Part shown: positions 1-64,000 of the stretch, in pieces | Layout of the letters: every line of letters begins with the position of its first letter | Position numbering within the stretch: position 1 is the stretch's first letter | Notes under the pieces: generated by a model | Databases searched by the model: none | What the model saw: the letters and a program-made list of their open reading frames with translations, nothing else | Told to the model about the DNA's origin: nothing | From: Lytechinus pictus | Taxonomy: Eukaryota | NCBI RefSeq assembly: GCF_037042905.1 | Contig: NC_087260.1 | Location: forward strand, 25,482,001-25,546,000 | DNA length: 64,000 nt | Reading direction: 5' to 3' | Translations under genes and position numbers: made by a program

Positions 1-708
1 CATCTAACATAAAGTTTGTGCAAATAACGATCACATCAGACTTGGAATGGTGATAATGACTTTGAACTCTGGACAAAATAATTAACTGCCTTCCAGAAGA
101 GGCAAAAAGCTTCAAAGATAGAGTCATTATACTGTAGCATGGACTTTTGGAGGACTGTTCTGGACTGTTACAATTAGGAATATTGCAGCCACCACTGATG
201 GCTCTCCAAAATAATTTGAGATAAATGTACAAGTAGTCAAGTACTATTCGGTTTTATCAACTTTCAAATGACAAGATGACAGAACTGACATTACTCTTTA
301 TGATACTGCTCAAACATCAGCATTGTTTCTTCATCCAACGGAAAGAAAAGTGCAACATGAGGTAGCAATTCTCTTCTTCTCTTTCTAAACTTCTTTCTCT
401 CTCTCTCTCTCATTCTCCCTCTCACACGTACACACTCTAATCAAGAAAAGTACACTGTAAAACGCATGGCCTGCGGGCTTTCCACTGCCCCATCTATTTC
501 ATCCTACATGTATTCATCAAAGAACAAGGATTTAATGTACAATTTACAACCCTCATTTACATTTCTCCCAATACACAGACGAAGTGCTATGGCAGTTGTA
601 TGTTGTACTGCTGGAAAGATTTTTAGTCATGTTAACATTCAAAATAACAACACAAGGAATCTTGTCTACGTAAACTCATTTAATTAATCTATATTATTGG
701 CAATGTTA

Positions 709-1087
709 GGTTTATTTCCAATTCGTCAAATTGCCAACTCGTCTGCTATCATTTGGTCTACCATCAGTTCGTCCACTCACCACATGGTCTACTTTCATTT
801 TATAGTCTAATGCCATTCCGTTTAATAACCAGTTGGTCCAATAGCCATTTAGTCCATATACCATTTGGTCTAATTGGACTTATTGTGCAAATTTAATGAA
901 AATGAAATGGATATTACATCAATCTGTTATGAGACAAAATGGTCATAGACGAATTGGTGAATAGACGAAGTGACGAATGGACCAAATGGTTGTTAGAAGA
1001 AATGTTGGACGGAATGGCATTAGACTAAATGAAAGTAGACCATGAGGTGAGTGGACGAGCTGGCAGTAGACGAATTGGCAATTTACC
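709..1087. mobile_element. Foldback-like non-autonomous element with long modular inverted arms
   Basis: Left arm ttgccaactcgtctgct...gtccactcaccacatggtctactttcattt...agtctaatgccattccg mirrors the right arm cggaatggcattagact...aaatgaaagtagaccatgaggtgagtggacga...gacgaattggcaattt. Confidence 0.8.
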
Positions 1088-1170
1088 CTCTACGTGTACA
1101 TAGTGTATTAAGAAATTGTTGTGACCATGCAACCCCAATTATTATATTTTCTTGCTGTCTCAATCGTTAC

Positions 1171-1337
1171 TAATACCATGGTCACATTTGTTCTACGGCG
1201 GCCGTACGGCGAGTCGAAAACAGCCGTTTTAACATTTTTTGTCAAACTACATATAGGTGGTTTGAATCAAAATTAATAAAACGGCTGTATTCGACTCGCC
1301 GTATGGCCGCCGTAGAACAAATGTGACCATGGTATTA
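1171..1337. mobile_element. Palindromic MITE with ~60-bp TIRs, family A copy 1
   Basis: taataccatggtcacatttgttctacggcggccgtacggcgagtcgaa ... ttcgactcgccgtatggccgccgtagaacaaatgtgaccatggtatta. Confidence 0.88.
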
Positions 1338-3070
1338 GTGCTGCTGATCTGCTGTCTTTGTTCTCAGTGCTGTTTTTGTTGACACAGTGTTTATTGTTGT
1401 TTAAAACCTCTATGCACCTGTAGATTTTTTCCACTCCCCATTCCAGGTTGTCAAATATAACCTTAGCTTAACTTCTCTTTTCTTCTATAAAATTCCAATT
1501 ATCTTCACCTGTAAAAGACACAGTACTGCCATATCCCCCTGGTATGTGCTTAGCCAACACCACAAACAATCCATCTGTTTACATCTAAATCCCTTCCTTC
1601 AGCCAAGTCTATTTGCACTGCAATAACACCCAGTGTGTGCTGAGTACTGGAGTGTTTCCTGCACCCATATACTCATTAGGGCACAAACATACAATACATT
1701 TCACATGGCATGTAATGTAATGTGCAACATACAATACCAAGAAAAAATCAATTTCCTCTTCTCACACCTGGCCCCTGTGACTGTGAAGAGGTAAATTGAC
1801 AATTTACAATTAAAAGCAACTTTTTGTAAAAAGTTTGCCACAAACTTACTATGACTTATTCAATTGTATTGATTATACAGCGCCCTGCACAGACAGGTAC
1901 TACTGTACGACCCTGTCCCTGACCAGGTATTTCTTCAAATTACTTCAAAAACATCTACATGTACTCTTGAGAAGCCCAACTCAAGCAATGCAATGCACCA
2001 GCCTTTGTTTTAATTTGAAGCACAAGTACAGTTGTATTAACCATCAATTACAAGTCTATGCCAGTTACCTTTGTGCTTGTAATATTTGAGTCTCACACTG
2101 TACATTGCAGTTGAATCTCAAATACACAGATGAAAATCTATTTTGGTGAATGGGAGACTTGAAGCCCAACCTACTTCCCCCTTCTCTGACCCTCCCCTAT
2201 GACAAGGGTTAGGTCTACCATCTGTTAGAGTAGTACATGTAGGTTCATGGTTAAATTTACCAAAATCAGTTATTTTTATAGAATTCCCCCATACTGTACC
2301 AGATGGTGATGTCTGAACATGTACATGCAAAAGAAGGAAAGACAACAGACATGTCTGAAATAGGAGTTTATATGTAATAGCCTGTATTTTGAAGTCTAGT
2401 CCTACACTAGTCTACAGTAACTGTATAGACCATTGCCCAACTCTGTGATTAATACAATAAGCTAAATAAAAGGTCACAATTTCTGTTTACATCGCATGTA
2501 GCGCTGCCTACATCTACATGTAAATCACAGTACATTACATCTGTACATGAATATAAAACAACAAATGCCATCTAAGTATAAAAGAACGGAATGTTCTAAC
2601 AACATTTCGATATCTACAAAGTATTTTGGAAAATGAAACACTTTAAAAATTAAAACTTTTGTTTCACTTTTTCAGAAAAAATACTCACTGATATCTACAT
2701 GCGGATGATCCAATATTAATCCATAACAAAAGTTTCCCCCGTCTATCCCAGAACAGAAAACTTACACAAGAGCCTATACATGTACACGTGTACATGTAAT
2801 GTACATAATGCTTCAGTTCAGTGCATCAATAGTTTTCGGAACAAGGGTTTTCATATGAATATAAATGTGTGCCAAGGTTTAGTTCCAGGGTGCAGGTTTT
2901 GGCTCTATGATGTAAGTTTTTGTTGCATAAGGAGAGATCAGGAAATGGGTGTCTGCTGAAGATACCCCTCCGCTATAAAGTAGGTTAAATACATGTAAGC
3001 TTGAGACTTTGTCATTAGCATTTGGGAGATATCATCTCTGAAGAAATTAAGAATTTTCAATTTTTCTTAA

Positions 3071-3673
3071 AGGTCAAGTCTACCTCAGAAAAATGTTGAT
3101 TTAAATCAATAGAGAAAAATCAGACAAGCATTATGCTGAAAATTTCATCAAAATCGGATGTAAAATAAGAAAGTTATGACATTTTAAAATTTCGCTTATT
3201 TTTCACAAAATAGTTATATGAACGAGTCAGTTACATGCAAATGAGAGAGTCAATGTTGTCGCTCACTCACTATTTCTTTGTTTTTTATTGTTTGAATTAT
3301 GCAATATTTCAATTTTTACAGATTTGACAATAAGGACGAACTTGACTGAACCATAAAATGTTAAACAATAGTAATTCCATATGTTCAGGGAGAAACAAAA
3401 CTTTGTTTCACAGGACAATGGGGAGAAAATTAGAATATTTCGTATTTCATATAATAAAATACAAAAGAAATAGTAAGTGAGTGATTGTAATCAGTTCCCT
3501 CATTTGCATACCAACCGAGATGTGCATATAACTGTTTTGTGAAATGAAGCCAAACTTTAGAATGTCATAACTTTCTTATTTTACATCCGATTTTGATGAA
3601 TTTTTCAGCGTTATGCTTGTCTGATTTTTCTCTTTCTATTCAAATCAAGTTCTTGTTGGGGTGGACTTGTCCT
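3071..3673. mobile_element. Kolobok-like non-autonomous DNA transposon with TTAA TSD and long TIRs
   Basis: TTAA|aggtcaagtctac ... gtggacttgtcct|TTAA; more than 100 bp of inverted arms (aaatttcatcaaaatcggatgtaaaataagaaagttatgacatt and its reverse complement). Confidence 0.88.
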
Positions 3674-6600
3674 TTAAGTACATGTAGGCCTCAACATGTA
3701 CATGTCCAAAGTTGGCCTATTATAAAGTCTAAACTTACGCTATTGACATACTCTTGTGCTCATTTAGGAGTATATACAGGAATACTTTATGATACGTTTG
3801 TCACTACAATAAAACAAAAGAAACAAAGATGTATGCCAAATTGAATAACTGTATTAAGAGACACATAATACAGAGCATCCTGTAATTATGCAATTTTTAC
3901 TGATTTATTATGAGTAGTTTATACATCAGACACTAACACTTTTACAGATTGTATTCTAGCTTTAAAAGCGATTCCAGGGTTTTTTCACGTAGGAATATAC
4001 AGTAGGCCATGTAGCCTCTTATGCAATAGTTGATACACGGTAGGAAGGAATCCATTCATTCAATAATCATTCCTGTTTTTATAAAATGATCCTATCATGG
4101 ACATGTACATTTACAAAATGTAATAGGCCTATCTTGCAGTTTATAGACCTACAGACTACAGTGTACATGACTTTGTACACAAATGGGTACCCATTCACCC
4201 CACTCACCACCAAGCCTGGGAAAGTTTGGGGCAGACACACTATTCAAGTAATACAAGAGAATAAACCCCTTATACTCACTTGCACAGTGCTAGTGCAATA
4301 CAGTGGCTCTTGGGATTATTTTATGGGGATAAGAGGGTGGGAAAAGAGTCTGTTACTGGATATACCCCCATTCACACTTCAAAGATTTTTGTAATACCGT
4401 GAGATGTACTGTAAATGTATACTGACTCTTTTGCACCGAGGTGCATTTCATACACTTGTATTATTTACCATGGTTTGAAAAGTTGAAACTAGTATTAATG
4501 TAATGCTCTTTTAATTCTGTTAGTTTTGTACATGAAGGCATAGTTATTATAGGCACAGGTTATAGGCCTACATGTATAATTTTCTGGATGTGCGCCAGTC
4601 AATATTTCCAAGCCAAAGCTGGATAATGGTCAGACTGTCCTAGCATCATACATGTACATCTGGGTACACTGTAGCTAATGCTTAACTGTAGCTATTGATA
4701 CTGCTGTTGTAGTATGAACTTGTTGGTATGATGGAAAACAAAAATCGGGTTGAAGTAGGTAATACAGTATGCATATTATGGCATATGGGCAAATATTTCT
4801 CTGGGTTTAATAACTTGGGTATCACCTTTATTAATTTGTTCCTTCATAGCAGAAATTATTAAAAAGAAAGAAAGTTGATTTGATGTATTTGAAACAGATT
4901 TCTAATAAAAGAGCTGCTCTTACATGTTTAAATTTTCTTATCACATGGGCCTACAACATCAACTTTTACATTGTGATCAGATATACATTCACCATTATTT
5001 GATCTCAAATAATTTATCCTATTAAACGTAAAACTTGTTTTGTAGGTGTTCATAGATAAACTCGAAGTTCAAATGGGTGTTGTTTTGTTGTTGCTTTTTT
5101 TTTTATTGTGTGAAAGGGTTTATAGGTTGCTCACCATTCTGGCATGTACAAGTTATTTGGTGCTGGCGGCAGTACAATTTAGCCCACAATAGAGTTCAGA
5201 AAGAGGGGTCATGATTTCTTCTCTCTTTTTCCCCCTTCATTTCTTTTCAATATTCAGGAACCATTTTTTTTTTTCTATTTTAGACAGGGATTAAACTGCA
5301 AAGAATGCAGGTTTGGGACCTTCTATGGCTGCAGTCAAAAACATTGGTGAGATACAGAACTCCGGTAACAATTTAGATCAGTGATCTTGCTTCATAGGCA
5401 ACTAAAATGTGACGCTAAATGATATAAATTTGATACGAGTTCCAAATTGAAGTCAGAATTAATGAAACCAAAAGATTTCATACATCACATGTCAACCTAT
5501 TATATACTAGACAAACCCCACAAAAAACACTATTAAAACAACACTGGGTTCAATACTTGTAGGTTGCCCATGTTGACATCCAGCACTTGGAATTTGAAAG
5601 TAAAGGGAAATCAAATCGATACTTGGGATTTCAAGATTTTGTGTTCATACGGTAAAAACAAAACATACTAAAATGGGAATCCACTTCCAAATAGCATTCT
5701 ATGTTTAACAAGTGGGCGTCATCAAGGGCATTTCTCTGAATTCAATCCTGTTTTTCAGAGTTGATTTGCCATATTTGTATTACCAGTCTGATGAGAATAA
5801 AGCCAGGAATCTATTGAACATGTTCACCAAACTATTGAACTCTGAATCATTGAATCTTTGAATGAAAATATCAAAGGACAAAATATGTGGAGTTTGAACC
5901 ATTTGACTGCACAATCATTACATATTCTAGCACAAAGAACTCATTGAGCAGTATAAAGCTATCTAGGTATTTATGTAGCCATATTGTTGAGGGGTGATAT
6001 TGGAACACAAAAATCAATTAGCAACGTACTTGTGTTGGGGTTCTGGTATGCAATCCATCTTCTATCACAAACTTAATAAAAAAGACTGGTTTACAAGTAC
6101 CAGTACTGTAAATTCCCAGGGAGTCAAAACATTATTTCCCTTCAAAACCGACATCTACTCAAACTGATGACAGCCTCCATTACAAATGAATGAAATTGGA
6201 ACCTAATTTATAATTTTGCATCGCTAAGTCAGGCAAACTTGAAATAATCAGGAAACATATATGTTGCATAAATGTGAATACATTACACCAGTCAAACGCT
6301 AAGAAATGCCATCCCTCATTCAAATGTCTTCTACCGATTTCAGTCTTTATCTTGTCATTTCCACAAAAGTGAGAACTGAAAAGTACCTCCATGTTCATCA
6401 AATCCTCACCGTGCAACAAAAATCCCTACAGGCTTTAAGCAAGACTAGGTGCGAAAAGTAAGAATCACACGTAATATACAAATTCACTTGCAAAACACAC
6501 TGTGTACAGGAGCAAATGAAAGAGGAAACCTGGATTGCAGTGAGTCATTTCTACCATTACTTTTATGGACGTCTGGATTGAGGCAGCCCCTGGTCTACCC

Positions 6601-7298
6601 ATGCCGAGTTTTATCTGCTGTTTAACGACTCCACTCCTACATGTATAGTGGAGACGGGTCATCAGTTATAACTACTGTTGCCATAGTGATATCTACTCTG
6701 ATTTTGCAAGATGATGGCATGATGTTAATTGAGGGGGCATAGACTACATCCACCCTGTACACGCTGTAGTCTCAACTTCAGACATCCATCAAAATCAAAT
6801 CTGATCTGAAGTCTTAACTTTTAACCATGGAAAGTTTATAGTACCGTATCTGAAAAAGTGATTTGCTATAGCAGGCTAGGTCAATTTACATATCATGTAA
6901 AAGAATACGACATAGGCCTACATGTAGGTCTAGGTCCAAGACTGGAGTTTGATGACAAGAGTTCTCTATTTAGCTGAGGATCTTTAGCAGGAAAACTTCA
7001 ACTTCAAATCAGCTGTAAAGAGGATTATCATTGATATTCATTGAAAGTTACAGTAATAGCAATCGACATCAGTACAATTTTATTATTTCATGTAAGTGGA
7101 GAGATAAAGTGTCACTTTTAAAATTTTCATTATGAAATTCAAAGCATGTAACATGTATATCTTGTATACATCTGTGAACTTCTGTGGGTTATATGCATTA
7201 GGCCAATTAACACTGAGATTCGGTGACAGATAGTACAGGAAGAGAGTAAGTCACGTTCACACGGTAATCTCAAACTCATGCTTTGTCTGTTGAGCCTA

Positions 7299-7496
7299 AA
7301 TACCTCAGTCACATTTCCCCTACAGCGAACATACGGCGAGTCACATTTCCCCTACAGCGAACATACGGCGAGTCGAAAACAACCGTTTTATTTATTTTTA
7401 TATTAACCATCTATATATAGCTGGTACAAAAATTGTTCACACAGCTTTTTTTGACTCGCTGTATGGCCGCCGTAGGGGAAATGTGACTGAGGTATT
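7299..7496. mobile_element. Palindromic MITE, family A copy 2, with an internal ~32-bp tandem duplication
   Basis: aatacctcagtcacatttcccctac ... gtaggggaaatgtgactgaggtatt; shares tacggcgagtcgaaaac and gtatggccgccgtag with copy 1. Confidence 0.85.
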
Positions 7497-10400
7497 ACTG
7501 AGCCACTAGATGACAAGGATCCTACAATACATAAAAAACAGATCATAACATATAAAGCTAGGTTTGCAGAATTTAAAAGGGACTATGCAATTAGTAAAAA
7601 AAAATCATAGGTGTTAGCTTTATAGAAAAAGATGCCAAAAAAGATTATTATCAGTAGACAAGCTTGATATATCATTATTAGAGTGTTTTAATTTTCTTGC
7701 AATCAGTGATGAATATTATTAAAGAAACTAGTCGGAGGGAGTATATATACATGCACTCATGATGTAATCTTTCCAGAAATATATTGTAAAACACGATCCA
7801 CAACTACATGTTGTACGATTCTTGATTTCAATAGGTCATTGTTAAAGCAGTACAAATTTGTACACAGCAGCCTACTAAAGCAACGGTAGTCCCTTATGAA
7901 CAGAGTGGTGTGGATAATGTAACCGTACCTGCGTTAGGAAACATTAGATGAGTTTCAGTTTATTATGTCCTTCCCATCCAGAAATCTCAATGAATGGAAA
8001 TTAACATTGGCGGTCGAGGAAACATGATAATAACTGATTGCTGCGTTTATTTATATCCACAAGGTTTCCACAGACTACATGAACCTCCTTCCTCTTGCAA
8101 TCCCCCCCCCCCCCTCCTCTACCCATCCATACCAGGGCTCCCCTTCCTCTCCCCCACCTCTTCCATCAATAGATTACTGTGCTCATTAATTTCTGCAAGT
8201 TTCTGCAGTCTACATCTGTACATGTATCTCCTTCCTCTTTAGGTTCCCCTCCCCCACCCCTCTCCTCCCTCCCCTCCTCTCTCCTGCCCTATCCCTAAAC
8301 AGATTGCTGGGTATACGTGTATTTATATCTAGTAGGCTTTTACAGACTACATGAACCTCCTTCCCCTTTGCCTCCTCCCCTACCCAACCCCTCCCCTTCC
8401 ACACCCCATCTCTCCACCTATATTCTTTTCAGCATGAAGAGAGCTTAATTAAAAAAAATCATACTCTACGTCCTGCCACTGATTGACTGCGTTCAATATA
8501 TTAAATCTAGGGAAAATATTACACTTTACATAACTGGGTACTTGTTTGAGAGATATTTAATATGAAAATTGATAATTCAAAATGGTTTTATTGTCATTTT
8601 TCATATCTATTCATTTCAGATGTAAATACTTGCACTGGTAATGCATCAATACACTATGAATTCTGTTACTTTCTATTCATTGCTTGTATTTCTCAATACT
8701 TTTTAATTCCATCTGCAAACTATTCTGGATTAAAAGTGGTGGAGAAAGATTGAATACTTGAATGGTCAGAGGTACAAGTAAATTGGAAACTTTCCCTGCT
8801 TCTATAAATAAACACAGGGTAACTTCCCCCAACAAACAAGGTCATCATGGGAGATGGTGTCAAAACAGCATTATGTCAATGACGTATGTTGATGCTACAC
8901 TGTCAAGAAAAAGTTTGGTTTAAATTTCTGTCCTTCATTGTACTTCTTCATCATGACATGCTTCCCCAAGGTATTTTAATATCCAAAACCTAATCAATAC
9001 TTGTAACAGGAAACAATCAGATGTACTATATCAAGTACCAGTAATGTTTTTTATTCACAATTCCAGCCTTGCAGTTTACAGAGAGTGAGACGGAGGTGAA
9101 AAAGTCAAGTACATTATCAAAATATAAAGCATCCTATATAAACTAAAACCTGATCAATACTTGTAACAGGAAAAATGAGATGTGCAATGTCAAGTACAAT
9201 ACTTTTCCCACACATCCAGTCTTGCAGTATACATGTACAACAGAGAGTGAGGGGTGGGGGAGTGGAGAAACCTTATTGAATTTGAACTAGGAATTTGTTT
9301 GATTTCTTTCACAGCAGTATCCCTCAACCTGTTAGATCAGTGCACCATGTCCAGGCATCAAGCAATAGAGCACCTTGAACCCTGGCCTGCGGGACCGCCG
9401 CTGCATCTCCATGGGGACCATGAACCAGCTACAACCATTATCTTCTCTCTACAGTTTGTTTAGAATTGGAAGGTCATGGGCAGACACTGGGTCTATAATT
9501 GGCATCCTCTTCCCTGCATCTGAACCTGGCTAAATCAGGCAAGTATCAGATCCATGGGGAGAGCTTGTCTAGAAGTTTGCTTCCCTTCTTCCAGGTCTAT
9601 GGGATGTCTTGCCATTGTAATGCTCCATCGTCTCCACAAATATATACAAAACTAATCCATCATTTTGCCTCCGACAAGATTCTGCTAGGATCGAAAGCTT
9701 AGGCCCCTTTTTGACTTTCCAAAACTAATCCAGAAAGAAATGGTATCATCTTCACTATGTGGGTCATCACACTGGGACAGAATTTCTCTAAACTCTCAAT
9801 AATGAACTAAAATGCATTAGAAAGACTACTATCATTTAGACCCTATGTGATGCAAGGAGATCCATCAACATCTTAATAAGTGTTTTGAATTCGAGATCAT
9901 ATCCTCAAGGCTACTTGCAGGGTGTACATCAAAAGAAGTTTGAACGCCAATATGAGTTTGCTTGCACACACATTTGTCTGCAGTTTTTTTCACAATTCAA
10001 CTTCCTAGGACAGTCTGTAGGGAAGGCTGTATGTTAATTATTCTACGCCCCCAAATAGTGTCAGCAGATGATTCTCTAACTTTTGGGGTTTTAGATTAAC
10101 AAATCAACTTGGTGTGAACTATTTTTCATCTTGCTGCCCTAATGTAGGTTTTAAGCTCACGTCACTACTGTCAATTTCTGGATTTAAAAAATCGTATTTT
10201 TTTCATACTTTGCCTTATCTCATTGTACATGGATAAACAGTCTGCAGACTGAATGTACATTTCCCATGTAAAAACAAATCAAAGAGGAACTGAAAAGCCT
10301 CAACTTAATGAAAATACATCTTTGTTTAACACTTAGGTAGAATTTATTTTCTATCTAACATTAGCATTTGCACTGTTTCATTTTTGTGTGTTTTTGTTCT

Positions 10401-11955
10401 GTTGTTGTTGCCTTTTGGTTCATTTTTATTTTTCTTTTCACATCAGTTTTAATGAACTTGAACTTTTATTCCGATGGGTGGTATAAGCTACAAATACAAG
10501 GTAGGCCTATGCCTAGGTGAATAATACTTCTCAACACTATTCTTTTCTCCCTTTGCACGCTGAATTAATTCTTGGGGTATAATAATGACAATTGTATTTA
10601 TGAAATTTTCTTTGAAATTAAAGTTCATATTTGTACCATTTGTACTGATAATTATTGTGTAGATATTAATCAAGAACTATTGCCATTGGTAAGCTTCTCA
10701 AGTATAAAGTTAAGGGAGAAAACTAATTATTACGATTACCGAATTTAATTGTACGAATGTGCAAAATTGCAACATTAGCGTGGCAAGGGTTAATATAAAT
10801 AATAAAGATAAAGGTTTTCTCAGTCAGATTTCTTTTTCTTTTTTTCAAAATAAATGTATTATAGGACTGCCTTCTTAAGAAAAATACACTGAACAAAATA
10901 AGGGCTGGTACAAGATTAACTAGAATTGTTCTAAAAATATTGTTTTAATGAAATAAAGGACAAAGACAGTGTCACCTATAAAACTTAGAAAATTATTTTA
11001 ATTAAGTAATAAAATAAGTTTTTGATAGCAATAAAATTAAAGACAGTTGATCTAGACAGTCTCTAACAAGAACATTGAAAAGCAGAGTATCAAACAAACA
11101 AAATATTTATGAAATTAATATTTCACACTTGCTCGCTAAGTAAACACTCCCATGTGACATGACCATACAATACAATACAATAACTAGATCTATATCTAGG
11201 TCTATGAACTTTTTATCTTTTTATCTTCCAGAGGGTACAAGTGCTATTGTCACAATTATATTTACACTAGCTGAAAAGGGTCCAAACTACAGCAAGTTCT
11301 ACTGTATGTATGTACAGTAGACAGGAAGGTATGCAGGTTATGCATACACATACCATTCCCACAACACCAACTTGCTACTATTTGTTTACCCCCTTCTCGG
11401 ATTAGACGACTAGGACTAGGGTAATGAGGGAGGGTTCAATAAATGAGTCACTCTCTTCTGTCACTGCCTGGCATAATGTCACTTGGAATTGGAGAGGGAA
11501 TGCAACTTGATTAATTTGCTGAAACTTTCAGCCCCAAAAATGTAACAACAGATGTTTGACTAGAGTTGGGAATCTTTACAGTTTTAGTGGTCTGAATATA
11601 CTGGAGAATGCTACACAAACACTGGGGTCCCACAAAATAAGGCACCATACGGGAAACCAAACTTGCCAGCTGGCATCTGTTAACGTACTGTCCAATGGCG
11701 AGCCCGGCCTGCCCGAGCTGCAGTGCAGCGAAAGTGCCACATAGGCAACTTACAATGTACGTAGGCAAGCAAGCCCCCTTACCAACGTACCGATCTCCGT
11801 ACGTAGCTCCCGCAGACACGAAGAAATGTCATGTTAGCAATTTATTATCCTATTTTCTTCAGCTACTTTGTCAACTATACAAATTAACACCGATATAATA
11901 ATGATGATTTCTCCATCTAAATTCATAAAATAATAGAAAATCAATATTGTCTCAC

Positions 11956-12055
11956 CTTTACCTGACGAAGAAACGTAAAATCTGGACCTTTTCTGGAGAC
12001 ACGGAATGTTTATGCATAGGACGTCCGCCATACTTCAATGACTGCGCATGCTCAA
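11956..12055 (-). promoter_or_regulatory. Putative promoter/TSS and first exon of an unidentified gene (possibly coding MADVLCINIPCLQKRSRFYVSSSGK)
   Basis: CpG-rich island ~11680-12300; NRF1-like TGCGCATGC (12043-12051); YY1-like AAGTATGGCGGAC over the ATG at 12031; tandem donors CAG/gtaaag and AAG/gtgaga 6 nt apart; CpG-poor sequence to the left. Confidence 0.55.
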
Positions 12056-12555
12056 TAAACTCTAGAAAAAAAAACATGGTCAAAGACTCAAAGTACATGT
12101 ACAATATAATATTATTGTGTACATTTTTAGCTGTAATGTACGAGTTATAGTACTGCGAGTGGCATATTTGCCATAAATAGGGTTGTATCGTTCGGAAGTC
12201 CTGTTGTGAACAAAACGGCAAAAAGGGAAATTTTACTCGAACTTTAGAAGGTTACCGGTATATTTTGACGCCTCTGTTTTTAGTGTGTATTTTTATATCC
12301 CGAATTTTGGCCCTGACAACAAAACTCAAAAGAAAGAAAGAATAAATGTGATGCACGTACCATTCACGATAAGCGGATTCACTACCAAAGGAAAAAAAAT
12401 CATAAGATATAGTAGATTTTTTAAATCAAAGTAGGGACTTAAAGACAAGATATAAGCATTGTCCTTGGTCTAAACTCCCACTACTTGCAGCAGAATAGGA
12501 ATAAAATACACCATCGGAATTCAAGTGTTAATTCTCAGCCGCCGCCCCCCCCAAA

Positions 12556-12562
<7 letters not shown>

Positions 12563-12602
<40 letters not shown>

Positions 12603-12730
12603 TATATAAATTTATAAATAAATAATTATAATAAAAATTTATGAATAAATAATTATAATAAAAATTTAAAAATAAATGATAATAATAATAATTATTATTA
12701 TTATAAAATAAAAATCAATAAACAAAATAT
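12563..12730. repeat. (TA)n microsatellite and AT-only low-complexity tract
   Basis: tatatata and aataat repeats. Confidence 0.9.
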
Positions 12731-13382
12731 GTATTGTTTTGTTTTTTTAGGGGCGCAAAGAATAAGCTCATCGTGACAGTGAAAATCATTTTTATGACTT
12801 ATAACGCTTTAAAAACAAAACAAAAGTCGAATGACAACACTTGGGGGGTTGGGGGGAGGTCGCTTTGTTTTGTTTTTGTTTTTAGTGTGTGGGTGTGTCT
12901 GCGTTTATTTGGTGTTGAATAAACATTCGATTTATATGAAACAAAGAACAGAATTTAGAATATTCTATTTACAATGTTATTTACCGATGTTGATCATTGA
13001 AAATCATGAGATAGGCCTATATATTTCCCCGGCTCATTTGATCATATAAATATTTTGACAAAGTACAAGATGAGCATGTTTATATCCCCTTACTAAATTG
13101 TGTAAACCAATCAAAAATTGCCAAATGGAAATCGGTCACTATGATTAATTATGATAAATTATTTGCACTCCACTTTATATCATATTTAAACCTATTAAAG
13201 AAAATAACAAGAGAGGAAACATAACCACCACTTGGAATGTGATCATACCATTTTCCAAAGCTTCATGAAAGATGATCTTAGACATGATAAGCATGTAAGC
13301 TAATAATAATTATGTTTATTATGTTTGAATATCATAGCGACTGCCTGGCTATCCGGATTAATGTTAGAAGAACTTTGGCTGA

Positions 13383-13409
13383 GGAATTCCCCATGCCGAG
13401 GAATTCCCC
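13383..13409 (-). promoter_or_regulatory. Two tandem NF-kB consensus-matching sites (GGGGAATTCC) in a 17-bp duplication
   Basis: ggaattcccc at 13383-13392 and 13400-13409 match GGGRNWYYCC on the minus strand. Confidence 0.35.
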
Positions 13410-16400
13410 GTGTTAAAGGGGATGCGCCTTTTCCAGCTCAAATAAGTATAATATTGCACGTAGATACTTGAAATTAAGGTATGAAGTGCTATAAAAGGGG
13501 AATGAAACCCCTTGAATAAGTTAGCTTAGCTCGTGTGGAAACAGAAAAATCAAGGAATATAAATTAGACAGACAATGAGAAAGTTATATGAGCGTGTCGA
13601 CAACGATAATGTGATGAAGAAATCATCCCATAAACACATGTACATTATTTTGTCTCTACTTTCTCCACTTTGGACCAAAACATAAAATATCATGAAAGAA
13701 AAGATATCAAATAACTTTCAAAGAAAAGAAAAATGGGAAGAGAAAATCCGAAAACAAGTTTCACTAGAGAAATGGCGTTGTTTTAATTCTATACAATTTC
13801 AAGTAATGCAAGATGTTTCAATCAGGTGATTTCAATACTGCTTAATTAACTGTATTATTCCAACAGGCTAAATCAAGTAGTACTTGTACTTTCTGTACCT
13901 CCGAGTTTGAACTATTGAATATTTGTTATTTGAATGCCACTTTTAGTTAGGAAAGTATGGGAATACTTTGAAAAGAGTCTGCTTGAAAGATGAAAATTAG
14001 TATTAAAATTAACTATGGAAAATGTTCTTTTTGGAATTACTCCCATTAAGTATAATAGAGCCTCAAATACACTTATCATTTGGGTAAAATGGAGGATGTA
14101 TAAAATTGAATTGGCTGGAATTCGCCTTATGCCACAGAAAATCCTCAGCGAGGTAAAGAAATATTTTTTGTACGAGAAAGCTATTTCATGTGAAAATATG
14201 AAGCAAGTATCTTTTGACAAAATGTTGGTCAAATTTCATTAATCTTTTCGACCAATGTCGAAAAGATTTTAATCGGTTTGCTATAGTTACGGTATCTTTA
14301 TCTCTGGTTCTCTACATAAATTATAATTATGTTTTTGTTTTTTGGTACTGTAAATGATATATTTCATGACAAGATTGTATATTATCAGTTATTGTTGTAT
14401 TACTGTTAAACACTCACTAGCTGATTATTTTTGTACATTGACTGTGAAAACAAATGTAAACTGTAAACTGGAGCTTTATTGACTGTGAAAGCAAATGTAA
14501 ACTGAAGCTTTATTGAATAAAACACCCTATACTGTGGGCAGGTGGGGGGGGGGGGAAGAAATTGGAAAAAATATATATATATCCCCGGCTCCCACAACAA
14601 AAATTCTTATTCGATAATAAAAGTACAAACAAACACTTAATCGATTATAATTTTGTAGAACAAGACACCTGATGCACGTATAAACTTGCTCAAAATGCAT
14701 AAAAACATACGGGACTATTAAATTGAATATTACAAAAGTAATGGGAAAACACATCACACGTCTTAGTTGCATTACAATGCAACTGTTTCAAGAAATACCC
14801 CCTCTAACTAAGGATGGTCCTTCTAAATGAAACAGGGAAACAGATCCGTAGGAATGGAAACACGTCCACTCCCAAAATACCACACCCCTATGTATGGGAT
14901 TATAATGATATAAGAACGACGGCATTTCGAAATCATTATTACATTAGTGGGGTTTCTACATCGGGTAAATCAAAAGAAATTAAACATGAAAAGGAAATAA
15001 CAATAAGATCTTCCGCATGACAGAATCCCCTAAAATGTTGGACGAAGACTCTTCAAAGTATAATAATCTTTTCTTTTCTTTTTTACGATATAGACATAAT
15101 TGTTATGTTTACTTTATTTTCGTATTGCCAATAATTAGGGAAACCATGGGGAAAAATAAATCTACAAATACAACACGATCGCGATTTCAAATTGAAAATT
15201 GATGAAGCCGGTCAAGATAATCCCAAAGTGATGATTTTATCAAAATTAGATTTTATTGCCATCTCAATATGACTTGTGTACTGTTGCAGTAAAATTAGAA
15301 ATTAAAATGAAACCAAATTAATAATAATAAAAAACTCGTTTGATTTAATAGTTATATGATTTTCATGTGAATAGTAAATTAATAATGAACTTCCCAAAAA
15401 TAAAGAAAGAAAGAAAGAGAAAGAAAGAATGAAAGAAAGAGAAGAAAGAAAGAAAGAATTAGAAAAAGAGGTAGATGAATTAATAAACAAAAATACAATA
15501 AAAACATATAAGCTAGCGTGACTGACTGAATATCAATAAAAATATGAATTAACAATTGAAACTAGAATTACAAAAATGTTGTCATGAAAGCAAGGGAGAT
15601 AGTATGATGCATGAGTAGATGGTAGGAGAGAGAGAGAGAGAGTGGGGTGGGGGGGGGGGGGGGTAAATACAATTAACAGGAACGAGAAGCATCCATACTC
15701 ATTGCATTTGGAACGACAAATATTTTTTCTCATCAAGCTAACAAATAACCTTTAGGCTCATATGAATTTTATTGACGTCACGTACAACGTCATCACATTT
15801 ATATTAAAAAAATTTGCCATAAAATCACTACTCCAAGTCCGAGTGAAAATCAAAGGCAGTAATGAAAAAAAATGTCAAGTATCTATTGACTGAACTAACG
15901 AATCGAGGTTTATTTTTACCGCGATAGCTAAATAATAATCATGATACCGATGAAAATTATGTATATCAGAAAAATTCAAGGGCATAAAGTGCTTGTATGG
16001 TCATTCATTTCATCCATTTAGCCAAGTCTCTGAGAAATCTTGTAAACAAAATTGATTTACCGATCTCGTCTCGCAAATAATCGGACAAAAAAAGTGTTAA
16101 CCAACGACGAGGGGGATGTTTATTTTCAACAAATACGCCATTAATGACGTCAATGTTTTGGCTGCTTTGCAAAATTTTAATGACGGGCAGAAGGATGGAA
16201 ATGATGTATTTTGCCTCATCCCATTGTTTTCATAAACAAACTCATATAACACATTAAGCTATTGCATGGACCGCGGAACCGGGGGGGGGGGGGGCTGGGG
16301 TCTTCGGCTCCACTATGAAATTCTGTCCACATTATTATAAACAAAACGTTTAACTTATACGCATCATAATTATACCCATGATAACGTTTTATAAAATTAA

Positions 16401-19198
16401 CCCCTTGAGGGGAGGGGGTGAACATGCATGAAATCGCAATATTGTGTAATTTATCGTGTTTGTACAATACTTCTGAAAAAAGTGGAAAGGCGGGGGCGTT
16501 CTGCGGCCCTTGCAAAGGAATTGATATCAGACTAAATACTAGGAAATGAAACATGATGAAGGAGATGACCAAAGTAAAGACAGATATATTATTTACTGCA
16601 TATGAACGATTTAATTATAATCATTATTCGTTTAATCATTCAATATCTACAAATTTTTTAGTCTATATTTTCATTGAATGGAAGGAATTTTTTTTATACC
16701 CCTTGGATGCAGTATTGTATATCGCTTGCATACCACATTAATCCAGGTTTTTTTTTTGTGTTGATTTATAGTTTGATTTACCTTTATGAAATATGAATTT
16801 CCGGTGTATTTCTTTTCCTGCATATACGTTAGTAGTTGCCCATGCAAGTGCACTTTTAGCGAGAATTATCAAGCTGTCAGTTTATGGCATCCAACTTTAC
16901 CCCTGAACTTGGCTCTCAGAGGGGAAATATAGTCTCATTCTCAGATGTTACCGTCGGTTCGTTTACCGTATAAAAACAAAGTTTCGAATTCTGTCAACAC
17001 GAAACGATTTTCATGGTATAGGTTGTTCAATAAAGTTATGACAATGAGGCCTATCGCGATGGATTGAACCTGAATAGAAACATCCTTAGAAATTGAAATA
17101 ATGTTGATGTATAGGCTATACTGCAGAGATGTATAATGTATTTGATTTAATATTACCATCAGGACCGGTCGCATAAATCGATGGGGGGAGACGACCTAAA
17201 GGGGATGTTATCCCCCGGCCCCTCACTTGATTAGCAGGGTAACACGAGTTACACGACACAACCCCCCCTTTATGTATACTCCCCTTTCTTTTCCATTATT
17301 TATTCTTATTTTTCTCCACGACCCCCTTCCAAAAAAAAAAAATAATAATAATAATAATAATAAATAAAAATAAAATGATGATGATAGTGTACACTGTAAA
17401 CAAAATCGAAATTAGCATTCTTATATTTATGTTTTTGCTCTGGCTTGTGAAGTCAGTATTCTTGTTGATTTCTGACAGTGATCGCTCCTAACTCTCAATT
17501 TCTCTAACAATGTCTTGATATAAAGTAGTTCCAACGGCGGGGGTGTTATAATGGAAGGGGCGTCGCCTGGATGAATTTTAATAGGTAGAAAGATGAAGTA
17601 CTAAAATGTAATTTCATTTTTATTGGCCCGATATGGGTGATTATTTAGATATAACATGGTTTAGAAAAACAAGCTGAGGGGCATGCAAAGTTAAACAAAC
17701 TTAAACACTTTTTCACAAAAAATACAATAATAATGATGCATCTTCCTCTCTCGGAAGAGCACATTTTTATTATAAAATAACATTTCTACCTTTCTACCAT
17801 AAAAAGTGTAGGTGTATAATAGGGTATGAATTTGGTGATAATAATTTTCACCACAATAATCGGCCTCTCTCTAGTCTGCATCCCGGGGTCTTCATAAAGT
17901 TTTCGAAGCCCCCCCCCCTCATAATCCGTCCATTTTTAATGTTTTAGGACTGCGCCTGAATATAGGGTAATCGACTTTATCATATTTATTAACATTTTTT
18001 TTTAGTCGGACCAAAATTCCTCAACCAAAGTATTTTCTCCAATCATGTTCAAGAGTACATGCACTACTCAACAAGTATTGATAAATATACTTTATAGGCC
18101 CTCTATTTATCAATAGGACCTTGTGGTAATGCTTTTTTTGTGTGAACTATCACCAAACGAGAAAATCAAATGCAAATCGACCAGTAATCACAACGTCAAC
18201 AACAAAACTTGACCTGCATGCTATAATGAACCTAATCAGATTCCATTACCATCATGAAATCAAATTTGCGCCTTCGATAGAGACTATTTCTTCGCATATG
18301 TTTTGGTTGACGGTGTTTTCTTGGAATATGACCCCATCTGACCCAGCGATTTAAATGGATGTGGTTAGGCACGAAGCTGCGAGGACAAAGTATGAAGTTG
18401 AACTTGGGCGAACTGAACAGGGTCAGTCGCACGAGGGTATGTCGGATGAGGGGGGGGGGGGATGAGGATGAGGGTCGGAGGAGGATCGGGAACGACCGGG
18501 GGGGGGGGGGGGGGAGGTGGCGAGGGGAGCAAAAATGTAACGGGAAAGACCGATGATTATGAAAGGGTAAGTACTAGCCTTGCTGTTCTCAGAACAACAT
18601 ACTTTCATGATCTGATTACATTAAGACAATGTATCAAGCAAATAGTATAAGGCTATACAATCGCCAGTAATTTGTTTATATTTTGTCATTCTTAGCCCAT
18701 GTTTTTCTGAGAGCACTATTATTCTGTAAATTACTTTGTCCGAAGGGTGAGTGAAAATTAATCTGTCAATAAAGAAATATTGGAAAATTGAACATGATGA
18801 TTTAGGCGCAAAATTAACCATTTTGGCCACATTATTTTACGTCATGTACATTTTTTTTCAAAATTGAGTGTGTCCCCCCTGTTTGAAGAAATAACCCCAA
18901 TAACCCCCTTATTTTGCTCATCAGATGTTGGAGAAATAAACTAAAATCGATAAATAAAAATATTTTGAAATTCTGCATCCATTCTTGATCATGCTGATGA
19001 CGAACTAGATCCAATCCAAGTACAACGATGCACCATTATGCTGAGACTCTGAGTGGGTGAATGTGGTCTAGTAGAAGTTTAGTGCAATTATTTATTGTTC
19101 AGTGTCTTCGTTCATCTACAGATGGCGCTATTTAAGTTATTGCCTCAACGAGAGATTTTCGAAGCCCGTGGATAACGTGAGCATACGGGAAATGATTT

Positions 19199-19360
19199 CT
19201 GGGTCCCGTAACACAAAGGTTAACGATTGATTGTTAATTTCAAAGAACAATTCTGATTAGCTCATAGTCAGTCTATTTAGCAAAATGCGCATGCAACGAG
19301 GATCTTGATTGGTCATTTCATTTAGCAATTAATCGTTAACTTTTGTCTTACGGCGCCCTG
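19199..19360. mobile_element. PIF/Harbinger-type MITE with CTG target
   Basis: ctg ggtcccgtaacacaaaggttaacgatt ... aatcgttaacttttgtcttacggcgcc ctg. Confidence 0.75.
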
Positions 19361-21086
19361 GTGTGTGACCCTTGTTCATCGAGAGATAGCGCTATTTCAT
19401 AAAAAAGTTGCTGCCCGAACAAGAAGCTCAAATTCATCAAAATGTTTATTTTTCTTTCCACTGTCTGGTAGTTTGAGATTTTAGCGAAGAAAATAAACGA
19501 AATAGAAATTCAAATAACCACAAAGAGATGTCATGAAAAAATATTTTGCTTTATTTTCATTAACCTCATATAAATCCAAATTAACAACAAGTAAATCAAC
19601 TTGTTCACCTTAGAACGGGATAAGATAAAATACGATATACCATGAATATCAAAGTACATGTCATCATATTCTTATTCTAAGATAATGATTTCGAAGATTT
19701 ATTAATATTGCATACACAAATTGTTTATATAGATAGTTTATTTCAAATGCTGGTAAGTGCATAGATCTTGCAAATCTATTATAAAGAATGCAAATTATTA
19801 CCTAATTTCAATAACAAAATTATTCGAATCTGTAATTTACAAATACAAATATTATACAAAATAGATGCCTTTGTAAAACAGGCCAATCAAAGTATGTTGT
19901 TGTGGAACACGGTTACAAATTTCTAGAGATTAACAGGTTTACTTTTTAATTTGCAAAGTAATTTTCATCTAATTTCAATAATTTTGCAACATTCATATCA
20001 AAAGATTATAAAAACGATAATCACTGTAGTTAGAAATAATTCAAAAGTAATTCCATCTCTCTCTCTCTCTCTCTCTCTCGCTCCCACTCCCTCATACTTT
20101 ATTTCTTTCCTTTCTCTTTTTTTTCAATCTCCCTTCACCATTAACCAATGTAGTAATGTATCTACATACCAACATATTCATGTTAATGAATGAACTATTC
20201 TATGATTAATATTACTGCCATATATCTCATTTTTATCTAATATACATCCACATCCAAATATTGAAGAAACAGAGTTTCATGCACATACAAGATTGCCTCT
20301 GGGAAAAGACTCGACTGATGCCCTAATGGTTAGCTATTTGTCAACATTTGTGCATCTCACATTTTTGAGATACAAAGACACATTAAAATGCATAATACCA
20401 TTCATTTAAATCCATATGTGCAATTCGTGTGTACTACAACTTAAAATAAATCTTAAATTAATTTAATCACTATTAAACAATCTATAAAGGCCTACCCAAG
20501 GGCAAATATGCATGTTTGAACAGGTTGAATCTTATTCCATCGCATCAACACTCCAGTGAAGACTATAATGTCTTATTTCATCGTCATTAAGATAGAGTGC
20601 TGTTATTCATCCTTGAAAAAAATACTCCTTAATAGCACATTTGCAAAGGATATTCCTACAAAACCAAATTGTATTTTTTTGTTTACATTATTTAAAATAT
20701 GATTTACATAGGAATATAATTTTTAGCACCCTTAAAGAATGATGAATGGAAGCCTGATACTTCACTCAAATGAGTAAATATACTATAGTTCAGCCAACCG
20801 AGGCAATTATAACTGAAATGACATTACACGTAAAGAAAATGAGTTATTTAAACACGATTATTTCACTTGTGATATCAAAGTACATCTAAAAGAATAATCT
20901 ACATCTTCATTGGTAAACAAAACAGTATCAATAATGTGCGATGTAAAAAAAAAGGGTTCTCATTGTATTGTCAGCATGATAATAAAGGCGAAGAACACGA
21001 TGGACACCATACAAATGTCGTTCCCAAAACACGAAAGCTTGTCAGAGGTCTACCAAACATTGCAACAATAAGGTGTATGCCTCTTA

Positions 21087-21260
21087 CAAGGGCCGCGGAA
21101 GCGGGGGGCTGGAGGGGCTTCAGCCCCCCCCCCACTTTTCCCCAAAACTGTGTACAAAAACGTAAATATGACCATATGATTGTGATTTTTTGCATGGCCA
21201 GCCCCCCTCCCCCCACTTTTGGTTCAGCCCCCCACTTTGAAAACCGTTCCGCGGCCCCTG
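21087..21260. mobile_element. GC-rich TIR MITE (hAT-like termini) about 200 bp after the SLC2A stop; degenerate relative at ~16265-16512
   Basis: caagggccgcggaa ... ttccgcggcccctg, with internal cagcccccc..cacttt repeats. Confidence 0.75.
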
Positions 21261-21465
21261 TTTTGGATTTCTGACATGTTAATAATATCATGTTAATAAA
21301 TACCGTGCAGGCGAAAAAAGATGATGATTTTGAAAACTCAGTAAAGTCAGTTCACCTTAAGTTATGCTATTCTGTTAATTCAGCCTTCATAGCAATGAAA
21401 ACCATATGCCTGTATTGCACTTCCGAACATTGTAATATTAGATTTTCCCTTTCTCCTCATAGTCA

Positions 21466-21678
21466 TCATCGATTCATAAGCGGTAAAGGGGAATACCCTT
21501 CCTGGTATTTTGTGAAACTCTGGTCCTCGTCACCATCCGGGTTTTTCATTTCTTCGAATCCTGTCGATACTTCGACGAACCGCCGATCCTTCGTCTCGGG
21601 CAGGTAAAGGAGTATGATGAGGGTGGTGATGGCAAGGGAAGCAGCGAAAATGATGAAAGTGTAGGCGCCAATGGCTAC
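21466..21678 (-). CDS. SLC2A: SLC2A terminal exon, TM12 and tail (VAIGAYTFIIFAASLAITTLIILLYLPETKDRRF...YSPLPLMNR*)
   Basis: tttccag acceptor; PETK motif; TGA at 21466-21468. Confidence 0.95.
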   Translation of the reverse strand, partial: VAIGAYTFIIFAASLAITTLIILLYLPETKDRRFVEVSTGFEEMKNPDGDEDQSFTKYQEGYSPLPLMNR

Positions 21679-24600
21679 CTGGAAATAAACACGAATGGAA
21701 AATTAGTTTGAAAGGATAAAAATGGACAGCCCGTGTATAGACAGGCCGGAACGCCTATATCTCCCCTCTGAAGGTTGGAAAAAACCTTTGTGGAAAGGTA
21801 AGGGGCGATGAAGTTAAACAAATTATTCGTCTCTATCAATCAAAGAAGAAGGGAGAAATTGAGAAAGGGGGAAGAGAGAGAGAGTGGTGCGAGAAAGAGA
21901 GAGAGGGAGGGGCTGAAAGAAAGGGGGAGTGAGAGAGAGAGGGAGCGCCGATGGGGTCACTAAATTGTTTCATCTGACAAGCTGATTATTCTGACAACTA
22001 CGCCATCAGTTGGCAACTTTTCATTTATTTTTATTGTCTGAGAAGACATTGCCTATGACTTTTACTAAAGAAATTCTCAGACAAAGACATCTTGTTCTTG
22101 TCAGACTGAGCTTCGTGAAACGGTGCATTGGGTGTGTCATCGCGAATGAAAATATCTCGGCACTTGTGAAAACTTTTCGGCACACCAACAGGTTCCACAT
22201 TCTCTCTTGAAACAACATACCAAGTGAACACAAGATAGGGAGAGAAGGTCAAAAGTAGATTTTAGGATCATCCAAAAAGAACTGAAATAGTAATCAATAA
22301 TCAAACAAGATTTTACTCACTAAAAGAGCGGGAAAGCAAAATTGGATGACGACGTCGACCCACCAACCTATATGTTGGGTAACGGAGAGGGCGGCCTTCC
22401 TTGGACCAACAGACCACAGTTCAGAACATACCAAGGGTGTAAATATTTCTAGGAAAATCAAGCACAGATCAAAAATGAAATTAAATGAATAGAAAATAAA
22501 TTAGGGGTGATTAAAATATATTCTTAAAGAGTATTGTGATAACATGAAGAATAGACAAATATATAATGTTGGCTGAAAATGTTATCTTACCTGGACCCAG
22601 AGGGAATGCGATGAAAAATACACAATTAGCTACGAGGGCAAACCACGACAGCCATGAAACACGGTACTAGAAATTAAAGAAAAAAGAGAGAAAACAACTT
22701 AAAGAAGGATAAAATCTATAGTATTTACAGAAAATTCCCGTTGCAAATGGGATACGAAAATTCGGAATGGAGTTCCCAATCATCTTAGTCAATGCTGAAT
22801 GTTGATTTACAATTTGTCTGTAAAAATACCTTTCCATCCATAATATTATATTCGACACATCATGAAATGTTTGTGTGGATAAAATCAAAGACTTGCAGAT
22901 CACAATAGGAAAACACGTTCAGCTTACACTTTGGCCGATTGCATCCCAGTTTTTCATAAATTCATTCACAATTACTTCTCTACATCTTCATAATGAAACA
23001 CCTTCCTGATAACGTCTTTATCTATCAAAAGGAGAATAAAAACTGAATGTGCATTTTTGAAAAATACTTTATGTGTTTACTTTATGCAAAATCAATTAAA
23101 TTAGAAACCAGCAAACTAATTTTGTTGTTAAATTTGCAGCTCCCTCGTTTTTCTCTTTCTCCCTCTTCTTTCTCTCTCCCACTCTCTTTGTGCGCAAGTG
23201 TGTGCGATTTATTATTCTGTCTATCGTCTTCTAAAACTTCCTCTTCCCCTCCATAATATTCTTGTCTGATTCTTGATTGTTTAAGAAAACACACACAAAA
23301 AAAAAATCAGAGTAAAAAACAAAAATCGCCAAATATATAATTTGGCGATTTGACATTATTCATTATTGTGATATGCGCTATACAAGAACTGTTTATTATT
23401 ATCATCATTATTATATAAATGTTTCCGAGATATTGCCCATGATGGCCCGATTGAATAGAAAGATACACAGTTCCGACAATCCCAGATGAATGAAATAAAA
23501 AATATTTTTTTACTATATTTCTTTTCTAAGGGTATAGAAATTTGTGGTTACCTCGAAAATCAGGAACAATGTAAAAGCAATGGCACTTATCGTCAGCAGC
23601 CCATACATTGAGAAAAGCAAAGGCTTCCGTTGAAATCTTGATAGATTTGCAAAATACTGTGAGAAGAAAAAACATTTAAAAAACAAGAAATACACTAAAC
23701 CGCGCTCTGTCTAATATACAGCGGGATAATGTATCAAATTGAAAATGACAAATATTGAAATAATAAATTCAATCCCCTCTTAACATCAGGCACAGGTCTG
23801 CTTTTGCTAAATATTTTTTTTTCTTATTAAATTTCCCTACTTCTTATAATCAACTTGATTATTTGGGTTGACTTGTTTTTTTTTTAAGTATTATAGGCCT
23901 ACCTCAACAACAGTAGCCGTAGAGTAACAAGCAGCCCAAGCCAGAGATCCTAATCCAGTTTGTACGTCTGTCAATCCAGCAAACAAAAATATTTCATTCG
24001 AGTAGAAAATAATCTGAAATTAAAGGGTTATGTGGAGAAAAAGATTATAAATCACAGCTACGACACTACATCACGTGTTATGACAAAATGTGTAATGAGC
24101 TATTATGCTTTCAAGGAAGTTAAACAGATTTCGCCTCCTTATACTCAGACATGAATGAAATATATATTTTTATATCTATATCAAAGTCTGCATTGGCTTT
24201 ATTGATGGATGCACTTAATGGTGGGGGAGGGGAGGTGGTGAGGTCATGGACCCCGATAAAAGAAAGTAAAGGGAAGGGAAAATATTGAAATATAACTTTA
24301 TTCTTCTGAATATCATGCCAAAATCTATCAGATCATTGCATTTTTATATTAAAAAGATATATTTTTTTGCTAACTTGATTGGCTCGCTAGTAGCTTTTTA
24401 GAAATTTGCCCCATGTGCCATGTCTGGTCCCTCAAATTTTAGCCTCATTACGCCTGTTGTTTTCCAACTATCTCCGGTCACACTTACCGCGTTAATACCG
24501 GAAAGTTGTCGGGCTAACCGCAGTAAGATGCACATAAGTAACGGCATTTTCCAGTTAGCATCCCTGAGGAAGATAACCTCCCATGCGCTTGCCCGGACGA

Positions 24601-27600
24601 TTCTTGAATTGAAACGGTGGTCATCACGAAGAACCTGGATCTCCTGTTCAACCTCATCTTCACCCCGAAGTTGACGAAGAGCTAAAAGAAAACGATCATT
24701 ACTGAGATATTCTCATTATTATTTTTGAGGGGAGGGCGTGGCACAGCCATGATTACACATCTCTTACACGTCTTACTAAACAGGTAAAAAGCTATTAACA
24801 AAAACGTTTGTCACTCAAAGAGTGAAGAGTGAAAAACAAAGAGTGAGTCTCGATATCTGAAGAATTTTCTGTCAAACGAAGAAGATTCTGTCAATCAAAA
24901 GAGATGAATAAATCGACACAATTACAGAAGATTGATAGATTGACATCATAACAAAAATAATAGCTTCTTTCAAAACAGGTAAGCAACAATGCACTCGCCT
25001 GAATGAATAAAGGATCTCATGTTATAAAACAGAAAGAAAAGGACACTTCCTCCAAAGGATGTCGTTATCTTCAAATCTATTTCTTTAAAATTCTCTTGCA
25101 ATAATGAATTTTCAGTAAATGTCGCTTTTGATGTATGAAATGGTTTTATCAATTGTATGAAGAAAAGTCTTGAATGGAAAAATTCTGGCTAGAAAAAAAA
25201 AATCAAAATATACCTCCAGCCGCTTTTTCCTCTGCAAACTTAACATGAAGCAACCAATCAGGACTCTCTGGACAAAACAGAAGAAGAACTATCTGGAAGA
25301 GATCGATGAGGGCGGGCAACCCAAGAGCGCCAGGCCAAATATTTCTGCCTTTGAACACGAAGAAACCCATTATCTGAAGAGAGAGAGAGAGAGAGGGGGG
25401 GGGGGGGGGATAAGGGATGGAGGACAGAGTGGAGAAACCCCAATATTTGTTTTCAGTAAAGCAGGTTGTTTCATATGGAATTTTAAGTTTAATTGTAATT
25501 TAGACCAATATTAATTCAAACGAAATCATTCTCTCTGGTGTCGATGTAACTTTGTAAAAATATTTCTAAAAAAATTAATGGACGAAAACACAATTATGTG
25601 ATATGACAGTGAAAATATGAAAAATGAACAGAGTAATATACTTGCATTTCTCCATTTCACCCTTTCATAAACTCTATTAAAACTATAATCTCCTTATTCA
25701 TCATACCTGGCCGAGGACAATGCCGACAGTGAATAATACTTGGTGGAGCCCACAGATAGAATCTCGTCTTCTCTTAGGACTGATCTCACTGAGATACACA
25801 GGGACTATGGTCAACGAAATACCTGAAGTTATCGGTCAAGAATTAAGGAGAAGTAGAAGGGAAAGAAGAGGAAGAAGAAGAAGAAGAAGAGAAGGTAAGT
25901 CAAAAGAAAAAGTAGAAGAAAACGATTGGAGAAAAGGAGATTAGACAAATCTTTGGAATTTACAATTTGAATAGAAGATTTTTAAGTTATTCTTATTTTG
26001 TTAATCTTTTTTCTTTCCTTCTTTCTCCATATGACTCTCATTATCACGTTTCTTGTATTTTTTTCTATGATTATGTTAAGTAAGGAATATAAATAATCAT
26101 AAGAAAGTTCACGTTGAAACATCTTGGAATCATTAATGTTAGTAGTCCATCAGTATATAAATTTCTTCCAGGTTTACATAGCGTATGATTAAACCATGAT
26201 ATTTTGAATGTCTTTAGGTTATGTATTACGTAGGTATTAGTCAAATAAATTCAAAGTAATAAAAAAAGAAAAAAAGTAAACAATCGTCTTTTTTCCTTTT
26301 GGGGAAAACATGAGCAACTTCAGCACTACCAACTTTGAAGTTCACAAAACTATGAAGTAGCCATACACCAATGGCTCAAGAGATAGTTCAGATAGTCATA
26401 GTATTTATTTCTTTAACAAACTTTGCTATTCTACATTTTATCGTTATTAACCATTGCCTTTTCCATGTTGGGAATTAAAAAAAACGAAAGAAATTAATAA
26501 ATATCTTTTTTGCAGAAATTTCAATCGAACTTTGAATCCGAGGAATGGCAAACAATAATAACTAGTCTGCTTTAAACGATAGTAACCCAAAAGCATCGGA
26601 GACCCTTGGAACAAAGTTATTGGAAGAATATGAACACAAGAATATTTCATATTCGGGAATTTAGCTAATTGAAAATGTTGAAAGTGTTTGGTGATAATCT
26701 TTGATTGGATTTATGTTGTTGATTGACTTCTTTTCCGGGGGGGGGGGGGGGGGGGCTGACAAATCTTAGATCCGACCCTACATAGATATTCTTTGCTCAC
26801 CAACATCGAGACCTTTCATTGCTCGACAGAAAATGAGAAGCTCGGGTGACCCAGCGGCTTCGCTGCTCCCCATTAAGATACATGTTACAATGGAAAATGC
26901 ACTGTTGCCAATCAATGTACGGCTCCTGCGAAAACAAACATTCAAAATAATATATATACATACTCGACATAATTGGAGTTGATTCAATATCGTAACGTCA
27001 AATAACCCACTTATTATTGGTTTTTATCAAATAGTTTGTAACTATGAATTTATTTGTTTTGTTTTCTTCTCTTCTTGTTCTTCTTTTTGTTTTCTTCTTC
27101 TTCTTCTTCTTCTCCTTCTTCTTCCTCTTCTTCTTCTTCATTTTCTTTGTTTTTCTCACCCTCCTGCTCTTCCTTCTTATATTCTTTTTCTTATTCTTTT
27201 TCCCCCTTTCTTCTTATATGAAAGAGATTCATATTGTTAAAAAAACACGCACACATTCTCCTCGACAAAAAGGGTTGCCCTTGGAGGTAGAACATTATGT
27301 CGATCGTGGCAATATTTGCCTTAACGAAAATGTGACAAGAAAGGGGCAATCAACTGCAAATTAACTCCCACATTCGCCTATTTTATGAACCCTTACTTAT
27401 TTGTACAATCTGTGCAGAAACGAATTTGTGATCAGAAATAATTAATTATTGTAAAACAAGAATAAACAGACGGGGACTAACCTTCCAAATTTGTGAGACA
27501 ATTTTGCCCCTGCCACGGCACCCACAATACGACCGATACAGAAGACTGTAATAGTGCTAGCCCATAACCAGGCCTGTCCGTATTCATCTAATGGTGAACC

Positions 27601-30600
27601 ATAGCGATAGATGTGAGTCTCATTGTAAAATTCTTTGACAAACTGGTCGAAGAAAACCAAAACAAAATATCGTCACGAAAAGTTTGCCAAAAAAGTTAGA
27701 AATCAAATAAATGAAAGAGTTTTTATCACCACAACAGAAAAGCATTTCATCATTTTTTTTCACATGATCTCAGTGTTTAAAAGTGCACCCTTTATTTACC
27801 ATTAATTTCATCAAAAACATGAAAAGATATATATTGCATCAAGACTGTTATTATTAAAATTATTAAAAGTAGGCCTACACTACTTAGTTTTACTGGAGGT
27901 TTATGGACATAAATAACAAAAACTTTCAATAACAGAAGCTTTTCCATTAAACTATCTTTGTCATAGTTCAAGACACAAAGGAAACAACCTTTTGATAAAA
28001 ACCTTCAGGATTTAGGTTTACAACCAAAAGTTTTAATTTGCCAGATTTTTGCATTTGTCACATATTTTTTTTTTTGTCACCAAGTCTATCTAAGATTAAC
28101 AAAACTTCAAAAATTCGGAGACAGATATCATAATGGCAACAATTTTTATCACAATATTTGAACGTGCACATTGACCCGGTTTAGTTTCATTTTGCCTCAT
28201 TTGTCCCAATTACAAAGAGTTGTGATGTATACAATCAATCTCAATAAGGCCTATGGACACCATCATCTAACTGCCAAAATTGATTATGCAAAGGTAAAAT
28301 GTTCTCAATAAAAATGATGATGGACATAACATTGCTGCTGACTATGCATCTCTGTTTTGACAGATTCCAATTCATTCAAGATAAAAGAATTATGGCGGCT
28401 CTGGCTTTCTATATAGTTAAGATTCTGTTCTGTTTATGGTAACTCCCGCAGGAACTCAGCAGGACAGCATTTTGCTGGTAAACGCCAAGCTGGTATGTAA
28501 CCAATTACCTAGGAAACATTTTACGTCTAGGTTAATCAGTCATAGTGGCTGACGTAATAGACGACAGATATCACTCGTGGGCCTTTTTATCAAAGTGGAG
28601 ACAATGGCAGAGTTGGGATTCGAACTCACAACCTTGCGATTATGAGTCCAATGCTCTAACCACTGGACCACACGGTCGGATCAATTGTATCTTCTCGTGA
28701 GACCTCATCCTCACCTGTGATGGTCCAGTAATAACACCATACTGATAGCCACTGGTCAATGAAGACCCAATGAGGAGCGTACAGACGGTCAGCCAAAACC
28801 ACAAAGAAAGGTCCTGTAAAAATAAGTTATTTCTAATTAAATCATGTTTATTGACACATTCAATTTTATGCTCACTTGGCCTCCCCCTCTCCCCTCCTCT
28901 ATCCCCCTCTTTATCCCCTCTCTTACTTCAGCACACTAATGTGATAACATGATAATTGATTAAAAGTACACAGCAAAAACTGTGGTGTTAACTGGTGTAT
29001 ATAGAGGACGACACCAGTTATTTTACACCGGTGTTAAATTGGTGGTGTTAGTTTTACACCTATAGGTGTTATTACAACACTTTTGGTTGTTAAATTTACA
29101 CTCTTTGGTGTTATGTTCAATCTCTAGGGTGTAATTTTAACACCTCAACTGATGTCAGCTTTAACACCACAGTTTTTACAGTGTACATTTCATCTGATTT
29201 TTATTATTAAGTTTGGTACAATGCCTAAATAAAAGGCATAATTTTTTTGTTGTACTTTATCAAAAGTGACTCTATTAAATAACATACCGGCGGACGTCAT
29301 TTTTGTTGTGTCAGCGTTAAGGTTGAACTTCTTTTAACCTATTCTCTGAAGAAAAATCAGCAAATGTAAATTTCTTAAAAACATCACTTTGCTTGTTTTT
29401 AAAAAATATGCAATTTTAGAAGCGAAAACAATTTTTTGTTTACTTTCCACTATTATATTTGAAATACAAAACAGGCTCCTCTAACCTTGATATGAAAAAG
29501 ATAAAGGCAAGTAAAAAAAAATATCGAAAAAGAAAAGAAATGGGCCAATCGTTTTCAAAATAATTGTCTAGTCTTTGATGCCATGCACGTATTATTTTTG
29601 CCACCGTGACGGTGAAACGCACTTTACACTGTTAAAGTGCAGTACCCATGGAACTCAAATCAAACAAATATGATAATAACAGTCTTTATTACGGAACACT
29701 GCTCAGACAGGGAGACTCTATCATTGACATGCTCTAAGCTAAGGCAGGATTAATATAATGATAATGATTACTAAGGACGGTTGCAGGAGTTTCGTTATCA
29801 AATGTAAATAGAACCAAAAGAGTCTAAGCATACAGTGTAAATATGATATTTTGTGATAAGTGTTGTAGTTAAACTTCCGCCCGAATGAAGTGTACGTCGC
29901 CAGGACCATTGGAGTCATACAAGTAATCATGATCCTCACAAAGAATAAATGTATACCTTGAATGAAAACTACCAACTTACATTATTAGCATATTTCTTTA
30001 AAGATATTCTGTATCCGTGTCTATATTATTTGTGTTTCATTCGATCAATTAACTAATCAATCGTCAATCCATCCATCCATCATTCGATGAATCAAACAAT
30101 CANNNNNNNNNNNNNNNNNNNNNNNNNNNNNNNNNNNNNNNNNNNNNNNNNNNNNNNNNNNNNNNNNNNNNNNNNNNNNNNNNNNNNNNNNNNNNNNNNN
30201 NNNNNNNNNNNNNNNNNNNNNNNNNNNNNNNNNNNNNNNNNNNNNNNNNNNNNNNNNNNNNNNNNNNNNNNNNNNNNNNNNNNNNNNNNNNNNNNNNNNN
30301 NNNNNNNNNNNNNNNNNNNNNNNNNNNNNNTTAAACAAGTGCACACCAAGTTACCAATAATGCCTATAGCATTTTCATTTATTTGAAAGCAGGATAAAAG
30401 AGCATTGCACATTAAATGCCTTGCTCACAGGCATAGGTGCCGTGGCCGGGGATCGAACCCCGGACTTTTTATGTATAGCTAGGCGCCTTAGACCACTCGG
30501 CCACGGCACCTGAGCCAATCAATCGATCAATCGATCGATNNNNNNNNNNNNNNNNNNNNNNNNNNNNNNNNNNNNNNNNNNNNNNNNNNNNNNNNNNNNN

Positions 30601-30860
30601 NNNNNNNNNNNNNNNNNNNNNNNNNNNNNNNNNNNNNNNNNNNNNNNNNNNNNNNNNNNNNNNNNNNNNNNNNNNNNNNNNNNNNNNNNNNNNNNNNNNN
30701 NNNNNNNNNNNNNNNNNNNNNNNNNNNNNNNNNNNNNNNNNNNNNNNNNNNNNNNNNNNNNNNNNNNNNNNNNNNNNNNNNNNNNNNNNNNNNNNNNNNN
30801 NNNNNNNNNNNNNNNNNNNNNNNNNNNNNNNNNNNNNNNNNNNNNNNCCAACCGACCAAG

Positions 30861-30903
<43 letters not shown>

Positions 30904-31150
30904 CCACCAATCAATCAATCAATAAACCAACCAATCAATAAACCAACCGACCAATCAATCAATCAATCAATCAACCAACCAACCAATAAACCAACAAATC
31001 AACCAATCAACCAATCGAATCAATCAATCAATCAATAAACGAACCGACCAATCAATCAATCAATCAATCAATCATTACATCACTTTTAGTCTATTTAGAA
31101 CAGTCGTACTAAAAATCATCTACCTTTGAACTTACCGACTGAGGCACCAT
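21466..31150 (-). CDS. SLC2A: SLC2A/GLUT facilitated sugar-porter family MFS transporter, complete, 12 exons, 500 aa, divergent substrate site
   Basis: join(31136..31150,28715..28813,27482..27642,26801..26925,25707..25822,25214..25373,24488..24681,23903..24013,23552..23656,22591..22666,22321..22448,21466..21678) = 1503 nt, open frame. Motifs: KFGR, YLSEISP, PESP, QLSGINA, SELWSVGPR, LPETK; N-glycosylation site NET in loop 1. Confidence 0.93.
22321..22448 (-). CDS. SLC2A: SLC2A exon 11, TM11 (EIFTPLVCSELWSVGPRKAALSVTQHIGWWVDVVIQFCFPALL)
   Basis: ttcctag / gtgagt; EL...GPR motif; 128 nt. Confidence 0.94.
22591..22666 (-). CDS. SLC2A: SLC2A exon 10, TM10 (YRVSWLSWFALVANCVFFIAFPLGP)
   Basis: tttctag / gtaaga; 76 nt. 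Confidence 0.92.
23552..23656 (-). CDS. SLC2A: SLC2A exon 9, TM9 (YFANLSRFQRKPLLFSMYGLLTISAIAFTLFLIFE)
   Basis: ctcacag / gtaacc; phase 0 to phase 0. Confidence 0.9.
23903..24013 (-). CDS. SLC2A: SLC2A exon 8 (IIFYSNEIFLFAGLTDVQTGLGSLAWAACYSTATVVE)
   Basis: atttcag / gtaggc; FYS..IF..AG pattern. Confidence 0.92.
24488..24681 (-). CDS. SLC2A: SLC2A exon 7, ICH and TM7 (ALRQLRGEDEVEQEIQVLRDDHRFNSRIVRASAWEVIFLRDANWKMPLLMCILLRLARQLSGINA)
   Basis: cttttag / gtaagt; QLSGINA motif. Confidence 0.95.
25214..25373 (-). CDS. SLC2A: SLC2A exon 6, TM6 (IMGFFVFKGRNIWPGALGLPALIDLFQIVLLLFCPESPDWLLHVKFAEEKAAG)
   Basis: tcttcag / gtatat; PESP motif. Confidence 0.94.
25707..25822 (-). CDS. SLC2A: SLC2A exon 5 (GISLTIVPVYLSEISPKRRRDSICGLHQVLFTVGIVLGQ)
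   Basis: acttcag / gtatga; sugar-transport signature. Confidence 0.95.
26801..26925 (-). CDS. SLC2A: SLC2A exon 4, TM3-4 (SRTLIGNSAFSIVTCILMGSSEAAGSPELLIFCRAMKGLDV)
   Basis: ttcgcag / gtgagc; 125 nt. Confidence 0.93.
27060..27212. repeat. (CTT)n-rich polypyrimidine tract
   Basis: ttcttcttc; source of the poly-Phe ORF. Confidence 0.9.
27482..27642 (-). CDS. SLC2A: SLC2A exon 3, loop 1 and TM2 (FVKEFYNETHIYRYGSPLDEYGQAWLWASTITVFCIGRIVGAVAGAKLSHKFGR)
   Basis: gaccag / gttagt; 161 nt. Confidence 0.95.
28390..28677 (-). mobile_element. tRNA-derived SINE in SLC2A intron 2
   Basis: Head 28605-28677 has A box TGGTCCAGTGG, B box GAGTTCGAATCC and a CAT anticodon-like loop, but the acceptor stem does not pair and non-tRNA body follows. 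The body end is approximate. Confidence 0.7.
28715..28813 (-). CDS. SLC2A: SLC2A exon 2, TM1 (DLSLWFWLTVCTLLIGSSLTSGYQYGVITGPSQ)
   Basis: tttacag / gtgagg; GYxxGVI motif. Confidence 0.92.
28968..29185. mobile_element. CACTA/EnSpm-like non-autonomous element with acacc/ggtgt subrepeats
   Basis: tacacagcaaaaactgtggtgttaa ... ttaacaccacagtttttacagtgta; degenerate relative at 58324-58553. Confidence 0.8.
30331..30511 (-). mobile_element. tRNA-derived SINE (head plus start of body) in SLC2A intron 1
   Basis: A box TGGCCGAGTGG, B box GGTTCGATCC, followed by the SINE-typical cctgtgagcaaggcattt; truncated by an N-run. Confidence 0.75.
30848..31073. repeat. (AATC/AACC)n tetranucleotide microsatellite flanking N-runs
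   Basis: caatcaatcaatc arrays. Confidence 0.95.
31136..31150 (-). CDS. SLC2A: SLC2A coding exon 1 (MVPQS)
   Basis: aacATGG start context, gtaagt donor in phase 0; a very short first coding exon is typical of GLUT genes. Confidence 0.7.
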
Positions 31151-34100
31151 GTTAGGTAAGATATCGCTTTTATCTTAAAACAGGAAACCTTGAAGCATAC
31201 AAACTTGAATCCAGACACACTTCAAATGATGTTATCAGTGTTTGTGGTGTCAGTAACAAATATCACTTCTTAAGAACTTCGGGAAACACTTCCGTCTCTA
31301 TATCAGTGATTGATCAATTATCAACGATTCCTATACTTTATGAAACGATTGATATATGCCTCAGTATACTTTTCACCCATCAGTAGCGGGTGGTGCAGAA
31401 AGTCTGACATCCAAACCCCAAAATAGTGAATCCATGGAGAAAGGGGAACTGGTTCTCATCTGAATCTTTGTAGGACGCCAATAAAATAGTTGTTCTGTTG
31501 ATTAAAGTGATCCACTATGTTGCTCTGTATGGTCTACATTTCGGTGACTGCTTCTCAGGACACACACTAGCATATGCCACATGATGTCTCTAACAGAGTT
31601 CCTCGAAAGTATGAAAGTAACTTTTTCAAATGGCACCAGTTAGTACAAAACTATTCTTATATCACCACAGGAGATAGAACGAATAGCTTTTTACAACAAA
31701 TCTCATTCATTGTCCGTTGGATATCAAGTTTCTCAAAGCGCAGCATGCAATGCAGTGTATAATAATTCATAACCCACGCCGTGTGAATAACTGTATTTGT
31801 TTTCTACCGTAAATAGCTTTTGTTATCAATGGGTGCGTAGAGATCAAATCAATGTCTGAATGCACTCCCAGTTTACGGTCAGATTTCAATGATAAAAGAA
31901 TAAGAGCTAGAGATGAAACGAAAGCGAAATATATAATGCATTATTTATATTATACGGTATGATTTCACAAACAGAATAGAGGAAATGGTATTATAACGAA
32001 TTACGATATAAGTTTGTTTATAGTGATTATATTTCTAGCTTAATAGTAATAATCTTCACAGTATGAGCTCATAATATTAAATAAATAAGTCATTATTCTA
32101 CGATGTGTCTCTCTGAAATTCGTTGTTTGAACAAAATCACACGTTATGAGACCACGAATACAGCCTTTCAAAGTTAAGAAAAGGGTGGTGATTGGTATTT
32201 TATTTGAGATTTAATATCATAAAGATAAGAATTACTTTTCCAAAAAGAAAAATAAACCCAGCTTGACAACCTATGAGAGGACAACCTATGAAAGAGAATA
32301 ACAACAAAGATGATCAAAGAGAAAATTATCACCAAAGAAAAGAGAGAGGCGGGTGTCTATAGTACGTGGTGGGATGGAGCAGATTTGGGAATCATGTATC
32401 TCTTTCACAAACACTGTTTTCGATATAATTATAAAAAAAGAGTTGAGAGCAAAATATCAATTATTGGTCAAAGGAGACACGTATGTTTGTGTGATAAAAT
32501 ATTGGGTATAAAGCATTCGATGTGTAAATATCCACACCAAATGCGTAAGATTTACATAGCATTTGGTGTCTTTTACCCAACAAACATGCATGGTCCCTCT
32601 TAAGCTAATATTGGGTTAACTTTTTATTCCAGAATGTATAGGTCTTAATCTTAAAGACCCGTCACAATGCTTAGTATGTTAATGGGGTAGTTAATAGGGT
32701 AGGATGGGAAAACTTTGGTAACGTTTGGTGTCACAGGAGCCTCACTCACACAAATAGAACAGAGAAAATAAACCATAGTGTCATTTGTTACCAACTAGAC
32801 ACGCCTTAATACTTAAAGTTCCGACCGACTTCAAGCCATCCACTTTACATGTACATGCATTTAAAGGCTGGCACCCCTCTACAATAACCTAATAGATGTA
32901 ACCGTCGAGGTAACCTAATTCGTTAAGCTAAAATCCGGCGGGCAATGAGGAGATCGATTTCGTTTAAAATGATTTCATACAGCTGCACACAATAATTATT
33001 AATCAACAATATTTATGCTTACTACGTATGTCACTAACGTGATATTAGAAAGCTGTCAGAGTTAAAATTGATTTTTAGTTAATGACGCAATGCTTCATAA
33101 CATGACGATTTGGATTTATAGGTTGTACGTTTTCTTTCTATAGAGAGGAAGGACGGGGGGGGGGGGGGTGAGAGGAACGGAGGTAGATGAACACATGAAA
33201 CTTCTCTCACTTTCATTCTCTTTCCCTCTTGGTTTAAATTTCTATTTTAATTTTGTTGTTCCTCATTCTTATCTTTGATTTTCATCATTTTGCATGTTCA
33301 TATTTTAATTGCTTCCCTTTATATTCCTTGTATTTAATAGTAAATTTCTCTTGACAATTTTCTTGTATTACTNNNNNNNNNNNNNNNNNNNNNNNNNNNN
33401 NNNNNNNNNNNNNNNNNNNNNNNNNNNNNNNNNNNNNNNNNNNNNNNNNNNNNNNNNNNNNNNNNNNNNNNNNNNNNNNNNNNNNNNNNNNNNNNNNNNN
33501 NNNNNNNNNNNNNNNNNNNNNNNNNNNNNNNNNNNNNNNNNNNNNNNNNNNNNNNNNNNNNNNNNNNNNNNNNNNNNNNNNNNNNNNNNNNNNNNNNNNN
33601 NNNNNNACACACGGGAATAAAAAAATAATTCACCTAGAAACTTACAGGTTTGTTTGTCATTTAATCTACAGTAAAATCGTATCATACCAATTGTATATAA
33701 TTCAATGCGCCAGCATTTACCATCCGGCCATACATATGCAAATGACTGAAAACTATACAATGCATAATAATATTAATAATAAACAAGACTTTCGTCACAC
33801 TCTCAAATGTTTAATTTTTCCTCTTAATCTCAAATGACCATGCTGCATTTTGTCTATATACATCTTCCATCACATCATTTATTAAAAGAATTCATTATGA
33901 AAGAGTATAAGAACAAACTGTACAAGATGTATGTGAAGTGGCAAGGCATTATACTACATTCTCAAAGTGTTACTGACATATCGTTGATTCGAGAAACAGT
34001 TTTAAAAACAATTACAAAAACGCCCCTCCCAATTTTGATTAAACAATTATGGAAATAATACGAGAAAAACATAACGAGGGTTAACTGAATCTGTACAAGC

Positions 34101-36014
34101 AAAGACAGATTTCCTGTGACCGTACATGACTCCATAATAAAATCTTTGCAATATCCAAACTTTCTTAAGTTCTATGAGACTGTAATATATCCCAAAATAC
34201 TATGCCGGTTTTAGAAAAAAAAGAGAATCTGCATCACGTACGAGGATGGCACATTAATGGAAAGTCAACACAACATCTCACATTAATAACCTTACAATAA
34301 ATATATCAAGCAGGTAAAGCTTGATAAATAATTCACAGAGCATAGTGGATTAGTTCTTTATTTCTCACTTAATTTTGCATTTTTTTAGCTGACATCAATG
34401 CAGCAGTTTGAACACATGCACATACACGCCAGTTGCATTTTAAGAGTCCTTCCTGCAGTATGTATCATCACATGGGGGAAATAAATCTATTTACAAAAAT
34501 ATGATCTGAGACTTTGAAGTGAATCGCCGTATCAATAACCTCTATCCAATAAAAACAATCAACCTGTTGACTACTACATTTCGAGATTCCCATAGATTTT
34601 GCACAGGGATCAGCCGGTTACAGCAGGCGATGGGTTAATCAATCTCTTTTCATCAACTTTCAAAGTCACTTACTTTTTAAAAACTTGATTAAGAGATAAG
34701 TTAGATAATTCTTTATATTGCATTTTCTTTTGAACTATGAATTAAGTACATGTACAAACCACTCAACCGGGAGTGGTTTTACCGTTCAAATTTTGACAAT
34801 TTTTTTCTTGAATTTCAAAGCAGCCATAATTCAAGTTAGCATCTGGGTATGAAAATAGCACTATATCTACACACATCCTAACATTAACAGAAAATTACAC
34901 TAAAAACATCTTTAACATTTTATCACAGACCCCCCCCCAAAAAAGTATCAAAAATAGCAAGATGTCCAACAAATGTGTGTGCAAGTGAACTGAAAAGATC
35001 CAACTGAAAGACAATAAAGCTATGAAGAACCAATGTAAAACATTCAGACAAAATATGCAATATTAACTTAGGGGACTTACATTGATTTTCAAATGCGTAC
35101 CTAAAAGGGATGCCTTTCTGCTATGTACTTTTATCCCTCTACTGACGACATATATTTTTTCTCTTGTTGTCTGTTAATTTGCTCTGCAGACCCGAGCATC
35201 TAATTAAGATGGAAAGGGTTCTAAGGTACCTTCTAAACTGCAGAGCCGCTACTCCTGTATCCAAGAGGAATCCTGCACGCAGCCTTTCATTACCAATGTT
35301 CAAACTTCATCATAGATATAAACAATGGGGAATGCAGGAAAACTGCTATGAAAAGATGCTTAGTGAGTTCACAGCAGCTATTCCTGGTAAAAGACACTGC
35401 AGAGATAAGGTTCCTAAATAAATCTTGTTAACATTACTGTATAAAGGTACTTGAACCCAGTGGATACTACATTCTCCTATTCCCATAGACTTTGTACAGG
35501 GATCACTTGGTTGCCTAGACAACAGGTTCACACTGCTGCAATGACTTTCATGTAAAGGGTATTCCCAAACATTACACACCTAATCGGTTCTAAAACCTGG
35601 AGTCGTTCAAAAGATCATAACATCCAATTATTCCAATGTCTTATGCACTGGGTCAAGAGTTGCTATTTTGTTATTAGACAATTCTAAGTGTAGCGTACAT
35701 GAACCTTCTTAAAGTTATACTGAAGATGTGATCTGCACACAAACAGTATGTAATCACAATAACTTAATTGATACATCATAGCAAGCCCTGACATAGTACC
35801 CCCCCCCAAAAAAAAACCCAAAACAACAATATATCTATCATGTCAATTTCTGACTGCACATAGAACATATCCATATTTACTGACAAAGAATTTAAACTTC
35901 ACATTTTTAGATTTATCAATTTTCCATAGAATTAAGATATGGGAGAAATTAATTCACAAGACTTCATGAGATTTTCACAATTTTTGAACTAGTCACTGCT
36001 TACCTACCTGAAAA

Positions 36015-36099
36015 ACAAACCCTGCGACATGCATTTACAAGAGAAACTTGGGCATACAACAAACCCTGCGACAAGCATTTACAAGAGAAACTTGGGCAC
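36015..36099. repeat. 2 x ~44-bp tandem duplication
   Basis: acaaaccctgcgaca.gcatttacaagagaaacttgggca occurs twice. Confidence 0.9.
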
Positions 36100-38588
36100 A
36101 AAACAACACATGAACTTCTTGTAAAACAAAGCTACATTTGCATTAAAAGATCCTAGAATTCTAAGGTTATTTGGTTTTATTCTTAGCCGCAAATTGGAAG
36201 ACCTTTATCTTTTCTCTGTCAACCTCTCTTCTTAACTTTAATTTTTGTCCTTTTGTTTGATCAAAGTATGTTAACATCATTGGTATAGTATTGCATAAAG
36301 CACTATGGCTGGAAAAAACGAAAAACAAAACAAAACACAAGCAATGATTGATGACGGCAGAGATTTAACCAAAAGCAATCTTGCAAAGACATGGCTGACA
36401 CACTAAAATTCTATTTTCATAATAGAATATTCAAGCACAGTTATATGACTATAATAAGCAAGATATGAAGAAAAAAGCATGGAGCTACATGAGCACAAGT
36501 CAAATGATCTGTTTTACATGAACAATGCATCCAAGCTGTGGGGCTGTGTGTACAAGTCAAAGATAAGTATATCATAAAATAAAAGAAGTACATCGTATTG
36601 TGACCTTCAAAGAATTGATTAAGACTAGTTTTGGGCATATTAGGTTCCGCTAAACTGACGGTGAAGAGAATCAAACGCTTAGCAATGGGCGATAACATGG
36701 TTTGGATGAGTTGAAAAAAAAAATCAGATATTACCTCATACGAAGGTTGCAATGACTTTCGAATACATTATCAATCATTTAAAGGCAGGTTTCAATATAC
36801 AAATGTACACAAATACATATCTGTACAATATGCTAACTCATTCACTCACTCTCTCTCTCACACACACACACCCACTCTCTTACATGTCATATATCAAGAT
36901 GCACATAGCCATTAAGAAAGAGTTTAGTCATGTGGCGATTGAATCATCGCCAAAAGAAAACACCAGAACCCAACATTAGTTGGCCGGTTACACAGGATAA
37001 TAACTATAACCTCTCCCATATATGCATCATAAAGGACTACAAATTAAATAATAAATTAATTCAAAAGTAACACAATGCTAAGAAAAATATATCTCTAAGA
37101 AGTCATAGAGAAAGGTTAGTATAGGTACAGAATACATACATTTACAATGCTAAGATACAATTTTAATGTACAATGTCTGACAAAGAGTAAACATATTTCG
37201 CATATATCACTGAGCATAAAAAAAAATTGTTAAGAAAACGCAGACCTTATATTTGTCTGAAAGCAACTTATAAGCGTGAGGTATCCGCAATGAATAAAAA
37301 AAGGTTTGTCATAATATGTATTATTTCCTTTCAATAATTAGGAAAGATTGTTATTATTTTCTTTCATTTTTTAGGACACCATACAACATTTCCTTCTCTG
37401 GAATCACATGTACTGTGAAGAAAAAGACCAATCTTTCTTGCATAAAAACTGAAAGAGGACATTTTCTTTAATCCTCACAATTAAATATCATTTAGAAATT
37501 TATTATAGCACATTACGCCATATGAATGGATTAAAGTCATTTCGGTGTATTGCAAGTGTGAGCTAATAACATCAAGTCTGAAGAACTTTTCAAGGAATTT
37601 TAGGCTAATAGTGTCAAAGTTTAAAGAATTAGTTTCAAGGAATTGTTCAAGGCATTATCGACTATTATTTCCCTTTCAAGGCAATTTATGACCACCATTC
37701 AACATTTTGCTGATTGAACCTATTATTTCTCATCAAAGACCCCAATTTAAACAAAACTCATTACTAATGGAAAGTCCATTGCTCTTGTTATAAGCTACTT
37801 AAAATTTGGCCATTTGAATAGCCAAGAAAAAAATATGTGTCAAGGCATTTTGCATTTTTTTTACAATAATTTTCTGAATAGAACAGACCACTCTTCTAAG
37901 CAATCAATACTGAGGAAATGCTTATGGGAAACATTCTATGGAATGAACTAGAATTTTTTTGTATCAATAAAACATAAAAAAAATACATCTACAGGAAATT
38001 CTTATATAGAAAGCGAGGGTGTGCAAAGGAATTTGGAACAAAACCTCAAACTTTCCAATGTAGCCCTCTTGGCAGTGGTCCTATAAAACACATTAAACTT
38101 ACATGTAAAGCAAGAACTGATATCATTTTTGGAACTCTCCTCTTGCACATAACTCTTAAGAGTCAAGAAAATCTGAGCTAGATGGGATTCCTGTCTATTT
38201 TATGATACAATAAGCAACTTTGAAATTCTCATCATTCTTCATCAATTGAGCAAAAGGTAAAATTATACTATAGTGTTGCACTGTCAAACAAACTTCAAAA
38301 TTTGTTTTATTTTGCATAATATTAAAGCTTTTATTTAAAAAGAAAAGAAATCTAAGAGGCAGTATACAATATATGTCATTATATATTTCTTCCACAAATG
38401 ACTGCAATTATTCATCTTAAATCCAACAATTCTACAAAGGAAAATCAGCTGTTACTGATAGAAGCACACATGGACATTTGTAATGGTCAGTGCTTACATA
38501 AGAAAAGAGTCTGTGATAACTTTGGCAATGTTTCTCGTTGATAACTGGACCATTTCTTTCTCCCATGGGCACTCTCAAAGTAAATCAA

Positions 38589-39193
38589 GGGAGTGTTTCA
38601 TAAAGCGGTTCGCAAGTAACAAGTTACTTTACGGAAGACTGGTGATCCTTTCTTTTGGTAAATGACTTCTATTGGCGTTGATTTCAAGTTCCTCATGTTC
38701 CTAACAAAGGATCACCAGTCGTTCATAAAGTCACCTGTAACCTATGAAGAGCTTTATGAAACACCAACCTGATGGAAGAGAGGTTGGACGAAGAAACAGC
38801 ATTCCTCTTTGATCCTTGTAAGTTTCCCAGAGGAGTGTTTCACATACAGTTTTGTCAGTTATTTTCACCGACTTACTTGTTGTAAGCTACTGAAATCCTT
38901 TCATCTGATTGGCTCAAAGCAAACAGTAAAAATCACTAACAAGGTAGTTCATGAAACTACAACTGGAGACGATTTCATGAAATAAATAATGAATTCACTG
39001 ACATATGTTTCAGGCTACTGAAATCCTTGCATTTGATTGGCTCATGAAACTACAACTGGAGACAATTTCATGAAATAAATAATGATTTCACTGATCTATG
39101 TTTCAGGCTACTGAAATCCTTGCATCTGATTGGCAGAGAGCAAATTATTAAGCAAAAATCACTAACAAGATATTTCATGAAACACTTCCCTGG
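38589..39193. mobile_element. Cluster of CWG-target MITEs in the proximal FARP 3'UTR: one hairpin element plus three head-to-tail related units
   Basis: gagtgtttcataaag...ctttatgaaacacc (38589-38771); repeated gctactgaaatccttgcatctgattggc cores and tcatgaaactacaactggagac junctions (38828-39193). Confidence 0.75.
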
Positions 39194-39291
39194 TATCAAG
39201 GAGAAATACTTGGATGGAGGATAGTATCGAGGAGATGATGTCTCAGGGGATATCATCATGGGCAGTTTGTGTGTTGCTTTCGGAGCGTCCA

Positions 39292-39352
39292 TTACATGAC
39301 ATCATTCTCCATCTTACTGGAATAGGTAGCACTTTTTAGCACTTCCATCCAC
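39292..39352 (-). CDS. FARP1/2: FARP terminal coding exon (WMEVLKSATYSSKMENDVM*)
   Basis: ttcacag acceptor; RWMEV motif; TAA at 39292-39294. Confidence 0.95.
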
Positions 39353-42300
39353 CTGTGAAAAGAAAGAATGAAGAGAAATTTAAAAAAAATACTCCTGTGA
39401 GCTTTGAAAAGTGACAGTTTTAACCTTATCAAAGTGTAGATGGAGATTACAAAACAGTTAGGCAAACATGCTTCTATGAATTTATTTGCTCAATACTTTT
39501 GTAAATAAGTTAAGCCAATACAATCCATTACTTTATGTGTCATGCCTATATTAGAACATGATACATCAGAATGAATTTACAAGGTAAAAAGGAATTAAAT
39601 TAAGTATCAAAGGAATGACCTAGCTTATGATAGCTCATGGCACTGGACAATAATAGTCCAGTGCTGTTATTCTTAGATATGTGTAGACTCAAAACTATTC
39701 ATTTCCATTTTTCCATGAACTGTCCTACAAGATTTGGGACAACATGCTATTCATTATAGTATGGCCTTATCCATCGCTGGTATTATGCAACAATGTAAAG
39801 AAGATGTTTCACAAAATAAAGTGACTTTAAATCAAGCTTAAGTGCCAATGTGCAAATGAAATCTAACACATGGCCAGTTCCATAAAGTATCTTCGTCTAA
39901 CCTCCAATGCTAGGGATGTTCTTGAAATCCTTTGAACCCTAAATTTTATTTGTTTCTAGTTCAAATGAAAAGATGTAATGCTCTCAGATTACCATGGATG
40001 GAGCAGGTCATGAAGTAGAGCAAGAATAGAGAAAGATGGGGTTGGACATCCAAAAAGGTAAATTATTTTATGGCACTGCCCAGATAATCTGCATGACGAT
40101 GAAGTCGCACAGATATAACCTACATGAATATAGTCATGCTTAATATTTTGTGAAACACGCTCCCCCCCGCCATGTATGTTGACATTGAAAAGAAATTGTT
40201 ATGAGATGCTTACCTGCTGAATGTGTACTCGCTCTCTGCCCTGAAGAAATAGACGTGGGTCTTGAATTGTAGCTTGAAGACATAGTCTTTACGAATATCA
40301 TCCTCTTCAGCTGGTATCATCACAGAGTAGCCCAGTAGGGGGAGGCTCGCTAAGGGGTAATCGTCCTAAAGGGGAAAGGAATGAATATTCATTGGTATTA
40401 TCAAAGAGTAACCCAGAAGGGGGGGAGGATGGTTTAGGGGTAATAGTCATAAGGGGGAAAGGAATGAATATTCATTGGTATCTACACAGAGTAACCCAGA
40501 AGGGGGAGGCTCGCTAAGGGGTAATCGTCCTAAAGGGGAAAGGAATGAATATCATTAACTAAAGGGTAATCATTAAGCATTATCTGACTTGACAAGATAT
40601 TGCTATAAAGGCTGTGTCACATCCTTCCGTGCAAGCATTGCAGGGAACTATTTTGATACCCACAGGTCGCCCGCATTGACAGTATCTCACACGTATCAAG
40701 CACGCAGATGCCCACAGAAGCGCAGGCAAGAATGGTTTTGAACATTCTCTAAACTTTGTTGCGGGTGAGTTGCGGGGCAATCACCTGCAAGGCTTGCACG
40801 GAAGGATGTGACAGGGCCTTAAGCAACTGAAATACTGTAATTTGATTTGCTGAGTAACAAAAAGAGTAGCAAAAATGTAATAGACCAATAACAAAATGTA
40901 TGAAGCATGACCCATAGAAGAAATGACCAGACTAACCTGATGGCTTTTATAGAAGAAGAGACAGAAGTTTGTAAAAACCACCCACAGCTTCTGCCATCCA
41001 TTGCTGTTCTTGAATTTACGCAATAAAAATCCACTCAACTGATTCTGTCAAAGAGATAAAGAAGAAATGAAGAAATCCAATAATTACATATCAGTTGTGT
41101 TGTGTTTAAACACCACTAAAACAATCAGATGCATGTCCTAAATGTGTATATATTTTTTAAACCTTACATACACTTATTCTAGGGCCGAGTTTACGCGACC
41201 TCATAAGTGAGAATCACAAACACAAACATAAATCATGGCAAAAGCAATTCTCCAGAAATGTGTTTCAAAATGTTTTAAATCATGATTTTAGATTTAAAAA
41301 GTGGCACATAGACGAACCCTACGATGGATAAAAACTTAGCTCTTGTAATCCCAAATGAGACTGGTTCAACAGTCAAACTTAACTAAAATTCAGAGTTCAG
41401 AACTATAATTCTATGATTTGCACTCTTTCTTCTTTGAATATTTCAATTATTTTTCTACCTCCAACAGACAAATTTAATATAGCAATTTTGAATTTGACAC
41501 CATCCTTCACAAAAAAAATTGATGTGAAAGTACCTCTACGGCCTGGACATGATCCGCCATGCTAACGCTAGTATTACGATGCCAAAAAACATGAATGGTT
41601 GTATTAAAATATCAATGTGAACGTACCTCTACGGCCTGTACATGGTCCGCCATGCTTACACTGGTATTACGATGACAACAAACATGAACTGTTGTATTAA
41701 AATATCAATGTGAACGTACCTCTACGGCCTGCACATGGTCCGCCATGCTAACACTGGTATTACGATGCCAACAAACATGAACTGTTGTATTAAAATATCA
41801 ATGTGAACGTACCTCTACGGCCTGTACATGGTCCGCCATGCTAACACTGGTATTACGATGCCAACAAACATGAACTCTTGTATCAAAATATCAATGTGAA
41901 CGTACCTCTACGGCCTGTACATGGTCCGCCATACTAACACTAGTATTACGATGCCAACAAACATGAACCGTTGTATTAGCCCGATGGTGTGATTGACGAT
42001 CTATAGACTTGGACGGTGACGACACGTCGTCTTCTGCTTCCTCAAATGCTGAATCTTGGTCCGGCGAACCTATAAGAAAATCAAAAACGTCATGTTTCAG
42101 ATGGGCAGTGCTCATTTCATGCTGTTCGATTTAATGATTTAAAATCATTGTATTTCTACTGAGTATTTATGAAAAAAAAATTAACATAAACATGAAATTC
42201 AATTCCTAAAATAACATGCATATTGAACATTTTACTGCATGCACTTGGCAGTCTATTTAAATACATACACAAAATCAAGGAAGTTCAATATCTTTTATAT

Positions 42301-45300
42301 ATAATATCTTATGTTTCAGGAAAAGATATCATAAATTATGCTCAAAGGTAATTGTGCTTTTAATATCATGAATTTGTGTTTTAGAATGCATATGTAGCAA
42401 CTGAAGTAAACAAGTATAACTGTTTTGAATTTACATGTTTGTTTTCTTGTCCTACTTCTTCATCTCTTTCTCAGTGCTAGAACATATAAAATGGAATAAG
42501 CATTTACTATCATTATCATGCATAAACATTAACATGTGAGCTTCTGGGTTAAACATCGCAATTTCTCTGATAATAAACTAAGATTTGAAGTCTAACTTAC
42601 TTAATGTATCTGTAGGTTGGTCATCTTGGCACATACTCATTGCTAGCCTTATATCCTGTAGAAAAATGAAACAAAAAAGGAAATCTTGATAAATACATAT
42701 TTGGCAATTTTATAAAACAATCAACCTTTCTATTTGTCTAACCACATTTTTCTCCTTTTTTCAAATCAGTTCATTACCTGCCAAGGTCATTTTAATCTCA
42801 TAACATTAACAAATTTAAAATGATATAAAAAACAGAGACAAACTATTTCATGAAGGTCCCCAATATCAAAGATACGATGTACCGTACATGTTTTATGTTG
42901 AAATTAAATAAAGTGACCATATTAATGATATACAATCCTGAGTAAATAATAAATAAAACCTTTAGAAATCAAACTACCAAATGGTATACACAGGAGTTAT
43001 TTGCAAGAAAAAGAGTAATGTTTATGTTGATAAGAACCTGCACTCTCTTTAAGTGTACCACATCCCATAGGGCAAAGGTGAGCATGAATTGAACTAATAT
43101 CACATTCGTTATATACAAATATGTTATATGAAAAAAAAATCCACTTTTATTTATTTGTATAGCAAGATCAAACAGCAGTTTAATCTGAAAAGGCCAATTT
43201 ACAAACAATTAACTAAGGTAGCCAGTTATCGCTTTCTCCACATATTAAACTCCAAACAAAGCTTGAAGTCTGATGAAAAAAAATAAAGCCACCAGCATAA
43301 AAAGTTGGAAGGAGATGTGATTTAACTTAGCTTTTGCCTCAATGCCAAAGATTACAGCAGATTTAATTAAAGCATTTTTTGTTGGGGTATTTTGTTTGTG
43401 TGGCATTATGGAAGTGCACAAGGACGCTATAATCATAAGGTGATATGCGCTATACAAGAACTCTTTATTCTTCTTCTTCATATTATCATTATTCCAACTA
43501 AACATATCATCTGGCATAGGACAGACTTTGATATCTATTTTTAAAATCATTTTTTTTTTCTGTTTTGTATTATGTTGAATCTTACCTCCATCCATCTAAG
43601 CTTTTCTTCCGGTGTGCTTGCTGCTATGACAACTGTCTTGTTACCTCCGTATAATGTGAAGCAGTTTGCAACGGAGCGGTCAAGCTCACTATCTTCAAGC
43701 TGAAATTAAAAGGTAAAGGATTTTCTTGACAAAATGCACATGACATAAATTGTCCAGAAGGTAGCTTTTTCATCAAAGATAAAAAACTCATTCTTTTTTA
43801 TTATGTTCTTTACACAATGTAAAAATAAACAAAAAATGTTCTTTTCAGAATATAATTTAAAAAAATGTACTTAGGGTTAGGGTTTTAAAATATGTTCCTT
43901 ACACAACAACCATGAAACATTACGCGAATCCTGTGTTTAAAAAATACCCCACCAGCTTATAACACAGGAACTCCATTGCCTTGCGTGTTGTGTCAATGGG
44001 AGCTCAGGTGGGGTATTTGAAACCCCAATTTCAGATTTTGGGAGAGCTTCATTTCTCTCGTTTAAACTGGGGTGGGGTTCATCTGACTGCTGATAATGTC
44101 TTGCGTGTTAGTCAATGGGAGCTCAAGTGGGGTATTGACACCCCACTTTCAGTTTTTGGGAAAGTTTCATTTCTCTCGTTTAAACTGGGGTGGGGTCGAT
44201 TTAGTGACTGCAGCTGCTGATAAGAGCTGATAAAACACTGTGCATGCCACCACATCAGGCTGATGAACGGCATGGAGTGGGATTGCAGCTGCCCTTGTTA
44301 CGTAATAGTATAAACAAACTCTTCAGAGCTTCCTGGCTGACAGTAATCTTGAAAGAATATATTTGTATTCTATTTGTTTTAGGACATTAGCATGTCTAAA
44401 AACGATTCAAAATTTAGATGGAGATCGAACTGAAATTTTGAACGATGCAAAATGACCCACAATTGCCGAAATAACAATAGGTTTTAAAAAATCACCCCCA
44501 GTTAACTCCCTCTCTCTCTCCCCCTCTTGCTCTCTCTCTCTCTCTCTGCCAGGCCTTATGAAGGTCACTTCTCCTTGGGGGGAAGGTGGATTAGCTGGGA
44601 GAGTGTGTGGTTGTTTACTTAAGGATAACCATTCTTTGTTGATATTGGGATGGGGGGGGGGGGGGGGGCGAGTGAAAGTAGCTTGGAATTTGAAATTGGG
44701 GTGTCAGAGGAGATCCATTTTTAAACACAAAGTTCCGTAATGATAAATTGAAAGTATAGTAAGTGGATTTTACAAAGCTTTTGTCCTTTATCTATAAAGT
44801 TCCCCACTTTATTAATATAATTTCTTCATTCGTCTATCTCCGTACCTGTGATGCAACAATTCTAACATTTTTTAATGTTCTGCCAATGGATTATATATTT
44901 TATTTACTCATTTTATATCTAATAATGGTATACTCGCACTGTTAGTCTCTGGAGTTTTGTGGAATATTTAGATGAAACCTAATTGAATTGGATAAATAAA
45001 TTCATCCATTATCTATTTGGTCTATTTTTTATAATCATTGGAATTTTTCAACCAGCAATAACATAAGGAAATGGAACGATTTGATAAGTCAAATAATTTT
45101 TTCCTCTGCTTTGAGTGTAATCCAGGATATGTTTTTGACTCACCACAACTCCTTTGAGAGGGATTTGGCCATGAACTTTGAACTGGTTGGTAGGCGTGAC
45201 CCCTTTACTGGTATACACCAAGACGTCTGAGAAGAGAAAGAACATCCTCTGCTGGTATCCCTTACGGGATAGCTTGTGAAGACAACCCTCTCGGATGAAA

Positions 45301-48300
45301 TGCTGTGGGAATAAACAGAGATTTCCACATTGCTAAATTTCATAGAAGCATTGTGCAACCCCCCATGAAACTTCTACACAAATACCACTAACAATTTCAA
45401 TGTGAAATACCACCACCATCAACATAAATACCATAATAAGAATCCCCNNNNNNNNNNNNNNNNNNNNNNNNNNNNNNNNNNNNNNNNNNNNNNNNNNNNN
45501 NNNNNNNNNNNNNNNNNNNNNNNNNNNNNNNNNNNNNNNNNNNNNNNNNNNNNNNNNNNNNNNNNNNNNNNNNNNNNNNNNNNNNNNNNNNNNNNNNNNN
45601 NNNNNNNNNNNNNNNNNNNNNNNNNNNNNNNNNNNNNNNNNNNNNNNNNNNNNNNNNNNNNNNNNNNNNNNNNNNNNNNNNNNNNNNNNNNNNNNNNNNN
45701 NNNNNNNNNNNNNNNNNNNNNNNNNNNNNNNNNNNNNNNNNNNNNNNNNNNNNNNNNNNNNNNNNNNNNNNNNNNNNNNNNNNNNNNNNNNNNNNNNNNN
45801 NNNNNNNNNNNNNNNNNNNNNNNNNNNNNNNNNNNNNNNNNNNNNNNNNNNNNNNNNNNNNNNNNNNNNNNNNNNNNNNNNNNNNNNNNNNNNNNNNNNN
45901 NNNNNNNNNNNNNNNNNNNNNNNNNNNNNNNNNNNNNNNNNNNNNNNCATCATCATTATCTATCACTGTCATCATCATCTCATCGTCATCATCATTTTCC
46001 ATCATTGTCATCATCATCATCATCATCATCTCATCGTCATCATCATTATCTATCATTGTCATCATCATCATCATCATCATCATTAGCTATCATTGTCATC
46101 ATATGCTTGTTACCACCATAATCTCCACCCACCCTCCTTGCTTACCCTATTTGGTTGTATTAGCGTATCCATGCCCACCAGATCTCTCTGTAACTCAGTC
46201 AGTTTCTGGAAGTTCTCAATCCTCTTGACACTGTCCTCGATGTCTGCAGTCAGGTCTCCTACATCTCCCATGGCAGCTGAAAGAAAACCACACATACTCC
46301 TTTAACATGTTTCATACTGAAATTGGATGGTTCCTGTACAAAACTTATGGGAATCTCAGAATTCAGTAGACAACAGGTTAAAGAAAAACAGAGAAACTGC
46401 AAGATATTTAACTACCAAGGGCCATGAAGCCAATGAGGATAGATACTCTGGTAGGCTAATGATGTTACAAGAATCAACAGATATAGCCTAAACGGTGAGT
46501 GGAATTTGGGGGAGGAGGAACAACAAAAGTGTGGATCCTATCATCTTGGGATGGTTTTCTGAAAATTGTCTAATCTTTACTTGTAACTTTTATGTTATCT
46601 CAGTAAGACGAAAGAGCTCGCTATTAAATATAATCTCAAATCGGTAATCTGAAAATTGTCTCATCTCCGCAAAAATGTCTCATATTTCATCTCTGTAAGC
46701 GTCAATTTTTCCTTGGTCAACAAATCAATAACTGTTTTAAGATTTGATCGACCAATAGCATCATCTCTTCTGTAAAAACATTTAGCACATTATTGACGAG
46801 GCATTATTATCTTTGCATCCGTGATGTTCATGCTTCGGCACTACTGTGCTAAAGATACACATGGCTTGAAACCCTTGAAACTCATTTTCCCGAACAAAGT
46901 ATACAAATATCTGTGCTGGTTCACTACAGTATACACTCACCTTTGCAATCCTTGTAGTCTGGATGTGATGGTTGATAGTGCTTCACAAGCCCTGGAGATA
47001 AGAAAGGTTAAAAAGGAATTAAACAATTGACACATTAGATTATAATAATGGCTATCTTTTTATACTTCCAACCCCATTTACATCAATTCTTACTGAAGTC
47101 ACCATAATTTGAGAGCATTGCAGCTCTTCATATGAACTACCAAACAGAGACAAATCCTTTCGTGGAGGTCCAATATACTTATGGAATAAACCCAACCTCT
47201 TTCTTGTTTTGCATCATAGTCTGATATAATTTTGAAGAATTACATGTATTCAGTGTTTAAGTTTCCTAAAACAAACACGGTCTGGGTACCAGTGCTGCAA
47301 ACTAATAAATTCCTGACAGAATGACTGCATATCAATTGTTTTGGTACCCGGTAATCTAGTTGCTTACTAGATCTAATGACTGATTTTACTACGTTAACAG
47401 TGGGATAAATCAGGAGTTGTCAGAAAAAAACATTGACATTCAGTGTGCAAAGGATTACATACTTGATTTGTCCTTTTTTTTTTCTCTATTCTAATCAATT
47501 TTTATTGATAGATGGCCTTTAAGGAACTTTCGCACTTACTTTCTAGCACCAGTTTGTAATGTAACAGCCTCTGTACAGGTTTGAGAAGGAATGTGTTGAA
47601 GGGTAGATAGCAGACCTTCTGGATCTCAAAGTCACGATAGAAAGACTCAAACTTCTTGTTTTTTCTCAACGAGGCCTCCAAATCACTCAGGACCTCTTCC
47701 AGCTTTCCAATATAACCCGTGTACAGCTGAAAAAGTAGAATTTAAGAAGTTAACAAGAGAAATTTTAGAAAATGAATTTATATACAAATAAAGCATTTAA
47801 AATGAACGACAGTTGACCGCAAAACCCACAAGAAGTCAGCCAAAATGAACTTTTTGATTATTATTAAATTTTGAATAAAGATCCCAGACCAAACCTTTTG
47901 AAATGGCATTCATGTTGAAAAATTGGTCAATGACAACACTTGAAACAATGTAGAAGAAATTCACAGAGAGCTCCAAGAATGACATGTACAAAAAAAAAGG
48001 GAAAAAAATAGAAAACATGTTCTCACAGAAACTCTTCTACCACTTTTTGGGGTTTAACCTGCTATTTTAGAGGATCTTGGATGCTTTAATCATGTATTCA
48101 TCTTTTTAACCCTTTGGTGACTGAGTGATTTAGCTAAAACACATGTATTCCATAGACTCAAGCCCACACATATGAGTGCTCAGTCTTTAACAGGTTAATT
48201 TGAATGTTATGGTAAACTTACCTTCAAATGTTGAGCATTCTTGAGAAGTATATCACCTACTCTCTGGAAACCACCTTTGCCCTGGGCATTGGGCCTGCCT

Positions 48301-51300
48301 TCCCTGTAAGGAAACAAAAGCAAATAAATAGAGACAAAAGGAAATAACATGCATCATAGACTATTGCGCTTTTCAGTATAATTACGATTACATATGCGCA
48401 CACTTCCATCTTTGTATAATAACGCTAAAAACAGAATTACATATGTGAATATGGACTAAAGATTAATACCATTTGTGGTCAATTTCAAACCCAAGTGTCT
48501 GTTTGTATGAAAAAGAAAATATGTGCCAAAGCATTTCAGAAGAAATTGCGGAATGACTGAGAAATAAGCAAACTAAGCACAAAATTTCATCAAGATGATG
48601 GGTCTTTCCCCAGAAATAATAATACACTGTCTCACATGTTCTTATCTGTGTTGTTGATCTTCAGTGTAGTTGTTTTTTCAGCTTAAATTTCATGATTTAA
48701 CAAAGTCCAGATAATGTAACTGGACCTGAATGACATCTACGATGATAAAGTGACAATTGAACTTTGGTCTTACATGCTTTCTCATGGAATCAGTGTGTAT
48801 TGCAACTACATTCATTTTCTTTAATCAATGGCAAATGTTTGTTACACTTTATATCCTGCATTCCTCTTTGAAAAGGTACAATCATACATTTTATTAATGT
48901 CTACCAAATATCTAAGAATAATTTGGACTGAAATTGGTATCAAGTACCACAAATATTACTTTAAAAAATGTTGCGTATAGTAAATATGTCTTGAAATTTG
49001 CCGATGAATGCAACAAATATCTATTTCTGTTCTAGGGAACATAGGTGAAATCAATGTGGGGAATGTCCTACACAACAGAAGAACTTAAAAAAATATCATC
49101 TCGGATATTAATGCTCATTCTTAATTGCTCAAATTACACCATATCATAAAACTGTCCAGCGTAATAGCATTCTTTTAAAGGCCTGGTCCCACTGTCCGAC
49201 TGACACAAAACGTACGCATGACAGATACAGCGGACATGCAAAATTTTGGGGTGGCTCCATCCGTTTTCATCCGCTCCAGACAATGGACAAAATGGGCAAA
49301 CAATGAAATCACAGTAGACGGATACTCGATGTATATAGAGTGTATATGAAACATGTATGCAAAGATTACACAATGGATACAAAACGTTTTCCAACAGATG
49401 GCAAGATTCGTTTATGTTTTACATCCTCTCTGCATCTGTAAGTGCAGTGGGACCAAGCCTTTAGTCATTTTGTTAAGGGCAATTCCATAGGTTGGTGGAC
49501 ATGAGCTCAATGTGTCTTTATACATATAGCCCATCTGAACCGTAACGTGAGTAACCAATTTATCTGCACCCCTAGTAAAAACCATGTGTTCTTTATTTTT
49601 TTAATTATATACAAATTTGTCTCCCTAATATACTTCTTTGAAATGGATATAATCAACTTTCATAAAAGCCTTGTATGAGGACACTTTTCACTTATGTCCA
49701 CTTTTCATTTTATGCATGTCCAAATCATGTAACATGAGTAACCGACACATTTCAAAGATTTGCCGGGAGCATAATGAAATTTCCCAAGTTTTGTTTTATA
49801 CAAAGGATAGTCAGACTGCGTACTATATTGTGATAAAGAGATGTTTAGTTCCTATCAATAATAATGGAGTTACAGCTCCAAGTATGAGTCAAGGTGTCTC
49901 CATATGTAACCTGGGTAACCGTGGAATAGCCCTTAATATGTGAAAACTGCATACAATAATTGAAGGTCCAATAAAAGATCACTAGCACCTTGCCAAAAGG
50001 ATAAATAGCATCTTTATAGCGGGGCACCTGCTAAAAGACGTGGTGTAGCACAGACTTCTGACAAGTTGCCTTAGAAATAACTAATGAAATAAATGAATTC
50101 TTACCATGATGAAAGGCGTTGTTCGACTTCTTTGAGGAATTTACAATGGAATTCATAAATAGGATCTAAATGACTGAAGAGAACTTCAAGGGTCTCTGGT
50201 AGATTGGCCTCATTCGTTGTTGCTTTCCGGAACCACTAAGAAATAAAATAACATCATTAAGAGCATTAATAAGACTTACACACAAGAATCTTTGGAACAG
50301 TTCTATTAAACAAGTTTGGATTCTTTCAACTGTAGATCATAAGTAAGGGTATTTAGTCTGATGCCTATGCAAAATGATAGTAATGTGGATCTTTATCATT
50401 TGATAAATCATCCTCATTTCAAAACCAAGGCCAGTCAGCAGAACTAGTCATTAGTATCAGTCACCAGTGTGTTGGCTCAATTGGTAGAGCGTCCGCCTCA
50501 CAACCGGAACGTCTTGGCTGTGTCAACCAAAAGACGGGAGTTGCTGCTACCCTGTTTGGCGTTCAACGATTTAAGGGATAGAGCAACATCGATCTGGTGC
50601 TGCTCAGTTGCTGCCGGGCCCCAATCAATTGGGCAAAATGAATTTGAGGATTTCTGTTTTCTGATTTCTATTTTGAACAATAAAATATGGATGATCATTA
50701 TCATCATCAGCAAATTTGCCTACATTTATTAGCTGAAATAAATGATTGGTCATGAGATAGATTTCAGCTAATCATTTGATTTAGGATCCATATCACCATT
50801 TTAAAATAGGATCCATATCACTATTTTACAATAATATCTTTAAAGGGGTGAATCATCTTTGTTGTGTGTAATAAACATTTGATTCTGATGGAATGAAAGG
50901 AATACTGTATTGTTTCCTAGTGTATAATCAACAATACCTGAAAGCTTTAGACAAAATGGAAGTAAATGATCTAGTCAAGCGACAAATAATCAAGGTAAGC
51001 TGTACATTGTGCCTGATAATGCATTCTACATACATGTACATATACTTCATGCAGGTGAGAAGCATGATAAAGCCTGTTTATTCTAGGTTTTTTTTAAAGA
51101 AAATACTCACCTGGCATATGGTGAAAATGCATAAAAGTTGCATTGTTATGTTTTGTAGTTTATGACATTTTGATTAGAATAATTTGTCAATATCAAATAT
51201 CTCATCAGATGGGGTCTTTAAATTCCGATTTACATTTGATACTTACTACTACAACTACTTCCAAGTCTTTGAGATATGTTCTTTCTGTTGTCAATATCTC

Positions 51301-54066
51301 TTTGGCAATGAAGTATGCCCTGTCAGGAGGGTGTCTCTGAAAAGCAAAAAACAAAACAAACAAAAAACCCCGGATCATTAGACAAAGAAACCTACTTAAA
51401 ACAATATATGTCTTTACTGCTCTTTTATCGCAATGCATCAAAGGACACAATTTGAGTACGGAAGTAGCATAATAATTGGAAAACTGTGATAAACAATGCA
51501 CTTTAAATAATTGTTTTGATCAATTAAAACCCTTTTTCATTTGATTATACAATATTCCAATTCAAAGTGATATATTGTTGTAAAGACGATTTCCAATGGG
51601 GATTGAATGTGTCTTCATCATTGTGCCTGCTCCATAATGAATGTATAACATCAGGTATATTACACAATACACATGAAATCACTTTTGTTTAATTTCACCA
51701 ATCTCTAACACACTTTCTTACACTTTACACAATTATGAGCTGGCCATATCAAACTAATAGTTTAATACATATAAGTATAAAATTAGAATCAGTTTTGAAC
51801 AAGAATCACTACTATTATGCTCAATCTCTATTATTCAATCCAAAATAAGAGAATATGAATTAAATTTGAATTCAAACTAAATTCTGCTGCCAACAATTTT
51901 CAATAACCTTCCCCCATCCCCTCTACTTCCCTCGTCCTCATGAACGAAAGACTTACAAGACGAACCTCTTACACGGAGTCACATGATCTGAGTGGCAGCA
52001 GCTAATAAATACCACTTCCTTTTCAAATGGACTATTGTTGATAAGAGCATGACCTTTACGATGACCTATTACCACTGTGATTCATATTCATCTGATTCTT
52101 ATTCATAATCTTTACCTCTTCCTTTTATTGTCTTCCTCCAAATTCATTCTAGACCAAAATACACTGTCTTCTGACATGTATGTTTAAAGCTAGCATCAGT
52201 GTATTCTTTGATCACTGAACTTGAACACTTAATGTTTTTTATTTGTTCACTATCTTTTGATATCCTCTTCAAATCCTTTCTGTACTGCAAATTTCAAGTA
52301 GATTAACACCATTAAATGGATTTGTTTTAACGAACCAATAATTAAAACAACAACAACCACAATCTTCCACTTTCATAGAATGCTTTTATATAATACATCG
52401 AACATCTCTACGCACTTTACAAATACATCATTGTCCACGCAAAATGTATGCACTATATCAACTCACTGGGGTTATTCCAGCAAGAGCTCTTCAAATGCTC
52501 AAGTTTCAATAACATTTTCTAAAGATAATATGTGTACAGGAAATGAAGTTGTTCTTATACTCAACTCACATGTATTATCAAATATAACATTTAATTCTGG
52601 TTGTCAATTTCAATGATGGAGGAAATCGTGTCTCAAAGTGATTGTGAAAGGCTGTTTATAATGCCCTAAGAAGTTGGGCCTGTTGCATAAACTTGTTATA
52701 ATAACACATTAGCAATAGCAGTTTAAAGCTACTGAAATCATCCAATTTGATTGGTTGACAGTGAACTTGTTTTAAGAAATATGCATTTGTAATTATAACA
52801 AGCCTTCATGACGGGGGGGGGGGGGGGGGGGGGCTGGTATTTGCTGGAGAGCATTGGAATCACAAAAATCGACAACAAATTGACTCAATCACCGCACGCA
52901 GATAAGCATGAGTGGGACTATGTCTAAATTATTAAGATCCTGACAGCTTCAGCTCTCAATTGTTGTATCTTTAATGCAAGAGCAATTGAAGAGCAGCCCT
53001 TTGAAGTGTAGCATTCATTTGCAGCAATATTCTCATTCTCCTACATCTTTTTTTTTCATATTTTACATTCCATTTACATATCTCTGACAATATGTCATGT
53101 TAAAGATAAACGTTTTGTCTTTGTGGTAACGATTTCAAAATGAGTTAGGCACAGAATCCAATAAAATGACCATCCAAGTGTCTTTTTGTGCCAAAGGACT
53201 CTGAAAGAAATGGTGTAACGCCAAGAAATTAGCAAAACAAGCCATGAAGTTTGAGCACGATGTCAGGTCTTTTTCCAAGCAATAATATTACTACACTGTC
53301 CCACATGTGCTTATCTGTGTTGGTGATCTTCAGTGCAATCATGTTTTTAGCATGGATTTCATGATTTTACAAAGTCTAGTCGATGTAGCTGTACCAGATC
53401 CCGGGCCCCGTCCTACAAAGAGCTGCGATTGATCCGATCAATTGCAACTACGGAAAGCCAGCAAAGTCAACATATAAAATGCATGTTTGGTAAAAAAAAA
53501 TTATAGATATGAATGTACATCCATAAATTCATTGATTTTTTGACAGTTTGGTGTGTTCTCCTTTGTTTACAAAGGACATTTTGCAAATTTCCTGTAGAAA
53601 AAATTATGACACTGATGGATTTCCATAGATATACGATTGATTGAATCATACGATTGATTGAATCATTCGAAACTCCTTGTAAGACAGGGCCCTGGGGCCC
53701 ATTTCATAAAGGACTTGCAACTGTTGTAACTTTGCCATAATGGCAACTACCATGGTAACAGGGGTCAGCAGCCAATCATAATGAAGCTTTCCATGGTAGT
53801 TGCCATAATGGCAAAGTTACAACAGTTGTAAGTCCTTTATGAAATGGGCCCCTGATCTATGATGCTATAGTGACAATTACATGTAACCTTTGGTTTTACA
53901 TACTTTCTCATTAAATCAGAGTTTACCACAACTGCTTTCATTTATCTTTAACCCACCTTTTTCTTGACAGGCTCTTCTTCATGGTTTGAGACTGGTGATG
54001 AGACTACTTCTGATGTATCATTGTTGTATGATGGTATAGATTTGGTGGGTGAAGGGGCAGGAGAAC
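39292..54066 (-). CDS. FARP1/2: FERM, ARHGEF and pleckstrin domain protein (FARP1/2 orthologue), 3' 14 coding exons encoding DH-PH1-PH2; 5' part outside the window
   Basis: join(53957..54066,51247..51336,50105..50235,48222..48303,47540..47726,46941..46991,46146..46276,45144..45302,43586..43699,42601..42655,41906..42069,40937..41044,40214..40365,39292..39352) = 1595 nt. All introns GT-AG, phases consistent. Hallmark peptides: AYFIAKEILTTERTYLKDLEV, FEIQKVCYLPFNTFLLKPVQRLLHY, HRANTTVHVCWHRNTSVS, NQLSGFLLRKFKNSNGWQKLWVVFTNFCLFFYKSHQDDYPLASLPLLGYSV. Confidence 0.96.
40214..40365 (-). CDS. FARP1/2: FARP exon, PH2 (DDYPLASLPLLGYSVMIPAEEDDIRKDYVFKLQFKTHVYFFRAESEYTFSR)
   Basis: cctttag / gtaagc. Confidence 0.97.
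40312..40555 (-). repeat. 3 x ~82-bp tandem repeat of the 3' splice site plus exon 5' end
   Basis: tggtat...ggggtaat...ggggaaaggaatgaatat units start at 40312, 40393 and 40476. Confidence 0.95.
40937..41044 (-). CDS. FARP1/2: FARP exon, PH2 (NQLSGFLLRKFKNSNGWQKLWVVFTNFCLFFYKSHQ)
   Basis: ttgacag / gttagt; near-identical to the vertebrate FARP PH2 start as recalled. Confidence 0.97.
41521..41978 (-). repeat. 5 x 93-bp tandem repeat of the exon 3' end plus 5' splice site
   Basis: tacctctacggcc recurs at 41531, 41624, 41717, 41810 and 41903. Confidence 0.97.
41906..42069 (-). CDS. FARP1/2: FARP exon, PH1-PH2 linker (SPDQDSAFEEAEDDVSSPSKSIDRQSHHRANTTVHVCWHRNTSVSMADHVQAVE)
   Basis: cttatag / gtacgt; HVCWHRNTSVS is diagnostic for FARP. 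Confidence 0.95.
42601..42655 (-). CDS. FARP1/2: FARP exon (DIRLAMSMCQDDQPTDTL)
   Basis: tctacag / gtaagt; phase 0 to phase 1 bridges the neighbouring exons. Confidence 0.88.
43586..43699 (-). CDS. FARP1/2: FARP exon, PH1 (LEDSELDRSVANCFTLYGGNKTVVIAASTPEEKLRWME)
   Basis: atttcag / gtaaga; conserved PH C-terminal Trp. Confidence 0.95.
43981..44225. repeat. 2 x 120-bp diverged tandem duplication
   Basis: ttgcgtgtt..gtcaatgggagctca.gtggggtatt at 43981 and 44101. Confidence 0.85.
45144..45302 (-). CDS. FARP1/2: FARP exon, PH1 (HFIREGCLHKLSRKGYQQRMFFLFSDVLVYTSKGVTPTNQFKVHGQIPLKGVV)
   Basis: cccacag / gtgagt. Confidence 0.96.
45948..46101. repeat. (ATC)n trinucleotide repeat next to a 500-nt N-run
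   Basis: catcatcat arrays; source of the spurious poly-M/D/H/S ORFs. Confidence 0.95.
46146..46276 (-). CDS. FARP1/2: FARP exon, end of DH domain (AAMGDVGDLTADIEDSVKRIENFQKLTELQRDLVGMDTLIQPNR)
   Basis: ctttcag / gtaagc; ENFQKLTELQRDL motif. Confidence 0.95.
46941..46991 (-). CDS. FARP1/2: FARP exon, DH domain (RLVKHYQPSHPDYKDCK)
   Basis: tctccag / gtgagt; HPD motif. Confidence 0.93.
47540..47726 (-). CDS. FARP1/2: FARP exon, DH domain (LYTGYIGKLEEVLSDLEASLRKNKKFESFYRDFEIQKVCYLPFNTFLLKPVQRLLHYKLVLE)
   Basis: ttttcag / gtaagt; DH CR3 motif. Confidence 0.96.
48222..48303 (-). CDS. FARP1/2: FARP exon, DH domain (EGRPNAQGKGGFQRVGDILLKNAQHLK)
   Basis: cttacag / gtaagt; phase 2 to phase 0. Confidence 0.95.
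48460..48820. mobile_element. Kolobok-like element, uninterrupted relative of 53104-53947
   Basis: Shares acactgtc.cacatgt.cttatctgtgttg.tgatcttcagtg and the terminal ttcatttt/atct TTAA. Confidence 0.7.
49179..49460. mobile_element. Harbinger-like MITE
   Basis: taa aggcctggtcccactg ... cagtgggaccaagcct tta. Confidence 0.78.
49477..49932. mobile_element. TTAA-flanked non-autonomous DNA transposon (Kolobok-like)
   Basis: TTAA|gggcaattccataggtt ... aaccgtggaatagccc|TTAA. Confidence 0.78.
50105..50235 (-). CDS. FARP1/2: FARP exon, DH domain (WFRKATTNEANLPETLEVLFSHLDPIYEFHCKFLKEVEQRLSSW)
   Basis: ttcttag / gtaaga; open frame, DH-like. Confidence 0.95.
50464..50709 (+). mobile_element. tRNA-derived SINE with B box deleted, Meta/MESC-like central domain (family from recall), and (ATC)n tail
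   Basis: A box TGGCTCAATTGGTAGAGCG; central ggagttgctgctaccctgtttggcgttcaacgatttaagggatagagc; tail aataaaatatggatgatcattatcatcatca. Confidence 0.7.
51247..51336 (-). CDS. FARP1/2: FARP exon, start of DH domain (RHPPDRAYFIAKEILTTERTYLKDLEVVVV)
   Basis: ttttcag / gtaagt; DH CR1 motif. Confidence 0.95.
53104..53947. mobile_element. Kolobok-like element containing two nested MITEs (53404-53691 and 53695-53851)
   Basis: TTAA|agataaa ... tttatct|TTAA. Inner elements: ggccccgtcctacaaagag...ctccttgtaagacagggcc and the near-perfect palindrome gggcccatttcataaaggactt...aagtcctttatgaaatgggccc, with CTG TSDs. Confidence 0.88.
53957..54066 (-). CDS. FARP1/2: FARP exon, Ser/Pro-rich linker (SPAPSPTKSIPSYNNDTSEVVSSPVSNHEEEPVKKK)
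   Basis: tttgtag acceptor and gtgggt donor; ends in phase 0, matching the next exon. Confidence 0.8.
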
Positions 54067-56867
54067 CTACAAAAGATAGAGGAAAAAAAAAAGTAAAATT
54101 AAAGACAAAATCATAAAATAATGATGACCAAAATAACGATAATAAGTGATAATACATGTAATAATGATAACCATAGATAGTTAAAACTTTGATTTCCCAA
54201 ATGTTTAATGTAGTTCCACATACGTATGATATGTCAAAAGCTGAGTATTCCAGCACTTCACCTTGGCCATAAAACCTCGAAACAGATAATTGATCAAGAT
54301 GAAAATTAGGTTTTAAGTGCATTTTTAAGTAGCTATAAAACTCGAAAGTTCCTATAGAGGGAAAAAGAATTCTTTGAAATTGCAATTGATTTTGACATAA
54401 ATCATAAGGAAAAGTGTGTCTGCTTCAGAGAACTAAAAGGGACAAGATGATGAAATGAAATTATCAGTTCAACTGTAGCAAATTCAAAGACTTTTACAAT
54501 TTTTTTAAAGAACTTTAAAACATGAAAAAGATAATATTTTAAGTAGTCTTTCACTCCACAATAAGATAACAGCTCAACCACCTTGTAACCATACTAAAAT
54601 ACATTGTAACATTCCAACACATTATTACATCCACAATACACTCAAACACATGAGCAAAATATTCAAATTCAAACCATTAACATCCATTTAACTCACATAA
54701 TCTGTTCATTGACACATTTGCACTCCCACATTTTCATCCCGTTTTAATCCACAAATGCATCTTGCCCTTACCCAACAAACCAGCATATACAGTCCCACAA
54801 GATCATTTCTGCGTCTCCACAATCATGCATGTATTTCTTACCTTACACAACTTCTGGCTATCGTATCAGACGGAATCAGAGATACTGATGTACAAAACCA
54901 TTGCTCCATGATTCTGAAACTGTGCTTTAAGGCTCCAGATATGGAAGAGCAGCAACCTTCCAAAGTTCCAAACCCTCAACAAGTCAAAGTCGCTATTAGA
55001 CACCACATATAATACAAATCTCATATAAAGATTTAATTCATCCAGCATGTTGAGATTTATTCCAAAGGGCCGTTATTAAAACTGTTCATATGAAAGTTAC
55101 ACATAACTTTATGCATGACGGTGACCCGAAGTGAGATGGGTGTGAGATACCCAACACTTTCTGTTTCAACAAAATAGAGCTAATTTTCTATAACTGTAAT
55201 CAACTACTAGTATTGACAAATAAAAGACTATAGATTGGAATATTTCTTAACACCAAGAATTTTAATCTAAAATCAATTTTGTTTGATGAGAATACAGATT
55301 GTCTTCTAACTTAGCACAAGAAATGGTCACCATTCATGCAGAGAGTAATGCATAAATTCTGGGCAGCTTTATCAAACATAACCCAGGCTGATGTGAAGTT
55401 TTGTTCCTGTATGTAAATAATTTCCTATCTAATGTTTTTTTTGGGTATAAACATAATTTTTTAGAGAACATTGTATATATACAGTTTGGGATATAATTAC
55501 AAGACCACTTTCCTACTGACCTTCCATATACACTGTAGTATGGTCTAATAATGATTTCCAAAGCTGTATATGAATTCGAGCAACTAATAATTTGGAAGGA
55601 TATTCTCATTACATGTTGAAAACTAAATACTAAATAAGTTTTATTGTAGCATGAGGTTTAGATCGAAACGATAAAAAGTACTTGGACATAATTATTGACA
55701 AGAAATTTACATGAATTAATTTGAAAATAAATGTTGCTACACAGACTTACATGTAATAAGATAAACTCGAGTAGGTAGGTTTCACACTCATTATACTTTA
55801 TTTATTTAATCATATATTTTTGTTTGCATCCAGCAAGTACACAGATCGATTAAATTCTATTTTAAATCTGACTGACAATTACAAAAATCTATCATGGAAA
55901 AATAAAACTAATGATGGTCTGACCATGGTGTAATCACATGAATCTACTTATAAAATACGATCTTTACAAATCAAATGATCTTCTTTTCAGCCATTACATT
56001 ATAATCTAATCATTTTCTCACAGAAAATGTATTTAAAGATTATTATATTTTGTATCACATTTACTGATACTTATATATTGTCTTTATACATGACATAACA
56101 TGAGTTAGTATTATATAATTTGAATTAAATTCAAAATCTTCTTGGGACTACATGAATGCTTTGAGTGAGTGATGTTGGCATTATTGTAGCAAAATAATAG
56201 TTCTATATATTTCCAAGATGGAGCCCCCCGATGAATATTGAACATATTTTATTGCAAAGTAATTAACTTAAACTCCAATGCAACATAATAAAAGTCACAA
56301 GTTTGAAAGAGATTTGCTATCATTTTGTAAGCTTTTACATTAGATTTTAATTTTGCATGTACATAATATGTGAAGTAAATTCATGCGCATATATAGCAAG
56401 ATTTTGCGTTGCCCCGTACCACATGCATGCATTTTTGGCATATTCTTTTATGTACAAATCAAAGATGCGCATGTCTTAACAGTAGCCTACAAAAGATGAA
56501 TGTAAAAAATAGGAACATTTCTCACAGGATAAACAAAACCCCACTTACATTCTGACAGTCTTCAGGAAAAAACAGGATAGCCAACAATCTAAGTATCTCA
56601 AATTCATTAACAAGCAGATAACTGCCTTTCATAAGCTTCAATGATCAACTTGTGTACTAAATATATTTCTGAAGGAATATAAAGTGGGGTTTATCAAATC
56701 TTGTTTGTTATGAAGTCTCACAGAAATTTGAAAATAACCCTCTACTTGTTAATTACGATTCAATGTGAATGTCACTGTTCCATTGTGACATTACTGCCTA
56801 TCGGTTGTGTGGTCTCTGGTATATGACCCCACTATCTCCTTCTTCCTTGGATGACAGACAGAACAAA

Positions 56868-57146
56868 GGGCCTTTTCACACGTGAATCTTGAATCATCAT
56901 TGTAATGATGATTGCAATTCGTCTTTAGAATCATCGTACCTATCACACGCTCGCTCGAAAACTGTGATTTGAATGGAATGGAACTGGAATTTACCTCCGG
57001 AGTAGAATTTGAATTTGTGATCAGCGTTCGTGATTCTAATCATGTTAAAGTTGGTTTCACACGTGCTAAAAATTTGTCATTAGCCTTATTTTTCACTGGA
57101 ATCATCATTCCAATTCCAATTTTTAATTTTTAACTGTGTGAAAGGG
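56868..57146. mobile_element. Harbinger-like non-autonomous element
   Basis: ccttttcacac ... gtgtgaaagg termini; internal gaatcat/tcacacg repeats. Confidence 0.6.
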
Positions 57147-57286
57147 TGGAAAGTTAAGTCAAATTCTTGATTTAAATACTGAACCTTAGATCTTGGCCAA
57201 AAACCTAAAGCTGCCCTAAGCCATAGCGTAAACTGATGAACGCACTAGTATTCTCTGTAACCATAATTGGACAGTCCTGTGGGGTG

Positions 57287-57499
57287 GGGGTGTTTCACAA
57301 AGATTTAAGTATGACTTAGAGTCGCACTTAAATGCCAACGCATACATGATATGCAACGCGCAATCTTATTGATTAATACGCAGTAGTGCACGCCCCCTTG
57401 GCATGATCTGACCAATGCAGTCATGCCTACATGTATGCACACAACTAGGAATTTAAGTGCAACCGTAAGTCATACTAAAATATTTGTGAAACACACCCC
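57287..57499. mobile_element. MITE with ~45-bp TIRs
   Basis: ggggtgtttcacaaagatttaagtatgactta ... taagtcatactaaaatatttgtgaaacacacccc. Confidence 0.8.
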
Positions 57500-58323
57500 T
57501 CATCTAATGTTAAACCTTAACCTTAAGTTTAACTTTCACTAAAATTCTGAATTAATCCTAACAGCGCATCTAACCTTAACTATAAACTAATCCTAATATT
57601 AATCATTATATAACCCATATCTAGACCCGTACTTAAATATCATCCACAACCCTGAACTAAGCCTATTGAAATCCTAAGCCAAACCTTACCTAGTATATGT
57701 ACCCCCCCCCCAAGGTTACTAAACTGAAAGAAATACTAACATTAAACATGAATATTTGAAGTACATTTTAAATAAATAGTTTAGTTATGCACTACATGTA
57801 TCAGGGCATTAAAAGTGCCCCTTTCATTTACACTATTTGAATTAAAAAGCCCATGAATATCTATATGATTTCTATGACTTGATTTACAAACTTTTTAAAA
57901 AGCCTATGATGATTTACACTTAACACTATAACAAGTTTTAGGAAAGACACATAATTATTGGAATAGATTAATTTACAATTTCTCCAAATCTCAAGACAAT
58001 TAAACTTGTTAATTTCTAGGCTTGATTGGTAAGAAGATTATTGCTCTCTAAAGAGAAGATCACGTGAAAGAAACAGACATCAATGTTTATAAGGCTACAG
58101 TAAGTCTCCATAGTATTAATTAACAATTATAAACCTACACAAGACACTTAATATCATCATGATATAAAACACCAGCACTATCAACGATTTCATACATTAG
58201 AATGTGAAGACATTAGAACATGTATTTCCCTAATCATAATTGAAAATATGAAAACATGTTGAGAAACTGGTTCACAAGATACATTAAAAAATGGAAGATA
58301 AAGTGAATACATAAAGCAAGAAA

Positions 58324-58553
58324 TGTGTAAAAACAGGGTGTTAAAACTGCACCATCAGTGTTTACTAAAGGACTACACCAAGCAATATACACCAGTCACT
58401 GGTGTTTAGCACTGGCAGTGCTTGAATTCATGGTGTCAAATCAACACACATTGGTGTTGCATTCAAACTCCATGGTGTATATTTAACACCTGAGTGTGTG
58501 GTCCTCTCAGTACACAGTTTGGTGTTGGTCTCCACAACAAAGTTTTTACAGTG
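58324..58553. mobile_element. Degenerate relative of the CACTA-like element at 28968
   Basis: tgtaaaaacagggtgttaaa ... agtttttacagtg; many acacc/ggtgt motifs. Confidence 0.65.
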
Positions 58554-61500
58554 AAGATTAATGTTTTGAGCCTGAAGGCAAATGTTTAGATATCACATTT
58601 ACACGTATTAGCATTGAGTAGCACAGACAGTTCATGCAAGACAATTCTGTCGACAGCATATTATTCTTGCATTAAGTACTAATGTATGAATGCCACTATT
58701 CAGATCGAGCTTTTCAGACTCTTTTTACGATATTATATCTTTTTTGTGAAAATAAATATTTGAATCTTTTTTAAAGAGTAAAAAAAAAGGTGGGATGAAT
58801 TGAAGAAAAACAAATAATTTCAATGAAGAGAGAACATAATAGCAGAAATTTTCAGATAAAACGTTGGAATACAAATTTTGTTTCAAGTAATTGACAAAAT
58901 GACACTTAGCAGCAATAATAAAATAATTTGGTCATACAAATCCCACAACATTAAGTGGATTATAATTAATCAATAGAATTTGTAAAAGTTTACAAATTCC
59001 TCTTTAATTCTCACAGAATTTGGAAGTTAGAATATAAAACCTAGGTAAGTCATTGTTGAAATAAACATGAAACAAAGAGGTTTTTTTTCGTTGGGTAATC
59101 TCGCTTAAGAGTTAAGCACCAGTAAAATGAATTGAAATGATTAATAAAAGAGAAAAGAAAGAAGAAAATACTATTCAACAAGGAGTTAATAGGTAAGATT
59201 AAAATTTGAAGCAGAAATGATGCCTGCTTCCAATTTCACAAAAAATATAAGTCGGTGTTGTATATCGTTGGAAAAAAAAAGATATTTATGATTGCATAGG
59301 ATTATCACAATTTTCAGTGAAGTAAAATTACTATTTCAGGTATGAAAAACTTTGATGGAGATGATATGTTCGAGAGAAAAAAAAAAAACCCAAAACCGCC
59401 TATTTCATCATAGAGTGGTATAAAAATGAGTGTCCATTTAAGATACGTGTAGCATGTACTTCTTGTACAGACTTAAAATTTTCTCCCATGCCAAGCTTAA
59501 TAAGTGCTTTCATACAAAATTGTAAGAGAAAAATTGGGGATCATTAAAAAATGTAAATACATTTTGACCATAAAATTTGCCTATTCATGCCAGTTACTAA
59601 ATTTCATCTCGTCATGTTAAATGCATAATATGTCATTTTATATGAAAATGCATTTAGAGTCTGAAGTCTTTAAAATCATTTATTGAAATAATACTGTAAT
59701 AAAAAAAACCCAGTAATCTCAGGTCCATTAATCGCCATGGTGATGTAAAATACATTTCTAACTATTGAAACATGGGGTTTTATAAAGTGTAACAATTGGG
59801 GGAAAAGTTTATATTTCCTCCAATCTGTAACCCTCTCAAATAATCACAATGGATTTAAAATGATCCTACATAAGCAAATTTTATGAACTGATTAATCATT
59901 GCACATTTTTAAGCATCTGATTTTGTGATATATTTCAAATTGGCACAGGTGTAATGAGTTGGTAATATATAAATGAGAATTTAAAAGTTTCAGAATGAAT
60001 ACAAATATGAATATTATAAAAACAAACAAAAAAGATTAAATTGGCAAAATACCATGCAAGCCAAGCATGTCAAGCACTTTAAAGGCAAACACACAAAAAA
60101 AAAATATTCAATTGCACATTATGTTGGCATTGGCGGATTCACACCATAGAATAAATTGATACTGTATATTGGATCTTGAGCTTTAATACTTTCCAAAATC
60201 ATTTTGTCCAAAATCTAAAAAAATTCTATCAGAAAATGTCCATGAATGGTAGAATAAAATAGAAAGAATGGAAAGAATGTTGATTTAAATTCATATATGA
60301 ATTATATTCATGGAATATGATCATTGATATCCTTCCAGATGTATGTATAACTCTCTTTTAACTGGTTCTGGTATGTACATAAATAAGCAATTTGTTATTT
60401 TCCTGGGGAAAATTTCATCCTGGCTAATTTTCTATGGCAGTCATGCTTAGCAAACATTACCCCCTAGCTCTAAACCTGGGTGGAGAGTGGCAAATGTAGA
60501 TTAACGTCAGTACGAGGAATGTTTGGTGTGGACTTGGAATCTTCCTCTCCTGTTTTCCGAGTCAATTATTCTAAATAAAGAACTTGTTTGGATGTTCAAA
60601 TTTTCCATTAAGTGCTACATAAATGTTATGTATCATTATTGTTATTAAAAAACGGACATACTGAAGCTATTCAACATGCACTCATCGGAGTAAAGTCGCA
60701 TGAATGACTAGAACGCCTATATAAATCATATTCATTCTGATTCAAAGTAAATATGAATTTCCATTGCCATATAATTTTGAAATGTCTAGATTTTATCCGC
60801 ATAATTTCAAGGAAGCCCATAACAATTTTAATACCATATCAAAACTTCATCATAAATTTTCATTAAAAAAGAGATTTTGCATTCACCAGAAATGTTACCA
60901 TATCATCTATCAAATAAAATAAAAAAATATGGAAATGTAAAATACCCTTCAACTTTTTTTCAAATTTATTGGAAGTAAACTTCCTTGGATGAGGAAGCAT
61001 TTTCAAAAGGTAAAGAATGTAATCATAACTATCAATCACTCAGGAGCAAATCTGTCCAGTAATCTTGTGGACTGATACCGAAGCAATATGCATGTCGATT
61101 GGTAAAGAATAATGATAATCATCATTATCATCATAGTCCCTCGGAAAGGACTACAGACCAGTTGTCTCTTGGTTGCTTACTTACACTTAATACTGCTTTC
61201 ATTATGTAGAATAATCATTGTGAAGGAATAAAACAGAGAAACAGGTGGGTTCTTCTTAATTTGCTAAATCTGAAGAATTAAAGAAACCTTATTTCCATTA
61301 GCCCAGCTAGTAGAATTCTTGTTTTACCTTCGACTGTGAAGTGTGTCATGGGATAGTCTCATTAATGAATTTTCCTGAGACAAAACAAGTGTGCTTTCAT
61401 TTGAAATTAACAGAAGTAGCTTGATTATTCACCAAGTAAAGTGCTATTTAAAAAAAAAAAGGAATCTTGAAATAAACCCAATGAAATAGTCTGTGACTGC

Positions 61501-61557
61501 TTGAAAGGAAAACAAAGTTGGATAATTTGATGAAGACATGCCTACTGACATTGTTTT

Positions 61558-61778
61558 GATCTACCCCAGATGTCCCCCATATCCATCCCAAGATATACCA
61601 AATATTTATCCTTGATGTACCCTCAATGTACTCCATGTGTATTCCAAATCTACCCCATATCAATCCACATCTAACCCAGATTTACCCTAGATCAACCCCA
61701 GATGTGACCCTGGTCCACCACAGATCCACCCCAGATGTACCCTACGTGTACCCTAGATCTGCCCCTGATCTAGCCCAG
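61558..61778. repeat. Degenerate 11-bp minisatellite (ATCTACCCCAG-like)
   Basis: atctaccccag atgtcccccat atccatcccaag ... atcaaccccag atccaccccag. Confidence 0.75.
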
Positions 61779-64000
61779 TTTTGCAGTACCAAGCATCACT
61801 AGTTATGGGACAACGTATCACAGCAAATTATACTTCAAAAAACACTCAATGGCTTATGAGCAGGCAAGCCATTCTTTTCAAAACCAAACAGTGATAAATG
61901 AACAAGACAATAGATGGAGATTGAGTTACTGTGAGATTATCTATTCAGCTGATGTAAACAAAGTGTGATGGAATGGTATGGTAGTATGGAAAAACTCACA
62001 GCAAAAGAAAAAAGTCTAAAGAGATAAAAACAATGCTAGAAAGGGCATGCGAGAGTGACTACAATTACCAATGATCTATGACATGGATTAGAAAATTATA
62101 AAATCATTCAGCTTGTTTGGTCCTTACTCCTTTATGATTGCTTTAGCACAATAAAAGAAATTTGCTAATTAAAAAGAAAAAAAAGATTGATGAAAAGCAG
62201 TAGCATACAATTATATAGCAACAAAATAAACACAATTTATACATAGTATTCATATTGTATATTTACAAATTAAAAATCACTAACCCAACATTTTCATAAA
62301 ATTGGAATCAAATAATCTAACTAAATTAATCTTATCTAAGCCTAGATGTCTTAAAATTCAGAGATTGTCATAGCAATACAATTCATTAATTGCTATATTT
62401 ACAATGTGAATATGAAGAAAAAAATCAAATCTCATTATCATCTTAAAAAAATGGACTCTTCTTTCTAAAAAAAACCTTCCGTCTTTCAGGTTCACATAAT
62501 ATTTTTTAAAAATTCTTGCACAATTTAAACAAAACACATGAAATTATTGAATTAACTTGATTTTTGCTCATCTACGTGTACACTTAAACACTTTTCCTGG
62601 CAATAATTTATTGGAATACTGAAAATTCTAAAAACAGATCTATTGCGAACTTAATTTGGCACTGTAATGTATTTCTAAATTGAAATCCAGTCTTCAGATC
62701 AATACTTTGATACATTATGGTGAATACTTCATGATTTTGTTGAATACTTTGGAAGATATTTCTATGATATACGTTATCATTGTTTGAATACTATGAAAAG
62801 TGAAAGCGAAGTTTCCTGAAAATTGAGACCATTTTATTCATAAAATATTTGTTTCTAATTAATACGATTGTCATTTCCTTTTCTGTTCCAGATCTGGCTT
62901 AAATCATAAACTGGTGTATTTTTTTAAAATGAGAGAACCACTAAACGAAGTACATATAAATTTGATCTTAAAAGATTACATTTAAAAAAAACAAATATTG
63001 AAATCATCTACTCAATTCCAGAAACATTCAGTATAAGGAAACGAATAGAAACCAATTTCAGATATGCTAAAATGGATATTCTCTGTGCCCTATATTTATT
63101 GGACTGTATACTAAATAAGGCTTTTTCAGTTTTGGGAATATTAGATAAATACCAATTAAGGCACTTAAATGAATTATGATCAGAGCTTCTTTCCTCTTAC
63201 TTTTTTTTAAATCTGAATGATCAATGTGAGGTCTTATAGAATAGATTAAAAATAATATAAACAATGCTCCTCTTTTTTTCTAAAAAATTGACATTTTTTT
63301 CAAAATCATATTAAGAGTTTGAACGACACGAAACAAAAAGCAATTTGATATTAACACCCACATAACGCTTGCATCTTAGTTGTAATCTTGTCTTCCTACA
63401 GATCAGCTGAATTTTGGAAACCCAGAACAACATTCAAATCGTTATTCGACATCAGAGCCAGAACACAATTTGAAACAAAATGAGACAGAGAAAAAAAAAT
63501 AAGAAAGGGGCTTTCTAAAGCTTGTTTCCATATACCATGCAATCACCATTCACACAATGTTATATTGGTTAACACTCGTTATTTGGAACATTCGTCATTC
63601 TAAAGATATGATATTTTGAAGGTTCAATATTTCAAAAGTTTGTTGATGCAAAGGTTTGTTAATCCGTGAATGAAATAAGGTTTGATAGTCTGAAAATAAT
63701 GGAAAATGTTTATAGTTCTTTACTTATTTTCATAACAATGAATCTAATTTCATTTTTGGATTATCAGACCTTTGGAATAACAAACATTATTGTATTTTCT
63801 GACTGTAGGAAATTGAACTTTTGAAATAGCAAACTCCTTTTCTCTTCAGATTTAAAATCTTCAGGGTAATGCCATAAATGTTCGGGTTAACAAACCCTTA
63901 TTCATTTTCAACCTTACGATGAAAATTTGGTATATATATGCGATTTGTGATTTTTTTTGGTGAATAACGAACCTCCTGAATAACACATCTTCAGAATAAC

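What the first reader, a model, noticed from the sequence alone, without database searches (positions are those of the whole stretch)
21466..31150. Intact GLUT-family transporter with a remodelled, cationic substrate pocket
Seen: the 500-aa frame and all splice sites are intact. By eye alignment to human GLUT1 (recalled sequence): TM7 QLSQQLSGIN becomes RLARQLSGIN (Q279R, Q282R); TM8 N317 becomes Y; TM10 FFEVGPGPIPW becomes AFPLGPEIFTP (E380 and W388 lost); TM11 NWTSN becomes GWWVD; TM2 GGMIG becomes GRIVG; TM4 GRFIIG becomes CRAMKG; PESPR becomes PESPD; the second motif A ERAGRR becomes SRFQRK. Q161, Q283, N288, E146, E393, R400 and PETK are kept. Established: these residues bind hexoses, and the family already includes a repurposed anion carrier (GLUT9, urate). 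Inference: a non-hexose, possibly anionic substrate (sugar acid, phosphate or sulfate, or an organic anion), or a sensor-like role.
Basis: partly seen in the sequence, partly recalled or inferred. Interest (0 to 1): 0.7.

Follow-up and report, generated by a model that had tools for sequence, protein, structure and literature searches.

The report
Divergent sea urchin GLUT-family transporter gene
This is an intact, selectively maintained, sea-urchin-specific member of the glucose-transporter (GLUT) family whose sugar-binding pocket and one gating motif have been rewritten, so it probably no longer works as an ordinary glucose carrier; what it does instead is unknown.

Summary
A 12-exon, 500-codon gene lies on the minus strand (21466-31150), and every intron is GT-AG. 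Both assembly gaps lie in intron 1, inside a (GATT)n microsatellite. They flank a copy of a young dispersed repeat and do not touch the reading frame.

All listed substitutions relative to GLUT1 were reproduced. One is uncertain: Asn317 faces Tyr or Ser depending on the aligner, but it is lost either way.

The gene is not decaying. Lytechinus variegatus and Strongylocentrotus purpuratus carry orthologues with identical exon lengths and no stops. dN/dS is 0.14-0.19, with an upper 95% bound of 0.25. Diadema has an orthologue too.

These four form a 100/100 clade on a long stem, sister to ordinary echinoid GLUT paralogues, and evolve about 2-3 times faster than them.

"Cationic pocket" is only partly right. 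The cavity helices carry 6 basic and 4 acidic residues, against 1 and 1 in GLUT1. The changes shared by the whole clade are T30Y, I164F, N415D, loss of Q282, N317 and E329, and loss of the TM10 prolines.

E380 is already Ala in most ambulacrarian GLUTs, so its loss is not special to this gene.

Expression could not be tested, and the substrate is unknown.

The parts
31136..31150 (-). Coding exon 1 (MVPQS), followed by donor gtaagt
   Evidence: Orthologous MAPQS|gtaag in S. purpuratus L017:2490-2504. It is the N-terminus of L. variegatus P0133.
28814..31135 (-). Intron 1. It holds both assembly gaps (30103-30330, 30540-30847), (GATT)n microsatellite flanks, and a dispersed-repeat copy at 30331-30539.
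   Evidence: Flanks are collinear with the uninterrupted L. variegatus intron 1. The repeat island has 87 matches to other sites in the genome, from 2467 first-look candidates; the near-full-length copies are 91-98% identical.
28715..28813 (-). Exon 2: TM1 (S26, Q29, Y30 in GLUT1 numbering)
27482..27642 (-). Exon 3: loop-1 N-glycosylation sequon (NET), TM2 with R76, N-domain A motif (KFGR)
26801..26925 (-). Exon 4: TM3 and TM4 (R126 kept; K129 and D132 new)
25707..25822 (-). Exon 5: end of TM4, E146, R153, TM5 (Q161 kept, F164 new)
25214..25373 (-). Exon 6: TM6 and the N-domain SP motif, PESPD (R212 lost)
24488..24681 (-). Exon 7: cytosolic helical domain and TM7, RLARQLSGINA (Q279R, Q282R; Q283 and N288 kept)
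23903..24013 (-). Exon 8: TM7 end and TM8 (N317 lost; it faces Tyr or Ser depending on the aligner)
23552..23656 (-). Exon 9: degenerate C-domain A motif, SRFQRK (E329S, G332Q), and TM9
   Evidence: The motif definition comes from PMC7898563.
22591..22666 (-). Exon 10: first half of TM10 (F379 kept, E380P)
22321..22448 (-). Exon 11: rest of TM10 (G384E, P385I, P387T, W388P), E393, R400, TM11 (N411G, W412 kept, N415D)
21466..21678 (-). Exon 12: TM12, C-domain SP motif PETK, conserved C-terminal tail, stop TGA at 21466-21468

Best explanation
Shown: this is a real, intact protein-coding gene. It is an echinoid-specific paralogue of the SLC2A/GLUT sugar-porter family that arose before the Diadema-camarodont split. 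It has evolved about 2-3 times faster than its sister paralogues, yet has stayed under purifying selection.

Inferred: it still folds as a 12-helix MFS carrier with the cytosolic helical domain, and it is N-glycosylated in loop 1. However, its central cavity and its C-domain A motif have been rebuilt.
- Three of the six GLUT1 glucose H-bonding residues are gone (Q282, N317, E380).
- The TM10 Gly-Pro-Gly-Pro-x-Pro hinge is lost.
- New residues are fixed across the clade: Y30, F164, D415.
- The cavity-lining helices have become charge-rich, with both basic and acidic residues.

The most likely working model is an alternating-access carrier whose specificity has moved away from D-glucose to another small polar or charged solute, with altered gating kinetics because E329 is lost. 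The net positive charge seen in this window is a recent, lineage-specific overlay, not the defining feature of the clade. The substrate is unknown.
For: Intact frame:
- 12 exons, 500 codons, all introns GT-AG.
- L. variegatus and S. purpuratus orthologues have exactly the same 12 exon lengths, no stops and canonical splice sites.

Selection:
- Pairwise dN/dS is 0.14-0.19 by three methods.
- Bootstrap 95% upper bounds are 0.19-0.25.
- Window against L. variegatus: 46 synonymous and 24 nonsynonymous codon differences.

Family:
- Pfam Sugar_tr scores 220 bits for P0133 (95% identical to the window protein) and 284 bits for Diadema P0131. TIGR00879 scores 249.6 against a cut-off of 237.8.
- The best PDB matches are GLUT1, 5, 9, 7, 4 and 3.
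- The AF2 model of P0131 has pLDDT 87.5 and pTM 0.86, with target-normalised TM-score 0.96-0.97 and rmsd 1.5 A to GLUT1.

Phylogeny:
- The orthogroup has 100/100 support on a stem of 1.19 substitutions per site. It is sister, at 100/99, to echinoid clade b/c.
- Amino-acid identity to S. purpuratus is 78% for the window gene, against 88-92% for L. pictus paralogues. Diadema to S. purpuratus is 57% against 78-83% for paralogues.

Remodelling:
- Of 83 columns that are at least 90% conserved in 27 other GLUTs, 19 are changed in at least 3 of the 4 orthologues. The control clades gave 1, 5 and 7, though under a stricter rule (changed in every member).
- Residue table.
- Charged residues in cavity helices: +6/-4 here, +1/-1 in GLUT1.

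Literature:
- Q161, Q282, Q283, N288, N317 and E380 make the glucose H-bond network. E329Q favours the inward-facing state (PMC7462842).
- A and SP motifs are defined in PMC7898563.
- GLUT9 changed specificity at the positions equivalent to 282, 317 and 380 (PMC11169512).
Against: - The runs that hold the stretch look like low-coverage DNA.
- NCBI models in relatives are truncated by intron read-through. They are 92 aa and 127 aa in S. purpuratus, and 393 aa in L. variegatus. The D. antillarum model (286 aa) skips the exon 9 equivalent. This could mean weak or incompletely spliced transcripts.
- Several pocket positions vary even within the clade: 282 is R/R/R/M, 317, 380 is P/P/A/A, 384 is E/E/A/A, and 411 is G/G/N/N. 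TM8 and TM10 differ between the window and L. variegatus. That fits relaxed constraint on the pocket as well as it fits a new, tuned binding site.
- The TM domains (dN/dS 0.13-0.21) are less constrained than the cytosolic loop (0.07) and the tail (0-0.11).
- Single mutations of glucose-binding residues do not always abolish GLUT1 transport (PMC7462842).
- No structure of the window protein itself could be computed, so whether the new charged side chains face the cavity was not tested.
Confidence: 0.5

Rival explanations
1. It is still a hexose facilitator (glucose, fructose or another neutral sugar) with altered affinity or kinetics. On this view it is simply a fast-evolving tissue-specific isoform.
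For: - Q161, Q283, N288, W412, R126 and the QLSGINA core of TM7 are kept.
- Sister ambulacrarian GLUTs also lack E380.
- Single binding-site mutations are often tolerated in GLUT1 (PMC7462842).
- GLUT9 keeps low glucose transport despite changes at 282, 317 and 380.
Against: - Three of six H-bonding residues are lost together.
- The TM10 prolines and W388 are lost as well.
- An Arg replaces Q282 and an Asp replaces N415 in the sugar site.
- Of 83 family-wide conserved columns, 19 are changed.
Confidence: 0.25
2. It is a non-transporting or very slow GLUT-fold protein, such as a sensor, a transceptor or a scaffold. On this view it is maintained for cytosolic interactions rather than for flux.
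For: - The C-domain A motif has lost E329 and G332 in all four species. R212 of PESPR is D, F or V in the three camarodonts.
- Mutating these conserved charges locks GLUTs in the inward-facing state (PMC7462842).
- The cytosolic loop (dN/dS 0.07) and the C-terminal tail (0-0.11) are more constrained than the TM domains (0.13-0.21).
- Pocket residues vary between close species (one search list).
Against: - E146, R92, E393, R400, R333 and PETK, which make most of the gating salt-bridge set, are kept in the window.
- There is no long signalling tail like the one I recall in the yeast Snf3/Rgt2 sensors.
- The tail result rests on only 38 codons.
- The inward-facing AF2 model is what AF2 may give for GLUTs in general, so it is not evidence.
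Confidence: 0.15
3. One reading: a cationic pocket adapted to an anionic substrate, such as a sugar acid, a sugar phosphate or sulfate, or an organic anion.
For: - The window and L. variegatus have R76, K129, R279 and R282, giving a net +2 to +3 in the cavity helices.
- The family does include an anion carrier, GLUT9 (PMC7462842).
Against: - Diadema has Q76, I129, Q279 and M282, and S. purpuratus has Q279.
- Acidic residues are gained in the same helices: D415 in all four species, D132 and E324 in the three camarodonts, and E384 in the window and L. variegatus.
- K129/D132 sit i and i+3 apart on one helix, and R76/D415 and R282/E384 may also sit near each other, so the charges may neutralise one another. 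This is an inference and was not modelled.
- GLUT9 binds urate without basic residues.
Confidence: 0.1
4. It is an incipient or unexpressed pseudogene that merely looks intact.
For: - Annotated models in relatives are fragmentary.
- No RNA evidence was obtained here.
- Its rate is elevated relative to paralogues.
Against: - The open frame is 500 codons with identical exon lengths and canonical splice sites in three species, at dS up to 0.7-0.9.
- dN/dS is 0.14-0.19, with upper bounds of at most 0.25.
- A Diadema orthologue is also intact.
Confidence: 0.03

Closest known systems
Human GLUT1/SLC2A1 and the other class I/II GLUTs (PDB 4PYP, 5EQG, 6THA, 4ZW9, 4YB9, 9J2N)
   Same: - Same Pfam family and the same 12-TM plus cytosolic-helix fold.
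- A loop-1 N-glycosylation sequon.
- R126, E146, Q161, Q283, N288, R333, E393, R400, W412, PESP and PETK are kept.
- About 33% identity.
   Different: - Q282R, N317 lost, E380P, G384E, P385I, P387T, W388P, N411G, N415D, T30Y, G76R, I129K, R212D.
- The C-domain A motif ERAGRR becomes SRFQRK.
- There are ten charged residues in the cavity helices, against two in GLUT1.
Echinoid sister paralogues: S. purpuratus 'GLUT1' P0017, Diadema antillarum P0019 and P0021
   Same: - Nearest relatives at 40-42% identity, forming the sister clade with 100/99 support.
- They share the ambulacrarian traits: A380, the GRxR form of the N-domain A motif, and W413.
   Different: - The sister clade keeps G76, Q161, Q282, N317, E329, P385/P387 and N415, and evolves about 2-3 times more slowly.
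- Diadema to Strongylocentrotus identity is 78% there, against 57% in this orthogroup.
GLUT9/SLC2A9, the urate uniporter
   Same: - A GLUT whose substrate changed through substitutions at the positions equivalent to GLUT1 Q282 (Tyr), N317 (Glu) and E380 (Cys), while N288 is kept (PMC11169512).
- The same three positions are changed here.
- It is the top structural match of the Diadema orthologue model.
   Different: - It is not an orthologue. GLUT9 itself was not in the tree, but the sea urchin clade is nested among echinoid paralogues, apart from the vertebrate GLUTs sampled.
- The residues differ: R, not Y, at 282, and I, not W, at 291.
- GLUT9 has no added Arg/Lys or Asp/Glu pairs, and I expect it keeps an intact A motif (from memory, not checked here).
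Schistosoma mansoni class I GLUTs SGTP2 and SGTP3
   Same: They are a precedent for fast-evolving, intron-rich class I GLUT paralogues that are retained but inferred not to transport glucose (PMC4653847).
   Different: - A different phylum and an independent event.
- The loss of function there was inferred from modelling and earlier assays.
- No residue-level comparison was made here.
Yeast glucose sensors Snf3 and Rgt2
   Same: They are sugar-porter-fold proteins that signal rather than transport (PMC6071613, abstract seen). This is the model for the sensor-like rival.
   Different: - From memory, the yeast sensors keep a sugar-binding site and carry long C-terminal signalling tails.
- This protein has a short 38-residue tail and a rebuilt site.
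- No homology beyond the family level.

Membership tests
Sugar porter family (Pfam PF00083 Sugar_tr; TIGR00879) / SLC2A | Profile-HMM match above the curated cut-off | tested here: met
   - P0133 (L. variegatus orthologue, 95% identical over exons 1-10): 220 bits against a cut-off of 22.3.
- P0131 (Diadema): 284 bits; TIGR00879 249.6 against 237.8.
- Window exons 11 and 12 alone score 18.1 and 21.9 bits.
- The spliced window protein itself has no reference and was not scanned.
Sugar porter family / SLC2A | 12-TM MFS fold with a cytosolic helical domain between TM6 and TM7 | tested here: met
   - Tested by proxy on Diadema P0131. The AF2 model has pLDDT 87.5 and pTM 0.86.
- Foldseek target-normalised TM-score is 0.95-0.97 to GLUT1, GLUT4, GLUT5 and GLUT9.
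- The window protein aligns to it without large indels.
Sugar porter family / SLC2A | SP motifs PESPR (after TM6) and PETKG (after TM12) | tested here: inconclusive
   - PESP and E209 are kept, but R212 is D in the window, F in L. variegatus, V in S. purpuratus and R in Diadema.
- PETK is kept and followed by D.
- The motif definition is from PMC7898563.
Sugar porter family / SLC2A | Two A motifs (GLUT1 G84-R93 and L325-R334) with the acidic residue and Gly-Arg-Arg | tested here: not met
   - The N-domain motif is present in the sister-clade form (KFGRSR).
- The C-domain motif has lost E329 (S/S/S/T) and G332 (Q/Q/Q/P). R333 and R/K334 are kept.
- This lowers "typical GLUT", not family membership.
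Glucose-transporting class I GLUT (GLUT1-4 type) | Glucose H-bond set Q161, Q282, Q283, N288, N317, E380 (PMC7462842) | tested here: not met
   - 3 of 6 are kept in the window (Q161, Q283, N288).
- 282 is R, 317 is Y or S, and 380 is P.
- S. purpuratus also has H161, and Diadema has N161.
Glucose-transporting class I GLUT (GLUT1-4 type) | Orthology with vertebrate GLUT1-4 | tested here: not met
   The true class I-like echinoid gene is clade d (P0040, P0059, P0065), which groups with vertebrate GLUT1-3. This gene lies in a different, echinoid-only clade.
GLUT9-type urate carrier | Urate-contact residues Y327, N333 and W336 (GLUT1 positions 282, 288, 291), and vertebrate class II ancestry | tested here: not met
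   - The window has R282, N288 and I291.
- GLUT9 was not in the tree, but the clade is sister to echinoid paralogues and separate from the vertebrate GLUTs that were sampled.
- The GLUT9 residues are from PMC11169512.
Proton-coupled sugar symporters (XylE / STP type) | An acidic residue in TM1 at the position of GLUT1 N29. The XylE Asp27 / GLUT1 Asn29 pairing is stated in the PMC5491310 abstract. | tested here: not met
   Position 29 is Q in the window and L. variegatus, H in S. purpuratus and N in Diadema.
Processed or decaying pseudogene | Frame disruptions, lost splice sites, dN/dS near 1 | tested here: not met
   There are no stops or frameshifts in three species, introns are retained with GT-AG, and dN/dS is 0.14-0.19.

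The most novel reading that the evidence does not exclude
The sugar-binding cavity of a GLUT fold has been converted, stepwise within echinoids, into a network of buried ion pairs. The candidate pairs are R76-D415 across the TM2/TM11 interface, K129-D132 on TM4, and R282-E384 across TM7/TM10. At the same time the C-domain A-motif glutamate was lost. The result would be either an ion-coupled or charged-substrate carrier unlike any characterised SLC2A member, or a conformationally biased receptor-like protein.
Probability: 0.15. Interest if true: 0.7.

Novelty: new variant of a known kind. Interest (0 to 1): 0.45.

Why it matters
SLC2A members with non-glucose roles (GLUT9 urate, HMIT inositol, GLUT10 dehydroascorbate) show that a few cavity substitutions can retarget this fold.

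Here a whole clade has changed 19 of 83 family-wide conserved positions, including half of the glucose H-bond set and a gating glutamate. It has still been kept under purifying selection since before Diadema split from the camarodonts.

Lytechinus and Strongylocentrotus are experimental models in which expression, knock-out and oocyte assays are routine. The gene is therefore a tractable natural experiment on how far a GLUT cavity can drift, and on what the A-motif glutamate is needed for.

It also gives a practical warning. Orthologues are annotated as "glucose transporter member 1/3/5-like" and are truncated in three of the four reference annotations examined. Automated metabolic inferences from them would be wrong.

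Tried and rejected
Later calls used 23200-32000, 28300-30600, 30331-30539 and 12000-21400.

2. Sequencing runs. Runs X1-X14 hold 0.05-0.25 of the words. I rejected them as RNA evidence.

3. Homology search with a mixed profile. A profile built from a paralogue plus the window's exons (A1) was dominated by the paralogue and did not return orthologues. The orthologues came instead from the exon 7 search of all representatives and from P0002 and P0132 as queries.

4. Own protein. The window's own protein never appeared in the databases. The spliced product has no reference, so it could not be given to structure prediction, Pfam or the atlas. I used P0133 (95% identical, truncated) and Diadema P0131 as proxies. 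Cavity electrostatics were therefore not computed.

5. Recent duplication. Rejected. The best other match in this genome is 46% identical over exon 7.

6. AF2 conformer. The inward-facing conformer of the Diadema model (rmsd 1.5 A to inward GLUT1, against 4.4 A to outward GLUT3) is not taken as evidence of a conformational bias.

7. Intronic RNA genes. None found by Rfam over 23200-32000 or by ARAGORN over 28300-30600.

8. Literature. No paper was found on this orthogroup, its accession numbers or echinoid GLUT paralogues.

9. Species. The window is not identical to L. pictus. A paralogue matches at 87-97% per exon. It differs from L. variegatus at dS 0.14. I leave it as a close relative of Lytechinus.

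Full report
**What is there.** Translating the minus strand of 21300-31300 shows eleven open segments with clear GLUT similarity. Reading the codons at each boundary gives unambiguous AG|exon|GT junctions. Joined, exons 2-12 make 1488 nt in frame, ending in TGA at 21466-21468.

Upstream, at 31150-31136, the minus strand reads ATG GTG CCT CAG TCG followed by gtaagt. Fifteen coding bases could be a chance match, so I tested this exon in relatives.
- In S. purpuratus the orthologous place reads ATG GCA CCT CAG TCG|gtaag. It is where NCBI's gene call starts.
- The NCBI L. variegatus protein P0133 starts MVPQSDVSLWF.

**The assembly gaps (tested first, as asked).** The N runs 30103-30330 and 30540-30847 both lie between exon 1 and exon 2, in intron 1. 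Exon 1 ends and exon 2 begins in phase 0, so the frame does not depend on the gap lengths.

Both sides are flanked by a (GATT)n microsatellite. The flanks are collinear with the L. variegatus intron 1, which has no N. Window 31300->30862 aligns to L018 9852-10277, and window 30098->29183 aligns to L018 10294-11155. Everything between them corresponds to about 17 bp of microsatellite there.

The 209-bp island between the two gaps (30331-30539) is a copy of a young dispersed repeat. It has 87 matches to other sites in the genome, from 2467 first-look candidates; the near-full-length copies are 91-98% identical. This explains why the assembly broke there. Intron 1 is 2322 bp here (536 of them N), 1622 bp in L. 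variegatus and 2629 bp in S. purpuratus. No coding exon is annotated in it in L. variegatus.

**The substitutions.** phmmer of exon 7 against PDB aligns RLARQLSGINA with GLUT1 279-289 QLSQQLSGINA without gaps.

- G76R
- G125C and I129K
- R212D
- E329S, A331F, G332Q and R334K
- E380P, G384E and W388P
- N411G, T413W, S414V and N415D

Q161, Q283, N288, E146, E393, R400 and PETK are kept.

The one uncertainty is N317. The clade has one extra residue between TM8 and the A motif. MAFFT puts Tyr opposite N317. phmmer, run on the L. variegatus protein, puts Cys there, which corresponds to Ser in the window. Asn is absent either way.

**Relatives.** This genome holds no recent duplicate. The best other match to exon 7 is 46% identical.

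Searching all cluster representatives with exon 7 found an 81%-identical S. purpuratus fragment (P0001) and a 56%-identical Diadema antillarum protein (P0002). Using these as queries found Diadema setosum P0131 (489 aa, full length) and L. variegatus P0133 (393 aa).

I projected the window's exons onto the genomic loci of L. variegatus (L018) and S. purpuratus (L017). Both have all 12 exons with exactly the same lengths, canonical splice sites and no stop codon. The same FERM-RhoGEF neighbour gene lies beside the L. variegatus locus, so the loci are syntenic.

The annotated proteins in relatives are truncated only because the models read through introns:
- 92 aa and 127 aa in S. purpuratus
- 393 aa in L. 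variegatus

The 286-aa D. antillarum model instead skips the equivalent of exon 9.

**Selection.** Pairwise dN/dS is 0.14-0.19 for all three species pairs by NG86, YN00 and ML, at dS 0.14 (window to L. variegatus) and about 0.7-0.9 (either to S. purpuratus). Codon bootstraps give 95% upper bounds of 0.19-0.25. Together with the perfectly preserved exon lengths, this rules out a pseudogene.

By region, the cytosolic loop (0.07) and the C-terminal tail (0-0.11) are more constrained than the N-domain (0.13-0.21) and the C-domain (0.18-0.20). This is the reverse of what I would expect for a finely tuned binding pocket. The tail has only 38 codons.

**Phylogeny and rate.** In an IQ-TREE tree (LG+C20) the four orthologues form a 100/100 clade on a stem of 1.19 substitutions per site. 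The clade is sister, at 100/99, to an echinoid-only clade of ordinary-looking GLUTs (S. purpuratus P0017, Diadema P0019 and P0021). The true class I-like echinoid genes (clade d) group with vertebrate GLUT1-3 elsewhere in the tree.

| Comparison | This gene | Paralogues |
|---|---|---|
| This genus pair: window (this gene) or L. pictus (paralogues) vs S. purpuratus, aa identity | 78% | 88-92% |
| Diadema vs S. purpuratus, aa identity | 57% | 78-83% |

The clade therefore arose by duplication before the Diadema-camarodont split and has evolved roughly 2-3 times faster ever since.

**What is special and what is not.** Among 83 alignment columns that are at least 90% conserved in 27 other class I/II-like GLUTs, 47 are kept in all four orthologues and 19 are changed in at least three of them. 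The three control clades show 1, 5 and 7 such changes, counted under a stricter rule that required change in every member.

Changes shared by the whole clade:
- T30Y, I164F, L162V, N415D and F416V
- P387T and loss of P385
- loss of Q282 (R/R/R/M)
- loss of N317
- loss of E329 (S/S/S/T) and of G332

Changes restricted to the camarodonts: G76R (Q in Diadema), I129K and Y132D.

Changes restricted to the window and L. variegatus: Q279R, E380P, G384E and N411G.

E380 is Ala in clades a and b/c and in all hemichordate and other echinoderm sequences sampled except one (Ser), and Gly in clade d. W388 is Phe, Tyr or Trp in all but one of them. So the "loss of E380" is ancestral to the clade, not a feature of this gene.

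**The "cationic pocket".** I counted charged residues in the eight cavity-forming helices. The TM limits are from memory of the GLUT1 UniProt entry.

| Protein | Basic | Acidic |
|---|---|---|
| GLUT1 | 1 | 1 |
| Echinoid paralogues | 1 | 0-1 |
| Window | 6 | 4 |
| L. variegatus | 7 | 4 |
| S. purpuratus | 5 | 3 |
| Diadema | 4 | 1 |

The window's charged residues are R76, K85, R126, K129, R279 and R282, and D132, E324, E384 and D415.

The cavity is therefore charge-rich rather than simply cationic. The excess of positive charge grew stepwise and is largest in this lineage. The only charged cavity change common to the whole clade is acidic (D415).

K129 and D132 lie three residues apart on one helix. 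Positions 76 and 415 lie at similar depths, which is an inference from residue positions within TM2 and TM11. In MFS folds TM2 and TM11 pack together, by general MFS architecture. Positions 282 and 384 both line the ligand site in GLUT1, by my recollection. The charges could therefore pair off, but I could not model this.

**Gating motifs.** PMC7898563 defines the A motifs (G84-R93 and L325-R334) and the SP motifs (PESPR and PETKG). PMC7462842 states two relevant things:
- Mutating the conserved Glu and Arg residues locks GLUT4 in the inward-facing state.
- E329Q helped crystallise inward-facing GLUT1.

This clade has lost E329 and G332 in all four species. R212 is lost in the three camarodonts (D, F, V). 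E146, R92, R333, R/K334, E393, R400 and PETK are kept. I infer altered conformational kinetics, not necessarily loss of transport.

**Fold and family.**
- Pfam Sugar_tr and TIGR00879 are matched well above cut-off by the orthologues.
- The best PDB sequence matches are GLUT1, 5, 9, 7, 4 and 3.
- An AF2 model of Diadema P0131 (pLDDT 87.5, pTM 0.86) superposes on GLUT1, 4, 5 and 9 at target-normalised TM-score 0.95-0.97.
- The model is inward-facing, which I do not treat as evidence.
- The NxT sequon of loop 1 is kept in all four species.

**Expression was not tested.** I worked beside those places afterwards and sent none of their letters to any search tool.

The runs that hold part of the stretch have shares that equal run size over genome size. 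I read them as low-coverage DNA. The intron-retaining NCBI models in two relatives hint at transcript evidence of low abundance, but that is an inference.

**Mechanism.** The best-supported reading (about 0.5) is a functional MFS carrier whose specificity has left D-glucose. Only 3 of the 6 H-bonding residues remain. The TM10 hinge is rebuilt. Arg and Asp sit where Q282 and N415 contact sugar.

The same three positions (282, 317, 380) distinguish the urate carrier GLUT9 from GLUT1. GLUT9 binds its anion with Tyr, Asn and Trp, not with basic residues (PMC11169512).

The rivals are:
- a still-sugar-carrying isoform (0.25)
- a sensor-like or very slow protein (0.15), supported by the A-motif loss and by the stronger constraint on cytosolic parts
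- a pseudogene (0.03)

**Comparison and novelty.** A precedent exists for fast-evolving, retained class I GLUT paralogues that do not carry glucose, in Schistosoma SGTP2 and SGTP3 (PMC4653847). GLUT9, HMIT and GLUT10 are precedents for retargeted GLUTs.

I found no paper on this echinoid clade. It is annotated only as "glucose transporter member 1/3/5-like". I class it as a new variant of a known kind. It is of moderate interest: a well-supported evolutionary observation with an open function.

Noticed in passing
G000:C16:23835791-23848691 (loci L020 and L021), about 1.65 Mb from this gene on the same contig: A second strongly divergent GLUT-like gene. TM7 reads NCCVHLTGVNAV (Q282V, Q283H) and TM10 reads FYHIIEGAAPF in place of the GPGP hinge, while PESPR and PETRN are kept. 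Exons for TM8-9 were not detected at E<=1. Sea urchins may carry more than one remodelled GLUT.
   Followed up: partly
window 30331-30539: The island between the two assembly gaps is a copy of a young, very abundant dispersed repeat of about 180 bp. It has 87 matches to other sites in the genome, from 2467 first-look candidates; the near-full-length copies are 91-98% identical. Other copies have short inverted partner matches about 100-300 bp away, suggesting a palindromic MITE-like element inserted in a (GATT)n microsatellite.
   Followed up: partly
L017 (S. purpuratus), L018 (L. variegatus), P0002 (D. antillarum): Reference annotations of the orthologues are fragmentary. S. purpuratus has separate 92-aa and 127-aa models that stop by reading into introns 3 and 7. 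The L. variegatus 393-aa model reads into intron 10. The D. antillarum model skips exon 9. The genomic loci nevertheless encode the full 500 codons.
   Followed up: yes
P0049 (Holothuria leucospilota 'GLUT1', 558 aa): Another long-branch GLUT (terminal branch 1.91) that has lost Q161 (P), Q279 (C) and Q282 (L) but lacks the Y30/F164/D415 signature. This looks like an independent remodelling in a sea cucumber.
   Followed up: no
alignment (echinoderm and hemichordate GLUTs): Nearly all ambulacrarian GLUTs outside the class I-like clade d have Ala at GLUT1 E380 and His at Q279. Clade d has Ile at N317 and Gly at E380. The "invariant" glucose-binding set of vertebrate GLUT1-4 is therefore not invariant across deuterostomes.
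   Followed up: partly
window 28543-28680, minus strand (intron 2): There is an open frame reading VVQWLEHWTHNRKVVSSNPNSA, a motif that looks like a dispersed-repeat (SINE-like) remnant. ARAGORN finds no tRNA there.
   Followed up: partly
window 23148-23185 (intron 9): This stretch tripped the reads tool's filter, which the tool says also trips by chance. It was avoided in all later searches.
   Followed up: no

What the first reader, a model, noticed from the sequence alone, without database searches (positions are those of the whole stretch)
41521..41978. Five-copy array of a FARP exon end plus splice donor, with synonymous-biased divergence
Seen: a 93-bp unit made of the last 24 codons of the exon (NTTVHVCWHRNTSVSMADHVQAVE) plus the first 21 intron nt is repeated 5 times. 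This gives four extra GAG/gtacgt or GAG/gtactt donors. The period is a multiple of 3, but an in-frame TGA (GTA CGT TCA CAT TGA) follows the first donor, so any distal donor would create a premature stop. By hand count, about 9 synonymous third-position variants (ACG/ACA/ACC, ACT/ACC, AGT/AGC twice, GTT/GTA, GAC/GAT, GTA/GTG/GTC) compare with about 5 non-synonymous ones. The middle copy differs from the exon at 4 sites, all silent. Neutral intronic copies should accumulate mostly non-synonymous changes. Inference: the copies are repeatedly re-seeded from or exchanged with the selected exon by gene conversion or unequal crossing-over, acting as an archive of exon alleles, and/or they serve as decoy donors coupling splicing to NMD.
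Basis: partly seen in the sequence, partly recalled or inferred. Interest (0 to 1): 0.8.

Follow-up and report, generated by a model that had tools for sequence, protein, structure and literature searches.

The report
Intron minisatellite repeating a splice donor
The end of one coding exon of a FARP (Rho-GEF) gene and its splice-donor signal are copied five times in tandem at the start of the next intron. This is a known kind of boundary-spanning minisatellite: the cell uses the first, genuine donor, and the only unusual feature is a modest excess of silent differences among the copies.

Summary
Tandem Repeats Finder gives a 93-bp unit, 4.9 copies, 94% match at 41522-41978, on the minus strand. 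Each unit is the last 24 codons of a FARP linker exon plus 21 intron bases. There are four extra donors, and an in-frame TGA follows donor 1.

An assembled mRNA contig from the same species joins 41906 directly to 41044, so donor 1 is used and copies 2-5 are spliced out. A DNA contig of a sister species skips exactly 372 = 4x93 bases, which indicates one copy there. Four more distant relatives also have one copy. The array is therefore young and lineage-specific.

The class is known: human F7 IVS7, LMNB2, PDGFA, CBS and IFI6 (PMC1557585). This scan already noted it in three other genes of this genome (VPS13, TMEM209, R3HDM).

The silent excess is real as a count: 9 synonymous, 5 non-synonymous. 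P is 0.0004-0.006 against pure neutrality and 0.002-0.013 against a tree model with only the exon lineage constrained. It rests on 14 events, and no site pattern requires recombination.

I read it as a by-product of constraint on the real exon plus exchange or allele capture in a very heterozygous species. A decoy-donor/NMD role has no support. RNA depth was too low (exon depth 1-3) to exclude rare isoforms. Copy number in this species could not be checked with reads.

The parts
41906..42069 (-). FARP linker exon (54 codons plus 2 nt, phase 1 start, phase 0 end). Its last 72 nt are the coding part of repeat copy 1.
   Evidence: PDB FARP1/FARP2 match ending at AVE. The mRNA contig piece 41906-42069 has 0 mismatches. 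tblastn hits from FARP2 proteins and a Ridgeia homologue.
41513..41977 (-). Five-copy 93-bp array. The copies start at 41977, 41884, 41791, 41698 and 41605. Copy 1 spans the exon-intron boundary and copies 2-5 are intronic.
   Evidence: TRF period 93, 4.9 copies, 94%. Unit-by-unit alignment.
41900..41908 (-). Authentic donor GAG|gtacgt, cut between 41906 and 41905. This is the one used in mRNA.
   Evidence: The mRNA contig joins 41906 to 41044. Sequence.
41891..41893 (-). In-frame TGA 13-15 nt into the intron. It would terminate any transcript spliced at a distal donor.
   Evidence: Direct reading.
41528..41815 (-). Four reiterated pseudo-donors, cut after 41813, 41720, 41627 (GAG|gtacgt) and 41534 (GAG|gtactt, G+5 lost).
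   Evidence: No RNA read or contig lies on them.
41045..41905 (-). The intron removed in the mRNA (861 nt). It contains copies 2-5 whole.
   Evidence: Pieces of the X1 contig.
40937..41044 (-). Next exon (NQLSGFLLRKFKNSNGWQKLW..., start of PH2). Its acceptor is at 41044.
42601..42655 (-). Preceding small exon (DIRLAMSMCQDDQPTDTL plus A), ending in phase 1.
   Evidence: ORF and splice-site search. The same peptide lies directly before SSPDQ in relative P0152.
40312..40556 (-). Mirror array: 83 bp x 3, made of the acceptor plus the start of the following exon. The real exon (40214-40365) is the last copy.
   Evidence: TRF, sequence. The mRNA contig enters at 40364/5.

Best explanation
This is a junction-spanning intronic minisatellite. 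A 93-bp segment covering the last 72 nt of a FARP exon, its donor and 21 intron nt was duplicated in tandem by slippage or unequal exchange. It expanded to five copies in this lineage only.

Because the first copy stays attached to the exon, the spliceosome uses the most upstream donor and removes copies 2-5 with the intron. The protein is unchanged and the array is tolerated, not used.

The silent-biased differences arise because much of the variation passed through the one selected copy. There are two routes: silent substitutions on the exon lineage itself, and capture of exon alleles or exchange with the exon during unequal recombination in a very polymorphic, large population.

Shown: the array, the exon identity, use of donor 1 in mRNA, one copy in relatives, and the count of silent versus replacement changes.

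Inferred: the mechanism of origin, the exchange or allele capture, and the lack of function.
For: - Array and anatomy.
- FARP exon identity and boundary.
- mRNA contig X1 (3730 nt, same species) aligns 42069-41906 | 41044-40936 | 40364-40212 with no mismatch. Donor 1 is therefore joined to 41044.
- Runs X21, X22 and X1 have zero depth over 41591-41874.
- A sister-species DNA contig (910 nt, depth 71) crosses the locus with a joint that skips 372 = 4x93 bases, and no other contig of that run lies on the array.
- Four more distant relatives have one copy followed by ordinary intron, and TRF on the two loci scanned (L002, L004) finds no repeat at the exon end.
- Copies 1-4 differ by 3-5 per 93. 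That is less than the 10% intron divergence from the sister species and of the order of sea-urchin heterozygosity, 2.9-5% (PMC9557091).
- All six reading frames of the unit are closed (own reading), and the RNA fold is unremarkable, z=-0.81.
- The class and its positional rule are described for F7, LMNB2, PDGFA, CBS and IFI6 (PMC1557585).
- The joint position implies that the sister species matches copy 5, not copy 1, at unit column 39. At least one silent change therefore lies on the exon lineage.
Against: - A tree model in which only the exon lineage is constrained still gives a mean silent fraction of 0.28-0.34 and P=0.002-0.013 for 9 of 14. The exon's own substitutions do not suffice, and exchange or allele capture must be added without direct proof.
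- No incompatible site pair shows recombination.
- Allele capture predicts variation in the 21 intron bases, but these are identical in copies 1-4 (6/24 third positions versus 0/21, Fisher P=0.023).
- Copy number in this species is supported only by the assembly.
- RNA depth on the exons was 1-3, so rare distal-donor products are not excluded.
Confidence: 0.65

Rival explanations
1. The same tolerated minisatellite, but the silent excess is sampling noise picked out by a reader scanning very many windows. The intronic copies simply decay neutrally and no exchange is involved.
For: - There are only 14 events on 72 nt.
- Counted by columns (7 of 12) P is 0.004-0.07, depending on the mutation model.
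- The private changes of the intronic copies 2-4 are 3 replacement to 2 silent, as neutrality predicts.
- One tree explains every column.
- The middle copy of the neighbouring mirror array is plainly degenerate, with indels and a lost AG.
Against: - Nominal P is 0.002-0.013 even under the constrained-exon tree model.
- Among copies 1-4, 6 of 8 variable columns are third positions (P=0.005).
- Two unverified notes of this scan report the same lean at other loci of this genome.
Confidence: 0.2
2. Decoy donors: the reiterated donors compete with donor 1. Their use puts the TGA into the mRNA, so the array tunes FARP output through nonsense-mediated decay.
For: - Three pseudo-donors are identical to the real one, and the fourth differs only at +5.
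- An in-frame TGA follows donor 1, with at least two exon junctions downstream.
- In IFI6 and CBS the two proximal pseudo-sites are used in addition to the real one (PMC1557585).
Against: - The mRNA contig uses donor 1, and no read or contig lies on copies 2-5.
- The array is absent from the sister species and from other relatives.
- In F7 functional pseudo-sites do not compete with the upstream site, and in LMNB2 and PDGFA only the authentic donor is used.
- Coding-type conservation of the copies is irrelevant to a decoy role.
Confidence: 0.05
3. Copies 2-4 are alternative 62-nt mini-exons. An AG at unit columns 9-10 (acag|TT in copies 3 and 4, agag|TT in copy 2) gives a phase-1 acceptor. This is in frame with the phase-1 end of exon 42655-42601 and makes an isoform lacking SPDQ...ANTT. 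Selection on that isoform would keep the copies coding.
For: - The phase arithmetic works.
- Within columns 11-72 of copies 1-4 there are 4 silent changes and 1 replacement, and the 21-nt spacer is invariant.
Against: - The candidate acceptors have 10/18 pyrimidines, against 14-17/18 for the gene's real acceptors.
- No transcript evidence.
- One AG in three would be in phase by chance.
- The array is absent in relatives.
- Copy 4 carries W to C in the invariant VCWHR motif.
- The same silent lean is reported at other loci, where this coincidence cannot be general.
Confidence: 0.03
4. Assembly artefact: the true locus has fewer copies, and the five-copy form mixes haplotypes or reads.
For: - No independent DNA reads of this species were available.
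- Sea-urchin assemblies suffer from haplotype duplication (PMC9557091).
- Differences among copies are at the level of allelic differences.
Against: - The copies are in perfect 93-bp register with no indel, and each has its own variants.
- 457 bp is far below long-read length.
- Similar arrays are noted in three other genes of the genome, one with read support according to its follow-up note.
Confidence: 0.05

Closest known systems
Human F7 intron 7 VNTR (37-bp monomer, 5-9 copies)
   Same: The first monomer spans the exon-intron boundary, so the donor is reiterated in the intron and only the most upstream donor is used (PMC1557585). Here the mRNA contig also uses the first donor.
   Different: The F7 monomer holds only 4 exon nt. 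Here it holds 72 exon nt (24 codons), so coding-type divergence can be measured. F7 polymorphism and pseudo-site competence were tested experimentally, and here they were not.
Human LMNB2 (100-bp monomer, 10-15 copies) and PDGFA intron 4 (81-bp monomer, 16-18 copies) boundary minisatellites
   Same: Similar monomer size and the same junction-spanning layout, with only the authentic donor used (as cited in PMC1557585).
   Different: Fewer copies here (5).
Other junction-spanning arrays noted by this scan in the same genome (VPS13, TMEM209, R3HDM)
   Same: Exon end plus donor repeated at the start of the intron. The follow-up notes conclude first-donor use and neutral unequal crossing-over, and one note reports a silent lean among copies.
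   Different: Those are unverified AI notes on other windows that I could not read. Copy numbers there are higher (12-37).
Tandem exon duplication giving mutually exclusive exons
   Same: Tandem copies of coding sequence with their own donors.
   Different: The copies here lack the exon's acceptor and first 92 nt, and no transcript includes them.

Membership tests
Junction-spanning intronic minisatellite (F7 IVS7 type) | Head-to-tail tandem array of a 10-100+ bp monomer | tested here: met
   Period 93, 4.9 copies, 94% match, no indels.
Junction-spanning intronic minisatellite (F7 IVS7 type) | The first monomer spans an exon-intron boundary, so the donor sequence is reiterated in the intron | tested here: met
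   Copy 1 is the last 72 nt of the FARP exon plus 21 intron nt. Copies 2-4 have identical donors and copy 5 a weakened one.
Junction-spanning intronic minisatellite (F7 IVS7 type) | The most upstream donor is the one used in mature mRNA | tested here: met
   The mRNA contig joins 41906 to 41044, and nothing is laid on copies 2-5. Minor use is not excluded at exon depth 1-3.
Junction-spanning intronic minisatellite (F7 IVS7 type) | Copy number variable among alleles (VNTR) | not testable with these tools
   No DNA run of the species was offered. Between species the count is 5 versus 1.
NMD-coupled regulatory splice element (poison site) | Use of the alternative site introduces a premature stop upstream of an exon junction | tested here: met
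   TGA at 41891-41893, with junctions at 41044 and 40365 downstream.
NMD-coupled regulatory splice element (poison site) | The unproductive isoform is detectable and is stabilised when NMD is blocked | not tested
   No reads on the copies at exon depth 1-3. No NMD-inhibited data available.
NMD-coupled regulatory splice element (poison site) | The element is conserved across related species | tested here: not met
   The sister-species contig skips 4 units. L001-L004 each have one copy.
Tandemly duplicated alternative exons | Each copy has its own usable acceptor and donor and is in frame | tested here: inconclusive
   Copies 2-4 have an in-phase AG, but with a weak pyrimidine tract, 10/18.
Tandemly duplicated alternative exons | Transcripts contain the alternative copies | tested here: not met
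   No contig or read on 41591-41874 in three RNA runs. Depth was low.

The most novel reading that the evidence does not exclude
In this very polymorphic, large-population genome, unequal exchange within junction-spanning arrays may be frequent enough that purifying selection on the one real exon reaches the intronic copies. The copies would then keep coding-like sequence (dN/dS below 1) although never translated, and would exchange silent variants with the exon. This would be a general property of such arrays at several loci of the genome (here FARP; VPS13 and a 161-bp array according to earlier notes).
Probability: 0.3. Interest if true: 0.5.

Novelty: new member of a known kind. Interest (0 to 1): 0.27.

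Why it matters
As a structure it adds one more natural example, in an invertebrate, of reiterated identical donors where the upstream one is chosen. That is useful as a natural test of positional 5' splice-site selection outside mammals. Unlike F7, the monomer carries 24 codons, so the copies record whether intronic exon copies decay neutrally. A silent excess, if confirmed across the several arrays of this genome, would measure how far selection on one copy extends through unequal exchange. It does not change what is known about FARP function.

Tried and rejected
1. Reading the array as a translated repeat: rejected. All three sense frames and all three antisense frames of the unit contain stops (read).

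2. RNA structure masking the pseudo-donors: z=-0.81, nothing.

3. A link with the other 93-bp-period array at 38949-39134: the sequences are unrelated, local score 12-13.

4. Protein P0042, with 8 matched stretches in the representative search, looked like a translated array elsewhere. It is a low-complexity repeat protein with chance similarity.

5. Attempts to obtain the sister species' letters at the variable columns, or exon alleles from other individuals, all failed:
- The short-ORF homologue search returned only distant relatives.
- The search seeded with P0020 returned only bird and reptile FARP2 and was wasted.
- A MAFFT alignment of window exon peptides to an annelid FARP misplaced the fragments, so I did not use it as a profile.
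- No echinoderm full-length FARP was among the representatives.

6. Explaining the silent excess by the exon lineage alone: simulation shows it is insufficient.

7. The DNA of the closest protein relative, P0152, could not be fetched because the file was too large.

Full report
**What is there.**
On the minus strand, TRF reports one array at 41522-41978: period 93, 4.9 copies, 94% matches, no indels. Cutting the sequence at the AAT codon gives five units in perfect register: 41885-41977, 41792-41884, 41699-41791, 41606-41698 and 41513-41605. Each unit has 72 coding-type bases and 21 bases that are intron in copy 1.

The 54-codon exon 42069-41906 matches the PH1-PH2 linker of human FARP1 (PDB 4h6y, E=1e-14) and FARP2 (4gzu, E=1e-11), and both alignments end at ...AVE, as the exon does. 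FARP proteins map ten exons of the gene in the window.

Copies 1-4 carry GAG|gtacgt and copy 5 carries GAG|gtactt. The intron after donor 1 reads through to TGA at 41891-41893.

**Which donor is used.**
I used two raw rRNA-depleted RNA runs and one RNA contig set of the window's species, plus one DNA contig set of a related species.

A 3730-nt RNA contig (X1) aligns without mismatch to 42069-41906, 41044-40936 and 40364-40212 in consecutive record positions. The mRNA therefore joins donor 1 to the acceptor at 41044 and removes copies 2-5. None of the three RNA runs puts a read or contig on 41591-41874. The raw-read depth on the exons was only 1-3 in one run and 0 in the other, so rare distal-donor products are not excluded.

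**Age and distribution.**
A 910-nt DNA contig of the related species (depth 71) crosses the locus with a single joint, 41567 to 41940. The joint skips 372 = 4x93 bases, and no other contig of that run lies on the array. A de Bruijn contig could not run through a tandem loop, so I read this as one copy there, with the caveat that contigs can collapse repeats.

Its intron differs from the window by 10.3% and the exon-containing piece by 5.6%. Four genomic ORFs from more distant relatives (78-90% identical in this exon) each show one exon end followed by ordinary intron. TRF on the two loci scanned (L002, L004) finds no repeat at the exon end.

Copies 1-4 differ from each other by 3-5 of 93, and copy 5 differs from them by 11-13. 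The array is therefore lineage-specific and largely younger than the split from the sister species.

**What kind of thing it is.**
A literature search led to Borensztajn et al. 2006 (PMC1557585). It describes minisatellites whose first monomer spans an exon-intron boundary:
- F7 intron 7 (37 bp, 5-9 copies)
- LMNB2 (100 bp)
- PDGFA (81 bp)
- CBS
- IFI6

[quoted passage not shown] In LMNB2 and PDGFA only the authentic donor is used. In IFI6 and CBS the two proximal pseudo-sites are used as well.

The present array meets the three structural and usage criteria I could test. Allelic copy-number variation could not be tested.

Earlier notes of this scan describe the same layout in VPS13, TMEM209 and R3HDM of this genome, which those notes call the painted sea urchin. 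I did not verify them. The scan has thus found this kind before on other DNA.

**The silent excess.**
Against a pure mutation null (silent fraction 0.20-0.29 for kappa 1-5 and CpG weights 1-10), 9 silent of 14 events has P=0.0004-0.006. Counted by columns, 7 of 12 has P=0.004-0.03.

I first thought the exon's own lineage, which can take only silent changes, would explain it. A simulation on the tree ((2,3,4),1,5) with only that lineage constrained gives a mean silent fraction of 0.28-0.34 and P=0.002-0.013. It explains only part.

Among copies 1-4, six of eight variable columns are third positions (P=0.005), while the 21 intron bases are invariant (6/24 versus 0/21, P=0.023). Per-site event densities are 0.61 for silent sites, 0.19 for intron and 0.09 for replacement sites. 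The oddity is as much an excess at silent sites as a deficit of replacements.

All columns are compatible with one tree, so nothing demands recombination. The private changes of the intronic copies 2-4 are 3 replacement to 2 silent, which is neutral-looking.

From the position of the joint (18 ambiguous letters, unit columns 21-38) I infer that the sister species matches copy 5, not copy 1, at column 39. It is also at least as close to copy 5 as to copy 1 over columns 39-93. At least one silent change therefore lies on the exon lineage. This is an inference from how the tool places joints, not a read-out of letters.

**Interpretation.**
The most economical reading is a tolerated by-product of tandem duplication. 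Much of the variation among copies was filtered through the selected first copy. That could happen by the exon's own silent substitutions, and by unequal exchange between haplotypes that places exon alleles in intronic positions, and the reverse.

Sea-urchin heterozygosity of 2.9-5% (PMC9557091) is of the same order as the 3-5% differences among copies 1-4. Two unverified notes report a similar silent lean at other arrays of this genome. That lowered my weight on pure chance and on locus-specific explanations.

**Alternatives examined.**
- *Decoy/NMD.* The premature stop is real, but there is no usage, no conservation, and the known positional rule argues against competition.
- *Mini-exons.* Copies 2-4 have an AG at unit columns 9-10. 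This would be in phase with the phase-1 end of the small exon 42655-42601 and would give an in-frame isoform without SPDQ...ANTT. The acceptor is weak, however (10/18 pyrimidines against 14-17/18), no transcript shows it, and copy 4 has W to C in VCWHR.
- *Translation of the array as a repeat.* Excluded by stops in all frames.
- *RNA structure.* z=-0.81.
- *Assembly artefact.* Unlikely given the exact register and the copy-specific variants, but untested by reads.

**Verdict.**
This is a new member of a known kind. The regulatory reading is unsupported, and the exchange reading is plausible but unproven.

Noticed in passing
window 40312-40556 (minus strand), exon 40214-40365: Mirror case: 83 bp x 3, made of 28 intron nt with the acceptor plus the first 55 nt of the next exon. 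The upstream copy keeps an intact acceptor (tttcccctttag|GAC) but has an in-frame TAG. The middle copy has lost its AG and has indels. The mRNA contig uses the last copy (40364/5). Sister-species contigs lie on both the first and the last copy, so this array seems older and shared. The two decoy copies share CTT and GGT where the real exon has CTA and GGC, both silent.
   Followed up: partly
window about 40600-40880: A repeated element in the intron, with very high depth in all runs of both species and many 'opposite strands' joints at 40651/40781-40790. It looks like a foldback or MITE-like inverted-repeat transposon.
   Followed up: no
window 42070-42600, versus protein P0152: In the closest protein relative (P0152, a genomic ORF) the peptides of exon 42655-42601 and exon 42069-41906 are contiguous (…DDQTADTLSSPDQDS…). 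The 531-nt intron present here is therefore absent there, which means intron gain or loss among relatives. Its DNA could not be fetched.
   Followed up: no
window 38949-39134: A second array with the same period, 93 bp x 2.0 at 94%, about 2.4 kb downstream in the same gene region. Its sequence is unrelated to the FARP unit. Whether it overlaps an exon or the 3'UTR was not determined.
   Followed up: partly
window 41906-41977 versus 41606-41884: The exon copy differs from intronic copies 2-4 at 3-4 silent sites (pS 0.20-0.27), but at none of the 21 intron bases. Copies 2-4 differ among themselves at pS 0.07-0.14. The silent sites of the real exon look unusually diverged from its own copies. This is unexplained, and the numbers are small.
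   Followed up: partly

What the first reader, a model, noticed from the sequence alone, without database searches (positions are those of the whole stretch)
40312..40555. Mirror case 1.2 kb away: triplicated splice acceptor plus exon start, with an intact upstream decoy leading to a stop
Seen: the acceptor of exon 40214-40365 and its first ~18 codons are repeated 3 times. The upstream-most copy (AG at 40530-40531, 164 nt before the real one) has an identical context, ATTCATTCCTTTCCCCTTTAG/GACGATTACCCC. It encodes the same DDYPLASLPLLGYSV with only two silent changes (CTA>CTT, GGC>GGT) and then TAG. The middle copy has lost the AG (now AT). Established: a stop more than 50 nt upstream of the last exon junction is an NMD target. 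Inference: a competing poison acceptor that would truncate PH2, the domain implicated in FARP autoinhibition. Two independent junction-spanning arrays around consecutive exons suggest a local process that preferentially duplicates splice junctions.
Basis: partly seen in the sequence, partly recalled or inferred. Interest (0 to 1): 0.7.

Follow-up and report, generated by a model that had tools for sequence, protein, structure and literature searches.

The report
Repeated splice-acceptor copies in urchin FARP
In a sea-urchin FARP (Rho-GEF) gene, an 83-base piece spanning an intron/exon border is copied in tandem, leaving one intact look-alike splice acceptor ahead of the real one; this is a known, usually tolerated repeat type ("mirage"), and the only hint that the copy is used is one predicted isoform in the sister species.

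Summary
The window is Lytechinus pictus, FARP1-like gene, minus strand. At 40312-40558 an 83-nt unit (29 nt of intron end plus 54 nt of exon start) occurs three times, with a truncated fourth remnant at 40559-40573. The upstream copy keeps polypyrimidine tract, AG and 15 codons, then TAG. The middle copy is decayed, with AG changed to AT.

New here: the two "silent" differences lie on the real exon's branch, so they need no special explanation. L. variegatus RefSeq isoform X2 (XP_041483016.1) ends by reading into such a duplicated copy. So the duplication is shared by the genus, and a decoy acceptor is at least annotated as used. That model could still come from short spliced reads that cannot tell the copies apart.

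Junction-spanning minisatellites are a named kind ("mirages", amphioxus). This scan's unchecked notes list others in this genome (WDR11, BRCA2, Tcf, CTR9, FUZ/ABCC4) and the donor array 1.2 kb away. A junction-seeking duplication process is not shown by this locus (P about 0.06-0.11).

Verdict: a real, ordinary new member of a known kind. The poison-acceptor reading is plausible but unproven.

The parts
40312..40394 (-). Unit C3, the authentic junction: the last 29 nt of the intron (40394-40366, AG at 40367-40366) plus the first 54 nt of the exon (40365-40312).
   Evidence: The annotated L. pictus protein P0018 maps at 100% from 40365.
40395..40475 (-). Unit C2, a decayed middle copy. It is about 80% identical to C1 and C3 when gapped. 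The acceptor AG is now AT (40450-40449) and all three AG dinucleotides of the unit are lost. It forms most of a 114-nt AG-free stretch ahead of the real acceptor.
40476..40558 (-). Unit C1, the intact decoy. The AG is at 40531-40530 and the first exon-like base at 40529. It has 15 codons identical in amino acids to the real exon, then TAG at 40484-40482. A branch-point-like TTAAT has its A at 40555.
   Evidence: The C-terminal tail of L. variegatus isoform X2 (P0020) maps 24/25 to 40529-40455.
40559..40573 (-). C0, the remnant of a fourth, truncated unit. The 13-nt core lies 45 nt instead of 83 nt upstream of the core in C1. It supplies an AG at 40560-40559.
   Evidence: 3 matches against 0 expected. 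Also.
40214..40365 (-). Penultimate coding exon, encoding the second half of the PH2 domain of the FARP1-like protein. The donor follows at 40213.
40937..41044 (-). Upstream exon, encoding the start of PH2. Its donor (GT at 40936-40935) would pair with either acceptor.
39292..39352 (-). Coding part of the last exon, with the stop codon at 39294-39292. The 40214/39352 junction is therefore the last exon junction, 268 nt downstream of the decoy's TAG.
40380..40393 (.). A perfect 14-nt palindrome at the C2/C3 unit junction. The same palindrome lies at 40463-40476 (the C1/C2 junction). These are its only two occurrences in the window. The two are predicted to pair in the pre-mRNA and loop out C2.
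41522..41978 (-). Sister array: 4.9 copies of 93 nt repeating the end of exon 42069-41906 plus its donor.
40608..40820 (.). MITE-like dispersed element in the same intron, with 37-nt inverted terminal arms. It is not part of the array.

Best explanation
This is a 'mirage'-type minisatellite: a local tandem duplication of an 83-nt piece spanning the 3' splice site of the penultimate coding exon of the Lytechinus pictus FARP1-like gene. It arose by slippage or unequal exchange and turns over like other minisatellites. One old copy has decayed, one younger copy is still intact, and one remnant is truncated. The productive mRNA uses the last acceptor, the only one continuous with the rest of the exon. 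The intact upstream copy is a cryptic competitor. Any use of it adds 164 nt, stops translation after 15 codons, removes half of PH2, and probably sends the mRNA to nonsense-mediated decay. On this reading it is a tolerated by-product and not an evolved switch. Shown: the repeat anatomy, the gene and species identity, the intactness of the decoy, the position of the stop, and the existence of a sister-species isoform model that reads into a copy. Inferred: the mechanism of origin, low usage, NMD, and neutrality.
For: The species is L. pictus: contig C16 has the same length (29,425,516) as the contig of XP_054771607.2, and that protein maps at 100%. The annotated proteins of L. pictus, L. variegatus X1, S. 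purpuratus, Diadema and a Logan transcript all continue from the real acceptor. The copies relate as ((C1,C3),C2), with two changes on each young branch. The two on the real exon are silent, and the two on the decoy are adjacent and create TAG. This is the pattern expected for a constrained exon and a free copy. Loss of every AG in C2 shows that decoys decay here. Long-period tandem arrays are common in this genome, 22 with period of 40 or more in 200 kb of arbitrary samples. The kind is described in amphioxus, where units with intact AG/GT do not disturb splicing and the clusters show concerted evolution (PMC3087553, PMC3902484). The human F7 IVS7 minisatellite is the donor-side analogue, with silent pseudo-sites (PMC1557585). 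Unchecked notes of this scan report the same kind at other L. pictus genes, with only the true acceptor seen in RNA.
Against: By sequence the decoy is as good as the real site and has the better-placed consensus branch motif. Models in which the machinery scans from the branch point to the first AG, and early duplicated-site experiments cited in PMC1557585, would favour the upstream copy. L. variegatus RefSeq isoform X2 reads into a duplicated copy, so use may not be negligible. An intact decoy in both species could mean more than drift. No RNA reads were examined here.
Confidence: 0.7

Rival explanations
1. The intact upstream copy is a genuinely used poison acceptor. A meaningful fraction of FARP pre-mRNA is spliced to 40529, giving a PTC-bearing mRNA or a PH2-truncated protein. 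This unproductive splicing is maintained in Lytechinus as a way to set FARP dosage.
For: The site is complete and has a consensus branch motif 26 nt upstream. The stop lies 268 nt before the last junction. L. variegatus isoform X2 (P0020) has exactly the tail expected from a decoy copy, mapping 24/25 to 40529-40455. An intact decoy is present or implied in both species.
Against: X2 is a computational model. Spliced reads with fewer than 30 nt (L. pictus) or up to 54 nt of overhang cannot tell the decoy from the real acceptor, and intronic pre-mRNA reads can fill in the rest. No decoy isoform of L. pictus, S. purpuratus or Diadema is in the protein cluster. The position of the stop differs between the two species (TAG at codon 16 in L. 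pictus, 11 codons later in L. variegatus), so no particular product is conserved. The X2 tail implies that the array layout differs between the species, which fits turnover and not maintenance. Notes on sister cases in this genome report unused decoys (unchecked).
Confidence: 0.15
2. A local or gene-specific process preferentially duplicates splice junctions. The acceptor array and the donor array 1.2 kb away would be two products of that process and not independent accidents.
For: Three arrays with periods 83-93 lie within 3.03 kb. Depending on the period class used as background, P for three or more runs from 5e-3 down to 6e-7. Two of the three span junctions, and the third lies about 160 nt past the stop codon, probably in the 3' UTR, so it may also be exonic. 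Notes of this scan list genes with many duplicated exon edges, for example eight in CTR9 (unchecked). Mirages recur in amphioxus genes.
Against: Given the local exon density, two of three spanning a junction has P about 0.11, and two of five arrays in about 35 kb of the gene has P about 0.06. The period class was chosen after seeing the data. The three units share no sequence. Arrays that lie wholly in introns go unnoticed and arrays wholly in coding exons are removed by selection, so junction cases are over-noticed.
Confidence: 0.1
3. The triplication is an assembly artefact, for example two haplotypes or error-laden long reads stacked in tandem.
For: Minisatellites are often mis-assembled, and the amphioxus BflGb6 mirage was mis-assembled in its draft genome. 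Only one assembly was available here.
Against: The copies differ by 8-20% including indels, and there is a truncated fourth copy. That is not what stacked haplotypes give. An independent assembly and annotation of the sister species yields a protein that reads across a unit junction of the same array.
Confidence: 0.03

Closest known systems
Amphioxus 'mirage' minisatellites (Adh3; globins BflGb6/BflGb9; TnC; PGBD5), named by Canestro et al. 2002 as cited in PMC3087553 and PMC3902484
   Same: They are head-to-tail repeats whose unit spans an exon/intron border. BflGb6 likewise repeats the 3' end of an intron plus the 5' part of the next exon. Many units keep AG/GT signals. The authentic unit sits at the exon-side end. 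Units are 81-100% identical, with signs of concerted evolution.
   Different: The phylum differs (echinoderm, not cephalochordate). This array is short (3 copies plus a remnant). For the amphioxus cases, RT-PCR showed regular splicing, whereas here nothing could be measured and a sister-species RefSeq isoform reads into a copy.
Human F7 intron 7 37-bp VNTR, whose first unit spans the exon 7 donor (PMC1557585)
   Same: It is a minisatellite that multiplies an authentic splice site into identical pseudo-sites. The pseudo-sites are functional in principle, but only the exon-proximal one is used.
   Different: It is on the donor side, so it is the analogue of the neighbouring 41522-41978 array. 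For acceptors the exon-proximal site is the last one met, so a 5'-to-3' scan would meet the decoy first.
Tandem-duplication route to new introns and alternative splice sites (Rogers model; Hellsten et al. 2011, PMC3265369; Gao and Lynch 2009 as cited in PMC3443670)
   Same: An internal tandem duplication creates a second copy of a splice signal. The outcome depends on which copy the spliceosome picks.
   Different: No new intron is created here. The existing intron is simply lengthened if the last acceptor is used.
Poison exons and alternative sites coupled to NMD (regulated unproductive splicing; from general knowledge, not tested here)
   Same: An alternative splice choice introduces a premature stop well upstream of the last exon junction.
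   Different: Those elements are typically deeply conserved and regulated. Here the decoy is young, its stop differs between sister species, and its use is undemonstrated.

Membership tests
Mirage minisatellite (junction-spanning tandem repeat) | Head-to-tail tandem copies of one unit | tested here: met
   Period 83, 3.0 copies. The copies are in register with spacing 83 and 81 nt.
Mirage minisatellite (junction-spanning tandem repeat) | The unit spans an authentic exon/intron border including the splice signal | tested here: met
   The unit is 29 nt of intron with AG plus 54 nt of exon. The exon border is fixed by the 100% mapping of P0018 and by the PDB match.
Mirage minisatellite (junction-spanning tandem repeat) | The repeat is locus-specific and not a dispersed element | tested here: met
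   There is no second match of the array in the 812-Mb assembly. Only the neighbouring MITE-like part of the query has other copies.
Mirage minisatellite (junction-spanning tandem repeat) | Regular splicing is not disturbed; decoy signals stay silent | tested here: inconclusive
   All full-length annotated proteins use the real acceptor, but L. variegatus isoform X2 reads into a copy.
Mirage minisatellite (junction-spanning tandem repeat) | Length instability or concerted evolution of units | tested here: inconclusive
   The units are of unequal age: C1/C3 are about 92-95% identical and C2 about 80%. A different layout in L. variegatus is inferred only from the X2 tail. No second haplotype or population data were available.
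NMD-coupled poison splice site | The alternative site is used in vivo | tested here: inconclusive
   The only evidence is a Gnomon isoform in the sister species.
NMD-coupled poison splice site | A premature stop more than about 50 nt upstream of the last exon junction | tested here: met
   The TAG is at 40484-40482, the exon ends at 40214, and the next exon is the last coding exon, giving 268 nt. Whether the 50-nt rule holds in sea urchins rests on general knowledge from mammals.
NMD-coupled poison splice site | Conservation beyond the neutral expectation, and regulation | not testable with these tools
FARP (FERM, RhoGEF, two PH domains) gene | FERM-DH-PH-PH architecture, with the affected exon in PH2 | tested here: met
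   Pfam finds RhoGEF, PH and PH in P0018, and FERM_N, FERM_M, FERM_C, FA, RhoGEF and PH in P0020. The exon matches FARP2 and FARP1 structures.
NAGNAG / short-distance tandem acceptors | Competing AGs a few nucleotides apart, giving in-frame changes | tested here: not met
   The AGs are 164 nt apart and use of the upstream one gives a stop.

The most novel reading that the evidence does not exclude
In Lytechinus the duplicated acceptor is really used, as RefSeq isoform X2 of L. variegatus suggests. That would make this a mirage whose decoy competes in vivo. It could be a natural, evolutionarily young unproductive-splicing valve on a conserved Rho-GEF. At the least it would be a counter-example to the rule that mirage decoys are silent, and so a handle on how acceptors are chosen among identical copies.
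Probability: 0.12. Interest if true: 0.55.

Novelty: new member of a known kind. Interest (0 to 1): 0.3.

Why it matters
Identical splice sites in tandem are natural experiments on splice-site choice. The decoy and the real acceptor share tract, AG and early exon sequence, so whichever is chosen reveals the role of position, branch point and exon definition. If the sister-species isoform is real, this locus, unlike the other reported cases, would show a mirage decoy being used. It would also show a conserved signalling gene tolerating a built-in loss of product. If the isoform is an alignment artefact, the case is a useful warning that junction-spanning repeats can seed false isoforms in automatic annotation. 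Otherwise it is an ordinary repeat with no likely function.

Tried and rejected
I did not resend or trim it, so read laying could not be used.
No eukaryote genome collection was otherwise on hand.
4. I built no joined spliced model (upstream exon plus decoy copy).
5. The big representative search and further word searches were not spent. The protein is not in question, and fragments 90% or more identical fold into the nine-member cluster already read.
6. RNA folding of the intron shows no structure that masks the decoy. The fold is dominated by the MITE hairpin and by a pairing of the two junction palindromes that loops out C2.
7. AG-free zone. The 114-nt zone before the real acceptor is not unusual, since 3 of 14 acceptors in this gene exceed 110 nt.
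8. The units of the three neighbouring arrays are unrelated, so they do not derive from one repeat family.
9. Papers PMC117041 and PMC1783408 are not held. The term 'mirage' is therefore cited through PMC3087553 and PMC3902484.
10. NAGNAG-type tandem acceptors and an assembly artefact were considered and rejected.

Full report
**What is there.** Read on the minus strand, the intron between exon 41044-40937 and exon 40365-40214 ends in three head-to-tail copies of an 83-nt unit.
- Tandem Repeats Finder reports 40312-40556, period 83, 3.0 copies, 84% matches. The repeat finder puts the copies in register.
- Each unit holds the last 29 nt of the intron and the first 54 nt (18 codons) of the exon.
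- The last unit (C3, 40312-40394) is the authentic junction.
- The first unit (C1, 40476-40558) has the same sequence for at least 21 nt before and 29 nt after its AG (40531-40530). It encodes the same 15 residues and then TAG (40484-40482).
- The middle unit (C2) is about 80% identical to the others and has AT in place of AG.
- A 13-nt core of the unit has a third match at 40559-40571, only 45 nt upstream of the core in C1, against 0 matches in 100 shuffles. So a truncated fourth unit (C0) precedes the array.
- The unit occurs nowhere else in the 812-Mb assembly.

**Gene and species.**
- The exon matches the second PH domain of FARP2 and FARP1 structures (4GZU at E 1e-22, 4H6Y at E 7e-21).
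- A word search with the long upstream exon of the same gene led to echinoderm FARP proteins.
- Their 90% cluster contains XP_054771607.2 of Lytechinus pictus. It sits on a contig of 29,425,516 bases, exactly the length of the window's contig C16.
- That protein maps at 100% identity to the window's exons. The window is therefore L. pictus, FARP1-like gene.
- Pfam places PH2 at residues 430-523 of this protein. The decoy's stop would end the protein after residue 478.
- The exon after 40214 is the last coding exon (stop at 39294-39292). The decoy's TAG is therefore 268 nt upstream of the last exon junction.

**History of the copies.**
- Thirteen or so positions group C1 with C3 against C2.
- At the two silent sites, C1 and C2 agree (CTT, GGT) and the real exon differs (CTA, GGC).
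- With C2 as outgroup, the real exon's branch therefore carries two changes. Both are silent, as purifying selection requires.
- The decoy's branch carries two adjacent changes that turn ATG into TAG.
- This is what a constrained exon and an unconstrained young copy should look like. The 'only silent changes' pattern needs no further explanation.
- C2 has lost all three AG dinucleotides of the unit, so an AG-free stretch of 114 nt precedes the real acceptor. Stretches that long occur at 3 of 14 acceptors of this gene, so I draw nothing from it.
- Both internal unit junctions form the same perfect 14-nt palindrome, found nowhere else in the window. This may bear on how the duplication arose, but that is speculation.

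**Is the decoy used?**
- By sequence it should be usable. It has the same tract (82% pyrimidine) and AG as the real site. A consensus branch motif TTAAT has its A at 40555, 26 nt upstream. The real site has TTGAT at 36 nt, and both share TTCAT at 17 nt.
- Folding the intron shows no structure that hides the decoy.
- The one piece of outside evidence is new. L. variegatus RefSeq isoform X2 (XP_041483016.1, 1065 aa) is identical to isoform X1 through the 18 duplicated codons. It then continues with eight residues that translate a unit junction and the next unit's intron part.
- Its tail maps 24/25 to window 40529-40455. So the duplication exists in the sister species, and an upstream copy is annotated there as an acceptor.
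- Two cautions apply. X2 is a Gnomon model. Spliced short reads whose overhang stays inside the duplicated 54 nt align equally well to the decoy and the real acceptor, and unspliced pre-mRNA reads can supply the rest.
- The X2 tail stops at a TAG that corresponds to an intact AG in the next unit. In L. pictus the next unit has AT. The array layout therefore seems to differ between the species (inference from a protein tail), which fits minisatellite turnover better than a maintained element.
- No decoy isoform of L. pictus, S. purpuratus or Diadema is in the cluster.
- I built no joined exon model.

**Known kind.**
- Tandem repeats spanning exon/intron borders are described in amphioxus as 'mirages' (Adh3, globins, TnC, PGBD5).
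- One case repeats an intron's 3' end plus the next exon's 5' part. Many units keep AG/GT, splicing is regular, and the clusters show concerted evolution (PMC3087553, PMC3902484).
- The human F7 intron 7 minisatellite is the donor-side analogue. Its pseudo-sites are functional but silent (PMC1557585).
- That paper also recalls that 3' site choice is widely held to involve scanning, and that early duplicated-site experiments gave conflicting results. Sequence alone cannot settle usage here.
- Earlier notes of this scan (AI notes, unchecked by me) list the same kind at WDR11, BRCA2, Tcf, CTR9 and FUZ/ABCC4 in this genome. They report only the true acceptor seen in RNA where it was read.
- Earlier notes also cover the donor array of this same gene. 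The scan has thus found this kind before on other DNA. These notes lowered my prior for heavy use of the decoy and gave me the term, which I then checked in the literature.

**A junction-seeking process?**
- In 200 kb of arbitrary samples of this genome there are 22 arrays with period of 40 or more. Eight of them belong to dispersed satellite families.
- Only five have period 40-130, and only one has period 60-130.
- Three arrays within 3.03 kb therefore have P between 5e-3 and 6e-7, depending on a class chosen after the fact. That is a local cluster, but of uncertain weight in a genome-wide scan.
- Given the exon density, two of three arrays spanning a junction has P about 0.11. Two of five arrays in about 35 kb of the gene has P about 0.06.
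- The three units are unrelated.
- This locus does not show a junction preference. The question needs a genome-wide count against the annotation.

**Verdict.** This is a real, locally generated junction-spanning minisatellite and a new member of a known kind. The 'poison acceptor' reading is anatomically sound and has one suggestive but fallible support, the sister-species isoform X2. The idea of a junction-directed duplication process is not supported by this locus. My rough odds are:

| Reading | Odds |
|---|---|
| Tolerated mirage whose decoy is little used | 0.7 |
| Appreciably used or maintained poison acceptor | 0.15 |
| Junction-directed duplication process (can hold alongside either reading above) | 0.1 |
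| Assembly artefact | 0.03 |

Noticed in passing
window 40608-40820: A MITE-like element lies in the same intron. It has 37-nt inverted terminal arms, 92% complementary, 139 nt apart. The arm-side 90 nt has at least 40 scored matches (163 candidates) at 76-88% identity across the genome. It dominates the predicted fold of the intron (z -5.5).
   Followed up: partly
window 40380-40393 and 40463-40476: A perfect 14-nt palindrome sits exactly at both internal unit junctions of the array and nowhere else in the window. The two copies are predicted to pair in the pre-mRNA and loop out the decayed middle unit. An imperfect version precedes C1.
   Followed up: partly
P0020 (XP_041483016.1, L. variegatus isoform X2), tail mapping to window 40529-40455: A RefSeq isoform of the sister species ends inside a duplicated junction copy. 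This is either real use of a mirage decoy or an annotation artefact from reads that cannot tell the copies apart. The same could affect other mirage genes.
   Followed up: partly
window 38949-39134: A third array (93 nt x 2.0, 94% matches) begins about 160 nt downstream of the FARP stop codon, probably in the 3' UTR. Its unit is unrelated to the other two arrays.
   Followed up: partly
L010-L029 (20 arbitrary 10-kb samples of G000): Long-period tandem arrays are very common, 22 with period of 40 or more in 200 kb. Ten have periods of 147-163 nt. At least three small dispersed families link arrays on different chromosomes, for example L013/L025/L027, L013/L021 and L026/L028.
   Followed up: partly
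L009 9525-9995 (G000:C16:25555525-25555995): A 113-nt x 4.2 purine-rich array lies in a FERM-region intron of the same gene. It does not touch an exon; the nearest mapped exon is 8892-8719.
   Followed up: partly
window 45400-45950 and 33370-33630: Runs of N (1,270 in all in the window) lie next to a (CAT)n / 51-nt array, just downstream of exon 46276-46146.
   Followed up: no
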